Shown: positions 1 through 63,872, counted from the first letter of the whole stretch. The stretch is 63,872 nt of DNA, filler included, from Collodictyon triciliatum (GCA_043381765.1; 9 parts of 9 records of this genome joined end to end with filler, not necessarily neighbours in it), one strand, 5' to 3'. The notes: a model not told the origin generated them from the sequence alone. Numbers and translations are program-made.

Positions 1-98
1 AAAAACAAAAACAAAAACAAAAACAAAAACAAAAACAAAAACAAAAACAAAAACAAAAACAAAAACAAAAACAAAAACAAAAACAAAAACAAAAACAA
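1..98 (+). repeat. (AAAAAC)n microsatellite
   Basis: Directly visible perfect 6-mer array. Confidence 0.95.
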
Positions 99-187
99 CA
101 AAAAAGCAAGAAAATTGGTACGCCATGGTCAATACATTTGAATATCTGGTAAATAAAGAAAGAAAAAGAGGTCATTTATGTACGAAC

Positions 188-882
188 TTGACTTTGTACG
201 TCTGCTGTTACTCCATTACGGCCAGCATGGTGACCAGGTGGTCGAACTAAAAAAATTATTGAGAATTCACATTGATACTCTGTTATAAATACTGAAAAAG
301 AAAAAATTAAATAAATAAACTTAAAGTGTCAACTATGGGTCGCACAAATATAAGAATATCAATAGTGACATATTATGATACATCGTCATTTAATAGTTTG
401 GAACCAAAATACTTGGGCAAAATGCATTCAGGCCAATTCCTTTCATCACTTTATCTACGGCGCTACAAACCACAGCCACAGCACAAGAAGCTGACTCCCA
501 CGTACCATGGGTGATTAGTGTATCCTGGGGAAAAGAAACAGTCTCAAAACAAAAATTATTCACAGATTTTTTCAATATTCAAAGAAAATAAATGAAAAAA
601 ATTGGTGCATCAGATATTAAAACACAGAAATGGAAGTTATATCTGGTTCGTATTGTCAAACCGAGTCATTTTGGCTCTCTCCAAAAGGAATTCTCTTTTT
701 TGTTTGCTTTGCTTTCGAGCATACAATATGTACGCGATCAATATATGATTGAAGATGACCAAACCTATATCATACAATATTGATATTGTGAACTATTTAA
801 TTTGCGTAAAGAAGTTTATTTTTTTTGGTCATTATCAAAACACCGAGGAAGAATCAAAATATCATCGTGCGGTATGATTATG

Positions 883-981
<99 letters not shown>

Positions 982-3119
982 CGCCAGAAAGAATTTGATC
1001 CGTTGTAAGTAAGGATCTTCCTCCACGTGATCTTGTATCGTCATGTGCCCTGAATGGAACAGTCTGACCACCTCAACAGCATTCAATGCAGAACTAAGAA
1101 TAAAAAATTGATGAAATATAGAATTTGTCCTACATATGTCTTTCCTTGAGTAATATGAATGAATTTTAAAATTATAGATAATAAATTTGAAAAAAAGGTT
1201 GTTGTTGTTGTTTGTACCTAAAACGGGCAGGTACTTCGAAGCCTTCATTCCCTTGGTGGAGAAGGCATCTTTTGTCATATATAATTAACGTATGTACCAA
1301 ACTGTCAAAGGAATATAGTCTTGGATTTTGTATAATAACATCTTTAAAGATATCAGCCTTGTTCTATTAATTTAAAGAAAAGAATAAGGGTGGTTTATTT
1401 CTTTGATGGGAATACCTCGACAAACTGTAGAGAGGCAAACAAAAATGAATTCAATATGTCTGGAAAGCCTTGATTTAATGCTTATGTGATCTCCAAAGAG
1501 GAACCAAATAAGATAAAAACGGCCCGAAAGAGAAATGGGAAAGAATGCAGAGTCACCTCACGAATAACAAGAGAGGAAAGCAGCTCCTTATATGACATCA
1601 TCATCCTGCGCAAGTCCCTTTCTTCCTCAAGAAGAGCTTTGGATTCTTCATTGTATCGTCTCAATTCTTTAGCCTATAATTTTACACATCCGATGGATTG
1701 GAAAAAAAAAGCTCTCATACCCTTACGTAATTTTGGCAGAGTCTGCCACGATAATATGCACCTTAACGACTTCATAACACTATATATAAATATTAAAAAA
1801 AAGAAAAGAAAAAGAAGGAAGTATATTCTTAACCTCCTCTCGGGCAAGGTCCAGTCTCCTTAAAATGCTTGAAATGTTCTCTTTCAGTATAGATATTTGA
1901 GTTCTGTTTACTTTAGCAGATGATTCACAATTAGCTATGTCTTTCTTAGCCATGATTATTTGGTCGCTTTTAGTTTTCAGATTTTTATCTAATGAGTGAA
2001 CCTTGTAGAAAAAGGAGACATTAAAAAAAATTATTTTTTTTTTATTCATGGATATGGGTAGTAAGTCCACCATAACAGTAAGTATGACATGAATTCTTTT
2101 GCATTAAAGTTTTCAAAAAATAATTTCAAAAATGATTTTTTCGACAATAAATGAGTAATAATATACTGCTTTTTTTAAATATTCCTCGATTTCTTTAATA
2201 ACTAAGAGAGCCGACGTTTCTTTTTGAGCATCTACACATGATATTTTATGAATAATTTTGGTTAATGTCGTAGCAGAAAGTGTGATTGATTTTGAAATAT
2301 GGAGGACTGTTGTAAAATGTGTTTTCAAACCGTTGAGAGATGTGTTTTCTGACAAAAGCAATATCTTTTTCCATAGTGTTTCTCTATAGTGATCAAAAAC
2401 TGCATCAGATGGTGGGAACGCTTGGCGAAAGCGAAGCAGCACGTCATTTACGGTTGGTCTAAGAATTATGACTAAATTGACAATTTCCCTTCGCACCATA
2501 TCAAAATTAAAAACATTTCGGAAAAAAAACCCTTAAAATTCATGAATAGGAGTCCATCTAAACAAAAAAAAATTATGCAAATATTCGAGTTAGCCTACGA
2601 AAGACCAGGCACTAAGATTGACTGATTCTGGGCGGGGTGTTCTACCGAATCCTGATCATCATCTGCAAAATACACCGATTTTGCCGTAGTGCTGTCGTTG
2701 AGAATTTGCCCTAGAAGCAAAGGCGGATGAATGGGACCTCGGTTCGTTGCTACCAAATATACATCAGCGACTGTTGCTCTCCTCCCTGTTGCTTGGTTTG
2801 CATGTTGCTCAATCCAGAAATCAATGTGGAACGGATTCAGACAACAGTCACAAACAACATCAGCACCGGGTATAATTCTTGCACGTTTGTCGCCAAGCGA
2901 TATTGTTGAATTCACCAGAAAGTCTGGAATGGATACGGTCTTGAGTAGTTTGGAGCGAGGCTGGGACTCTACAGTATAGATATTTGGTAGAATGCTCAAA
3001 TCACACCTAACTGTTTGATATGAGAAGGCGTCAAATAGAGGGACTTTGCAGCAGTTTTAGGGGTTTACCCAGGTTTATTGGAGACCGAGACCTTCTGTGA
3101 GTGGCTGGCTGGTTTTCAT
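188..3119 (-). CDS. Histone deacetylase family protein (class II-like) with N-terminal extension and coiled coil; multi-exon, 3' end lost at window/contig start
   Basis: Spliced exons give DTLITHGTWESASCAVAVVCSAVDKVMKGIGLNAFCP-IRPPGHHAGRNG (HDAC RPPGHH motif at ~190-246), preceded by DHVEEDPYLQRI and HLQSYIDRV. Upstream GT-AG exons join in phase, including a coiled-coil stretch (KELRRYNEESKALLEEERDLRR). Confidence 0.8.
877..980 (+). repeat. (ATT)n microsatellite inside an HDAC intron
   Basis: Directly visible; source of spurious poly-I/poly-N ORFs. Confidence 0.95.
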
Positions 3120-3719
3120 CTTGAATGTTTTGGTTAGGTTTGGTAATAAAGTTTAATTCTCAAAACTCAATGAAATAAGGTGGACGAATGTTTTTTTTTT
3201 GTTTTTTTTTTTTTTGTTATTGGTTTTGTTTTTTGTTTTTTTTTTGTTTTTTTGTTTTTATGAAAGAAATGTTATTATATATGGCCACATTAAAAATGAG
3301 ATGGTGTGACCTCCTTCCGACTGTGAGGACAACAAGGGGGTTTGTATCTGAACAAGACGAACCTGTTGATCGACTGACGCCGCGCCTGCCGTCCATTCGT
3401 TCTGTAGTCAGCGCCGTGAGAGGTTGCAGCCCGTGGAGAGAAAAGGAAGAGGGAAACAAGATGCTTGCTGGTTGACCTGCTTGTGCTGCTTCGTCCTTCC
3501 GAAATATGTCCAAAAATCACCACTTAAAGTCCAAAATTACAGCACAGACAGATAATGCACGCGTGACCTGCAATTGCATAGCGATGCTCCATCATATTCG
3601 ATATTGTAGATAATATAAATTTCACAATATATTTTCCGTATATGTAATTTTGGAATTGGAATTTAACTCTTAATTGAAATACACACGCTGCAACCCATTA
3701 TGGACTTTGCGGGGTATAT

Positions 3720-4478
3720 CAAGTTCTTCTGGTTCCAACGTTGTTGCGGAAACCCTGAGTTGCACGAAAGTCCAGGGAGACTCGGCAAGGAAGCCGCCTG
3801 CAAGTCTCTCTGAGTGGACGGTACTTTTGCACGGGGTTGAGCAAGTCGTTTACAACAAGAACAAGGCCCACAGGCTCACAAACGCGCTCGCCTCCTTCTT
3901 GAAAGCGAACAAACCTTGGGAAGAGACCATCCAATTGCGCTTACCGGATAGCGAAGGCCTTTGCCTGATCGCCTCCCGCACTGCAGAAAACGCCCGAAAG
4001 CTTCTGAATCTGAAGCAGGTAAGTTTGAGCGATATTATGAACAGCTTCAGCAGAAGTAAACCAAAAGAGACCTCGGCGATGCTCTACCAACTACCGCTGA
4101 ACGTGTGGCCGCAACTCCTTTGCGAGGAGTTGAAACCGTTCAGACCGACCCACGTGGAAATCAAAAAGGACAAAGGCTTCTTCACAGACACGGCCGTGGT
4201 GAAGCTTCTTTGCCATAAGAACCAGCTCCCTGCAAAGTTTACGGTAATGGGCAAAAAGTGTCCAAAGCGTATCCTCAAAGAGCGCCCGCCAGCTGCAAAC
4301 AACGAACGACAAGTAAAAGCCCCCGCAAAAGAATACACCTGCCAAGCGGACAAGCAGCAACGGGGTTAAGGAAGCCAAGGCCAGACAACAACAGAGTCCA
4401 CAAGACTCACAGCAGATACGCGCATACAGCGACAGCGATGATGACATGGAAGGAAATCTCGGTTCCTCTTCAGACTCT
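3720..4478 (+). mobile_element. Internal fragment of putative LINE ORF1, frameshifted near its 3' end
   Basis: Intronless and GC-richer than flanks; closely similar to 27130-27895 (shared YQLPLNVWPQLL.EELKPFRPTHVEIKK and KCPKRILKERPPAANN). Confidence 0.7.
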
Positions 4479-4879
4479 TTCTCCCAAAACACAAAAACGC
4501 TAACCACACAATCGGGGTTTCTACTGTCTCGTCCATAGCTCATTATTGTCCCAGAGGCGAAGGTGTTTACCTCTATCCAACAGTTTCAGAGTTTTTTTTT
4601 TTTTTTTTAAAAAAAAAGAAGTATATATCTTGATTCCATGAATAATGCGGTGGCAACGTTGGTGGGGCTGCACGTTTTGTAGATTTTTCAACCCTTTTGC
4701 TCCAAGTCTCGTAATATTTTGGATGACAGTTTATGCTTTGAAACGACCTTAAAAAGCACATGTGAAATAATGATAGTAACCTTCCGGACAAATGGTGGAT
4801 TGAGTATCACTATAATAAGAGGGTGTCATTTTTTTTTTTAAAGATGGTACCATTTCTTAGCAAACAAAAATGTATGAAA

Positions 4880-5976
4880 CTATGAGGTTGTCGCAGTGTT
4901 TGGGACCAGCATGACGGGAACTGATGTGGAGCGAAGCACACTCTCAGAGATAGAGCCCAGGAGAGCGCGACGAACACCTTGGCGCCCGTGCGTACCCATC
5001 ACAATTAGATCATGCTTTGGTGCTTCCGTGCTTATGATATCCTTGATGTCCATAGGCTGGCACACGATTTCTACACCCCCAAGAAGCTCAAATTCGCTAG
5101 AAAGAAATGCACATAATAAATCAGTAAATAAAAGCGAATCAATCAATCAACCAACCAATCAATAAATGAATAGAAGTGAATAGGACACAAGATACAAAAA
5201 TAGGTGAAAATGGGAGAAAATATAGAAAAGAACATGAAAAACAAAAAAATCGGAAGAATGACATATAAATTAAGAAAATGAGTGAAAGAAAGTTAAGCGC
5301 ATAAAATAGAAAAAAAATTATATGAAGAGCGTTGTGATAATAAAAAAATTACTAGCAAACCGCAAAATACTTACGCCAAAATAGAACGTCCATATTCCAT
5401 AATGGCTGTATTAGAGGCCTCATCATTGGAGCTTGTGTTTTCTGATGAACTCAGCGAGTAGCGTGATCGAATATCGATGGCGTGTATCATCAAAACAGAT
5501 GCATTAAGAACACGAACCATTGGAGCAGCTTGTCTCATAGCGTGTTTGCTACATCGTAGAAATATAGTACAGTATTAAAAAAAACAATACGAAATTGATT
5601 ATTATTTATTTTTTTTTGGATTTTATAAATTCGTGTTCAAATCATAGCTTTTTTTTTAACTGGAGATCAAGCTTGGTTTCATCGTTGAATAAAGTTAAAG
5701 ATTATTTTTTTTTTTTTTTAAAAAAAAGGATGAAAAATCCATCCAAACCAGAGCCCTGACGTGTCAAACGGAACAAGAATGGACTGAAATGTTGTTGGAG
5801 ATTGTGATATTTCGTCAGTATGGCGAATTCCAATAAGAGGTATTTTGACCATGCGAGCTAGTGATTCACAAACAGACCCCAAAATTGCACGGTCGAGCCC
5901 GGACCTTGAAAGTCAATAAAAAGAAAAAAAACAAGAAAAAGAAATGGTAAAATTTTTTAATAAAAAAACCAGAACA

Positions 5977-6075
<99 letters not shown>

Positions 6076-6863
6076 GTCATATGTGGCGTTTGTGAATATG
6101 CAGCACGGTTATGTGCACACACGTTGCACCATGAGGAAGCTCATTGCATTCTCAACACTTGGTTGTTCAGAGACAGCTGTCCTTTAGAAAGGGGATACAC
6201 TGTCTTCACCTTCCTCGCGTGGCCATGACGACCAACTGGCACTGGCTTGCCGCATTTGCCAACGTCTCCACCACATCCCCTGAGTGCACACAATATCCAA
6301 AGGCACTCAGATTCCGGCGCTTTGTCTTTCTCAGACATCCACGCAAGAGCTCCACAACCTGAAACTCCCGGCGAGTGCGAAGCTCAGGGCTGGCAAGTTC
6401 CTGGATTCGGCTGGTGGTAACATGGATGATATGGAGAGTGGCCGAAAGCTGCCTGGCATAGTGAATTGCGTGCCTGCAGGGTTTGAAGCGAACGAATGCG
6501 ATGAGGAGAGGTCAAGAACAGCAAGCCTCTGCTTCGGTCGCTGGGCAGGGAAAGAGACAGGAATCGGGCAGCGAGGAGACAAGGGCAGCGGACATACAGG
6601 AATGCATTGGAGCTCGGCGCATCGTCGCTGATGGGCACGAGAATGTTTCGGTAGCGGCTTTCGGGGCTTTGCTCTGAGCCGGGGTCGGGGCTTTGGATGT
6701 TGAGCCGCAGATCGGCCTTGGACGAGACCATATCGATCTCTACAACGACGGGCCGATCTTCGGCCGGCAGGCTCGGCGAACACTGAGCATCTTGCATCTC
6801 GACGGCCGGGTTTCCTGGCTGGGGAGAAGCAGGTGCGGGCGCGGGTTGGCCGGGTTGGTCCAT
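4880..6863 (-). CDS. Universal stress protein with two tandem USP domains, multi-exon
   Basis: [11 protein letters not shown]...[18 protein letters not shown]...[10 protein letters not shown]; second domain FQSILVPFD...[37 protein letters not shown] (USP signature). Confidence 0.9.
5978..6074 (+). repeat. (CAA)n microsatellite in a USP intron
   Basis: Directly visible; source of spurious poly-Q/L/C ORFs. Confidence 0.95.
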
Positions 6864-6936
6864 AGGGCTGGGCTGCTGGGGTTCGACTCGAGTGTTATGT
6901 TCTTTCCTTTTCTCTTCCTCTTTGCTTTTTTTTTTT

Positions 6937-7036
6937 NNNNNNNNNNNNNNNNNNNNNNNNNNNNNNNNNNNNNNNNNNNNTTAATTAATTAANNNNNNNN
7001 NNNNNNNNNNNNNNNNNNNNNNNNNNNNNNNNNNNN
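6937..7036. other. Artificial contig linker N44-TTAATTAATTAA-N44 (also 13972-14071, 21007-21106, 28041-28140, 35074-35173, 42108-42207, 53546-53645, 60566-60665)
   Basis: Identical 100-nt spacer with stops in all six frames, present eight times; genes are truncated at these joins. Confidence 0.98.
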
Positions 7037-7125
7037 TTTTGTTTATTTTGTTTTTTTGTTATTTTGTTTTTTTGATTTTTTGATTTTTTGTTTTTTTTGT
7101 TTTTTTGTTTTTTTTTGTTTTTTTT

Positions 7126-7206
<81 letters not shown>

Positions 7207-7916
7207 CTTTTTTTTCTTTTTTTTCGTTTTTTTCGTTTTTTTCGTTTTTTTCGTTTTTTTCGTTTTTTTTTCCTTTCTGAGATTTCATGCCCACGGTTAC
7301 CGAGTGCTGAGGCACACAAAAACAACATAAGTGATTATCTGCACAAACATATGTATCAATGACTTAGGTATTATAGTAGCATCTATCAAATTCTAATAGC
7401 CTTAATTCGAATCCTATATCAAATAAAAGAAAACAAATATAAATTCCATAAATGTAAAGAAACACTGGTGCGCATCGACTCAATCATCCAAATGCAGGTA
7501 TTGTATCACGAAATAGGTTTCACCGAATACTACGGGAACTGACCAATACCTGCAGGCCGCGCCAAAAAATGTAGCAGGAACACCTTCGGTAAATTAAACG
7601 AATATATATATATACGCCCGTGACAAGCGGCTTGAACGATAATTGCTCCTGCCAATCACATCAATCACAACAGAACACGAAGAGATTATTCAGGAATCGT
7701 TCAGAGCCGGACAGCAGTGCCAAACAAACCGAAAGCAACCAATTGACACTTCTACAAGAAACCAGTCACAGCTGTGTCTTTGCCCAAGTGACGACAACCA
7801 ACAAGCCCGACCCACGCCGATCAGCTAGCCATTCTTTTCTTATTTAACCCAATCTTTCCCCTTCTTTTTCCCTCTCTCCCCCCTCCCCGATCCCCCATTT
7901 CCAAGGATCCATTACA

Positions 7917-8715
7917 ATGCCGCTCGTCGCCGTCTCTGTCAACTTCCCACTCTCTGCTGAGCAGAAGTCTGCGGCCATGGCCCACGTAAGAGCCCCCCAA
8001 ACACACGCAACACAAGCCGTCCTCTGCAGCCAGCTCGTCTGAGTGTTCAAAGCCCTCTTTCGCGACACAACCCCGTTCTCATTCCCACTCTCATTCCCAC
8101 TCCCACTCCCGCTCCCCCACCAACCAACAGCACATTGCGCATGCCTCTTGTAAACAGCAGACACGCAAACATCATCTGACATGATGAAGAGTGTAGAATA
8201 GAACAGAAGAAAACAGAACCCAAGCATACCGCCTGCATCCTCACAACCCACAAACAATCCCTCTCCCAGTTCAGCAACGCCGTTGCCACTGCGCTCCACA
8301 AGCCCGAGGAGTACATGATGGTCACTGTGCAGACAGGTCTGCCACAAATCCCTACGCGCACACCACCTGTCTTTTGAGGTCCCTGCCAACCAATACAGGC
8401 GCGTCGCTAACATACCGTACCTCTGCAGTCGACTTGATCTACGGAAAGACCACTGACCCAGCAGCCTTTGTGGACATCCGCTCGATCGGCCACCTGACCG
8501 ACCCCAACGTCAAGGGTATGTCCAATCGCATGCATCAGTTTGTCTCTGCCCTGCACTCCTCACGCAGCCTTGCTCACTTGCCACACATTGCAGCCGCCTC
8601 CAAGGCCGTCACCGACTACCTCGTGTCTCTCGGTGTTGCTGTAGACCGCGTCTTCATCTCCTTCTCCGACTACCCTGGAAACCTGTGGGGCTACAAGGGC
8701 TCCACCTTCTCCTAA
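7917..8715 (+). CDS. MIF: Macrophage migration inhibitory factor / tautomerase, 4 exons, complete
   Basis: MPLVAVSVNFPL...HKPEEYMMVTV...TTDPAAFVDIRSIG...VDRVFISFSDYPGNLWGYKGSTFS*; catalytic Pro1 retained; GT-AG introns. Confidence 0.93.
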
Positions 8716-9141
8716 GCTGCCCAAGGAGCCACGCTTGCCCGCTTGCCCACTTGCCCACTTGTCTGGAAATCGAACCTGTCACAAACGTTGTTTCTCTGGC
8801 CTTATCCTGATCTTCCAGCGCCCCGACAAAGGCCTTGGGCTAGGGTGATTCATCTCAATAAATCGCCGTGTGGGTTGGCTGTTGACCTCTTGATATGCTT
8901 CTGCCACCGACAAAACCGCGCCAGGTCTTCATAAATGGGGAGCCGAGCAGAGTTGATTGCTGCCACACCGAACACAAGCGGCTTTTCAAACTGTGGAGGA
9001 TTCGAACTCAATCTTTTTTATCACCTTCAATCGAGCAGCTGGCGTGGAGAGCGCGTGAGCAAAGTGGATGACGCAGAGTGTCCAGCACTCGCGTTCCTCC
9101 AGGGCAGGGCAACGCCAAGGTCAGTAGGGGGTCTGTCGGTT

Positions 9142-12042
9142 TTATTCAGCTTTTACTTTTGTCATCGCAATGAGGGTCTCGGAAGATCGGTAAATCTCTA
9201 TCAAACGAGCGTAGAACTCGTATTCCATCTCCAAATCCCCCTCGGCTCGAGCGTTGAATATGTCCTGTGGGATTGTGAGTAAGTTCAGTTTATTGTTTCA
9301 CCGAAATAAACTGTCAAAGGTGATGGCTTCATTCTTTTTTTTTTTACATGAAAAATAGTAAAAGATGAACGGGATAAAAATTAGTTGTTTGAGTAGGTAC
9401 ATTGCAAATTTCTCGCAGCTGTGAAATACTCGGCAAGTCTTCAAACATAATTCTTTGCTGCAGGTTCGTGGTTGACATACGCACAAATCTACCGATGGTG
9501 AGAACAACACCAAAGTCTGTATGTAAATGTATATATACATAATTTAGCACAAGGATTGTTGAAAACATGCGGTAGGCATTATTGGTAGAATGGTCTCAGG
9601 ACGCAAAATACTTCATACCATCAGTTGCTGAGTTTAAGGTCGCATCAAAACAAAAAACAAAAAACAAAAAACAAAAAACAAAAAACAAAAAACAAAAAAC
9701 AAAAAACAAAAAACAAAAAACAAAAAACAAAAAAACAAAAAAAAAAAACAAAAAACAAAAAACAAAAAACAAAAAACAAAAAACAAAAAACAAAAAACAA
9801 AAAAACAAAACAAAAGAGCGTACAAGAAAAGTGCCAGAATTTGTCATGCATGAAGTGAATGAGATGAATACGCACAAAGGCCAGTTACTCCCGCAGACGC
9901 TATGAGAGCTGATATTGCTTCTTTCAATGGCTCCGATATAGTCAATATCTCGATGTTTATTTCGCCGGTGTAGATCTAAAATGTAATGAAGAAAAAATAT
10001 AACTTTGTCTATCTTGTGCTGAATGCCGTGCATGCCCATTTTTAAGTTAATAAACAGAAAAAGATGAGATGAGATGAGAAAAAAATATGGAAATAGTAAT
10101 ACGATTAATAAATTTGAGTGGTAAATATACATCTGGTTCCTGTTCGGCTATCCAAATAGTTTGATTGTAGATAGGGTCGACTACTGTCCGTAAAATAAGT
10201 GTTGTTCTTTTCTTCGGCTCGGCATCGCTGCAGTAAAATTTAATTGGTGAATTAGCAATTTTTGATGGGTTCATTCGAACTAGCACCACTTAGTTTTAGA
10301 AAATTACACGACGATAGGCCTATCTATTTGATATCTTAGTGATGGAAAGTCGAATGGCCGACATACTATGGCTTGTCCTCTGACGGAAGACTTATTACCC
10401 GCGGTAAGGCATCGGGTACTATCACGCTAGTGACAGCAAAATAGATTTGTTTTGGTACAACAGAAAAAATTTACTCTGTTTAAAATCATTTAAGCTGCAA
10501 TGACTGCAATAAAAAATTCAATTTAATAAAAACAAAAAATAGGAAGAAAAAAATACATCGCAGGATACGTAGCCCCGATAACGTCGATAAAACTGCGTTT
10601 CTGCAGGTCCGTCAGTTCAACAGAATGCAAGTAGACAGAATATTCCGTTTGAGGGGTTTCAAGCCTAAAGAACACAAGAAAAGGAAAGGAAAGGAAAATT
10701 GAATGAAGCATCTTCATCAACCAGGGTATTCATAGAACCAAAGTAATTGAATTTGACTAGATAATAAGGTTCACTCTCACATATCTTTTGATTAAATTTT
10801 AGAGGTGTATTTAAAATGCCTTTATGATACTCCATATAATAATTTTTACCGATAAAAGAACAACGATATTATCAAATTAACTTTCTCAGTCCCTTTCAAA
10901 AGTTCGAGAAGCTGTGCACGCGCTGCAGAAGGGGAAGTCCACAATGTTTGGCATTCCTATGAGAATAAATCTTTAAGAATATTCCAGAACCAGCTGGAGA
11001 TTACTAAAACCTCCCATGCAAAACAACTTGAAGGAAATAGATTTGATATATTTTTTTAAAAGGCTCATATAGAAGATAAATGAATTCACCTTGACGTATT
11101 TCAATGTTTGAACCTGTTCGTAATTACTCGAGTCCAGTGATTCATACAGTGTATCAAGTCTATCGTAATATTCTTGAGTAGGAGAAGCGACCTTTTATGT
11201 ATAAAAAAAAAGGAGAAAATTTGAGAGTCGGTAATGTTGCCTTAAGAAACATATCTTATTAAACACAAAAGGAGGAATGTCACATCATGGAGGGGATTGA
11301 CAAAAGCCATAAGGAGCGAGCTACTCGATGTTTATCGGGATTTTTTTTTTTTATCATTAAAGATGACAAACGAGTCAAAATATTATCCATGAGTGCGATT
11401 GTAAAAATATTTATTTATTTAAGCAACTTAACACTTCCCGCATCGTTTATATAGAATGGTTGATAGCCAGCGATACCTTTTTACATAATGTCAAATGAAA
11501 TCAACAGTGTATTGCAATATTTACTCTGTTGTATCATCAAAAAAAAATCATACTTATTTTCAAGGATGAGAATTCGATCAAATTTGTCCCCAGTTCGACT
11601 GTGCTAGCTGTGATGATTATCAATGGAGCCCAAACAACCAAGGATAAGATAATAAAAACAAGGACTCCCTAGGTAATATTGATATGAAATATGTGTGACC
11701 ATAGCAAAAACAATATATAAAAGCTATGCCTATTTAATGATTTTGGTTTCGACTGGGGATGAATGGTAATGATGTTTGTGATAAGTCCACCAAATGTTTG
11801 AACAAAAAAATACGGTTGTAAACTTGGTCATGGTAGGTTGTTTGGTCCCTGGTGGAAGACCAATCTTCTCTGCTTGGACAATTTCTATATTGGACAGCAA
11901 CTTAGTCACTCAGCATGGACAACACGATAACAATTAGAAATTAAATTATCCCAAGCGTACCCAGATTCGCATAGTTTTTCACAAGATTTAGCATGGCAGA
12001 ATAGAAGAGCGTATGGAACGAAAGTGATATGATAATCAGAAA

Positions 12043-12091
<49 letters not shown>

Positions 12092-13835
12092 GCATTTTCG
12101 CAAATAAAGATTCCCGTAAATGTCTTCCAACTTGAAGAAATCGTTCAAGCTAAGCGATGTATCGATGCAAATCCAATCTGATTGTTTTCAAATTTTAAAT
12201 GTCATTTTTCGTTTACACGAGTAAAAATTATCAGGTGTGCGTTGGTAACCTTAAACCATATGTCGTATGAAAGGATATAGTTAAGCCCACTTAGCAAGGT
12301 GCGCAACTCGTACACAAATGGAATAGCGCGGTAGGCGGTGACTATTCATTGGTATCAATAAATATATAATATATATGGAAAAAATGCTTCAATAATTAGT
12401 CAAGAAACAAAATCCCTTTTCTGAATATTGTTCAGTAGAATTTGAATTTTACGTACAAATGAGACTCCAGATAGGAGTATATCGTCTCATGAGAAATTGT
12501 CCGCCAGTGTATGGTGGATATCCATGGTAAATCTATGTAGAAATCGGTTTTTTTTCTTGTCAGATGTCTCTGCTCCGCAATGCGACATAGACAACCCTTT
12601 AAAACAATATTTACTGGAAAAGAGAAATATTTTTGATTTGTTTTTCTATATACTTGCATTCCAGAAACCAGGAAATATATACTCTTGATGATGTAGAATA
12701 TCACCAAAGCCGGGTTATCTAATAAAATGACACCATATTTAAATTTGCTCCTAAAAAAATTGCATAATTCAAGATAGAGAATGTACTCTTTCTTTTCGAC
12801 AACAAACCTAAAAATGGAGTATCCGAAAAGTCTGGTATCGCGTAAAAGCATGCGTAGTGAATACTCAGGACAGTAAATATTTGAATAAATAACTTCAATC
12901 TGGATGCATAAGCAGCTTTAAGTTTTCCATACACAAGCACATCAGAGGCTAAACAATCGAAACAAACGGAAGAGTGATTCTGAGTACACTTCAACTAAGT
13001 TAATGCTTAAATTCCGACCTCATTGATCTGTACAAATAGACGATTCTGTCAATCACAATCCATGAGAATTGTGCTATCAAAATGAACACAAACTGACCAG
13101 GAATGGAGTTCTTTTCGATGGCCTATTTATGTAAGAATATATTAGTATTTCCATATATAATTATATTCTAATTGCACTTCACTTTAAATCGAAGAAGGGA
13201 AAAAAAAATTCTAATTACACTCCAACTTCATATTCATAGTCTAAAAAATATATATCTTATGCCTAAGAATAAAGGTAATTGGGCCGTCATATTTAAATCA
13301 AATACACAAAAAGTGGATTTTTTTCAAGTAAAGTTAGAAGGGTAATGAACAGAATAAGGTTCAAGGTTATGTCGAGGTGAACTATATATAAGAAAAGAAA
13401 CCTGAGTTAGACTAAATGTATTGTTGCCAATTATATACGGGTACAAAAGCACCAGATAAAAAAAGCACAATATCTCTAGAATTCCGTATTTAATATTTTA
13501 GATGAAAACTTTCTATCGATATTTGGTAGCGAAAAGGAATAAGTAGAGCAGTCAACTTCCTAAATGCAATAAAAACCTATTGAAAACATTCCAAAATACA
13601 GGTCTTTTCCAGGTCGATCTTCCATTGCAGTAACTTTTTTCCAATACTCCGCCAAACGGTCTCGCAAAGATTTCCTATCAGTGTGTGGTAACAGCATGTT
13701 TATAAAACACAGGGTTTCTATCGGTCAGGCTACATTTTAATGGGTTGGCTAGTTGATGTGCTCTCTAAACGTACTTTCTAGAAGATCTCAACGAAATTCC
13801 ACCCTCACTGATATTATCATCTTGTTGACTAGCAG
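9142..13835 (-). CDS. PIEZO: Piezo mechanosensitive channel, C-terminal portion (5' part lost at contig end)
   Basis: Exons give IVIDRIVYL, QIYHGYP, AYRAIPFVYELRTLLNWICIDTSLSLNDFFKLEDIY (PF..E......W motif), GLYFGVVLTIGRFVR, IMFEDLP and DIFNARAEGDLEMEYEFYARLIEIYRSSETLIAMTK. Confidence 0.93.
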
Positions 13836-14388
13836 CTAAATCTACTTGTAGTTATTATAACCCATCAATCATATGAACTCAATAAGAAAAAGAGAGAGAA
13901 AAAGAGAGAGAAAAAGAGAGAGAAAAAGAGAGAGAAAAAGAGAGAGAAAAAGAGAGAGAAAAAGAGAGAGANNNNNNNNNNNNNNNNNNNNNNNNNNNNN
14001 NNNNNNNNNNNNNNNTTAATTAATTAANNNNNNNNNNNNNNNNNNNNNNNNNNNNNNNNNNNNNNNNNNNNTCTTTCTCTTTCTCTTTCTCTTTCTCTTT
14101 CTCTTTCTCTTTCTCTTTCTCTTTCTCTTTCTCTTTCTCTTTCTCTTTCTCTTTCTCTTTCTCTCTCTCTTTCTCTTTTTCTTTTTCTTTTTCTTTTTCT
14201 TTTTCTTTTTCTTTTTCTTTCTCTTTCTCTTTCTCTTTCTCTTTCTCTCTCTCTTTCTCTTTTTCTTTTTTTCTTTTTCTTTTTCTTTTTCTTTTTCTTT
14301 TTCTTTTTCTTTTTCTTTTCTTTCTGATTAACACATGCTTTTGTTTTATGATGTTTTGATTGTTTTTATTCAAATATTTTTTCTTTAG

Positions 14389-17300
14389 TATTTCGATTCG
14401 CTTCTGGACTTTGGTCACAAACTCTGCTAACTTTATTGGGGAAAAGAAGCAAGAAGCTGGTATTGTATTTCTGTATTTTATTTTTATCCTTTAAAATTCA
14501 AATGTCGTATAGCTATTCATATGTTAACTTTAATTTTCTTTATTTTTCCGCCAGAATACGAGAGAGAGGGACTCCAGGGCCTGCTGAAAATGATTCAGGA
14601 GGGAAACAAGTAATAATTTATTTATGTTTATTTTAATGATTAAATCGAAATTAAAATACTTTGAATCGAAAAAAAATTGATATTAAATTATGTATTATAG
14701 GGACGAAAAGTTTGTCTTTCTCATCGATGCCATCAACCAAATTCACCCGTCGCAAGGAACACCAGCTCCGCATCTGCTGACCTGGTTGCCCAAAGAAACG
14801 CCACCTAACGTTGCCATGGTTGTGTCGACCATTCATACCCATGAATCATGCACGGTATTTAAATTTTATTTTAATTTGTGCTTGCATGCTGGTTAGAATG
14901 ATTTTAAGTGGATTTTTGTTTAATTTATCTATATCACAAGTCTGCCAAGCAAAGTGGACTGGAGCCTATTCCTGTCACCAAGTTGACCGAGGGCGAAATT
15001 AAGGATGGTGTCGAATCATTCCTAATCCGCTATGACAAGACCCTGAGTGAAAAGCAAGTTGGGATGATTCTGGATGACTTTGAAGATACTGGTGAGATAT
15101 TTTCAAGAAGAGTATGTAATTTGATTAAATTTCCATGATATGATTTAGTTACAAATATCTGTTTTTTTCTATAGGCCATCCGCTCTATCTCCGCATCATT
15201 CTCGACGAAATCAGGGTCTTTGGTGTCTATGAGAAGCTTGATGATGAACTGTTCGCACTGCTTTCTACAGATGGTGTCATTGAGCTTTACACTCTCATTA
15301 TCCAGCGTTGGCAACTGAAGTTTGACAGTAAAGGTGAGTATTGATTGTACATATTTCATAAAAAAAAAAAGTACCAATTACAACTGAAACTTTTGTTGAA
15401 TTTTTTCTTTTTTGTACAGTGGCCTCGTCTGATGGAAAAGAGACAACTAAGGTCGATTATGTCTCCCTCTCGATGAAGGTACTCTTTATTTCCCGCATTG
15501 GCCTGAGTGAAGGTGACCTGGACAAGTACATGAAAGATGCGATTGGCACAGGATTCGAGCTTGCTGAATGGTTTGCTTGCTCTTGAATTTCAATAGAATC
15601 AATAGTTTTTAACTTTTTTTTCTTTTCTGTTGTTTATGTATCCATTCAAATAGGAAATCCTTCTTCTTTACCCTCGTCGAGTCGCTCTTCGTGCGTAATG
15701 GAAGGTTGGTGTTATTTCTCAATCTTTTGATTCTTTAATATGATCTTTGTGATAATTTATCTGGATATAATCTTTTTTTTATTCTTCCTTTCAGTTTTGT
15801 GCAGGATGATGGAGATGTTGGATTTGGTTCGCTGGCCATCGTTTGCATGGACGCTATTATTTGGATAAAACTAAAAATTTGTTTATTATAGATATATGTA
15901 CTTCCACCAGCTGCTGTTGGAGACCACCGAAAATGTCTACTTCTCCGATGAGAAAGAGATGGAAAAAACCCACGAAAAGTACGGAAAATGGCTGTTTGGC
16001 CAGTATTCTGAGGCTGCTGACGCGGATGAGGAGCTTGCTGCTGAGATTTGCTACCAGCTTCTGAAGGGCAGTTCGTTTGACTTGCTTGTCGAATACATGA
16101 AGCAAAATCATGTAATTTTTTTATTTTTCTAAATATTTTCAATTATTTTAGTTATGCCAAGATTTTCTCGGATTCATTTCAATATTTTATAGGTTATCAG
16201 TATCATGCTTAGTGGTCGCTATCGCTACGAGTTCTTTACATGCTGGAGAGCAATCAACGCAAGTGGAGCGGCGAACTACAAAGATGTTTATGGAACTTTG
16301 GCAAAGGTAGTAATATTTTTATATTTAATTATTATTTAGTTATAGATTTAGATATATATTTCTACTCACAAAATATATTTATAAATTATGATTTAATTTG
16401 TTTTTTATTTTTCAGTCTTTGGATAAAGTGGGAGACCTGCTTGTTGAATTTTTCTTGGAGTCTTTCGAGAATTCGTTTTTGTTGTCTGTACTGAGTGTGC
16501 GTCTTGGAAAGCATCAAACAGAAGGTATATAAGCTATTGTCTTTTTGAAGAGTTTAAGTCACCAAGGCTAGTTTATATGGTGATATTCAATAATATTAAT
16601 TTATAGATTCAAAGGCTGCTGATTACCTGAATCTTGGTCGTGTCTACAAGAACCTCCAAAAGTGAAAAAAAAAATTAAAAAAATAAATGATTGTTAATTA
16701 GGACATGATGATTAAATCTATGATAATTTCTAAAATACAAATCAATTAAACAGTTGGACTGAGTCCATGGTCTACTATAAGAGATGTCTCAATACAGTTG
16801 AGAAAAATACCGATAATACCTTGCGTATTGCTACCATTCATGAAGAGATGGGAATCATCTACCAGCAACTGGATAAGTAAAACTCGCCAGCCACTTTAAA
16901 TTAAATGTTAAAATTGTTTCAAAAAAGGTGTTCTGATTATTATTTTTACATAGAATTGATGAAGCTCTCGATGAATACAAGAAATCACTGGACTTGAGAG
17001 TCAAACAACTGGGCGAGAACGACTTGCAAGTGGCCCTATCACATGACCGCTTCGGAGACATCTACGTGAAGCAGGCAAAGTAACACTTTTATTAATTTTT
17101 ATTCCTATTTCTTATTCCCGCTTCTTTTTTTTTTTTTGAGATTCTAATGCTGATCGATTTTATCATAGAAATAAGCAAGCTCTGGTTGAATACACAAAGG
17201 CCATGGAAATCCGCCAAAAGAAAGTCGGAAACGAGCATCCCCTTGTCGCAACATCGTATCAGAACTATGGCCATGTATCTCTGTCTGAGGAAAAGTAGCA

Positions 17301-20300
17301 TATTTATTCAATTCAACTGGTTTATAAATTTGGTCATCATTTTTGAGAAATATTAATATTATTGAATCATCAAGGTATGAAGAATCTGTTGAAAACTACG
17401 AAAAAGCGAAATCAATCTTTGAAAAATCGCTGGGAGCTAAGCATGCATCTGTTGCCTCGACAATCCAGTTTATTGCAAACGTTCATCTTGCCAGCGGAAA
17501 GTAAGGATTTCTATTTTTTTTAAATTTTTTTTGCAGAGAATAATTGTTCATTTCAATTTTTTCACGATGTCTTTTGGTTTATATCTTTCATTTGTATGGA
17601 TGCTACTTAGGGGCTGTGTTTTTTGCATACATAATTTTAATTACAAATATATAATTACTTTTATTTTTTATAGGAAAACTGAGGCCATATCCTCACTAAA
17701 GCAATCGCTGGATATTTTCATATCTGCCCTGGGTGAAAATCATCCGAACGTCGTGGCCTGCTATGAGATGATTGGAGACGTCAGCCATGATTTGAAGGAG
17801 TATCTCTTATTATTAATTTAATTTTTAATTGAAAGGGAATTACATTTACTCATACTATCTTAGCTTTAAGGGTGCTCTGGAGGCGTATACGAAGACGCTG
17901 GATATTCGCATGAGAACGTTGGGCGAAAAACATGCAGATTATGCTACTTCCCTTGAAAATGTTGGCAGAACAAATTTTGAACTGAAAAGGTAAATTCCTG
18001 TGTTATTAAAATAAAGTATTTTGATCAAAAACATGTTAAAAATAGCAAAAATAATTATAATATGCATTTAGATTGGACCAGGTCGTTGAGTTCTTCCAGA
18101 AGGCAGCTGCCATCAGAAAGGAGACAAACACTGCTATGTTTTTAAAGGATGGAGCCCAGATAGACAACATTATCGGATTCATGAAGCAAAAATCAGAGAA
18201 TGAAGTACTCATTCAGCTTTACAAAACATTGATTCATTTATTCAGTAAGCTTTACTTCATGGATTATCTTGGAATATGCAACAGCTGTGAGGAAATCGAC
18301 AAGATTTACAAGGAACTGAAGCAGCATAAAGAAGCTGTGGCATTTTGGGCTGAGATGAAAGACAGATTTGCAGATAAACTCGGATGGATTCACTGCAGAA
18401 CATTAAATTCGTGCGAATACTTGTCCGTCCATTCAAATGGAATTGGAATCAACAAAGAGCCTGTCGAGTTTACAAGAGTCAGGAAATTCATCTGTGAAAC
18501 TCTTTATGATGCAAAACTGGATGAGGAATGGAATCGTGAGCAAATCATTACATCATTATTCAGAATTGTCTACATGTCAAAGACTAATGAAACCAAATCA
18601 AAGGCTGCATCTGATGCAATCACACTTTTGAATTTCATGAATGTTTCTTTTGGTGGAATGGATTTATCAAACATCAAAATTCCACATGCAAATCTGAGTA
18701 ATTCAATCCTTGATGGTGCAATCCTCACTGGTGCCAACTTGGATGGTGTTGATTTCACAAATTCGATGCTTGGTGATTGTGTTTTTGATAATGCAAAAAT
18801 GAATAATGTGAAATTCGGATTTCTCCATGATACATTAAATGGAAATGAAGGTAAGGTCTTGAGTATTTGTAGTTTTCAAGGACCGAATGGTGAAAATTGG
18901 TTGGCTTCCGGAAGTGATGATAAAACAATACGTATTTTGAATGTAGCCACAGGAAATCAAATCAAAAAATTAAATGGACATACAAGAGGAGTCACCAGTT
19001 TGCAAGGACCGAATGGTGAAAAATGGTTGGCTTCTGGAAGTGATGATAGAACAATACGTATTTGGGACGTGGCCACAGGAAACCAAATCAAAACATTAAA
19101 TGGCCATGAAGGATACATTAGTAGTGTTTGCAGCATTCAAGGACCGAATGGCGAAAATTGGTTGGCTTCTGGAAGAAATGATGGAACAATACATATTTGG
19201 GATGTAGCGACAGGAAACCAAATCAAAACATTAAATGGACACACAAGTATTGTCAGTAGAGTTTGCAATATCCAAGGACCGAATGGTGAACACTGGCTGG
19301 CTTCTGGAAGTTTTGATAAAACAATACGTATTTGGGATGTGGCCACAGGAAACCAAATCAAAACATTAAAAGGCCATGAAGGATACATTAATAGTGTGTG
19401 CAGTATTCAAGGACCGAATGGTGAAAATAGACTGGCTTCTGGAAGTAATGATAAAATAATATGTATTTGGGATGTAGCTACAGGAAACCAAATCAAAACA
19501 TTAAAAGGCCATGAAGGATACATTAATAGTGTTTGCAGCATTCAAGGACCGAATGGTGAACACTGGCTGGCTTCTGGAAGTAATGATAAAACAATACGTA
19601 TTTGGGATGTAGGCACAGGAAACCAAATCAATAAATGTGAAGGACATACAAGTGCTGTCATGAGTGTTTGCAGTATTCAAGGACCGAATGGTGAAAATTG
19701 GCTGGCTTCTGGAAGTGATGATAAAACAGTGCGCATATGGGATATAGCTTTTAGAAATCAAATTTCTTCCTTACAAAAATCAGCAGTGACATTTATTGAA
19801 GGGAAGAATTTTATTGAAACAGGAAGCCCTCCTGATATTACTGCAACATCCAAAGGAGAGTGTGATAGAACGGACCTAATTGAAACTAGCCATACCAAAA
19901 AAGCCGAAATGGTCAAAGTATATTTTCCAAGAAAGATACAAGGTGGCCATATTCGCCTTGGAAATACCACCGGACTCAGTCACTTTAACAAGTTGCTCTT
20001 ACTTTCAATCGGTGCAGTTTCCTTTGATACCGAGTTTGTAAGGTATTGTGAGCAGGGCAGATTCACTGAATTGCAAGCACTAATGATGACTGATTGCTAC
20101 GAGAATGGATGGGGCGTTGAGAAGGACGATGAGAGGGCAGAATATTGGAGGACGGTTGCACCCCTAAAAGTGTCATTGGATTTCGAGGGATTGAAGCATG
20201 TCGCGAAACAGGGCTCTAAGGAGGCTTTCAATATCTTAAAGGAAATGACCGAGATTAAACTTGATATTCTCAATAGGTATGAAGAAAAAATAGGAGAAAA

Positions 20301-20637
20301 ATACAAGTACCCTGTCGCTGTCTCTATTGTTGCTGAGTGCTATGAGAACGGATGGGGTGTTGAAAAGGACAGTGAATCAGCGGCCTGCTGGGTAGCTTTC
20401 GCTCTTAGGGCGGCTGGAAACTTTGAAAAACTAAAGCAATTAGTACAAAATGGCTCAAAAGAAGCATTCAATACTTTGGTCGAAATGGGTCAAATAGAAG
20501 ATATAGATAGACACGACGGAGTTAACTACATCTACCCACAGGCTATCTCGATTGTTGCTGAATGCTACGAGAATGGATGGTCTGTTGAAAAGGACACCAA
20601 GAAGGCAGCAGACTGGAGATGGAGGAAATCGTATTAA
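14389..20637 (+). CDS. NLR-like STAND protein: NACHT-type NTPase (NPHP3/TEP1-like, 5' truncated) + TPR array + pentapeptide repeats + 7 WD40 + Sel1-like repeats
   Basis: Walker B FVFLIDAINQI, WLPKETPPNVAMVVST, GHPLYLRIILDEIRVFG; 42-aa TPR exons (LGENHPNVVACY, LGEKHADYATSLENVG); terminal exon 18072-20637 with pentapeptide (IPHANLSNSILDGAILTGANL), WD40 and CYENGWGVEKD Sel1-like motifs. Exons join in phase. Confidence 0.85.
15773..15856 (-). mobile_element. Short 5'-truncated LINE 3' end inside an intron
   Basis: TTGTGCAGGATGATGGAGATGTTGGATTTGGTTCGCTGGCCATCGTTTGCATGGACGC matches the LINE 3' regions at ~59980-60040 and ~48390-48450; short A-tail; degenerate TSD TTATCTGGATATAA / TTATTTGGATAAAA. 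Confidence 0.75.
18841..19750 (+). repeat. Seven highly similar ~135-bp WD40 coding repeats
   Basis: 45-aa unit GH...V.S.QGPNGE.WLASGS.D.TIRIWDVATGNQIK; near-identical at the DNA level (unit 2 is three codons shorter). Confidence 0.92.
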
Positions 20638-21433
20638 CCAAGGTAAATATTCGAGATGTTCAAAAATTAATAATTCATTTCATGATAATCACTATTGATG
20701 TAGCTTGTCATTGGATGGATGTCCCCAGCCGACTTAATCGCTTTTTATCTGAGGTCCTCTAAACTTCAACTTAAGAAGTTTCAAAAATAAAACTGAAAAG
20801 AATAAGCCATCTGTGTTTTATTATGTACAATAAATCATTTGTGCATTTAATATATCTTTTTTTTCACTTTTTCTCTTTCTCTTTCTCTTTCTCTTTCTCT
20901 TTCTCTTTCTCTTTCTCTTTCTCTTTCTCTTTCTCTTTCTCTTTCTCTTTCTCTTTCTCTTTCTCTTTCTCTTTCTCTTTCTCTTTCTCTTTCTCTTTCT
21001 CTTTCTNNNNNNNNNNNNNNNNNNNNNNNNNNNNNNNNNNNNNNNNNNNNTTAATTAATTAANNNNNNNNNNNNNNNNNNNNNNNNNNNNNNNNNNNNNN
21101 NNNNNNTTTTTTGTTTTTTTTTTTGTTTTTTTTGTTTTTTGAACTGCCCGTAACGGATCAGGGCTGATTTGCTTCGGATTTCATATTTCCAGATTTTGCC
21201 ACATTTGGTGTTAGATGAAACAGAAGATTTTATGTCATCAATTATGGAATTTATATAATTATGTCAAAATTACCACATTACATGATTTTTTAGACTTTTA
21301 GTGCTATAACTTGCTTATATATTGTAATATTCCATCACTAATGAAGAGTTGTCCACTTACTAATTTAATGCTCGGATTCATGTGGGGTACACTACTCAGG
21401 AAACCATTTCGCCGCTGATTCTGATCAATATCT

Positions 21434-21648
21434 GCTTTTGTGCTTTTGTGCTTTTGAGCTTTTGTGCTTTTGTGCTTTTGTGCTTTTGTGCTTTTGTGCT
21501 TTTCTGATTTTGTGCTTTTGTGCTTCTGTGCTTTTGTGCTTTTGTGCTTTTGTGCTTTTCTGATTTTGTTCTTTTGTGCTTTTCTGATTTTGTGCTTTTG
21601 TGCTTTTGTGCTTTTGTGCTTTTCTGATTTTGTGCTTTTGTGCTTTTG
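21434..21648 (+). repeat. Minisatellite of 8-bp (TTTTGTGC)n with TTTCTGA variants
   Basis: Directly visible tandem array. Confidence 0.9.
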
Positions 21649-22096
21649 GGCTTTGGCGCTTCTCTGCTCCTCGACTCGTTCGTTTGAGGTTTCCCATATT
21701 CTTTTTTATCCTCACACAGACTCAGATTCCTTTCCTTTTCATTCACCAGCGTTCATTCAGCGCCAGGCACATCTTGAACAACTCCGGCTCTACCGTTGAC
21801 ATCCAGAATCAAGTATCATAGACGCTGACTCTGTCCAACGGCAACTTGAATCAAACACGATTTGTTTTGCTGGTGAATTCCGAAAGCAGCTTAGAAGGCA
21901 GCCAACTCTTTTGGTCTCATCCAATCGTTCAACTATGGGCTCTCGCAGCAAACTGCCTGTAATATTTGTTACCCAAATGATAACAACTTTTACTCACTCA
22001 TTATCATCAAGCATTTTTTCCTTGCAAACTTCATTCTACAAATTATTTGCTGGCCTAACACAATATTTATGTCGTTTATATTTTGATGTCTCTTTC

Positions 22097-22142
<46 letters not shown>

Positions 22143-22602
22143 AAGAAACCCCGACTTGCTTCAAACCATCACACATCCCTTTGTATCTAGAATGACCGCG
22201 CCCAGGTTCGCACCAATCTCAGCGACTCTGCGGGGTTTGAGTCTGGTGGCCAAACGCTTCCGTCCATCAACGGATCAAGAAAGGGAGCCACACTTCCTTC
22301 GAGGCCCTCTTCAAAAGCAGGAATTATTGTATAAATTGACTATACAGATTAAACATAATAATCAAAATAATGATTTAAGGAGTCTAATTTTACATCAGAA
22401 TTCTGTAAATCCAAACAAGGACGTCAGGAGGGTAAGGAATGGGTGTAATGGTCCATATGGACGTGACTCAGATATTCATCGGATTTAATTTATACATACA
22501 TCCGTTTTTTTTTCTTCACTCTTGTTTATTTCTTTCTATTTTTGAATGGTTTGTTTTGACTCATGAAAACGCAATCAGGATAAAAGCAGTCGACCATTTG
22601 GG

Positions 22603-24108
22603 ATGCATTCGGGCTTTGACCCTCGTTCGTCTGGCGGATCGAGTAACTCGAACACCAGTAGCCTCCCAAATCCGTTATACGCATCATCATCTTTTTCAAT
22701 GTCGTCATTCTCGAGTAACTCGCAGCCGCAGTCTCCATCTCCCACCCCTTCAAATTACTCCACCTCTTCAACGCCTCAACAAGCAATCCCTCGGCACCAG
22801 CCTTTCATGTTCTCCACGATGATGGACCGAAACAGTCAGGCCGAATCGTTTCGCCCAGTCACCTCAGAAAAGAAACCAGCTTCGCGATTTCATGCACGCT
22901 CCATAGCCCCGAAGATAGAGCGTCTCAGTTTATTCAGAGGTTCGACTTTTTTTTACATATTTCTTTGGTAAAATATCGATATTGCAATTTTATGTTCATT
23001 ATCCCCTTATTTATTCCTCATTATACCCACTAAATTAAATTTTAATCATGGTGATTTTAAATGTGATTGGTCTTCAATCATCTAAATCGTAAAATTTCAT
23101 TTCATCTGTCGATTTCATCCCCTTTTCGCTTAATGTGAACTGCAAAGATGTGCTTGTATCAGACAGACACCTTTTATTCCAAAAAAAGTTGAGACAGTGC
23201 TTTGTGGTCTTTGACTTCACGGACTCAAAGAGTGAGAGACAGGGCAAGGATATCAAGTCTCAAATATTCGAGGACCTTCTAGCATTTATGGAGGAAAACA
23301 CATCAACATATCCCGAGCAAACGTACAGCATCATCGTCCAAATGGTTTTTTTTTTTTATTACTCCATTATTTTTTGCCGTAAATAGTAAACAAGCATAAT
23401 ACGGGCGAACGGAATAATCCCGAATCAATAACGTAACAAAAAAGAAGAGGAATGCGACACAATTCATCCATCTCAGTAATGACATTTGTAGACAAGTTTG
23501 AACCTTTTCCGACCGCTATCGACTGCCACTGATTTTTATCAAGAGACTTATGAGATACAAGAGGAAGTTCCCATATTTGATGTCGCTTGGCCCCATATAA
23601 ACGTGTGTTCTTTTTCTTTATAAACTTCATAGCTTATCTTTCTTTCAATCATTTCCAATATAATTCCGTCTTAATCGAATCCTTAACCTTGTAGCTAGTC
23701 TATACTCTCTTATTAAAGTTCCTGGACATACCTCAATTCGATCACGAGTTTGCCAAAAAGGCTTTTGATGGAGGATTCTCATCCCAGGTTTCTTTTCGAC
23801 TCCCCATTATCCATGTGTTATTTCAAAGAAAGCGATGGAATACAAATGCATACTTTTTTTTTTTACTCATACCTGAAAACATGCATACTTTAATGTGACA
23901 TGCCTATGCAAGTAGTTGCATTTCATATTCTCTTAAATTCAGTTCGTCGATCTTTTTGAGAGTAGAGACCCCAGAGAACGAGATTATGTAAAGAAGATGC
24001 TTTACAAGCTTTACGCAAAGGTTATTTTCATTTCATTTTCTGAACGCTGGTTTAATTGACATCACAAATTTTAATATGCCTATGTGGACTTATGTTAACC
24101 CAGATTCT

Positions 24109-24195
<87 letters not shown>

Positions 24196-26352
24196 GCCGC
24201 TAACCAGAGGTCCAATACGTAAGGCCATTGCAAACTCTATTCTAAAGTTTACATACGAAACGGAGAAAAATCCTGGAATGAATGAGATGCTAGATATCCT
24301 TGGGAGGTTTGTATCCGTCTATATATCTACTGTATTGTCAACTTTCCAGGGTTATTTAAAGATTTTTTCCCCTAATTCGATTCAAAGAGGGTCATTTTAA
24401 GATTTTGAACTCATAATCAAAATATAAATAAATTGAAATGTGAAATATGAAATTATAACATTGTAGCCATTAACTTAAAGGGATTCAAATAGTCGTATTT
24501 AACGCGATTTAATTCACTTAACCATGTTCTTCCAGCATTATCAACGGGTTGTCTCTTCCCTTGAAAGACGAGCATGTGTTATTTTTTGAGAAAGTCCTTC
24601 TTTCATTACTGAAGCCAAAAGGATACATTCTCTACTCACAGAAGCTGAATATGTGCATACGTTCCTTCATTTCAAAAGATATAACGCTGGCTCTCGAGGT
24701 AGCAAAACCAAGGAATTTTTTCTTTCGATGGCTTCATTTTGACGCTGTCTCTAATTATTTAAAATGATAAATTTTTTTATCAAAACATTTTCTATTTCTC
24801 TTCCCGATTGCTCGCATCATAGACAATTTTATCTATCATCCGTTACTGGCCAATTTCCAATTCCATGAAGGAAGTCAAGTTCCTTGACTTGATTGAAGAG
24901 GTTCTATAATATACAATTTAAAAAATAAAACTTAATTTGTTTGGTCTCTTAACTATGATAGGAATTCTGTTTATCACGAGTTTATTCCTGATTTATTTTA
25001 TGGTGGGGTACTGGAGAATGAAACTGCCTACTTCTTTTCTTTTCTTTCCTTTCGCCTTTAATAGAACCTGGATAAAATTGACTCCAATGCATTTTCTTCT
25101 GTTGCCGGGCCCCTTTTCAAAAGAATAGCAAAGTGCATAGAGTCAGGGAACTACATCGTATTTTCTCACTATTCGATTCACATTTATTAGATGAAATGCT
25201 TGTTATTGATAATGGAAAATCCTTTGTGTTTTATATCCCCGCCGTCAGATGCATATCTTTTCAATAAAATAAATCACCCTTGCAGGTGGCAGAAAAATCT
25301 CTGTTCCTCTGGAATGAGGAAAAGATTCTTGGAACCATAACAGACCACCGGATAACGATATTACCCATAGTTTTCAAATCGTTGATGACCAATATTAAAT
25401 ACCACTGGGACAAGTTCGTTTTGTGTCCAGCCATTCATATAAATAGTCCAATATTTTGCAACTGATACATTGTTGAAGAAATATTATGATTTCATCCAAA
25501 AATAATACAAATAGTTACATAAAAAGCTACAGCAGTCATGTACTGGCATTTTTCTTGGCTATCGACGAGTATCTATTTCGCGAATGTCATGCAAAATATC
25601 TCCAAGATTTGGAAAAGTTTTTTTCCCCCAATATTTTCTTCAAGCTTTTTTGTTTTTGTTTTTGTTGATCTTAAGGCATTTGTAGTCCTATTTGTTTAAT
25701 GATGTACACGCTAATAGTCTCGTTTTGGTATCGTGACATAAGTTTTTCTTTGGTAATAAAAATTTCCATGATTATGATAACTCAGGGACCCGTTCAAAGA
25801 AGAAAAAAGAATAGAGAAATGGAAGCGGATTGAATTACTGTGTCGACAAAATCCCCAAAATCAAGAGAAATGCCAAAATGTACTTTCCCAACTCCTGCCG
25901 CTCACTGCCTTCGTCGAACCAGTTCCAGGTTGCTAACCATCCCAGTTCTTATGGGGATTTATTAATTCCTTCTTTTTATGCTCTGTAACCTATGAAGCAA
26001 TTTGAAGTACGTCAACTTACAAAATGATACGGAAAATATCGCAGTACGATACCGGGCTCAGTATGATGACATCACACAGTTGGTTAAAAAGGTAACCATC
26101 TGATGCATGACGGAATATCTCTTCTTTTTTTCTGTTTTGTAAATAATATTACGAATTGATGAAAGGGGATACCAGAAAAAGCGTTTTACTTCTTTCTTTC
26201 ATATAATGTTCGTTTTCTTCGATCAGATTATGGGCACTGTTCTACAACCTGTACGAGAAAAAAGGAATCGGTCGCCTCTGCCTCAAAACCCTCAGATTAT
26301 TCAAAAACTAAAGATGCATCAGGAGTTGAACCCGGAAACGGAGGATGATTGA
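22603..26352 (+). CDS. PPP2R5: Protein phosphatase 2A regulatory subunit B' (B56)
   Basis: LFQKKLRQCFVVFDF, NLFRPL, AWPHINLVY, FESRDPRERDY, ETEKNPGMNEMLDILGSIING, YWPISNSMKEVKFL, VAEKSLFLWNEE; start codon uncertain. Confidence 0.9.
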
Positions 26353-26756
26353 ATATTCTCCTCAAGCTCTCCAGATAATAAGGACAGTGGCAGAGATATT
26401 CTGACATCGCTAAGTGGTTGCCAAATGTTGCTGTGTGTTGTTCGATTGTATTGTATGAAGTACCAAAACCCTAGTTTCTTTTTAATTTTCTGTGGAACTT
26501 GAGCATACGTTCTAATTTTTTTACCTTTCATACCAGCATACTGGATATTCTCCCCCTTCATTTATGTAGGTGGAGGTCGAAGTATCTTTCCAAAAAGTTT
26601 CTTTCATCTTCATCTTTAACCAATCTAGTTATTGACTAAAATTAGAGAAATAAAAGGGTTAGTGTGATGTACTTATCTCAGTGTATTCCATTTTCGGTAT
26701 GTTGATGAAACTATATTCGAATCTGAATTATCATTTTTCAACACAATAACAAAGAA

Positions 26757-26948
26757 ACAAAACAAAACAAAACAAAACAAAACAAAACAAAACAAAACAA
26801 AACAAAACAAAACAAAACAAAACAAAACAAAACAAAACAAAACAAAGAAACAAAGAAACAAAGAAACAAAGAAACAAAGAAACAAAGAAACAAAGAAACA
26901 AAGAAACAAAGAAACAAAGAAACAAAGAAACAAAAAAAACAAAGAAAC
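26757..26948 (+). repeat. (AAAAC)n / (AAAGAAAC)n compound microsatellite abutting the LINE 5' region
   Basis: Directly visible. Confidence 0.9.
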
Positions 26949-26949
26949 A

Positions 26950-28040
26950 AGAGTGAGAACTGGTAAGAACATCACACTTTCTTTGTAAAACTCTTCCCAC
27001 TTACCACAACCCCAGCAGAAGAAAAGTTACTCGAAGATTGTGAATCGTACAGTATGTGGTTGTGGGGGTTTCCGTGGAACGGCTGTACTACTTGAAACCA
27101 AAGCCGCGACCCGCCGAAGGCTTCCCAAGTTGCAGCCAGTTCTTCTGGTTCCAACACTGGCGCGGAAAGACCCCGAGTTGCACGTAAGTCTAGGAAGACC
27201 CGTGCAAGGAAGCTGCCTGCAAGTCTGTCTGAGCGGACAGTATTCTTGCACGGGGTCAAGCAAGTCGTTTACAACAAGAACAAGGCCCGCAGGCTCACAG
27301 ATGCGCTCGTCTCCTTCTTGAAAGCGAACAAACTTTGGGAAGAGTCCATCCAATTGCACTTACCAGACAGCGAAGGCCTTTGCCTGATTGCCTTTTGCAC
27401 TGCAGAAAACGCCCGAAAGCTTCTGAAGCTGAAGCAGGTAAGTATGATAGATTTTACGAACAGCTCAGCATAAGTAAATCAACAGAGACCTCGGTGATGA
27501 TCTACCAACTACCGCTGAACGTGTGGCCGCAACTCCTTCGTGAGGAGCTGAAGCCGTTCAGACCAACCCACGTGGAGATCAAAAAAGGACGAACGCTTTT
27601 TCACATACACGGCCGTGGTGAAGCTTCTTTGTCACCAGAACCAGCTCCCTGCAAAGTTTACAGTCATGGGAAAAAAGTGTCCAAAGCGCATCCTCAAAGA
27701 GCGTCCGCCAGCCGCAAATAACGAACGACAAGTAAAAGCCCCGCAAAAGAATACACCCGCCAAGCAGACAGGCAGCAACGGGGTCAAGGAAGCCAAGGCC
27801 AGGCAACAACAGAGTCTGCAAGACTTACAGCAGATACGCGCATACAGCGACAGCGACGATGACATGGAAGGAAATCTCGGTTCCTCTTCAGAATCCTCGC
27901 ACTCGAGTCCTTCATCGCCAATACCGGACAAGCCCGTACATAGCAAGACCCAAGAGCAGCGCATCTCCAAACCCCGAAAGAAATCCCCCCTTAAACTACC
28001 CATTCAGACTGACGTGAATATGGTTAACATAGGAGGCCTC
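26950..28040 (+). mobile_element. 5' part of a LINE: degenerate ORF1 running into a probable AP-endonuclease start; cut by contig end
   Basis: KKSYSKIV N-terminal motif, ORF1 body shared with 3720-4478, Ser/acidic linker, then VNMVNIGGL resembling the APE start motif (.NI.GL); carries frameshifts and a stop. Confidence 0.7.
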
Positions 28041-28140
28041 NNNNNNNNNNNNNNNNNNNNNNNNNNNNNNNNNNNNNNNNNNNNTTAATTAATTAANNNN
28101 NNNNNNNNNNNNNNNNNNNNNNNNNNNNNNNNNNNNNNNN

Positions 28141-28205
<65 letters not shown>

Positions 28206-28320
28206 TTTATTTTTATCACTAAATAATGGACCAAGCACTCAAACAAACCCTGAAAATGGGTGATTGTTTGAGCGAAATTGAATCATGTGCGAATGAAATA
28301 TTGATGTCTCTTACGTTTAG

Positions 28321-29109
28321 GGAATCATTTGGTAGCTTTGGGGAGTTTCAAAAGGCATTTACTCAAGAAGGTCTTGTACACTTTGGGTCCGGGTGGGTTT
28401 GGACAGTTTGGGATGCACGCACTAAAAAGTTGGAAGGTTTGGACATCAACTAGTTTTTTTTTAAAAAAAAATCAAGGGAAAACAAAATAGTGATTAAATT
28501 TTTCTTTTTTTTTAAAGTAAACATTTCAGTAATTATATATACCTTGCCCAGTGATGTCAACACACGATGAAGAGACGCCATTGATGTTTGAAAAAACACC
28601 ACTTCTAACATGCGACTTGTGGGAACAGTGAGCCTTTCTTTTTGTGAGAGAAACCTTCACAGATTGTATTATTTTTTCGAGGGGAAAATAACAAATGAGA
28701 CTTCTATGAATACAATATTGAAATCCAATTCAGATTCAACCATCGATGTCCATAAATGATTTCATGATAATTTAAAAAAATCATCACACATACAACCACC
28801 TACATCTATTATTCCCCTCCTTTTATTACTTAGTGCCTACTATATCGACTACCGAAATCTTCGCGCAAAGGTTTGGCTCTTTTATTGCCACCCAAATTAT
28901 TCTTGATGAATGAAGCATTTGTTCAGCTGCCCATCATAAGAAATAGGAAAAAATATTATCAGATGTCAGAAACTGAGGGAAAACTGTTCTTATGCATTAA
29001 TGCTCTGACTCTACCACTGCCACAGTACATCGAGAACTGGTGGCCCCTCGCCAACTGGCAGTTCGTGTCAGAAAACCTGAGCAAAGCGCTGGCTGCATCG
29101 AAGCTTTAA
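28321..29109 (+). CDS. sodB: Iron superoxide dismutase, C-terminal half (5' lost at contig start), ends in -SKL
   Basis: SFGSFGEFQKAF...HFGSGWVW...THDEETP...PLLTCDLWEHAYYIDYRN...NWQFV...AASKL*; FGSGW and YYIDYRN favour Fe over Mn type. Confidence 0.9.
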
Positions 29110-30361
29110 GAAATAAATCCCGCATTTGGAAAGTTACTGTTGGTTTAAAACGTTTTACACAACGCGTTGGGCAGATCGCCTCGTTTCATGAATCCCAGAA
29201 ACTGCGTTCGCAGGAATCAAAGAGTGAATGCTTGTTTTGTTACCGAAGGATCAAATCGAAAAAGACAGACGAGTTGTCGTTGGTTGAATGCAATGTCCGC
29301 CAGAGTTCTTTTCGTGAGGAAGGAAAGGCCCAGACAAATTCCCGCTGTTTTCTTTTTCTTTTTCTTTTTCTTTTTCTTTTTCTTTTTCTTTTTCTTTTTC
29401 TTTTTCTTTTTCTTTTTCTTTTTCTTTTTCTTTTTCTTTTTCTTTTTCTTTTTCTTTTTCCATTTCTTTTATGAATGTCTTCTCTTCATTTCTGGCTATT
29501 GTCCAACATATTTGCTTAGAGTCGTCAGTCTTTCCTTTTCCTTGTCCACCCTAAAGCTTTCAAGCGCCATGTCTCCAAAGACAAAAGACAAATGCACACC
29601 TTTCCGCTTTGTCTCTGACCAAAAAAATAATAACTACATTTTCAATACGACAATTATCTGCGAAAGAACGTAAAAACAAAGTCGAGGCTTAACGAGATCG
29701 AAAGCAAACAAGCTTTTTTATTTCTTATAATGTCCCTGCTTATCAGAGGGGGGTTTTTTTTTCACCTATCTTATGATATTCGATGACTCGCTCGTGGTTA
29801 GCTTCTCTGGCAACTCAGAAAATCGACCCACTCAACCGAAGGGAACCAAAGGGTTTCTCCTCAGCCACACGACCCACTCGAGTCAACGCGCCACCTAAGC
29901 AACGCGTGTTCCCAGTCCCCAAGGTTTTCTTTTGCATACTTTATCATGATTCATGCGTTAGGCTCAGAGTTTTCTCGTTTCAATGCAAAGTATAGAAAAG
30001 AGTTAAAAAGAAGAAAGAAAAGGCCGAAAAAATGTAGCTATGCATGTGGGGGTGTGATTAGAGCCCGCATTATATGGGATGATACTATACAGAATAGAAT
30101 GAAAATGATAGCTCCTAGAGCCAGGTCTTAATGGTTATCGTGTCAACTCCCTTACCAAAATATCTGCAATCCCGCCTGAAAAATGTGATGCTAGGACTTG
30201 AATACAAAACCAAGGAAAATAATATAGGGGCAAAAGAAAGAGAACATAGCAAATCATACTGACTAAAAAATACTTTTATTTCACCTTTCATTTTCATAAA
30301 ACGAACCACACGAATATCCACCCAACTGTACCGACAAAAGCCTCCCACTCGCATCCGAGCC

Positions 30362-30822
30362 ATGGCCGATACACAAACGCGCTACAACAGCAGAGACCAT
30401 CCCGCATATGCGTCCGGAAGCAGCAACACAGCACACTACGCATTATCAGCAAACCAAGGCCGCCTTCGAACAACATCGCCTGGTGCTGCCTCGAATCCGC
30501 AGTCTTCGGCATCGTTTCTCTCTGGCGGCCGCTCCCCGGCTTTTCAGACAAAGGAGGCGTCTTTGTTGTACTCGAATAGTACTGCACAAACAACATCATC
30601 ACGGGTTCGAAATCTATCGCAGACTCCATCATCCATTCCGCCGCCCCCGAGTGGGGCAGCTCCAACTCTGCCGCTATCAAGTTCAGGCTCAAAGCCGCGC
30701 AGCACTTCGACAAATTCGCCTCGCATAGTTGCTCACTCAACACCTGCTATAGAAGGTGTTTATATATCTAACCATGTCTTTGTTTATTTCTTCCTGTAGA
30801 TTTCGCTTAATCGCATCAAGCA

Positions 30823-30870
<48 letters not shown>

Positions 30871-33800
30871 CAGTGCCTCAAGCATGCGTCTCTTTTCTTA
30901 AAAATTTTGTTAATTTATTTGATATTATCACTTTCAAATAAAGTTGCTTCTTGAAGATTGTCCCCTTGTTTTCAGCCGCTGTTAGTTTTCGTCATTATCG
31001 TATTATCCTCACTGGATTTGCTCCCCATACACTCATTTATATTTTTTGTCGTACAGCAAGCCGTAGGCCATCACTTAACCGGGATACCTCACCTTACCGC
31101 CCGGGTAACTTGTTTATTCCCGCACTGCACAGCAGTTCCATGATTCATAGGATATTTTTCATGCAAAAGTCATACATAGAGAATATTAAATCATATTACA
31201 CACAGATAACTCCCCTTTTTTTTGTTTTATTTTTTTCGCATAGCTCTGTTGTTTTAAGCTAGCTAGCGATAATCACACTCGAATTTCATATATATATAAA
31301 CATTATTATTAAGATACTTCTTGTCCGCTCACCCGCTAACTCAATACCCTGAATCCAAACCAGTGGTGCCTTCCTCTAGCCAAGCTGCCAATTCTGCAAA
31401 TATGATCGGAGTGTCTTTTCCAACCATCTCATCCACCAACCCTGGAACTTCAGCAAATCGTTCACACAGCTCCCTTTCAAAATCTTCATCCAACTCCAAC
31501 CTTCAAGCAAACTACACACTTGCGGTCTCAAACACAAACACATCTGCGCTACACGCATCTGTTTCGTCCGCTCATCCACCAGGGAATTTAAATACTTCGA
31601 CGAGTCAAGTCACCCAAAGCACAAGTTCGTCTTCCCTTGGACAATCAAACTCACCGTCCAATCCTCGCTCCCCGTCATTTAATTCCCCGACTTCTGCCCA
31701 AAAAACATCAGCAAATATCAACTCTGTGTCATCGACAAAGGCATACAGCGGACCAACACGTGGGTTGGTTGGGCTACAAAATCTTGGAAATACTGTAATG
31801 TATTCGCGCCAGAAATTAACCAAGATAACCAACCGTCCTTGTTCGTTCGATTTATATCTGTTAATCAATTGAGAGCTCGTCATTCATAAATACATGGCAA
31901 AACAATTTTCCTGACTTTTATTTACTACCAATCTAGTGTTTCATGAATTCTGCCCTTCAGTGCCTCTTCAACACACCGCCGATTATTCGGTATTTTCTCA
32001 GTGATAAAGTCGAAAGTGAGGTGAATACAAAGTCAAGTTCTGGAGGTGAAATAGCCTTAGGTATATTGACTCTTTAAATGCTTCGCATAACACTTTTTAA
32101 ACCCACATAGTATATCGTTATTTCTTGTGGTGTATTTAGTTCATTTCTTTTCATTACAGCTTTTCGGGATTTAATTAAGGGTGGGTGGTTGGAAAGAAGT
32201 CAAGGTATGAAGAGATTTTTTTCCATTTTTTTTTTTTTGCCTGTCCCTAACTAATTACCTAGAATTTTGCTGAATTTCTCTGCAATTGGAGTCTTGATAT
32301 TCCTAATGACTCTCATGCAAAAAGGTCCGCTCAGCCCAGTTCGCTTTAAACGTGAGGTTGGACGCTACGCACCCCGATTCATGGGTTATAGGTAAAATAC
32401 TTTCCAATGGCTCTGGTGTTTTTTTTTTTCTCAATCAACTGCATGTTCTGTTGACCATATGTTGAGTAATTGATTCTATCATCTGCTGTTTATACCCTTT
32501 CTTAATGCAACATTGCCTGTCAGCCAACAAGATGCACACGAATTCTTGAGGTTCCTTCTGGATGGATTGCATAGTGATCTGAACAGGTTATATTGCATAT
32601 TCATTTCTTTTAAGATAAAAATGGAAAAAGAAGAACCTAGTCTAATCTGTGAACTCGAAAATGGTTATTAACTTGATTTATCATTTGACTTGAAACAGAG
32701 TTCGCACGAAACAGCAGTACATTGAGCGAAAAGACGACGACGATATGGAGGACGAGAAAAAGGCGTCTATCTATTGGGGCGACTACCTTCGCTTCAACAA
32801 TAGCGTCATTATAGATATATTTTGTGGACAACTAAAGAGCTGTGTGCGGTGCGATACTTGCAGCCATAAATCAGCATGCTTTGACCCATTCCTCGATCTT
32901 TCGATTCCCATCCCGAAGGTTCTAAAAAGAAATTACATAGTTTATCATCTCTCAGCTGGTGATTGTTTTGACCACCACACTTTGCGGTGTGTTAGTTTCT
33001 GAATAATCTTTTTGCCTGTAGACGAAGTCATCGCTACGAGAGAGATTTAGTCGCAGTTCTGACAGGTTGGTTATACTTCCAGGTGTGCGCATGAAAAAGA
33101 TACTGTAATTTTCTTCAAGATGAATGAATAAATAAGTGTAAAATATTAGTAATTATTTCTTCGCAGAGACTGCAATCTGTCTGATTGTTTGAACGAATTT
33201 ATGAAAGAAGAAATCCTTGATGGAGACGAAAAGTTTGTCGTGAATTACAAAGAGTTTATACCTGACCAAGTGTTTCATGTTTAACATTTTCTTAATCAGT
33301 GATATCACCAACCAGGTATAATTGCAACAAATGTAAGAGAAGGCAGCGGTCAATTAAGAAAATCACAGTTTGGAGATTACCTCACATCCTTGTCATTCGT
33401 ATCCGATATGCCTTGTTCCGAGAAAAGGGATTTGGGCCCCAATTACATGATTCTTATTTTTTTTCTTTCAGAATATGTGTCTATAGTTTACATGTTTTGA
33501 AATTCTCCTTAACCCACTCTTTCTGCTGAAAGATTTGAAGCGATTTTCAAACAATATGGCGTATTGCGACAAGGTGTCCACAGAGGTTTCATTTCCAGTT
33601 CGTAACTTTGACCTCTCACCGTTTGTTGACCCACGCGCCCCATCACAAGGTGTGTGTAAATGAATTCAGATCATATAAATCTTAATAATAGTAATAGTAA
33701 GTGTGATTATAACCCCTGACAAATGTAAATCGATGGTGTATTCTTAAGGTAGCGCATTATTTGACCTTATTGGAGTTTCGATTCACTCTGGGTCTCTGAT

Positions 33801-34213
33801 GGGTGGGCACTATACCGCGTAAGAAAATGATAAACTAGAAATAGATCATTAATCCGAGCACACGGAGTGAATTCTCTGGAATATTCTCGATAAACAAAAA
33901 ACGCCGTGATGAGGGTTTATTTATTGATGGGGTTAATGACTGATATAGAAACTGTCTGAACATGGATGATAATCAGTGGTATTGCTTCAACGATGGGTAT
34001 TATTCCGATAAACTTATCATACCTGGAGTGTCACTTAATGATAACACATCATCCGAATATCGTTCATTAACATCCCATCCCACATTTCTTTTCACTAATT
34101 ACCATGATGAACCAACATATCAATTTGTGTGCAGCCGTGTATCTTTATCCGGAGAATCCGGGCTCCAAGGGTCAGGGCCCTACATCCTATTCTATAAGCG
34201 ACAGACTACGTAG
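30362..34213 (+). CDS. Ubiquitin-specific protease (USP2/8/21-like) with Ser-rich N-terminus, multi-exon, complete
   Basis: Cys box [47 protein letters not shown], His box [24 protein letters not shown]. Confidence 0.93.
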
Positions 34214-34320
34214 TCTTTTGTGCTTTTGTAAACAGTCTCAACCACTGTGTTTGCTAGAGCATTCGTTGTCGACTAATCTTCATTGTCAACACCCACCAAA
34301 GTATTCCAAAAGTTTCTTCA

Positions 34321-34620
34321 ACCTTGTTTCCTCCAAACCTCCCTAACAAACAAAAAAATCTCATCCAACGCCCGCAACTCGTTATCAACTTGTAAAAGTA
34401 CTGGAATATTAATGCATATTTTATCTGTCATCATTTTGGCGGTTTCCACACCGCACAATCTTTCGTTCTTCGACGTCCCCTCTCGGACCCTCCTTCCCCC
34501 TCCCAGCTACTCTCTTAGCCCCACTGGTAAATACCTTAATATTTGCTGGAGCAATCAACCCTGTATTGACATAAAGCCATCACGCCAGCAGACTCCTTCG
34601 CGAAGTGATTATCGCTGTTG
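34321..34620 (-). CDS. Probable 3' exons of an unidentified gene convergent with the deubiquitinase
   Basis: AG-flanked exon LLQVDNELRALDEIFLFVREVWRKQG*; no family recognised. Confidence 0.3.
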
Positions 34621-34996
34621 ATTTCGTCCTTGTGTCTCGAAAATGTTTCAGAAAGGGAAACCAATCATGCGAATTAAGTGAGAATCGGTGTACAATAAAT
34701 CCGTCTTTCTCTGAACGAGTGGCGCTTTATGCTCGAAAAAACCTTTTTCAGCTGAAAGGGATGTGATGGACATGTCACGCCCAAAGGCCAACCAAACACT
34801 CTTCTTTGTTCTGTGTCCTTGCTGAAAAACCATCGCCCCAAACTGCTGGGGTTTCTTGGAGTCTAAAAGAAATACCAGTAGGGGCAGGGAGGCTCAAGCT
34901 ATTTTGTGACCTGTACCTTTCCTTCCATCTTCATGAATTATTTGTCCCTTTATTTTCTTTCTTTGTCTTTTTTTCTTTGTTTTCTTAGTTTTCTTT

Positions 34997-35058
<62 letters not shown>

Positions 35059-35173
35059 CTTTTTTTTTTTTTTNNNNNNNNNNNNNNNNNNNNNNNNNNN
35101 NNNNNNNNNNNNNNNNNTTAATTAATTAANNNNNNNNNNNNNNNNNNNNNNNNNNNNNNNNNNNNNNNNNNNN

Positions 35174-36890
35174 CGTTGAACCCTCCGTGAACATCATCTC
35201 GAATTTTTCCATCACACCCACTTCCAGGGTCACCATTTAGAAGACAAGGACTATTTCACTCATATAATTATTTATTGGGTAAAAAGGAAGATAAAACATG
35301 AGAAATATCATATCGTTCATTAACAAACGAAAAACGAAAATTTGGATGGTTTGTGGCAAACAGAGCAGACATCAAAGAGCTTTTTAATCAACCTGAGGAA
35401 ATCTGATGTTTCATCGACTTCATTTGTGACTGTATATTTTCCGGCTGTGGGGTGGTCCGGCTGATGGGAGGTCCAGCTTGGAGAGACCTGAGCGATAGCG
35501 TGTCAATTCTTCCATGGTTTGAAATAGGATGATTATAGAATATTGTCAAAATATTTAATCAAATGGGTGCTTACCTCATCAACACTGATAGTATTCTTTC
35601 GAATATCAACGTTCATTCCGGCAGAGAACACAATTATTCCTTTTTCATGAATATAATTTATCCATACCATAACAACGTTAAAATAAAATATTTTTACATA
35701 TGATTACATGAGAAAACTAGCACTATTTAAAGAAGATTTTATTATTATAATCCCATCACTATCACTCATTCCTTTTATCATATGATTTTACTCTTCGACT
35801 CTTTTGATTCTTAATTATTAAACTATTTATTTATCTGCATATGTCATCAAAACAACTTCATGAAAACCAGTCACAAAAATGATAATAATTCAGATGGACA
35901 TCAATATTCATATTTTCGTTCATTCCTCTTCATATATAAATTCAGTAAAATGTCGAGTAATTTCATTATCGTGTCTGCATGTTTCCTGATGAACATCCTA
36001 CGACGATATGTGTCATGAATGATCGAAATAATGTAAAAAAAGCTATTGAATGAATTAAAAATAATATTGAATAGTAGGATACAGGGAAATAACCTGATGG
36101 CTTCTTTTTAAGCTGAGCACATGCCGATATGGATAATATTAGTTGTTTGTCCTTTGTTTTTTAATGCGGCATGCGAACCAGGAAAGGATATTGATAACGT
36201 GAGCAACTATTTCCATTTGCACATTTGGACCATAATGCTATGAATGCATACGTGTCTTATTGTATTAGATGTAAACGACACACTACTGCCAATCATACCT
36301 TAGTATCCGTTACAGTGAAGTCCTGAAAGTGCATCTTCATCGGAAATAATATATATACATGGACTCACCGAGTGAAAAAAAAAACAAGTTTAAAGTTTAT
36401 CAAGCCATCAACTCATAGAACAAATCAGCAGAGCGCTAAGAGTGTGCTACAATGAATACATAAACAAGGAGTTGCAGATATAGACCTTAAAAAATATCAA
36501 AAGGGTGAATGAAAGATGATTCATTGATACCTGATTTGGTATATTCCAGAAAAGGATATTGTTGATCCAGTCTTCTGCACGTCTCGTCTCCCATATGATT
36601 TCGTTTTCAGTTTGCCAGAATACCTTTTTCGTACTTACTTGTTTGAGAGGGAGGGGGAGGAGGGAGGGTGGTTTTGGGGTTTGATAAATCTGCACCTACA
36701 CAAAAAGAAAAGGAAAAACAGAAGAAAAATCCAGTCAAATCGTGTCAATAAAATTCAGTCTGATATATATAATCACAATCATTGCGCGCATCCAACAACC
36801 GAAAGCTCCTTACTATTTGTAATCACTGGGAAAGAACCATGGTCACGATTTGTGGGATGGAGATGAGCTGCTGTCGAGTCCGCAGTTGCA
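35174..36890 (-). CDS. Multi-exon hypothetical protein, truncated at contig start
   Basis: GT-AG exons join in phase, e.g. VSPSWTSHQPDHPTAGKYTVTNEVDETSDFLS-PCLLNGDPGSGCDGKIRDDVHGG; no family recognised. Confidence 0.45.
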
Positions 36891-37844
36891 ATCCAGTCGG
36901 GGAAGGGGTGGTACATGGTATGCGGCAAACTGTGACAAGGTGTTTTCGTGCGGACATGGATAGTTCAGCGATAATTTTTGATATTACATATGAATGACAG
37001 AAATCTAATGTAATACTCCCAGCATGATGAACTAGTCCTTTTGCGACCGTGTATTTATGATATCTCATTTAAGTAAATAAACGAATAATAGAATTTTATT
37101 TTAGTAGAATAATATTATATAAATTGAATATATTATGGTTTTGATTATGAATTTTGAAGTGTTCTTATGCGCAGTCATCGTGGCGTGTGAATTCTATTTT
37201 TAAAATACAGATCATACTGCAAGACATTTTAATAATCGCTTATCGGAGCATTTTTAATGGAAAAAGTTTACAAGAATGATATCTGGTGCACAAATTATAG
37301 AATTTATAAATCTTAATCGATCACTAAATAGAATTACCTGCATCGTAGCTCAAGATACAACGAAATTTTATAAAATTATTTGATTATTTTTATTTGAAAA
37401 GAACATTAAGAGACTTACTTGACTCACACAACAACACACCCACACCCCACAATTCGATACGTAGACCATATCTTCAAAGCATCGGAAAAACTAGGAGCCG
37501 TCCACCCAACCACCCCTCCCCCCTCGGTAGTAGCAGCAGAATAAACAGTTCCCTTTCCCTTGGCTGTTTTGTCTCATGTCCTTTAATGGTTTCCTCTTTG
37601 ATTTAAAAGTAAAATTATTTACTAGAATATATATTTTAAAATTTGGGTTTTAATTCGGTTAAAAAAATATCATTCATTTTTCGGTGAATTAAGAATTGTC
37701 TGGATGGATTCTAGTTGTGGGTGGCCTATGGATGAATGGCATGGTGAATAGATGGGAACGAATGATCTGATACATCAGTTGTTACTTTATCGTTAAACAC
37801 TGATATTCATAACCTGCTGTTCAGTAGCCATCGCATTTAACCAG

Positions 37845-38400
37845 AGTCAATTTAAGGATATCTCGCTAACCTTCTCTAAACCCATGTTCAGTAGACGCAA
37901 CTAATGTACAAAAATTAAATTCCTATTTAAATCATGTAAATAACAAAAATATGATTTCATAATATATTTATTGTAATCTGTATTTTTTTACCGTTTCGTT
38001 GATAGAGAACTTCTGAAGCGTAAGACTTCCAGAGAAAAAAAGGCTAGCCCAAATTAAAACATCTGAAGCATACATTCAACTAATCAGTAATATTAATAAA
38101 AAAATTTTTGAAATCATCCAAGTTGACATGAACTCTATCATAATAACTCATAAACGGATATCTTACCTCGTTGTATAAAATTATCTGATATCTGAGTACT
38201 TTTCGTAGAAAAAACGTAGGTACCTTTATGTGCTATGTATCCAATGGTTAATTCTTTGATGATAAGTTGCAACTTTGAATCTGATAAAATCCACATTCTT
38301 TAATATTTCATAGAAAGACTGAATAGAATGAAAATATCTTTGAATATGAGATAAAACTACAACCTGGTATGAGGCAGATACGAATACCAAAGGCTCTTAA
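37845..38400 (-). CDS. Terminal exons of an unknown gene or pseudogene
   Basis: Three GT-AG exons give a ~78-codon open spliced frame (SKLQLIIKELTIGY...DVLIWASLFF...LRLLNMGLEKVSEISLN*); upstream exons do not join without stops. Confidence 0.35.
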
Positions 38401-41400
38401 TTTGGAGTTTCCCGTCAATTAATGATCTAATAATGCAATTTTTCAATACAATACTGAACTAATCTGGGTCTTTCTTGTGTTTCAAATACTAAACTCAGTC
38501 CAATTTAACCTCTCGAATGATTAGGATACCTGACTATGCGATGTGAATCCTCAAAATGCAAAGATTAAATCTCTTCTCATAGAAAACGTACAGCGAGCCA
38601 CAAAGTATAGACTTCTGAATCTACAGGCCTAATATTTTGACTTATATCAGCGTATGTCCGACTGTTGAATACAAGAAAAATTAAGAAAATTGGTACAGGC
38701 CACAATAATGTCGGACACGCACATACCCTGTCTTCTAATCAGAAAATCAAGGACTTATGGCACTAGGTTACTTGGAACTTAAATTCTGCTGTTTAACAAT
38801 TTGAGTCGGTTTGATTTTTAACATCTTTGAATATCACCCTTTTCGATGACATTACTTTGTGGATGTCTCTAAAAAACTGCTCTTTGGTGATGCTTTCAAA
38901 TCTTTAAATTGCATGTTGAGCTTGTATTCAAGCCATTTTCGATGCGGCTATGGAGTTCTTTGTGCCCCACTTTACAGTTCAAATTGCTGGCTCATGGCTC
39001 AAAAGATATCAGCGATATTTTCCTTTCAATAATTCATCAAAATCTTCTTACAACTTGATAAATTCACTAATTGCTGGTGAGCTCACAATGAATAAATTGG
39101 GCCAAAATCCTGTTCGAAATACAGAGGGCTTGTCACATACGAGCCATATGACTTCACTATGTTAACATTTCGTATGTTTCTGATTCTTGGAATATTTTAA
39201 GGATTATATCACAAACATATTGCCATATCCTTCAAACAATATTTTTTCTTGTTTACTGACACTCGAAGATGCGTAAAATCTTCTTATTTTCGTAGAATTG
39301 ACAAGACATCAAGATGACTGCTACACTGATGTCCAATATTCGACAGTTTCATGTGGTTCTTTTACAATGTTTCCATACTTTTAGAGACAATAGTTTCTTC
39401 AACCAAAGAAACAACAGGAGAATATCAGATTATAATCTGAATAGAATTACTCCTAAGCATGTTCTTAATTTCATGCACTAATCATTAACCACATCTCATA
39501 TCTTTCCATTTTCATGATATGTATGTCAAACTTCTGCTCGCCAATTCAGGTTAATGTCATTACATTGAAGAACCAAAAATTTTCATTCTATAATTATGAT
39601 TGGTCAGTAAAGGCCTTTGTATAGCTTTGATATTAAATTATAATTGTCCGTTAAAGTGATTTCTATCAGCTATTGAGCCAGATTGATTTTTCATATCATA
39701 AACATTAAAGAAAGCTAAGTTTCATAATGCCCAAACTGCTGGATGCCCATTTTAGAAAGAATTGCACCCAACTGAGCCAAAAAAATTTCATGTCCAGATA
39801 CTTATGAATGCTTGTTCAATTTTTTGTTGGTTCTGGGCTTATTAGGTGTAATATGAAGTCAACAGTTATTACATCTTGTCGTTTCATTATTTTGGGGCTT
39901 ATGGATTGTCTAACTAGAAATTGGTAATTTAGTGGATGCAACGATGAGAACATTCATGCGTCCATTCTTCATACTTCTTTCTATTGCACCTTCATTAGCC
40001 AAATCGGAGTGTGGTTCGTCCTATTAGAAAATACTACTATGCATTATTACATATATTTTTAACATAATATTTTAAAAGGTTAAAACAATCATAGTGCTAA
40101 GTGAATAATTCTTTGAACAGCATATACACACCAAGCATAGTATTGGACTGGAATACAATTATAGAAGGTGAAATGAATTAAAAATTGCCCCATCACTACT
40201 GTTTGAGTCGCCTAATCGTGCTATGCACAACTGTTAATGATTTGTATTTAGATACTTGGGATCTTAATAATTGTGGCCAGTGGCTCTAGAATCATTCTGA
40301 CTTAAAAAGTGGAAGAAATCGCATTTCTATTCGATTACATATTTTTGTTTCCACATCACTTTGACATTTGTGGAAATTTACTGATGAATTATTGATATGT
40401 GCAGGGGTGTTTTTTGCTTTGACTTCTTAATTCCATTCTTGATGAGATCTTTTCAATGGAATTAGACAAGAATTTGGTTTCTGAGCAACAAGTGCTTTGC
40501 CCGATAATGAAATTCCGTAACATTCATATTCTAAGTATTCAACCAACATGAACAGCTTAAGGATTTTAATTTTGCTTTAATAGCTGTCTTGTTTGCATTA
40601 AATATTTAGCGCACGTCGATTAAATGTCGAAGTTTCGTAAATTCACTGCCTTTGTGGGGCTGGAAATTCAATATGAAAGGCTTCGTCCAATTTTAGTTTC
40701 CGAGACGATTGTACTTGATGGAGATTGTATTATTGTTGGCCGTCAATTGTATCTGATAAAAAACGAATTTTCTGTCATTTTGCTTAACTCGATGTTTGCA
40801 AAGGTTTTTTTTTTGCTCTATCCACTTTTGTTTAATTTCATTGAAAAAAATCTTAAATTTAAACAGAATTCAAAGAAATAGATAATATTTTGTATAAAAA
40901 TCTCACCTTTTTTCCAAATGCCTAGTCGTGTCATTATTTTTGGCATAGAATTTTCGTAACCAATCCTCTTAAAAACATCGAAAACAACAAAGGGCATGTG
41001 AATAAATTATGCCTCTAGTAAAGTCATATCTACAGTTCACAACTGTACTACTCATGGTGCGTAAGATGCATAAGAATAGACCGACAGAATATGCCCTTAC
41101 TTTAAAAATATCTGCCCATTGGCTGTGCGGTGAGCAATGACGTTGATTAAAAATTTAAACTTTCAATCAAAAAATGAACTCTGTTATTTGTTCATCATTG
41201 ATGAAAATAATGTGTGAGTTAAGGGAGAAAGTTCATGTAATAGACCAATATGGCCCATAGATGTGCAAGACATGACTGAATATTCACGATTTCATGGTAC
41301 AATCCAGTGTTTTTGTTGATTCAGGTTTCATCACATCACTTTCTGTTCATGTAAATCAAAAGAGACTTTTTCTTTTGGCTAAACGTATAAAAGCCTCATG

Positions 41401-42207
41401 TCATAGATCTGACATATCCGGTTGAAACTGACCGTTACATCTGTTTCAGTAAATGAACATATCCCCTGGCCGCTTATGAGGTTGCTTCTCCCAAACTATC
41501 AAGGTGAAGCACCCTCGGGGTTTCATTCATATACATTTACAGAACTGTAGCAGACTACTTTGAAACCATTGAGACCATCTCGCACATTCATTAAAATCGA
41601 TACTTCAAGAATCATATACCAACCTTCCAATTTGATTGAGGGCGGCTATGCACTGGTAAGAATCCTAAATACCCTGAAATTAAAAGGTGCTTGTGCAAAA
41701 GAAGTAACAGGCTTTGCAGAGCTCCACAGCGCTTATTTGATTCTTGTCTTCCAGCGTGCTGTGAGACCTTAAATAATGTGCAGAAAAGTTTTACCTCATA
41801 TTTTTGGAATGACTTTGATGTTGAAATGTTTGAAATTGATCAAAAGAGGAAGACTTTTAGTAAAATTAGTAGAGAATGTTACTTGCACGCAGGCACCGAA
41901 TACTTAAATTGTCAGATATTTACCTGTTATTTAAAGTCACATAAAATACCAATTGTGGTATTGTCTATTAACTGTGTGAAGTAAATATGTTCCCACTTAA
42001 AAGATAAGATTCGTTCTATACAAAAAAATACATAGTATCTTTCAATTAAATTTCGTTACAATATTATGGCTGTTCAGTGGATATTTTACCTCTTCCAATG
42101 ACCTTGANNNNNNNNNNNNNNNNNNNNNNNNNNNNNNNNNNNNNNNNNNNNTTAATTAATTAANNNNNNNNNNNNNNNNNNNNNNNNNNNNNNNNNNNNN
42201 NNNNNNN

Positions 42208-45200
42208 TGCGGAATACCACTTGGTTGGTGACTACAACGAATAAATAGTTGGTATTGTGCTGATATAAAATCGATACATTAATGCATGCAGAGCAGCAGA
42301 TTCTCACCCAAGTCGATGATGTTGATGTCTTCAAGAACTTCGCCTTGCTTCATCCCTCCGAATATGTGCAGCTGGTTCGCAAAGTGTCCGTATGCAAACC
42401 TCTGTCTTGCAAAGTCACATATGCCTCCCTCTTCGTCGCACTCCACACACTTTTGCACAGAGACCGTGATGGACCCAACTTGGGTCTTCTTGTCTGAGGG
42501 AGGAACCATAGAAAAGAACGGCAATTAATTACAAGGGGTTTGAACATCATAGTTTGCGAACGAGACAGCTTTTGATTAATCAAGAATCTCGAACCCATAT
42601 CAAACGCGATGATTTGATTGCTATCTCGGAGTCTATCGGTTCCTCCAAAGAGAATCATCTTGTTATTGTAAATCAACATAGACCCGAATGCCAGGTGCAC
42701 GTCGTTTCCAAAAAAATCAAGCAAGCTCCATTTGTCGATATCTAGTAATTTTAAAGCAAAGAACATTTTTCAGAATGAAAATAAAAGAATAAAAGAAAGA
42801 AAAGAAAGAGATTGAAAGAGAAAAGAAAGAGAAAAGAAAAAGAAAAGAAAGAGAAAAGAAAGAGAAAAGAAAGAGAAAAGAAAGAGAAAAGAAAGAGAAA
42901 AGAAAGAGAAAAGAAAGAGAAAAGAAAGAGAAAAGAAAGAGAAAATACAGTGACCAGACAGGAAAGGTTTAAAATTTGTGAGCCTATCCACCTGGTTCGT
43001 ATTTGTACCCCAAACTGCTTGTCTCTCCATTTCTCTATGCAAAAGAAAGGAATTATGTCATGTCATTACATTTGTTAATTGCATAAAAATTTTCTGTGAA
43101 TCCAGCAAATTACATCCATTCCCCCATGGATATATACTGCATTCCCTTTGCTAGCGCATTGTGACCCAACCACTTGTATTTCCCTTGGTGCTTTCCCTTT
43201 GCGAATCCATCGCTTTGCAGACGGACTCATCAAGTAAGCGTGCTCGTCGGTTTCCTTTGTTTGACCTCCCACCAAAACACCATACTTTTCCATCCCGATA
43301 AGACAAAAGTGAACTCTCGGAGATGGAACATCTCCCTCCATCGATATGCGATTCCACTCAGACTCCACTACATGGTTAGTTGATTTCATCCTCATAATTT
43401 GATAATCAAACCATATGATGGTTTCCATTCAATCGTATAATTACAACAAGACTAACCTGGACTGCCTGTAGAGTACACTGTATTCATTTGATGGTACTTG
43501 CTAAAGTCTCTCACATCCGAAGATAAGCTTCCACCTGCAACAAATATGTTCGACCCAATCACGCAGCCGCCTCCATATATGATTGGTGGTAGTTGCTTCG
43601 ACAGCTCGACAGATTCGCTTTGTTTCAATTCGTGGATGTCTATAAACATCCAGACTGTTATATATTCAATAAAGTTGATAAAAATAAGCAAATAAACAAC
43701 CGAAGACTGCGTTCTCAGACCTGCCACCATGGTGTCTTCTTTAACATCATAGATGCAGCTCCTCTATGTTATACAGCCCACAAGGTCAATATCTCGGATT
43801 GCCAATATAATATTGTTTTGCAAGAACCTGGTTTTGAAGTGGCTGACGTGAGTTCGAAGGACATGCGATGCAGTCTCCTCGGAAGTTGACATAGCGGTCT
43901 GCATCGCAGAAGCATCCCTCCAAGTTTGCATCAAAGCCGTCCTTGCACACTGCGCATGTCAAGCAGTTAAACTAGTTAATTCTTGACAATACAAAACGAT
44001 AGCATTTCGCATCATTCAACAACATTTTAATCAAATTTTTTACATAGGAGCTTCATTTCGAATCCTTGAGCGGGTATCCCATCCTCTGTAACACTCATGA
44101 TTAGTCTTGAGTTCGACGACGGTATCTTGATAACGCTTCCTTGCTCCATTTCAACCAGTGATATCTGCTCGTCATAATTGAGATTGAATATGAAACAAGA
44201 GCATAAGTAGCTTCGTAAAAATGTATATTCCAAAGCACCTTGTCGCTGCGTGTGTTCTTGTAGTATATGCCTTCGTCACAGTCGGATGCAGACTCTATTG
44301 TGAGTGATGCACCGACTCCAAAGTCCATCTTATAAACCTAAGTCCCAAAACAGTAACTATCAAGTTGAAAGATCTCTTCTGTGTATGCAGTATACTGGTA
44401 TATCAGCTTGATCGCTTTTTCAATATCATAATTTAAATGCTATGCTTACGATTGCAAAGTTTGCCTCTAGTATCCTCCATTCACATCGAGTATTCGGGAA
44501 ATACAGGAAATCTCCGCTTCCATCACTCACAAAGATGTCTTCGCTTCTAACAGTATTCGTACCACGGCACCAAAGCTCGTCTACAAACCAACCAATTTTT
44601 AATTTTATGAAACACACTTTCTTCCTTGAATTCAATAAAGGAAAAAATAAAGGAAAAAATGGGAGCATACTTTCCTCGTGATTTAGGGATTGATGGGTTG
44701 CATAGAAAATTAATATTCACAGAATTGTGTCCTTACTGAGTTTCAGGGTATAGATAGGGCTTTTTGGTCCGCCGTAGTCCTTCCCACCAAGCATAAAGAT
44801 GGTTCCCGAAACAATAATTGATGTCGAGTGATACAGTAGTCGTGGCGCTTTGCTCTGTCCTTCGATTTTAGCCCATACACCAGTTGCCACTATGGTGCAT
44901 GATGTCTTAGTTGTCTATCACAAATATTGCCATCTCAAATGCATATTTGGTTTGGAGGTAACAAAGACATACAGTCATATATACGAAACTCATTCAAGTT
45001 GTTTCCGTCCATGTCGAAGCCGCCAAAAGTAAACAGACTTGTAGAGAATCCTAGTAGCGTAGCTTCGTCTGCGATATCATCATCAACGAGTCCAGTTCTA
45101 TCCCATCGCATCGAGTCTGTAAAGGTTAGTGAATTATATAATTAAATAACGTTTACGAGGATGAATTGACAAAACTGTGTTTCCAAAATAAACTCTCATT

Positions 45201-48200
45201 CCATCGTCTCGCTTGAGTTGAATGAAAGAATAAAAAACAAACCTTCATCAAAGCACCAAATCTCCCTCTGTCCATCACTCACATCTAAAATGTAGGTATC
45301 CATAAAGCAAAACTGATTGTTGATTGAGACGCCACGCGGATGTTGCCGGCTGATGGGTGTGTTTTGAGTATCACTGAGTATTCTTCCGCTCTCGTCACTC
45401 ATCTCATACTCAAAAATCGAGCCCGAAGCCTCTATGCCGTTTGTATTTATCCCTCCCCATATCATCACTCTTGTTCCAACCACAAGGCTCGCTGAAAAGT
45501 ATCGGACTCCACATTCTTGAAATGATGAGTCAAGTCCCGCTATGCTTGTCCAAATCCTCTTTGCTTTTATTTTTAATTTTGGGTATTACTTATTTTTGTT
45601 ATAATTGCTTATTTCTCTCTGAGTTTGTTAAATACATGAATAATCACATAGTATGGCATTCATTTTTCATGCTTACCAATCGAATATCTCCGAAAAATGG
45701 GCTCCTGATAACCGGGATAAATTCCACCAATAACAAATAGAGCTCCCTGGTGGTGACCAAATGCCTGTTGATTTTTATTTTTATTTTTATTTTATTTTAT
45801 TTTATTTTTTTTGCTATTATTCTTCCTTTCAATTTTGTGCAGGATGGTGAAAATGCTGGCAAAAATGCCTGTTGATACAGTTACATTCGTAAACCTCTTT
45901 GATAGGTCATGAATTTCCGGGTAATCGATATTTGCATTCAAAATAAGTATACTTCACTAAATTTGATATGAACATGGAATAAAATGATTATACTGCATGT
46001 AACACTGCTGGTGCGCAGTCTGGGTTGGATGGATGGCATACGGATTCTGCTTCAAGTCTTTCCCATCGCTCTTCAGCTGAGTCGCAAGATATCGGTACGT
46101 AAGGAACAGCACGCCATAAGTTTTCTTTTGAAAATCATGATTACACGATAGTTTCGATTTTCAGATATGCAAACCGATATGATGGAGCCATAGGTCATTG
46201 ATAGGCATCTCTATTTGCTGCGCTATCCTTCCACCAAACATCGCTATCGTGGCATTATCTACCGCAGCTATGTGTGGATGTGTTCTGCCGAGTGGGTATC
46301 GAGGCAAGCTGCTGTCAATCCACTCCAGTGATTCTGTGGCAATATCAGCAAAGGTTATATCAAAGTATGTATTGCTTTCCTCTTACTATTTCCAATGACA
46401 AAAAGCTCATATATTGAATCCAATTTTGTGTAAGACATGAATATTTCATCTCATTAAGAACAAATGAAATAGATAATGGAAAGTCTGCTTGAGATACCTG
46501 CATCAAAAACCCAAAAATCAGTTAAACTATGTATTGTTCTACCAGAGATGATATGCATCTTATTTTTAATGACAATCGAATTTATATAGTAGCGCGGAGA
46601 TGGTGCGATGATAGGATATTGTGTTTCGTAGTCGGGAATAGGAGATGTGATTATTTCGGCTGTCCCTTTATCTATAGTTTGATTAGTATGCTAATGAACA
46701 TTTTCATTACTGATAAAACGACATAATTAGAACGTCAATATTGTTTTATGAGGTACCAAATACCTATTTCGATGACTACCACGTCGTTTGTAAATGTCGC
46801 TTGGAAGTCAGAGGTGCCGCCAAAAACTAGCAATTTATCCTCAAATACTGAGGCTGCTCCATTGGCGATAAATCGAATACCATCAAAAGCAATTGGTACG
46901 GTCCATTCGTAGGTTGCTAGTTGGAGTTTTTTTATTTATTGAAAATATTAAGATTTTTTATTTTAATCAAAAATAGAAAATGTAAAGAATTCCAGATAAC
47001 TATCTTTTAAAATTCATATGATATTTACTCAGATTGAACATGTAGAAGTTCGATTGGTAGTTGTAATATATATCACATCCTCCAAACAAGACCAAAGAGT
47101 CTCTGTAAAGGGCCATTTGCGTATATATTAATAAAGCTGCATTATCCTCGTTTTCTGGCTTTGTCCTTATTCTTTTCCAAACTCTCGTTTCTACCAAATA
47201 AAGATCGGTAGGTTGAAGATTAAATACATGCATTTGATTACTTTTCAAGCTTATTTGATGTATTAAAATCCAAAAAAATCATATCATGGAAATGAACCTG
47301 TGTCGAATGACCAGAACAGATATTCAAGATACCCATTTGAGCCTCCATAAACGTATATGATATCGTTAAATGCTGCACAATTCATGTTCTCAACAGGTCG
47401 AGGTATACTTGAAGAATCATATTCGATTTTTTCCCATTTGAATGTGTCCAAATTCAGAGAGTACATATCGTTTAACCCAACAAACCCAGCCCAGGAGCGT
47501 CCGCCAAAAAGATATAGCTATATAAAAGGACATTAAAGAAAAGGAATATGCATTCGACAGTGAAGTAATAAATATAGTATTAGCATTCGAAATTATAAAT
47601 GGTACCTTGTTTCTGATAATACTCGTGCAATAAAAGAATCTTCTCTCTGGTATCTCTCCTTTTGTCATAACCCACGACCATTCAAGATTCGCTGTTATAT
47701 AATTGTTACTCAGACTGAATTTAAGTCAGGAAAAAAGTGTGTACAGAAAAAGACTCACATGAATTCAGAATCCATAGTCGCTCGAAAATTGGAATGTTCG
47801 CTTGGTACTCGAGGCTGGCTCTTCGTTTTATCAAGATTTTATATAAGTGATAGATTAATGATTCCAGGTGATTGGTTACAACGCAGTTAAAAAAAGGGAC
47901 TAAGTTACTGGAGCGTTCATAAAACTATATTTTCATAATCATAATATTATAGGATTAAAGTTACTCGTCACCCAGAACATAAACCAGCTCGTCCCGTGAG
48001 GCGATGTACCCACCACAGAATCCCAATGGCTCGTTTGAAGAATAGTGCCAGTCTATGAGCCGCATGCAAATGATGAGAACGAAACAAAAAAAACATGCGT
48101 ATGTCATGCTCTGTTGGAAGGTGGCAGACCGCCGAGCGTTGTTGCAGCTGCCAAACAAATGAAGCAGACTCCGAGACCAAGGCAAAGCGCCACGAAAGAG

Positions 48201-48220
48201 ACTTCAGGAGCCGACCTCAT
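42208..48220 (-). CDS. Large secreted/surface protein with many Kelch repeats, a CUB domain and a Cys-rich segment (attractin/MEGF8-like architecture); 3' end truncated
   Basis: Signal-like MRSAPEVSFVALCLGLGVCFICLAAA; repeated Kelch motifs (LYLFGG, IYVYGG, LVLFGG, VMIWGG); CUB start SDGSGDFLYFPNTRCEWRI; CAVCKDG..CFC..CIACP. The 5' exon chain I checked joins in phase. Confidence 0.82.
45773..45862 (-). mobile_element. Micro-insertion of LINE 3' end with (TAAAA/TAAAAA)n tail and perfect 14-bp TSD
   Basis: TSD AAATGCCTGTTGAT at 45759-45772 and 45863-45876; body TTCTTCCTTTCAATTTTGTGCAGGATGGTG matches ~15782-15811. Confidence 0.85.
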
Positions 48221-48361
48221 CTTGAGAATGTAATATCGGGTGTGGAAACCAAAGGAATAGGCGCTAGACCTGTTTTAGTAAAGTGGCGGGTGTGATCGAT
48301 AAGTAGGAGTAAGTGGCGTAAAAAATCACAAAAAAGAGATCTGGCATGTTTGCTTCATTCG

Positions 48362-49140
48362 CACTCTTTATTTATTGTCGTTATCCTATTTGTGGAAGTT
48401 GGTGAATTTGTTGACCTTGGCTCGCTGGCCATCGTTTACATGGACGCAACTTGGTGGCCGGGTGGCGGAGAAGTAGCCGGTAATCAGGAATTCCATCCTG
48501 CGGTTTGGCCTGTAGCCTGGGTCTTGTGCTTGCATGAGAGATACAAGGCGATGTTTAATCTCCTTCTCGGCCTATTTCCACATGTCCCTCTCACACGGTC
48601 TGAGTAGTAGAGAACGCGCAGGTGGCGAAGGTAGCTGTTGAGGAAAGAGATTTGTATGATGTCATTCAGCCTATTATCAGGAATGGATGGCTGGTTGTTG
48701 AGTCTTGTTTTGCGTGAGTATATGCGTGCTATCCACACAGTCCATAGCAAATGGCCTCGCGTCACTGCCCATAATGTTTTTGCATCTGGGCGCAGCTGTT
48801 GCAGAGGCCCAAATATCGCCTGGATTGGGCCAACAGCTGCAGCCGTCTTGAGTGTCAGTCGAAGAATCTCGCCGGCTGTTCCGCGCAGGTTTTGAGCGAA
48901 GGGACATTGCACAAATGTGTGCTCAATGGATTCATCACCGTTGATGCAAAGTGTGCATTGTTGGGAGACTTTGCCAGCTTTTGCCGCGCGTGTGCCTATC
49001 CATAGCTCCCTATTGATGATATTAAGCATTAGAGAGCGGTGATTTGGAAGGACTTGCGGGGTTCGTGCTTGTCTCCAGCTCGCGGTGAGCGGGGTGTGGG
49101 TGATGCCCAGTGTTTCTCCCCACCGTTGATGCTTTGACTT
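48362..49140 (-). mobile_element. 5'-truncated L1/Tx1-like LINE: ORF2 C-terminus (zf-RVT) and 3' UTR
   Basis: CTLCINGDESIEHTFVQCPFA (CxxC..E...H....C) and LWTVWIAR motifs typical of L1/Tx1 ORF2 C-termini; possible degenerate TSD TTTGCTTCATTCG / TTTGCTTTTCATCCG. Confidence 0.85.
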
Positions 49141-49397
49141 TTTGCTTTTCATCCGTGGTTATTGAAAGAAAGGTATTCGATAATTCTTGAATACATGATT
49201 TTTTATGATTTTGCTCAAATAAACAAAATGGTTTTGTGTATAAGTGCGCAAATAATTCTGCACGCATAACATCATATGAACTATTACCAAGCAAGCAACT
49301 GCTTTTGCCACAAGCCGAACGCAGACGCCTTTTGCTGACTCACAAAGAAGCACAAGACACACAGACGATTGGAGGAGGCTGAGCCGCAGACTTTGGA

Positions 49398-50684
49398 ATG
49401 CAGACGAGCGCAGCAGCCACGCCAGAGCTGGAGTATTTGTCTCCAGCAAGCAGACGAGAGATCAAACACCTCAGCGACGCGAACTGGGTAAGTGTGCCGC
49501 CATGGCTCTTTTGTCCATCAGCCTTTCTCTCTGGCTGGACTTAAAAAAAGAAATGAAGCGAAGTAAAGCCAAAACAAAACGAAAAAAAATGAAAAGGAAT
49601 AAAGCGGCAATACGAGTCTGCCTGAGAGCGAAAGGTAGGAAACGTAGGAAAAGGATTTCGGCAGGTGTGCTCTAAAGGTTGGTTTATGTAGGAAGAAATC
49701 ACCTCTGCTTCTCCAAGGGCAAAGAGAGTAAAACTTTCTCACCAGAAGATAGAGGCCATCGACCCGGCACCCATTCCTGCAAACACCACGATTCACGTAC
49801 ATGCACAAATCCTTTCTTTTTTCTTTTCCTTTTTCTTTTTTCCTTTTTCTTTTTCTTTTTTCTTTTTTCTTTTTTCTTTTTTCTTTTTTCTTTTTTCTTT
49901 TTTCTTTTTTCTTTTTCTTTTTTCTTTTTTCTTTTTTCTTTTTTCTTTTTTCTTTTCGTCATCGATATCCCATCCTCTAATCTTCTCAACCCCATGCCAT
50001 TTCCACCGATCAGGCTATTGATTTGGGCTGCAACTACATCAGCTCTGTTCATCCGCTGGGTCTGCGCCCGTTCGAAGGGCTTGTTGAATTGACGCTGCAT
50101 TGCAACAACCTGACTGAGGTCCCAAACTTATCTGCATCTCCCAAGCTGCGACGCCTTATTCTGAGCCACAACAAAATCCGACGCATCACCAATCTCCATC
50201 TCGTGCCTCATCTAGAGGAACTCGACCTTCGAGCAAATCACATACAACACATCCAGGGACTGGATTCCAATACACACTTGCGCGAGTTTGCCATCAACTT
50301 TTTATTACATATGTTTATATTCTATCACATCACCCTATAGCTTATTCCTGATGCCATTATTTACGAGCAGCATCGTTTCGTCCCTTTAGGTTGACGCTCT
50401 CCTGCAATATCATCGAGTCTATATCTGGCCTTCCAGCATTGCCTCATCTGCAATCACTTGGTCTCTTTGCCAATTTGATCCACAATCTGGATGAAACTCT
50501 CCAGGTGCTGTCAGTAAATGCACAAAATCTTAAGTCTCTCTTTATCGGCGGGAATCCATCAACTGCTGTTGTCTCCGATTACGCCTTTCATCCGGCACAG
50601 TCCAATCGGCTATGGCGTTATGTATCCACTGTCAAGTCGACACTGAAGTCTGTTGATTACCTAGATGGAAGGAAGCTTTTCTAA
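49398..50684 (+). CDS. Leucine-rich repeat protein (SDS22-like LRRs), 4 exons
   Basis: LVELTLHCNNL, LRRLILSHNKIRRITNL, LEELDLRANHIQHIQGL, LFIGGNP and the LRRcap-like end YLDG; first exon tentative. Confidence 0.85.
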
Positions 50685-51286
50685 AATGCAGAGAGAGAAA
50701 GAAAATATGATAGGAAAATAAAAAAAATCTGAAAAAAAAAACCCTTCCCTCCCTTGAATCGAATAAAGGAAAAAATGATAGGAAAATAAACTCTAATGCT
50801 CTATCTCCCGATTGATATGGAATAATAGCCAATGTTCGTTTACTTGATTGTAATTATTTTTAATACCGTGGTAACTTTTTTAAATTTTTATTTAATAAAA
50901 TTGCAGATATAAATTGCCATTCATGATATGCTTCGCCTCTGGATTCATTTATAATTGAATATCAGTCAAACAAACACTCCTGAATAGCTTTCAAGTAAAC
51001 CTTCAAGCATATCAATTGCGGTGAGTGTTGGTGTAGAATGTACGATTTATTTTAGGTTATTTACTCCTAAGGGAAGAAAAAAATAAGGAAATCTAGAGAA
51101 GATATGGGAAAAGGAAAGGCAAGTATTGAATCGTTCGTTGGGAATAAAAGGATTGTGTAAGTAGTGATGTCGCCTCGCACTTTTTTCTGTAATAGAAATA
51201 GAGAAGAAAAAGGACATAGCTGTGGCATTCCAATTTTATCTGTCGTGCATGCAACCATTCATTCCAACCCATGTGATTGGATGTAG

Positions 51287-52657
51287 TCAGCAACAACTCT
51301 TTCTAGCTCTTGGGGGTTGCGGGCTGGTTTTGATATCGATGGTAGATTGTGAATTGCTGGTTTGCCCCTTTGGTTTCTTATGCGGGACGCTATAGCTTCG
51401 TCGGGGAGAGACATCTTGAACATTTTCAGCTGCATGCAGAAGCAAGTATTAGCTCCTCAAGAGCATCGAAGGTAATAAACCGAGTAAAGCAAAAGATATA
51501 TTGGGTGACGAACCTATTGTAACAAAGACATTTTCAACATTGGTGCTGGCCATCGCGCTTGTCTCTATATAGAATGCACCAATTTCTTGTGCGTAAGTAG
51601 AAGCAATATCCGATTGAACAGCTCTTTCGGATTCAAGGTCTAGCTTATTGCCTGCCAGAACCATTACGGCATGGTCGGGTCCGGATATACGGAATTCCTT
51701 TACCCATAGCTTTGCTGATTCGAAAGACGTCTTTTGAAAAAGTAAGATCACCGTTATTAGGCAAAAGAAAAATGTGTAAACCAAAATATTAGAAAAAATG
51801 TAATATTGTATAAATTTGGTGCACGAAATGAAGAAGATATTCGATTGAGAAACAAGTCAAAACATGTTATAGAGATGAGTAGAAGCTCGAATGGATTACG
51901 GTGCTGGTTAGGTCAAAGACGATCACCACAGCACGAGTGTCTCTGTAATACATCGGAGCCAAACTTCGATATTGTATACACCGAATAGATGTATGATTCA
52001 GCCAATATTTTGATGATATATTCATTCAGCACAGATGGTCAGCAGTAATGAAGATGCATAAAATAGAGTCCGTGTCATTTAATCATTATGTAATTTTGTA
52101 ACAATATTTGATATATTACATATTTATATAAAGCAATTATGCAAAATACGATAATAAAGGAAGGTGTATGGAAGATGGACTGGTATTTTCTTGTCCAGCA
52201 GTATCCCACAATTGAAATTCGAAAACTCCGTTTGATGCAGTATAATTACGCTTCATGTAAGCAGCCCTAAACCATACAAACAAAATATATGTACCATGAG
52301 ATTACTTCATTGCAATCTTAATTAAAAAAAAATTCCTTTATTCGATTCAAAGAATCTTAATGAAAAATTATAAGAAAATTAGAAAGTGCTTAATAGAAGC
52401 TAAATTCCGAAAAAAAATGAAAAAGAGTATGGGCTATTTAGGGTGGTGGATATGGGAAACGAGAGTGATCCACAGAAAGGTTTTTTGAAAGAAAGAAAAA
52501 GAATATATGGACAGAACCCGATGGTTGGCGTAGTCAGCCCGATGCTGCCGTTAACAAAGTTTTCTGCGAGACATGTTTTCCCCACCCCGCAGGCTCCAAG
52601 TAGGACAACTTTGATCTCCTGGGTTACCGCAGTGTCTTGAAGGAAGTTGGATGCCAT
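51287..52657 (-). CDS. Rab GTPase, Rab5/21/22-like, 5 exons, C-terminal CC
   Basis: KVVLLGACGVGKT, PTIGAAY, WDTAGQEKYRSLAPMYYR, GNKLDL, ETSA, ...KSCC*. Confidence 0.92.
51974..52186 (-). other. AT-AC intron (213 nt, phase 1) in the Rab gene
   Basis: CAA GAA A|ATACCAGT...GTGTATAC|AA TAT CGA restores the conserved GQEKYRSLAPMYY. Confidence 0.8.
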
Positions 52658-54342
52658 TCTTCAGACTTGTCTGATGTGCCAAAGTCTCACAAAATAAGTT
52701 CACCAATTAAATAAAGTATATGCTTTATTATTCTTTTGTAGAGAGGTAATTATTTTCTGGTTTTTTTTTCTCTAAACTTTCGAGGCCGGAAAAATTACTC
52801 AGAGAATGTGGGATTAAGAGACAGAAAAGATAAAAAAAGAGAGAAGGGAAAGAGGCCAGCCAGCAAATGGTGAGTATCTCTATTAATTGTTTCGATTTCA
52901 GGCTAGGAAATCGGATTGCAAGAAGGAAGCAATAATAAAAAATAAATAAAAAAATTTAAAAAAAAAAGCCATTTGTCTTTAGGCTTTCGGGTGTTTTACT
53001 TCTGCTTGCGCTTCTGATCTGCTTTGCTTCTTGGGAGTCGATCACCCAACCCAGGTTTGTTTGTTTTCTTTGTGATAATTATGACACGCAGGCCGATTCC
53101 CTTTGGTTAAACTTTTCTAGCTAATTAAGGGTTATATAACTTATATAAAAAGTCATCACAACATTTTCTCTTAATCTGGAAAATATTCTGAACTAGAACA
53201 GCTGCGTCTGCGGGTGAGAATCTGCTTGTGTGGCTCAGACAGCACTCTGATAACAAGAATAGTGAGTCTCGCAGAGGAGGAAAGGCTCCAGTTGGTCGTA
53301 GCTATGGAAAACTTTCATATGATTCGGTATTCAAGGTGACACTTAGCGCGCTGTATTTCATTACGCGCTCCAGATCTCCAGCTAAAAAAAAAGAAAATTT
53401 TTGCTGAAAGCGCCCAGGAGTAAACAATCCGCCTGGTGTTTTTTTTTTCTTTTCTTTTCTCTTCTTTTCTTTTCTTTTCTTTTCTTTTCTTTTCTTTTCT
53501 TTTCTTTTCTTTTCTTTTCTTTTCTTTTCTTTTCTTTTCTTTTCTNNNNNNNNNNNNNNNNNNNNNNNNNNNNNNNNNNNNNNNNNNNNTTAATTAATTA
53601 ANNNNNNNNNNNNNNNNNNNNNNNNNNNNNNNNNNNNNNNNNNNNAAAAGAAAAGAAAAAAAGAAAAGAAAAAAAGAAAAGAAAAAAAGAAAAGAAAAAA
53701 AGAAAAGAAAAAAAGAAAAGAAAAAAAGAAAAGAAAAAAAGAAAGAAAAAAAGAAAAGAAAAAAAGAAAAGAAAAAAAGAAAAGAAAAAAAGAAAATAGA
53801 AAAATAGGCCACCTTATTCCTTGTGTATTCGTCCGGGACACGTTGACGTTGGGTCAACCAAAGTTGGTACTCTCTACATATTGAAATAATTATTTCTTTC
53901 ATTCCTGAATTGCATCTTGATTTTATGACATAACATTACACATCAGTACTAAAAGTTTGGAAACATTAAGAATCATGCAAAGCGTTGGAAGAAATGGGGA
54001 CATGGAAGGGCGGTAAGAATCCCTGCCCTGCTAAACATATTGATCAAAAGCCTAATCAACGATAAGCCATACTCTTTCCTGATCCAAGAACGAGCCGGAA
54101 AGTAATTGTTGAGGAGGAATGCGGAGCCTTCACTGGGTCCAGTCTTGGCGAGTGGAAGCGTGTGGCGCTTGCCCTTCTTCGACATCCTGTGGGCCATTGT
54201 TCCGAGTGTGAGAAGTACGGAAAGACTGAAAGGAAAAGAAAAAAAAAAGAAGGAAAGAAGATAAAGGAAAGCCTCTCGTTGTATTTCCCCCTCTATCTTG
54301 TTTTTTTTCTTTATTTCCTCCAGAGCCGACAAACGCGAGCAA

Positions 54343-54700
54343 ATGAAGACTCTTTCGATGCAGGGCCCTTTCTTTGGCGATTTGCGCAAGGCCAGGGATG
54401 TGTCACACGCCAGCCTCCACGAGCCTGAGTTGGTTGATCAACTCCCTTTGATGGGCGCTTCGGCATTTGAGCTTGGAAGATTCAATGAAAATTTGGATGT
54501 GTGGAGGTACCAATGCAGCTTATCACCCACCGTATTGCGTGCATCGCCCGCATGTTGCTCCTGTCAATTGGTGCCTGTGTTCGAGGCTCTCTGGGAGTCA
54601 GAACCCAAGCGAGAAATGGATGCGGCGCATCGAAGAAACAGGCCAGAAAACTCTTCTCATTCTCATGAACCCCACAATACGCATGTGTCCGTCAAGTTCG
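54343..54700 (+). CDS. Possible small hypothetical gene
   Basis: GC-richer open reading with GT donors; no family recognised. Confidence 0.25.
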
Positions 54701-55126
54701 GTAAAATTGGCGTAAACGTGTCGATTCATCGCCTTGGAAATTATTGTTCAAATGTATATATAAAGGGTAAGTTTCGCAGCCCAGCATAATATAAAACATG
54801 AACAAGCAGACAAAAATATTCGCCACGGCTGAATTAACCACCAAACTTAAGGGTTCCTCTTCTCGCTCCTTTCAGCGTGAACAACGCTATTGACGTCAAC
54901 ATCAAGTATTCAAGGATTTCCACCAGAATCTTGTTGAAGAAATGGACTTATTTGCTGTTTTGCCAAAAAAAAATGCGAGTGCCTTTCTTTTTTTTTTTTT
55001 CTCTCTTCATATTTCTTTTTCTACTTGTTATTTGCTATTCATGGTCCTTGCAAATCATGTTATATAATTTCAATTATTTTTTTAAGAGAAAATAATCGGG
55101 GATTGAAGCGAACATGAACGCGCATC

Positions 55127-58060
55127 TCATTCATAATGGTACTTGAAGACCGTGTAATCATACAGTGGCCTCCCCTCTGACGAGTAATGGAAAGGCTGGT
55201 AACAGTTCTGGCAAAAGAAGCATGGAGAGTCCACAGCCAATGGGTCGTTGTATGTGACGAACCTGAGACGTTGCGCACAGGAATCAGGTTTCAAAAGATG
55301 GATAATAATTCAAAATTTTTTTGTTAAATTAATTTATAAGGTGCAAAAGAAAAAAGAAAAAAGAAAAAAGAAAAAAAGAAAAAAAGAAAAAAAGAAAAAA
55401 AGAAAAAAAGAAAAAAAGAAAAAAAGAAAAAAGAAAAAAGAAAAAAGAAAAAAGAAAAAAAGATTGCGTGATAAGCTGAACGAGTTAAAAAAAGCCCATT
55501 TTTAAAAATTCGTAGAGTTACTATTTATGATGAAAGAGGAGGCCTGGATTTCTCTTTTAACATGATTTGACCTCATATATTAATTGATACGCAAATATAA
55601 ACGTTCCTAAAGAAAAAGAACTGTACTTGCTTGGGTATATGTTGCAAACTTGACATTTTCGAAGGAATTTTTTTGACTGAAATGTTTGTAGAGGGTATTC
55701 ACTACGATTTTGCCGGTCTTGTTCGTGGATAAGTCTAAATTATGAAAATTCCTTACGTTAAAGGCAGAGTTTTTCGGAGGAAGAATTTGTTCAAAACAAT
55801 ATATGGTCTCATCAGTGCAGAATGATTGTATGGATGATTAAATTGCAAATCGCAAGAACAAGTATATTGGATACGTAGAAGTCATTTTTCATCAATCCCA
55901 TGAGGTTTTGATACCACAAGCAAGAGAAGATTCTAAAGAAAGAGACAAGCCCAATGTAGATGTCTCACCGTATTTCGTTAAATATAACCAGGTGCTCGCA
56001 ATCCCCTTGGTGTTTGTATAGATAAGGCAATCCAACACGGAGTGTCAAGTCTCGAAAACGAACAGACATCATGTCAGCAGATTTAAACACACCCAACCCT
56101 GCCTGGGTATACCTATGTCCATGTGAGAGTCGAATAAAAACGTGTTTTAAATATAGTTTACGTTTTACCCACCAGTAAGTCAACACATATAATAGGGTCA
56201 TCGAGGAAAAATATGTCAGATGAGATTTATATATAGTATTTGAAGTGAGCCATTAATTTAAATTTGAAACCTATTGTCCTGCATCACCCAATCTAATATT
56301 AAACTGATATGAATGGAGAAATAAAAAGAAAGTATCAGTGATGATTTAAAATTAAAGTAGAACGTTATAGAAGACAATTTTTTTTTATTGGCAATTGAAA
56401 AAAAAATCATAATAATAAGTATCATAATGCAATTTACACGAAGAATGTCTGAATATTATACCAAAATCATAATAAAAAACTCACTCTGATTGTTCCTGGG
56501 AGTGCGGGGTTCTGGTGTCATTGTAGAATGCGTTTTCTATGAAAAAGAATGAACCTGGGCACTTGTTTCCATCTAACGAAGAATAAATTACAATCAATGT
56601 AACATATTTTAGTACCCACATAATAGGTTAAATGATAGCGTGTGCAAGTTTGCTCTAGTATGTAATAACCAGTAATGTCATTAACATGATAAAATACCTG
56701 CTGTAAGTTCGTCAGATAGGCAAGTAATACAATCCCTCAATTCGTACAAATACTGAGAACCAAGAATATAGAAATCCTAGTGCAACAACATGCATCTATT
56801 AGCTTAAGTATCAAATTTCATATAAAAATTATTAAAGAACCTGCAGTTTCACTTGCCGAGCGTGGTGGCATACGGTGACGTGGATGAGGATTTCGTTCTC
56901 TTCGATTGGTTGAGTCGGTAAATCAACATTTCTGACCTAAGTGTTGGGAAAAGTGAGATGCTGAAAGTTAAAAAGGCTTGCCTCCTCTGGTTCACAAAAT
57001 AGCTCTTAAGACGAAGCTGAAGGCTGAGAAAGGCGATAAGGCATTCACCGAAAGTTAGAAATATAAAAAGAATAGTTACCTTCATTGTTTCAGTGATAAA
57101 GTTGGAGGGCTTTGGTCGTTTCTTTTCTCTTATTTTTTTTGATAACGAACGAATGAATAGATAAACGCATCAACATTGGATGATTAAATACCAAGAAAAT
57201 CGAGTTACAGTGACGAAATAAATTATGCTCAAATCTATTTTCTTAGACAACAGTCGAAAGATACAATATTAATATCTCTTCAATCAAGCACGTACATTTT
57301 CTTTCTCGATTTTGAATCTCTTCTCGGAGGATTTACTTTCTGGGGATTAAATGACAACATAAGTGATCGAGTGAAACCCCTTATTAGATAAATTTGAAAA
57401 TTGTAGAAGCATAAAAATATTCTTCCCTGTTTGCTCAATCTTCGAATTTTCGGGTATGGTCATGTAACATAATGATGGATTACTCACCTCGGCCAACTCC
57501 TTAATCTCTGGCACATACTTTTCCAATTGATAATCATCATTCTAGAGTTTGTGATGTACAGAGGAAGATATATGTGTAATAAGGCACATAATGAGCTGGG
57601 AGGTATATTGAGCATAAACTTCAACTGGAACCATATATATTTCAGAGGTGTGTTACCAACCCGGATTTTTACTATCAAGTCCTCCACTCGCTCAAATATT
57701 GTAGAAGGCACAAGGTCATCCACTCTTCAATGTTGTCATATATATTTTGCATCATGCACCATATCAAACAATGATATGAAATTGAATAATATGTAGGATA
57801 ATATAAAATGTATGAGATTCAATATAAGACAATAATGATGAGAAAAAAAAATACAAAAGACAAAAGGAATGAAAAAAAAGGAGAAAACCCTAATTAACTC
57901 TTAAAAAAAAAACTCACGATAAATCGGAAGGCAGTGTCAGCTCCTTGTAAGCAGGAGTTTGGGCAAAAGCTCTCCTTTCCTCTTCATTTAACTGCAAAAT
58001 CTTTGTGATGTCACCTTGAAACTGCGCGACACTGATCACCGTGTTTGAAGTGCTGAACAT
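55127..58060 (-). CDS. SNAPC3: snRNA-activating protein complex subunit 3 (SNAP50), multi-exon, complete
   Basis: ILGSQYLYELRDCITCLSD, SFFFIENAFYND, LRVGLPYLYKHQGDCEHLVIF, KCQVC, SPCFFCQNCY..FHY. Confidence 0.92.
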
Positions 58061-58560
58061 CCGCGGCAAATAGCAGACTTTCACAGGCCTACGTGCTGCT
58101 GGTTGTATTGAAGATTCTTTCACGTAATAACAGTGCAACGCAATATAATGGAATTATGCGCATAGAAACCAACAAATTCAAGATCTAAAAAAAAAAAAAA
58201 AAAGGAAAAAGGAAAAAACTTTAGAAGCAGCAAGCAGGGACGCTGTTTCTGTTTAGCATTCCAGCGTGTTGTTGTTGCGCTGCAGAGCCCACCCAATCCG
58301 ACTCCAGCAAGAAAGTGAAAATAAAACAAAGAGTACCAGAAAAGAGGAAAAAGGATAAAGCAAAATGGGAAAGGAAATATAGCTAAGATAAAATCATATG
58401 TGGCATGTTCGTATAAAATAAACAAAGAGACTCTACCCAAACGCAAAGACTCACATGCAAATTTAAACATCCCTTGCTTTTAACATTGAGCGCTTAAGTT
58501 GGGATGCTTTAAAACATGGAACCATTGGTATATAATTGCAGTCATGTTATCTAAATGTTC

Positions 58561-58797
58561 GTATCATGGGTCGTGCCCAAAGATGGAAGATACATCGCTT
58601 CTTCCATATGCGTCATCATTCTTCTACATGTGGCATGATTTCGTGGTTCTCAGAAAGCAGATAGCCTCACGCAAAGGGGATAAGCACGTCGTTCGCGCAA
58701 GTCGTGTTTGGCATGTGTTCTATGCGATTGTGTGCTCCAGCCTTCAAGTTAGAGAGTGTGCGTGCCTCAAAGCCTAAGTACCCTCCGTTATCACACA
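58561..58797 (+). ncRNA. Candidate structured RNA / repeat, copy 1
   Basis: About 80% identical by eye to 59717-59948, with invariant blocks, variable hairpin loops and a compensatory base-pair change; family not recognised. Confidence 0.45.
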
Positions 58798-59716
58798 CCG
58801 GATATCACCAGTCGGGTCGTCAGTGGCCTACCGAAGTGCTACGAGCTATCTTCCCTCCACACGTCAGAGAAGGTATGTTTTTTTAGTTTGCAAATGAAGG
58901 AAACGAAAGTGTCGCGTTTGTCGCTTATAATAGCTGATTGCCACCTTTTCGGATATGTCGGAATCATCCATTCTCATTTTGTATGATATTGTACGTTGGA
59001 CTGACATATTCTATTTACATCCTTTGTAAGATAAAATACAATAAATGAATCTTTTGGTTTGCGCCCAAAGTGTACATGCCTCTGCACCGATGCTGCACCG
59101 AAGCAATCGGATTTCATATGCCACCCCCTGAACGGGAAAAGGACGTGTCTGTCAGCATGATTCATTATCCGTGGAATCAAGAAAGATAAAAAGAGAAAAT
59201 AGCGCAGGAAGAAAGAAGAAAAGAAAAGGGAAATTAAACTTGTTTCAAGGACTTCAACACGGTGATGTTCTTGGAGAAGGGTATACGTATATTTTTGAAA
59301 ACTATTCGACTTTTGATTCTTTGTGAAAAACAAATACAAAAAAACTGCACCAAATAAACTGCGCAGCGACAAAGCTGTTGGGACGAGCGTTATCGTGTCT
59401 ATTTGCTAGACAGCTCGGGGTAGCAATATTCGCACGAGAAGAGTACTCGACTTTGTTTTATGTCGATAGAATAGGCAGCTGATTATAGGAAAGAAAAAAC
59501 AATATAAGAGAGTGAAGAGAGAAAAAGATAAACGAAGTAATTGCGAGCAAGAAATCCTGAACAAAGGCAAAACAATAAAATTCTACTCCTAAGTCAATAC
59601 CCTACAAACATTCGGTAAGTGGATCCAACCTACCTTACGTTGATGGTCACAAAGAAGGAGATACAAATGTGGAGATAAAATGCAGTATATATATCATACA
59701 ATAGTAGTAACTATAT

Positions 59717-59948
59717 GTATCATGGGTCGTGCCCAAAGTTGGAAGACAGATATCTCCTTCCATATGTATAATATCTACATGTAGCATGATTGCGCGGTTC
59801 TCAGAAAGCAGATAGCCTCACGCAAAGGGGATAAGCACGTCGTCCACGCAAGTTGTTTGTGGTATGTGTTCTATGCAATTGTGCGCTCCAGCCTTCGAGA
59901 TAGAGAGAGTGCGTGCCTCAAAGCCTAGATACTTCTAGCTATCACACA
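59717..59948 (+). ncRNA. Candidate structured RNA / repeat, copy 2
   Basis: Diverged direct copy of 58561-58797; abuts a LINE 3' end. Confidence 0.45.
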
Positions 59949-59957
59949 TCCATATTC

Positions 59958-60565
59958 TTTCCTTTAATCTTACTCTAAGTTTGTGCGAGATGGTGGAGAT
60001 GTTGGCTTTGATTCGCTAGCCATTGTTTGCATGGACACTACTTGGTGAGTTGGTTGCGGAGAAGTAGTCCGTAATCAGGGATTGCATCCTGCGGTTTGGC
60101 TTGTAGCCTGGGTCTTGTGCTTTCATGAGAGATACAAGGCGAGGTTTGATATCTTTCTCAGCCTCTTTCCACATGTCTCTTCTCACGGGGTCGGAGTAGT
60201 AGAGAACATGCAGGTGGCGAAGAAAGCTATGGAGGAAAGAGATTTGAATGATGTCATTCAGCCTTTATCAGGAATGGGTGGTTGGTTGTTGAATCTTGAT
60301 TTGCGTGAGTATATGCGTGCTATCCACATAGTCCATATCAAATGGCCTCGCGTCGCTGCCCAGAATGTTTTTGCATCTGGACGCAGCTGTTGCAGAGGCC
60401 CAAATATCGCCTGGATTGGGCCAACAGCTGCAGCCGTCTTGAGTGTCAGTCGGAGAATCTCACCGGCTGTTTCGCGCAGGTTTTGAGCGAAGGGACATTG
60501 CACAAATGTGTGCTCAATGGATTCATCACCGTTGCTGCAAAGCGTGCATTGTTGGGAGACTTTGC
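59958..60565 (-). mobile_element. Second copy of the LINE ORF2 C-terminus and 3' UTR, degenerate; cut by contig end
   Basis: Near-identical to 48390-48975 (QCPFAQNLR..AGEILRLTLKTAAAVGPIQAIFGP). Confidence 0.85.
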
Positions 60566-62183
60566 NNNNNNNNNNNNNNNNNNNNNNNNNNNNNNNNNNN
60601 NNNNNNNNNTTAATTAATTAANNNNNNNNNNNNNNNNNNNNNNNNNNNNNNNNNNNNNNNNNNNNTTTTCTCCTCATTCGAATAAAAATCTTTATCTAGT
60701 TTGGAAAAGTTTCTCTTTAAATATACTCCTTTTGATTTGATTTGATTTGATTTGATTTGATTTGATTTCATTTGATTTGATTTCATTTGATTTGATTTCA
60801 TTTGATTTGATTTCATTTGATTTGGTTTGGTTTAATTTTGTTTTTTGTTTTTTTGTTTTTCTTTTGTTTTTTGTTTTTTGTTTTTTGTTTTTTGTTTTTT
60901 GTTTTTTGTTTTTTGTTTTTTGTTTCTTGTTGTTTGTTTTTTGTTTTTTGTTTTTTGTTTTTTGTTTTTTGTTTTTTGTTTTTTGTTTTTTGGTATAATA
61001 AAGGTTATGGAAAGGGGGAACTTTAATGCTATTCTTAGTCTGGGTTTACTCCCTTTCCGCTTCTCCATGCGTCATATCAATTACACTGTTCACATGAGTT
61101 GATATCAGAGAAGTTTACCTCTAGTTACTGTCAGCCTTTCCATGCCTGCTGCTCTTGTGCTTCTTCGAAGCTCTCTGGACGAAGCAAAAACCAACACCGA
61201 TTCTATTACGAGCCCTTTGCCTGCGAGCGAACCGGAGCGAAAGTATATCACAATATTGTTAAACAGCGTAGAAAGCCAACAACAAACAACCAGCAAAGCC
61301 AGGACAGCAGGCTCAGTCCCTGACATAAAAGAAGGAAAGGAAAAGGAAAAGGAAAAGGAAGAAAAGAAGGAAAGACAAAACACCCACTTTAGAATTGGTA
61401 AACCATGTTTCTTTTGTATGCTTCCACAAACACTGGGCACACACCTTTATCAATACAAAGCAAGTTGAACGCACAACGCGTCGGCAACAGCGACCCTCAC
61501 TCTCATGCAAACAGACAGAAAGGACAATGCGCGAACCACTTGCATTTGTGTTTTCCTGAGTACTCTGCCTGCCTTCTGGTCTAGAAGGAAAAGAAAATGG
61601 ATCCAATGCGATAAGCTGTCATCGCCAAGAGAAGTTATTATGTGCGCACCCACCCTGGAAATCGTGTGTGGGTGTGTGTGTGAAAGGGTATTGATAGTGT
61701 GGGCCGATGCAGGAAGCCCTCCAGCCACAAGCGCGAATCAAAAAGCAGAGATATCACCGCGAGCAAGCAAAGGAAGAAAAGAGGGAAACCCGCGCATCAC
61801 AACAGAAGAGGGAGATTACGCGGTATCATTCAAGAAAGAAAAAAAAAAGAGTTTATGTTTTTCGTGTTCTTTTGGTGTTGGCCTTGCCCAGGACGATAGC
61901 CCGTAGGAATCACCTTTGTGCAGGCGGTTGATTCTTTCATCGCCCATTTTCTTTATAGTATCGTCATATTCTTTATTCTGACACCTATCGCCCATCCAGA
62001 ATTGAGTGACTCATTTTTTTTTTTCATATTTTATTTTTCCAAAGCCCTTTTGTTTTTAATCTTGACTTACAAAAAGGAAAAAAGGCACTCACACCAACGC
62101 AGCAAACTTCTCTGTCTCTCCTCCCCTAATGTTTTTATTTATTTATTTATTTATTTATGCTACATCACAGAAGATTAAAGATA

Positions 62184-63075
62184 ATGGCCACCATCCAGTG
62201 GACTTTTGCATACTACGTATGCTACATGACGGGTGTCCTCTTTGTCATTTTGTACGCGGGTCGGCCACGCTGGCTCCTTCGACCAGTCTGCAGGGAGATT
62301 GTAAAGTATTCTCGGGCCACACTCGTTCTCTTGCTCATATATGGCACTGGGCTGCTAGGTTTTTTTTTTAAAATTTGTTGCCATTCTTGTTTTACAAATA
62401 TCAGCTATGTGGTTGGCCTATTCCCTTCTGGGGCTTGGAGCACTTTCCCGTAGTCAGATTCACGCAGGGTAATACAACCCGAGCTGATGGGTTGATTCTT
62501 TTGTTTACACAGGAGCTGCTCTCGAGGCCCAACAAATGCAGGATGTCCTTGAGTTTCAGAGAGAAAAGCCAGCTGGCATATCGATGGAATATGTCTTGCT
62601 CAACAAAACTAGACTGTTTCGTGCTGAGAGAAATGCATACCTATGTATTTGTGCGATGATATTAATCAGGTATAATTTTTTTATATCCCAATTCATAGAT
62701 GAAAACTACTTCGCCAAAGAGAATGTGTTAAAATACGCACCACCATTGAAAGCTTGATTTAAGGAGAAGTGAAGGGGGAAAGGAAAAAGAATTAACGTTT
62801 TTTTTTTTTTCATCATGGCTACATCACCACCTTCCGCTAGTGCTATTCGCTACTTTGCATATTGTGAGATTCACCATTGTGAATGTACTACTGAGAAATG
62901 CGACACAAGTTCAGAGCCAAAAAAGCAGCCATCTCCAGTTCCAAACGGTCACCAAAAACACTCCGTGAAGATTACCTCGGAATTACCCACTGCAGAGAGC
63001 AGAAAATCCTTGACAAAAAGGCTACATGGCGCGCTCGAGACGGGACTGGAAGGCTCTCACCACCACAACGAATAA
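62184..63075 (+). CDS. BAP29/BAP31-like ER membrane protein, 3 exons
   Basis: MATIQWT start, hydrophobic helices and KTRLFRAERNAYL matching the family LFRAQRN.Y motif. Confidence 0.72.
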
Positions 63076-63872
63076 AGTACCAGCCCTGGATGAGGCACTA
63101 CAGAGACAAAAGAGTTGTGTGTAGTTCAGAAACATATACATAGAGTTATAGGAGGGTACATTTCGTGAAAATATATGATAGTTCTGGATGAGTATATATA
63201 ATGTCTACATGAAACGGTGCAAAATAGGTGAATAGTATATCAGAGGCAGTTGTAAACTGCACACATAGAAACCATTTCATACATTAAGGTCATCGGGAAA
63301 AACAGAATGAAAAGGATTGGCCTTGGCTCCTGAACAGGGTGGGCTACACTTCAGTATAATATCTTGTTAGAAACCGGCTGCAAATCAAGAAAACAAAACT
63401 TAGTGCAGTGGTGCTGTATCATCCACTAAGCGGGGATATGTGATGGAATTAGTTCCTAGCGTAGGTGTTAATGATGCTGCGGGAGGTGTATGTGGTTAAG
63501 GGGCTGCCCTTTCACAGGGTGCATAGTATTAGAGGCAGTGAAGGGCCCACAACAGTTTGTTTGGCGTGGTTTAAAAGGCTCTGCTGGGAATTAAGAAGAT
63601 TATGAAGTGCCCGTGGAAAGAGTCGAAGGAAACGGCAAGATTCCCTCTAGTGATAGAAGTATTTGTTGAATCGGGGGGTCATCCAGGATGCAGGATACAG
63701 AGTATAAGCGTTACGTGGTCATTCGGGGAAATTGAGACGGACGACAGTTAAGTGCAGCGCAAGTGGTACATTTGTGAGCATAAATAGCATCGAGATACGC
63801 GGACAAAAAAAAAAAAAAAAGAAAAAATGGAAAAAGGGGGGGGGAAGGGGGTTGTGTTATGGGAGGGGGGGG

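Follow-up and report, generated by a model that had tools for sequence, protein, structure and literature searches.

A predicted STAND NTPase gene that stacks TPR, pentapeptide, WD40 and Sel1-like repeats, with relatives in Diphylleia rotans

STAND/NLR proteins usually join one nucleotide switch to one kind of repeat sensor. NPHP3, for example, ends in TPR units of the kinesin light chain type, as the Pfam model TPR_NPHP3 also suggests. WD40 repeats end TEP1, NWD1 and NWD2, and in all four proteins the NACHT module is adjoined by DUF4062, which the accessible part of a preprint (10.64898/2026.05.01.722283) describes as a TIR-like NADase; the same part reports NADase activity in vitro for TEP1 only, and not for NWD1, NWD2 or NPHP3. 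A further point of comparison is provided by the recognition NLRs of fungi, in which, according to the available sections of one study, variation is concentrated in a few WD40 columns, and repeats count as highly internally conserved ('HIC') if they share >85% identity across 100 residues or more (PMC4986451).

We analyzed a window of 63,872 nt (the whole stretch of DNA considered here), which consists of concatenated contigs of about 6.9 kb separated by linkers of the form N44-TTAATTAATTAA-N44. One contig (14072–21006; 6,935 bp) holds a gene in which several repeat types (TPR, pentapeptide, WD40 and Sel1) follow a single STAND NTPase, as an earlier note on this DNA had claimed and as Pfam matches along the exon chain now bear out. 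It was compared with Diphylleia rotans transcripts (EukProt EP00002: P0017, P0018, P0019, P0023, P0167 and P0168, together with P0169). A literature search found no paper on this layout or on NACHT proteins of Diphylleia or Hexamita. On the whole of the evidence, we consider it probable that the locus is one spliced STAND multi-repeat gene whose layout is old and of single origin, and that its product acts as an NLR-like switch.

The 3′ three-quarters of a single spliced gene

The rebuilt chain comprises 18 exons on the + strand (14389–20637; Table 1) and reads through 1,535 codons with no internal stop or frameshift, in agreement with the in-phase chain that had been drawn over this interval. 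All of its introns (17/17) are GT..AG, with lengths of 64–187 nt and a GC content of 0.22. They lie within the first 3.7 kb of the chain, whereas the last 2.56 kb are intron-free; the joint that leads into this long last exon (17989/18072) had been placed correctly on both sides.

Table 1. Features of the contig that carries the gene, in window coordinates
Feature	Position	Strand	Remarks
(TCTTTC)n microsatellite	14072..14325	.	Contig start; 5′ exons of the gene lie beyond
Exons 1–2	14389–14459, 14555–14609	+	Walker A-to-Walker B stretch; 'ISIRFW...' aligns with P0017 'VESISIRFW'; RNA joints
Exon 3	14701..14854	+	Walker B (FVFLIDAINQ); Pfam NACHT on this exon alone E 0.019, profile positions 81–128; 66% identity to P0017
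Exons 4–7	14941–15091, 15175–15333 (GHPLYL), 15420–15570, 15654–15704	+	Remaining NTPase and NOD helical part
Short dispersed repeat	15767..15856	.	Within intron 7 (15705–15891, long); depth peak, loose ends
Exons 8–11	15892–16111 (YMYFHQLLLE), 16193–16306, 16416–16524, 16607–16661	+	C-terminal helical part of NOD, then start of TPR array; homologue alignment, RNA joints
Exons 12–17	16754..17989	+	Six TPR_12-type units
Exon 18 (last)	18072..20637	+	2,566 nt; TAA stop at 20635–20637 closes the chain
Three more degenerate TPR units	18073..18450	+	Same 42-residue register; hhalign, AF2 model
Helical cap, conserved block start and motif KAASDAITLLNF	18451..18636	+	Motif at 18604–18636
Pentapeptide-repeat beta-helix (predicted)	18637..18822	+	About 12 pentads; Pfam PF00805
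Seven WD40 blades	18835..19761	+	135-bp period, 82% DNA matches between units
Three Sel1-like units	20071–20148, 20317–20391, 20542–20616	+	Pfam PF08238
(TTTCTC)n microsatellite	20870..21006	.	Contig end

For at least 9 of the 17 introns, contigs from RNA-type runs show a GT..AG joint, counted among the 15 joints listed of 56. Each supported intron joint in run X1 had at least 38 letters on its shorter side, and none of the chain introns appeared as a joint in the DNA-type run X3. Six of the 15 listed joints depart from the model (three inside the WD40 array and three non-GT-AG joints near introns 6, 7 and 14), and these we read as products of paralogues or repeat slippage. Most of the contigs placed on the locus resemble it at only 90–99%, so paralogues or related strains may be the source of some of them; depth peaks over the WD40 array are inseparable from cross-mapping between repeats within the gene. 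Record 29 of run X5 (235 nt) was placed on 18070–18220 with 0 differences and with 84 of its letters placed elsewhere, an observation that is suggestive only.

The contig ends inside a microsatellite that lies 64 nt before exon 1, which explains the missing 5′ part of the gene: neither a Walker A P-loop (GxxxxGK[ST]) nor the N-terminal domain is present in the gene's contig (14072–21006). An RNA contig of run X5 runs past exon 1 upstream, and its loose end at 14393 encodes TNLSNYVESV, which matches P0017. We conclude that the chain represents the 3′ three-quarters of a single spliced gene.

Copies of the intron-7 repeat are found in three other contigs of the window, indicating that the gene's contig belongs to the same genome as its neighbours. 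Two candidates in this region were discarded. A C/D snoRNA had been considered in intron 7, but the segment is the dispersed repeat and an Rfam scan of the contig gave nothing above chance (a single match, of 22 bits where the gathering score is 103). An exon guessed at 15795–15860 was dropped in favor of the in-phase join 15704/15892, which fits both the homologues and the RNA joints.

The absent 5′ part, the repeat in intron 7 and the loss of three residues from blade 2 of the WD40 array would also be compatible with a family paralogue that is decaying or no longer functional. However, the frame is kept over all 18 exons (1,535 codons without stop or frameshift), contigs of RNA-type runs cover parts of the last exon with 0 differences (records 8, 13 and 29), and the contig end in the microsatellite accounts for the truncation. 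We therefore consider decay very improbable.

A NACHT-like NTPase and its repeat region

The collinear transcript P0017 contains a P-loop (AESGIGKS) ~45 residues before the point at which exon 1 starts. Its full NOD scores 25.3 bits against Pfam NACHT (PF05729; cut-off 26.7, E 1.5e-5) and also matches nSTAND1 (24.5 bits) and NPHP3_N (23.0 bits); the NTPase is NACHT-like and borderline for Pfam NACHT. On its N-terminal side, P0017 carries CH (6e-11) and DUF4062 (7.8e-11) domains by Pfam, and DUF4062 occurs in each of the three homologues whose sequence extends to the N-terminus, in P0017 according to Pfam and in P0167 and P0169 according to alignment and precomputed PF13271 matches. In these full-length relatives it stands directly before the NACHT-like NTPase, as in TEP1, NWD1, NWD2 and NPHP3. 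Among named proteins, TEP1 comes closest to the NOD (25–26% identity, E about 1e-9), and an SVTE.E motif (S-V-T-E-x-E) is common to TEP1 and the DUF4062 of the full-length relatives. These similarities indicate that the encoded protein is probably an NLR-like NTPase of the STAND class that falls in the DUF4062-linked NACHT clade (TEP1, NWD1/2 and NPHP3), an assignment that, for both the NTPase and the effector of the window gene, rests on paralogues 38–49% identical to it overall.

The family departs from those four proteins in its C-terminal half, as each of them carries one repeat type whereas the Diphylleia family stacks TPR, pentapeptide, WD40 and Sel1 units; it also lacks TROVE and vWA domains, and has CH at the N-terminus (in P0017). 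No LRR families were found among the Pfam matches for all exons and the WD40 flanks of the last exon (best 25 of 50 families), and the gene is not an NLR in the strict sense of one with LRRs C-terminal of the NOD.

Exons 12–17 each encode one TPR_12-type unit (123 or 126 nt per exon), with phase-2 introns between all of them; five of these six single-unit exons match TPR_12 (PF13424) in Pfam, with E values from 2e-4 to 2.5e-6. A 42-residue register is kept over 10 units, which are tandem TPR units of the kinesin light chain type. The first ~126 residues of exon 18 continue that register. Comparison of this pre-block region with the family's TPR region by hhalign gave a probability of 82% (E 1e-5, 122 columns), and an AF2 model of residues 1–276 of the last exon (pLDDT 87, pTM 0.80) places three helix pairs across it. 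The best fold matches of the 276-residue model are KLC2 (3ceq; E 3e-4), alr1298 (6uv7) and Rfr23 (2o6w); the resemblance to kinesin light chain-type TPR and pentapeptide proteins (Rfr, MfpA type) is one of fold only, at 11–23% identity, and implies no functional link.

With three TPR units inside the intron-free exon, the edge of the exon is not the edge of a module. The earlier note had taken the last exon for a new module. It is indeed intronless and does hold the pentapeptide repeats, seven WD40 blades and Sel1-like units, but it opens with TPR units; the 'MSK' at the head of the note's helical segment is not a start, as it lies inside a conserved block and homologues have other residues there.

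The same region bears on whether one gene or two are present. The joint 17989/18072 is not among the RNA-contig joints listed (15 of 56), and the contig is short and the assembly fragmented, as might be expected of two adjacent genes or of an assembly chimera in which a NACHT-TPR gene precedes an independent pentapeptide-WD40-Sel1 gene. Yet the joint is in phase 2, the same as all TPR introns, and the 42-residue register runs across it; the peptide ENVGRTNFELKR-x-DQV, which bridges it, is kept fully or partly in five transcripts of another organism, Diphylleia rotans; and no ATG-initiated ORF lies near 18072, where the frame is open from 18061. We give the two-gene explanation almost no credence.

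Beyond its TPR units, the last exon matches Pentapeptide (PF00805) with 41.1 bits (cut-off 20.2), and the AF2 model shows one strand per five residues over residues 197–247 (pLDDT 90–98); the tandem A(D/N)LXX pentads are thus predicted to form a quadrilateral beta-helix. WD40 (PF00400) matches in seven stretches with 214.7 bits, and seven QGPNGE anchors are spaced 42–45 residues apart. Sel1 (PF08238) matches in three stretches with 44.5 bits (cut-off 30.7). The complete C-terminal repeat region therefore consists of about 10 TPR units, a helical cap, the pentapeptide repeats, a seven-bladed WD40 array, a linker and three Sel1-like units.

The WD40 blades are closely similar. Identity averages 76.5% among the central five (69–89%) and 68% among all seven, with 89% reached in only 2 of 21 pairs. 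Blade 2 is three residues short. The variation clusters in 14 of 45 columns, with a dN/dS of 0.92 against 0.27 elsewhere. The combination of a NACHT-type NTPase with WD40 units far more similar than ordinary blades, and with variation focused on few columns, resembles that of the fungal NWD and HET-E/D/R NLRs as presented in the available sections of the fungal study (PMC4986451). The gene differs from fungal HIC repeat NLRs in that the average of its central blades falls below 85%, in that other repeats are stacked before and behind the WD40 array, and in its unrelated eukaryote lineage.

Relatives and the age of the layout

We searched 1.84 billion representatives exhaustively with HMMER, taking residues 1–276 of the last exon as the query, and the part that precedes the block was found only in P0017, P0018, P0019, P0023 and a 77-aa fragment; P0167 and P0168 were added to the family in a later comparison. 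P0018 matches the last exon only. The other five (P0017, P0019, P0023, P0167 and P0168) are collinear with the exon chain, P0017 alone covering the whole layout and the rest matching over what they contain, and in all five the alignment is gap-free over the 17989/18072 joint. Residues 1–1250 of the model align with residues 700–1945 of P0017 in one alignment (48.7% identity, 16 gaps), and the NOD halves of the window gene and its relatives are 54–62% identical. Shared features are, in order, the NACHT-like NOD, the TPR_12 array, degenerate TPR units, an AA..A.TLLN block, pentapeptide and WD40 repeats, a linker and a Sel1-like tail.

The numbers of repeats vary within the family. P0017 carries 14 or more WD40 repeats and ends in a single Sel1-like unit, compared with seven and three in the window gene; Sel1 units are also present in P0168, and P0169 has the same NOD with TPR only. 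A single transcriptome yields at least seven paralogous transcripts that have diverged from one another, with or without WD40 and with 7 to >14 blades. The window gene, whose copy lacks the 5′ part, has no identical counterpart among them, and is a paralogue or the gene of a related organism. Sequence comparison assigns it to a small family, with members known to date from Diphylleia-type protists only. Its architecture, previously called unusual, does combine four repeat types on one NTPase, but it recurs in the Diphylleia rotans transcripts.

A NACHT-[AANAITILN motif]-pentapeptide-WD40 family that lacks TPR, distinct from the present one, was found in Hexamita inflata (annotated as 'Pentapeptide repeats-containing protein' and 'WD40 repeat protein'), Diphylleia rotans (P0042) and metagenomes, in accordance with the suggestion that the AA.NAIT.L-pentapeptide-WD40 block is the C-terminal half of another NACHT family. 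Common to both is a ~95-residue block (a helix S-K-t..AA.NAIT.LN and about 12 pentads) followed by WD40 repeats. A block HMM gives 67–130 bits on 62 proteins; the window's block scores 129.5 bits, its own sequence being in the seed alignment. In the TPR-less family the block comes straight after the NOD, 332–457 residues past the P-loop in 26 of 28 proteins, whereas about 10 TPR units stand between in the window gene and the distance in P0017 is about 874 residues; the window gene falls outside a family defined by a block about 330–460 residues from the P-loop. The NACHT of the TPR-less proteins is also of another type, with clear Pfam matches in three of them (E 1.5e-9, 2.1e-8 and 5.6e-5), and no DUF4062 was found in the N-termini of three family members. 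When the pre-block region was compared by hhalign with the 180 residues before TPR-less blocks (a set containing one pentapeptide giant, P0004), no common origin was detectable (probability 0.1%).

A scan of prokaryote species genomes with patterns from the window's block alone, which is weak evidence of absence, returned six loci, all of them generic pentapeptide proteins without the motif that match from HMM position 18 onward only. Word-index searches of longer proteins returned giant pentapeptide proteins only for exon residues 1–275 and, for residues 1–185, 93 candidates of which none was significant; as P0017 itself was missed, this result carries no information on absence. A language-model atlas contained pentapeptide-WD40 clusters in Cyanobacteriota and Ciliophora, which we treat as leads only.

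In a tree of the block (62 rows, 106 columns), the nine TPR-linked rows lie on one side of a branch (93/84, 100% of bootstrap trees), and the block of the window gene lies inside this clade beside P0020 (99/88). In the NOD tree, P0169, which has TPR only, falls outside the other sequences, and there is no supported conflict with the block tree; the incongruence between NACHT and pentapeptide-WD40 halves implied by the earlier note did not appear.

That note had proposed that a retroposed or horizontally acquired cassette was captured at this locus. A recent capture of a pentapeptide-WD40-Sel1 unit onto an intron-rich NACHT-TPR gene could account for the change from 17 introns in 3.7 kb to none in the last 2.56 kb, and for GC3, which is 0.51/0.46 before the block and drops exactly at the block (0.30) and WD40 part (0.25). 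The block-WD40 unit is moreover known from the separate NACHT family, and P0169 couples a NOD of the present family to TPR alone. Introns can, however, also become scarce at a 3′ end through 3′-biased loss; the exon in question opens with three TPR units and has no conserved start at 'MSK'; and its Sel1 end, shared with P0017 and P0168, has ordinary GC3 (0.445). The joined layout is gap-free over the joint in five Diphylleia transcripts only 38–49% identical overall, the TPR-linked blocks form one clade with the window's block inside it, and 6/6 prokaryote loci found with patterns from the window's block are generic pentapeptide proteins without the motif. Nothing supports retroposition or bacterial transfer, and we regard a recent capture as highly unlikely. 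Because the layout is the same family-wide and the blocks form a single clade, any fusion must be old. More generally, an intronless exon that follows many introns is no evidence of capture when a repeat register crosses the boundary.

We favor instead an origin in which the layout would have arisen once, before the family diversified, most likely by fusion of a NACHT-TPR gene to the C-terminal half of a NACHT-[motif]-pentapeptide-WD40 gene. Genes of both putative parental kinds are present in Diphylleia, and an old fusion of two STAND families is the likely origin. The arrays may later have grown by duplication of one-exon TPR units, WD40 units and Sel1 units. Old fusion and quiet descent alone leave the GC3 drop unexplained.

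A possible sensor and its significance

By analogy with APAF-1 and NLRs, the repeat region would keep the NTPase off and bind a ligand; ligand binding would permit nucleotide exchange and oligomerisation, which in turn would gather the N-terminal domains (CH and DUF4062 in the full-length relatives). Alternatively, a gene of the same structure could encode a scaffold with a housekeeping role (in the cilium, the vault or the cytoskeleton, as for NPHP3, NWD1 or TEP1) rather than an immune or self-recognition sensor. The nearest named NOD relatives, TEP1 and by domain matches NPHP3, point in that direction, as do the calponin-homology domain of P0017 and the lack of in vitro NADase activity in NWD1, NWD2 and NPHP3 given in the accessible part of the preprint (10.64898/2026.05.01.722283). 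A scaffold would fit less well with at least seven diverged paralogous transcripts of varied WD40 number in one transcriptome, or with blades 69–89% identical and a high dN/dS in 14 of 45 columns, as in the fungal NLRs of the sections available (PMC4986451). We think it unlikely.

We also entertain, tentatively and as a doubtful extension of the sensor model, that the family forms a diversifying recognition repertoire of deep-branching protists (CRuMs), with pentapeptide-WD40 modules swapped or gene-converted between paralogues of the two NACHT families and with a TIR-like DUF4062 NADase output. Such swapping would account for the abrupt change in GC3 where the block begins, for how nearly identical the blades are and for the extensive cross-mapping on the WD40 array. 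An NADase output is not assured, since TEP1 alone is active in vitro among the named DUF4062 proteins.

The family places TPR, pentapeptide, WD40 and Sel1 units behind one switch of the TEP1/NWD1/2/NPHP3 clade, in an order that is fixed across diverged paralogues, and so appears to bridge those branches of the DUF4062-NACHT clade that bear TPR and those that bear WD40. In two or more NACHT families of protists, WD40 propellers are preceded by a conserved 'AANAITILN + pentapeptide' adaptor. As DUF4062 is reported to be a TIR-like NADase, the family offers a testable model of sensing and output in a unicellular eukaryote. If the recognition repertoire is real, an NLR-type immune or self/non-self system would have evolved in a lineage other than animals, plants, fungi and bacteria, and would share its chassis with the vault protein TEP1.

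One gene for an NTPase and four kinds of repeat

The gene at 14389-20637 (+ strand) was built as a chain of 18 exons by reading the sequence, followed by a script check. Its 17 introns are all of the GT..AG type, are 64-187 nt long and have a GC content of 0.22; once spliced, the exons read through 1,535 codons without a stop before a final TAA. The runs compared with the window were X1 and X2 (guessed to be RNA), X5 (a metatranscriptome) and X3 (DNA-type). Among the 15 of 56 joints listed, nine match introns 1, 2, 3, 7, 8, 11, 13, 15 and 16, each with a shorter side of 38-62 letters in X1, and none of the nine occurs in the DNA-type run X3. The remaining six, which are non-GT-AG and lie in the WD40 array or beside introns 6, 7 and 14, are read as paralogues or repeat slippage. 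The 17989/18072 joint between exons 17 and 18, the one most wanted in the earlier note, is not among the 15 of 56 listed. A contig from X5 extends 5' of exon 1 and translates there to TNLSNYVESV (TNLSNYVESI at the same position of P0017, a homologous transcript), so the mRNA has more upstream exons, absent from the genomic contig.

Pfam matches were obtained for the pentapeptide repeats (41.1 bits), WD40 (214.7 bits, seven stretches), Sel1 (44.5 bits, three stretches) and, on five of the six single TPR exons, TPR_12; the NTPase is matched only faintly, by NACHT at E 0.019 when the Walker-B exon is scanned by itself. The 18 exons, open frame and repeat matches bear out the exon chain and module set described in the earlier note, whose coordinates also hold, and its composite architecture is real, with TPR, pentapeptide, WD40 and Sel1 repeats behind one NTPase. 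The chain is one gene. From Walker B on, its product is a STAND NTPase, followed by four kinds of repeat in one unbroken region.

The WD40 array comprises seven blades with a 135-bp period and 82% DNA matches, the central five being 69-89% identical in protein. Variation is focused in 14 of 45 blade columns, where dN/dS is 0.92 as against 0.27 elsewhere. These blades resemble the repeats of high internal conservation in fungal NWD/HET genes, although they fall under the 85% criterion applied to the fungal repeats (PMC4986451).

Eight linkers (44 N + 12 bases + 44 N; in the linker inspected, the 12 bases are TTAATTAATTAA at 14016-14027) split the window into separate contigs rather than one locus, most of them ~6.9 kb and one 11.3 kb, and features are therefore not readable across them. 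The gene lies entirely within one contig of 6,935 bp. Intron 7 owes its odd length to a ~90-nt dispersed repeat, whose copies are 75-88% alike, which gives a depth peak in RNA-type and DNA-type runs alike, and for which no Rfam match was found. This repeat and AG-rich microsatellites that recur throughout the window are common to the gene's contig and its neighbours, indicating that they belong together.

Elsewhere in the window, two closely similar open frames on two contigs have in common the stretch ...YQLPLNVWPQLL.EELKPFRPTHVEIKK...AVVKLLCH.NQLPAKFTVMGKKCPKRILKERPPAANNERQVKAP, and seem to represent either a repeated gene or a mobile element. A 224-residue frame carries a Cys/His-rich stretch, CTLCINGDESIEHTFVQCPF, presumably akin to the one that closes ORF2 proteins of non-LTR retrotransposons, and another holds a small-GTPase-like exon (LAGNKLDLESERAV...ETSA), presumably similar to Rab-type GTPases.

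Coordinates of the gene and of other features in the window
Feature	Positions	Strand
Exons 1-7	14389-14459, 14555-14609, 14701-14854, 14941-15091, 15175-15333, 15420-15570, 15654-15704	+
Exons 8-11	15892-16111, 16193-16306, 16416-16524, 16607-16661	+
Exons 12-17	16754-16876, 16954-17079, 17169-17294, 17375-17500, 17674-17799, 17864-17989	+
Exon 18	18072-20637	+
Contig holding the gene	14072-21006	
Low-GC3 tract	18538-19761	
(TCTTTC)n microsatellite	start of contig 14072-21006	
(TTTCTC)n microsatellite	end of contig 14072-21006	
Dispersed repeat, ~90 nt	15767-15856 (intron 7), 59952-60040, 45765-45859, 48389-48447	
Linkers	6937-7036, 13972-14071, 21007-21106, 28041-28140, 35074-35173, 42108-42207, 53546-53645, 60566-60665	
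Paired similar open frames	3674-4369, 27233-28088	+
Cys/His-rich open frame	48484-49158	-
Open frame with GTPase-like exon	51449-51856	-

Relatives in Diphylleia rotans

Searched exhaustively with HMMER against 1.84 billion representatives, the last exon's first 276 residues returned 5,428 matches at E <= 0.001. Among the 150 matches listed, the first 130 residues were reached only by P0017, P0018, P0019 and a 77-residue fragment; P0023 also extends into them by tblastn. All four named proteins come from Trinity-assembled transcripts of Diphylleia rotans (EukProt). A search with the nucleotide-binding part (NOD) of P0017 recovered P0167, P0168 and P0169 from the same transcriptome, the last with TPR as its only repeat type, together with distant DUF4062-NACHT proteins that include TEP1 at 25-26% identity.

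By tblastn, P0017, P0019, P0023, P0167 and P0168 are collinear with the window exons. Residues 1-1250 of the spliced model align with residues 700-1945 of P0017 in a single alignment (48.7% identity, 16 gaps), and across the 17989/18072 joint the segment ENVGRTNFELKR-x-DQV is gap-free in the alignments of all five transcripts. P0017 ends in a Sel1-like unit matching the first of the window's three, and P0168 matches the second and third. This collinearity and shared Sel1 tail make the whole module order a trait of the family, present on single mRNAs of another organism. In P0018, residues 204-314 and 359-634 both match the start of the last exon (18070-18402), such that its degenerate-TPR and helical part seems duplicated; the NOD exons find no counterpart in it.

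P0017 carries, within its N-terminal 1,121 residues, a CH domain (6e-11), DUF4062 (7.8e-11) and an NTPase that resembles NACHT (25.3 bits, under the cut-off of 26.7), nSTAND1 and NPHP3_N to about the same degree. A 2026 preprint (10.64898/2026.05.01.722283) describes DUF4062 as a TIR-like NADase adjoining NACHT in human TEP1, NWD1, NWD2 and NPHP3, of which TEP1 only is active in vitro. An SVTE.E motif is common to TEP1 and to P0017, P0167 and P0169.

Origin of the stacked repeats

The earlier note had proposed that a cassette, retroposed or horizontally acquired, was captured onto an intron-rich NACHT-TPR gene. The TPR register, profile comparison and predicted model place the module boundary ~130-155 residues inside the last exon rather than at its start. 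The first ~126 residues of this exon maintain the 42-residue TPR register, match the family TPR region (probability 82%, E 1e-5, 122 columns) and form three helix pairs in a confidently predicted model (pLDDT 87, pTM 0.80), for which TPR domains of kinesin light chain are the closest matches in the PDB. Beyond them the model shows a helical cap, which finishes in KAASDAITLLNF, and then a beta-helix whose strands recur every five residues.

The earlier note's premise of a separate NACHT family bearing the same block (a conserved helix and pentapeptide repeats ahead of WD40) is largely correct. With an HMM built for the block, 62 of the proteins retrieved were found to carry it, motif included, and named members of the TPR-less family come from Hexamita inflata, plus one from Diphylleia. 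Its proposed ciliate members, like cyanobacterial clusters, are atlas leads only. Three N-termini of the TPR-less family match Pfam NACHT (E 1.5e-9, 2.1e-8 and 5.6e-5). A P-loop can be recognised upstream of the block in 28 proteins; in 26 of them the distance from P-loop to block is 332-457 residues, leaving no room for a TPR array (521 and 706 in the other two). Since this family is real, fusion of two STAND families is a reasonable origin of the layout; Diphylleia holds both would-be parents and a TPR-only relative.

In the block tree, nine TPR-linked blocks fall on one side of a branch (93/84; 100% of bootstrap trees), and the window's block adjoins P0020, a 132-residue fragment (99/88). 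In the NOD tree P0169 branches outermost, P0167 comes next and the rest, the window's gene included, form an unresolved group; comparing the two halves in this way, as the earlier note had proposed, revealed no supported conflict. Profile comparison found no similarity between the window's pre-block region and that of the TPR-less family. Prokaryote species genomes scanned with window-derived patterns yielded generic pentapeptide proteins only, which is weak evidence because the patterns derive from the window alone. Together with the boundary inside the exon, these observations argue that the block was not captured at this locus; recent capture, retroposition and transfer are unsupported.

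The upstream exons have a GC3 of 0.51. Along the last exon it is 0.46 in the TPR part, 0.30 in the block, 0.25 in the WD40 array, 0.36 in the linker and 0.445 in the Sel1 part. The low tract covers block, pentapeptide repeats and WD40, and its break coincides with the edge of the module rather than that of the exon. An old fusion followed by uneventful descent does not explain this drop, which keeps alive the idea of exchange: block-WD40 exchange between paralogues would explain it.

Proposed working and role

By precedent from APAF-1 and NLRs, the repeat region would hold the NTPase closed and bind a trigger, which would lead to nucleotide exchange and oligomerisation. Judging from the N-termini of the relatives, oligomerisation would gather the DUF4062 domains, which might then hydrolyse NAD+. 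Many diverged paralogues in one transcriptome, variable blade number and focused variation in near-identical blades favour recognition over housekeeping; we give the recognition role about even odds. The gene encodes a NACHT protein of the DUF4062 clade whose sensor stacks TPR, pentapeptide, WD40 and Sel1 repeats, a layout common to a small, undescribed protist family.
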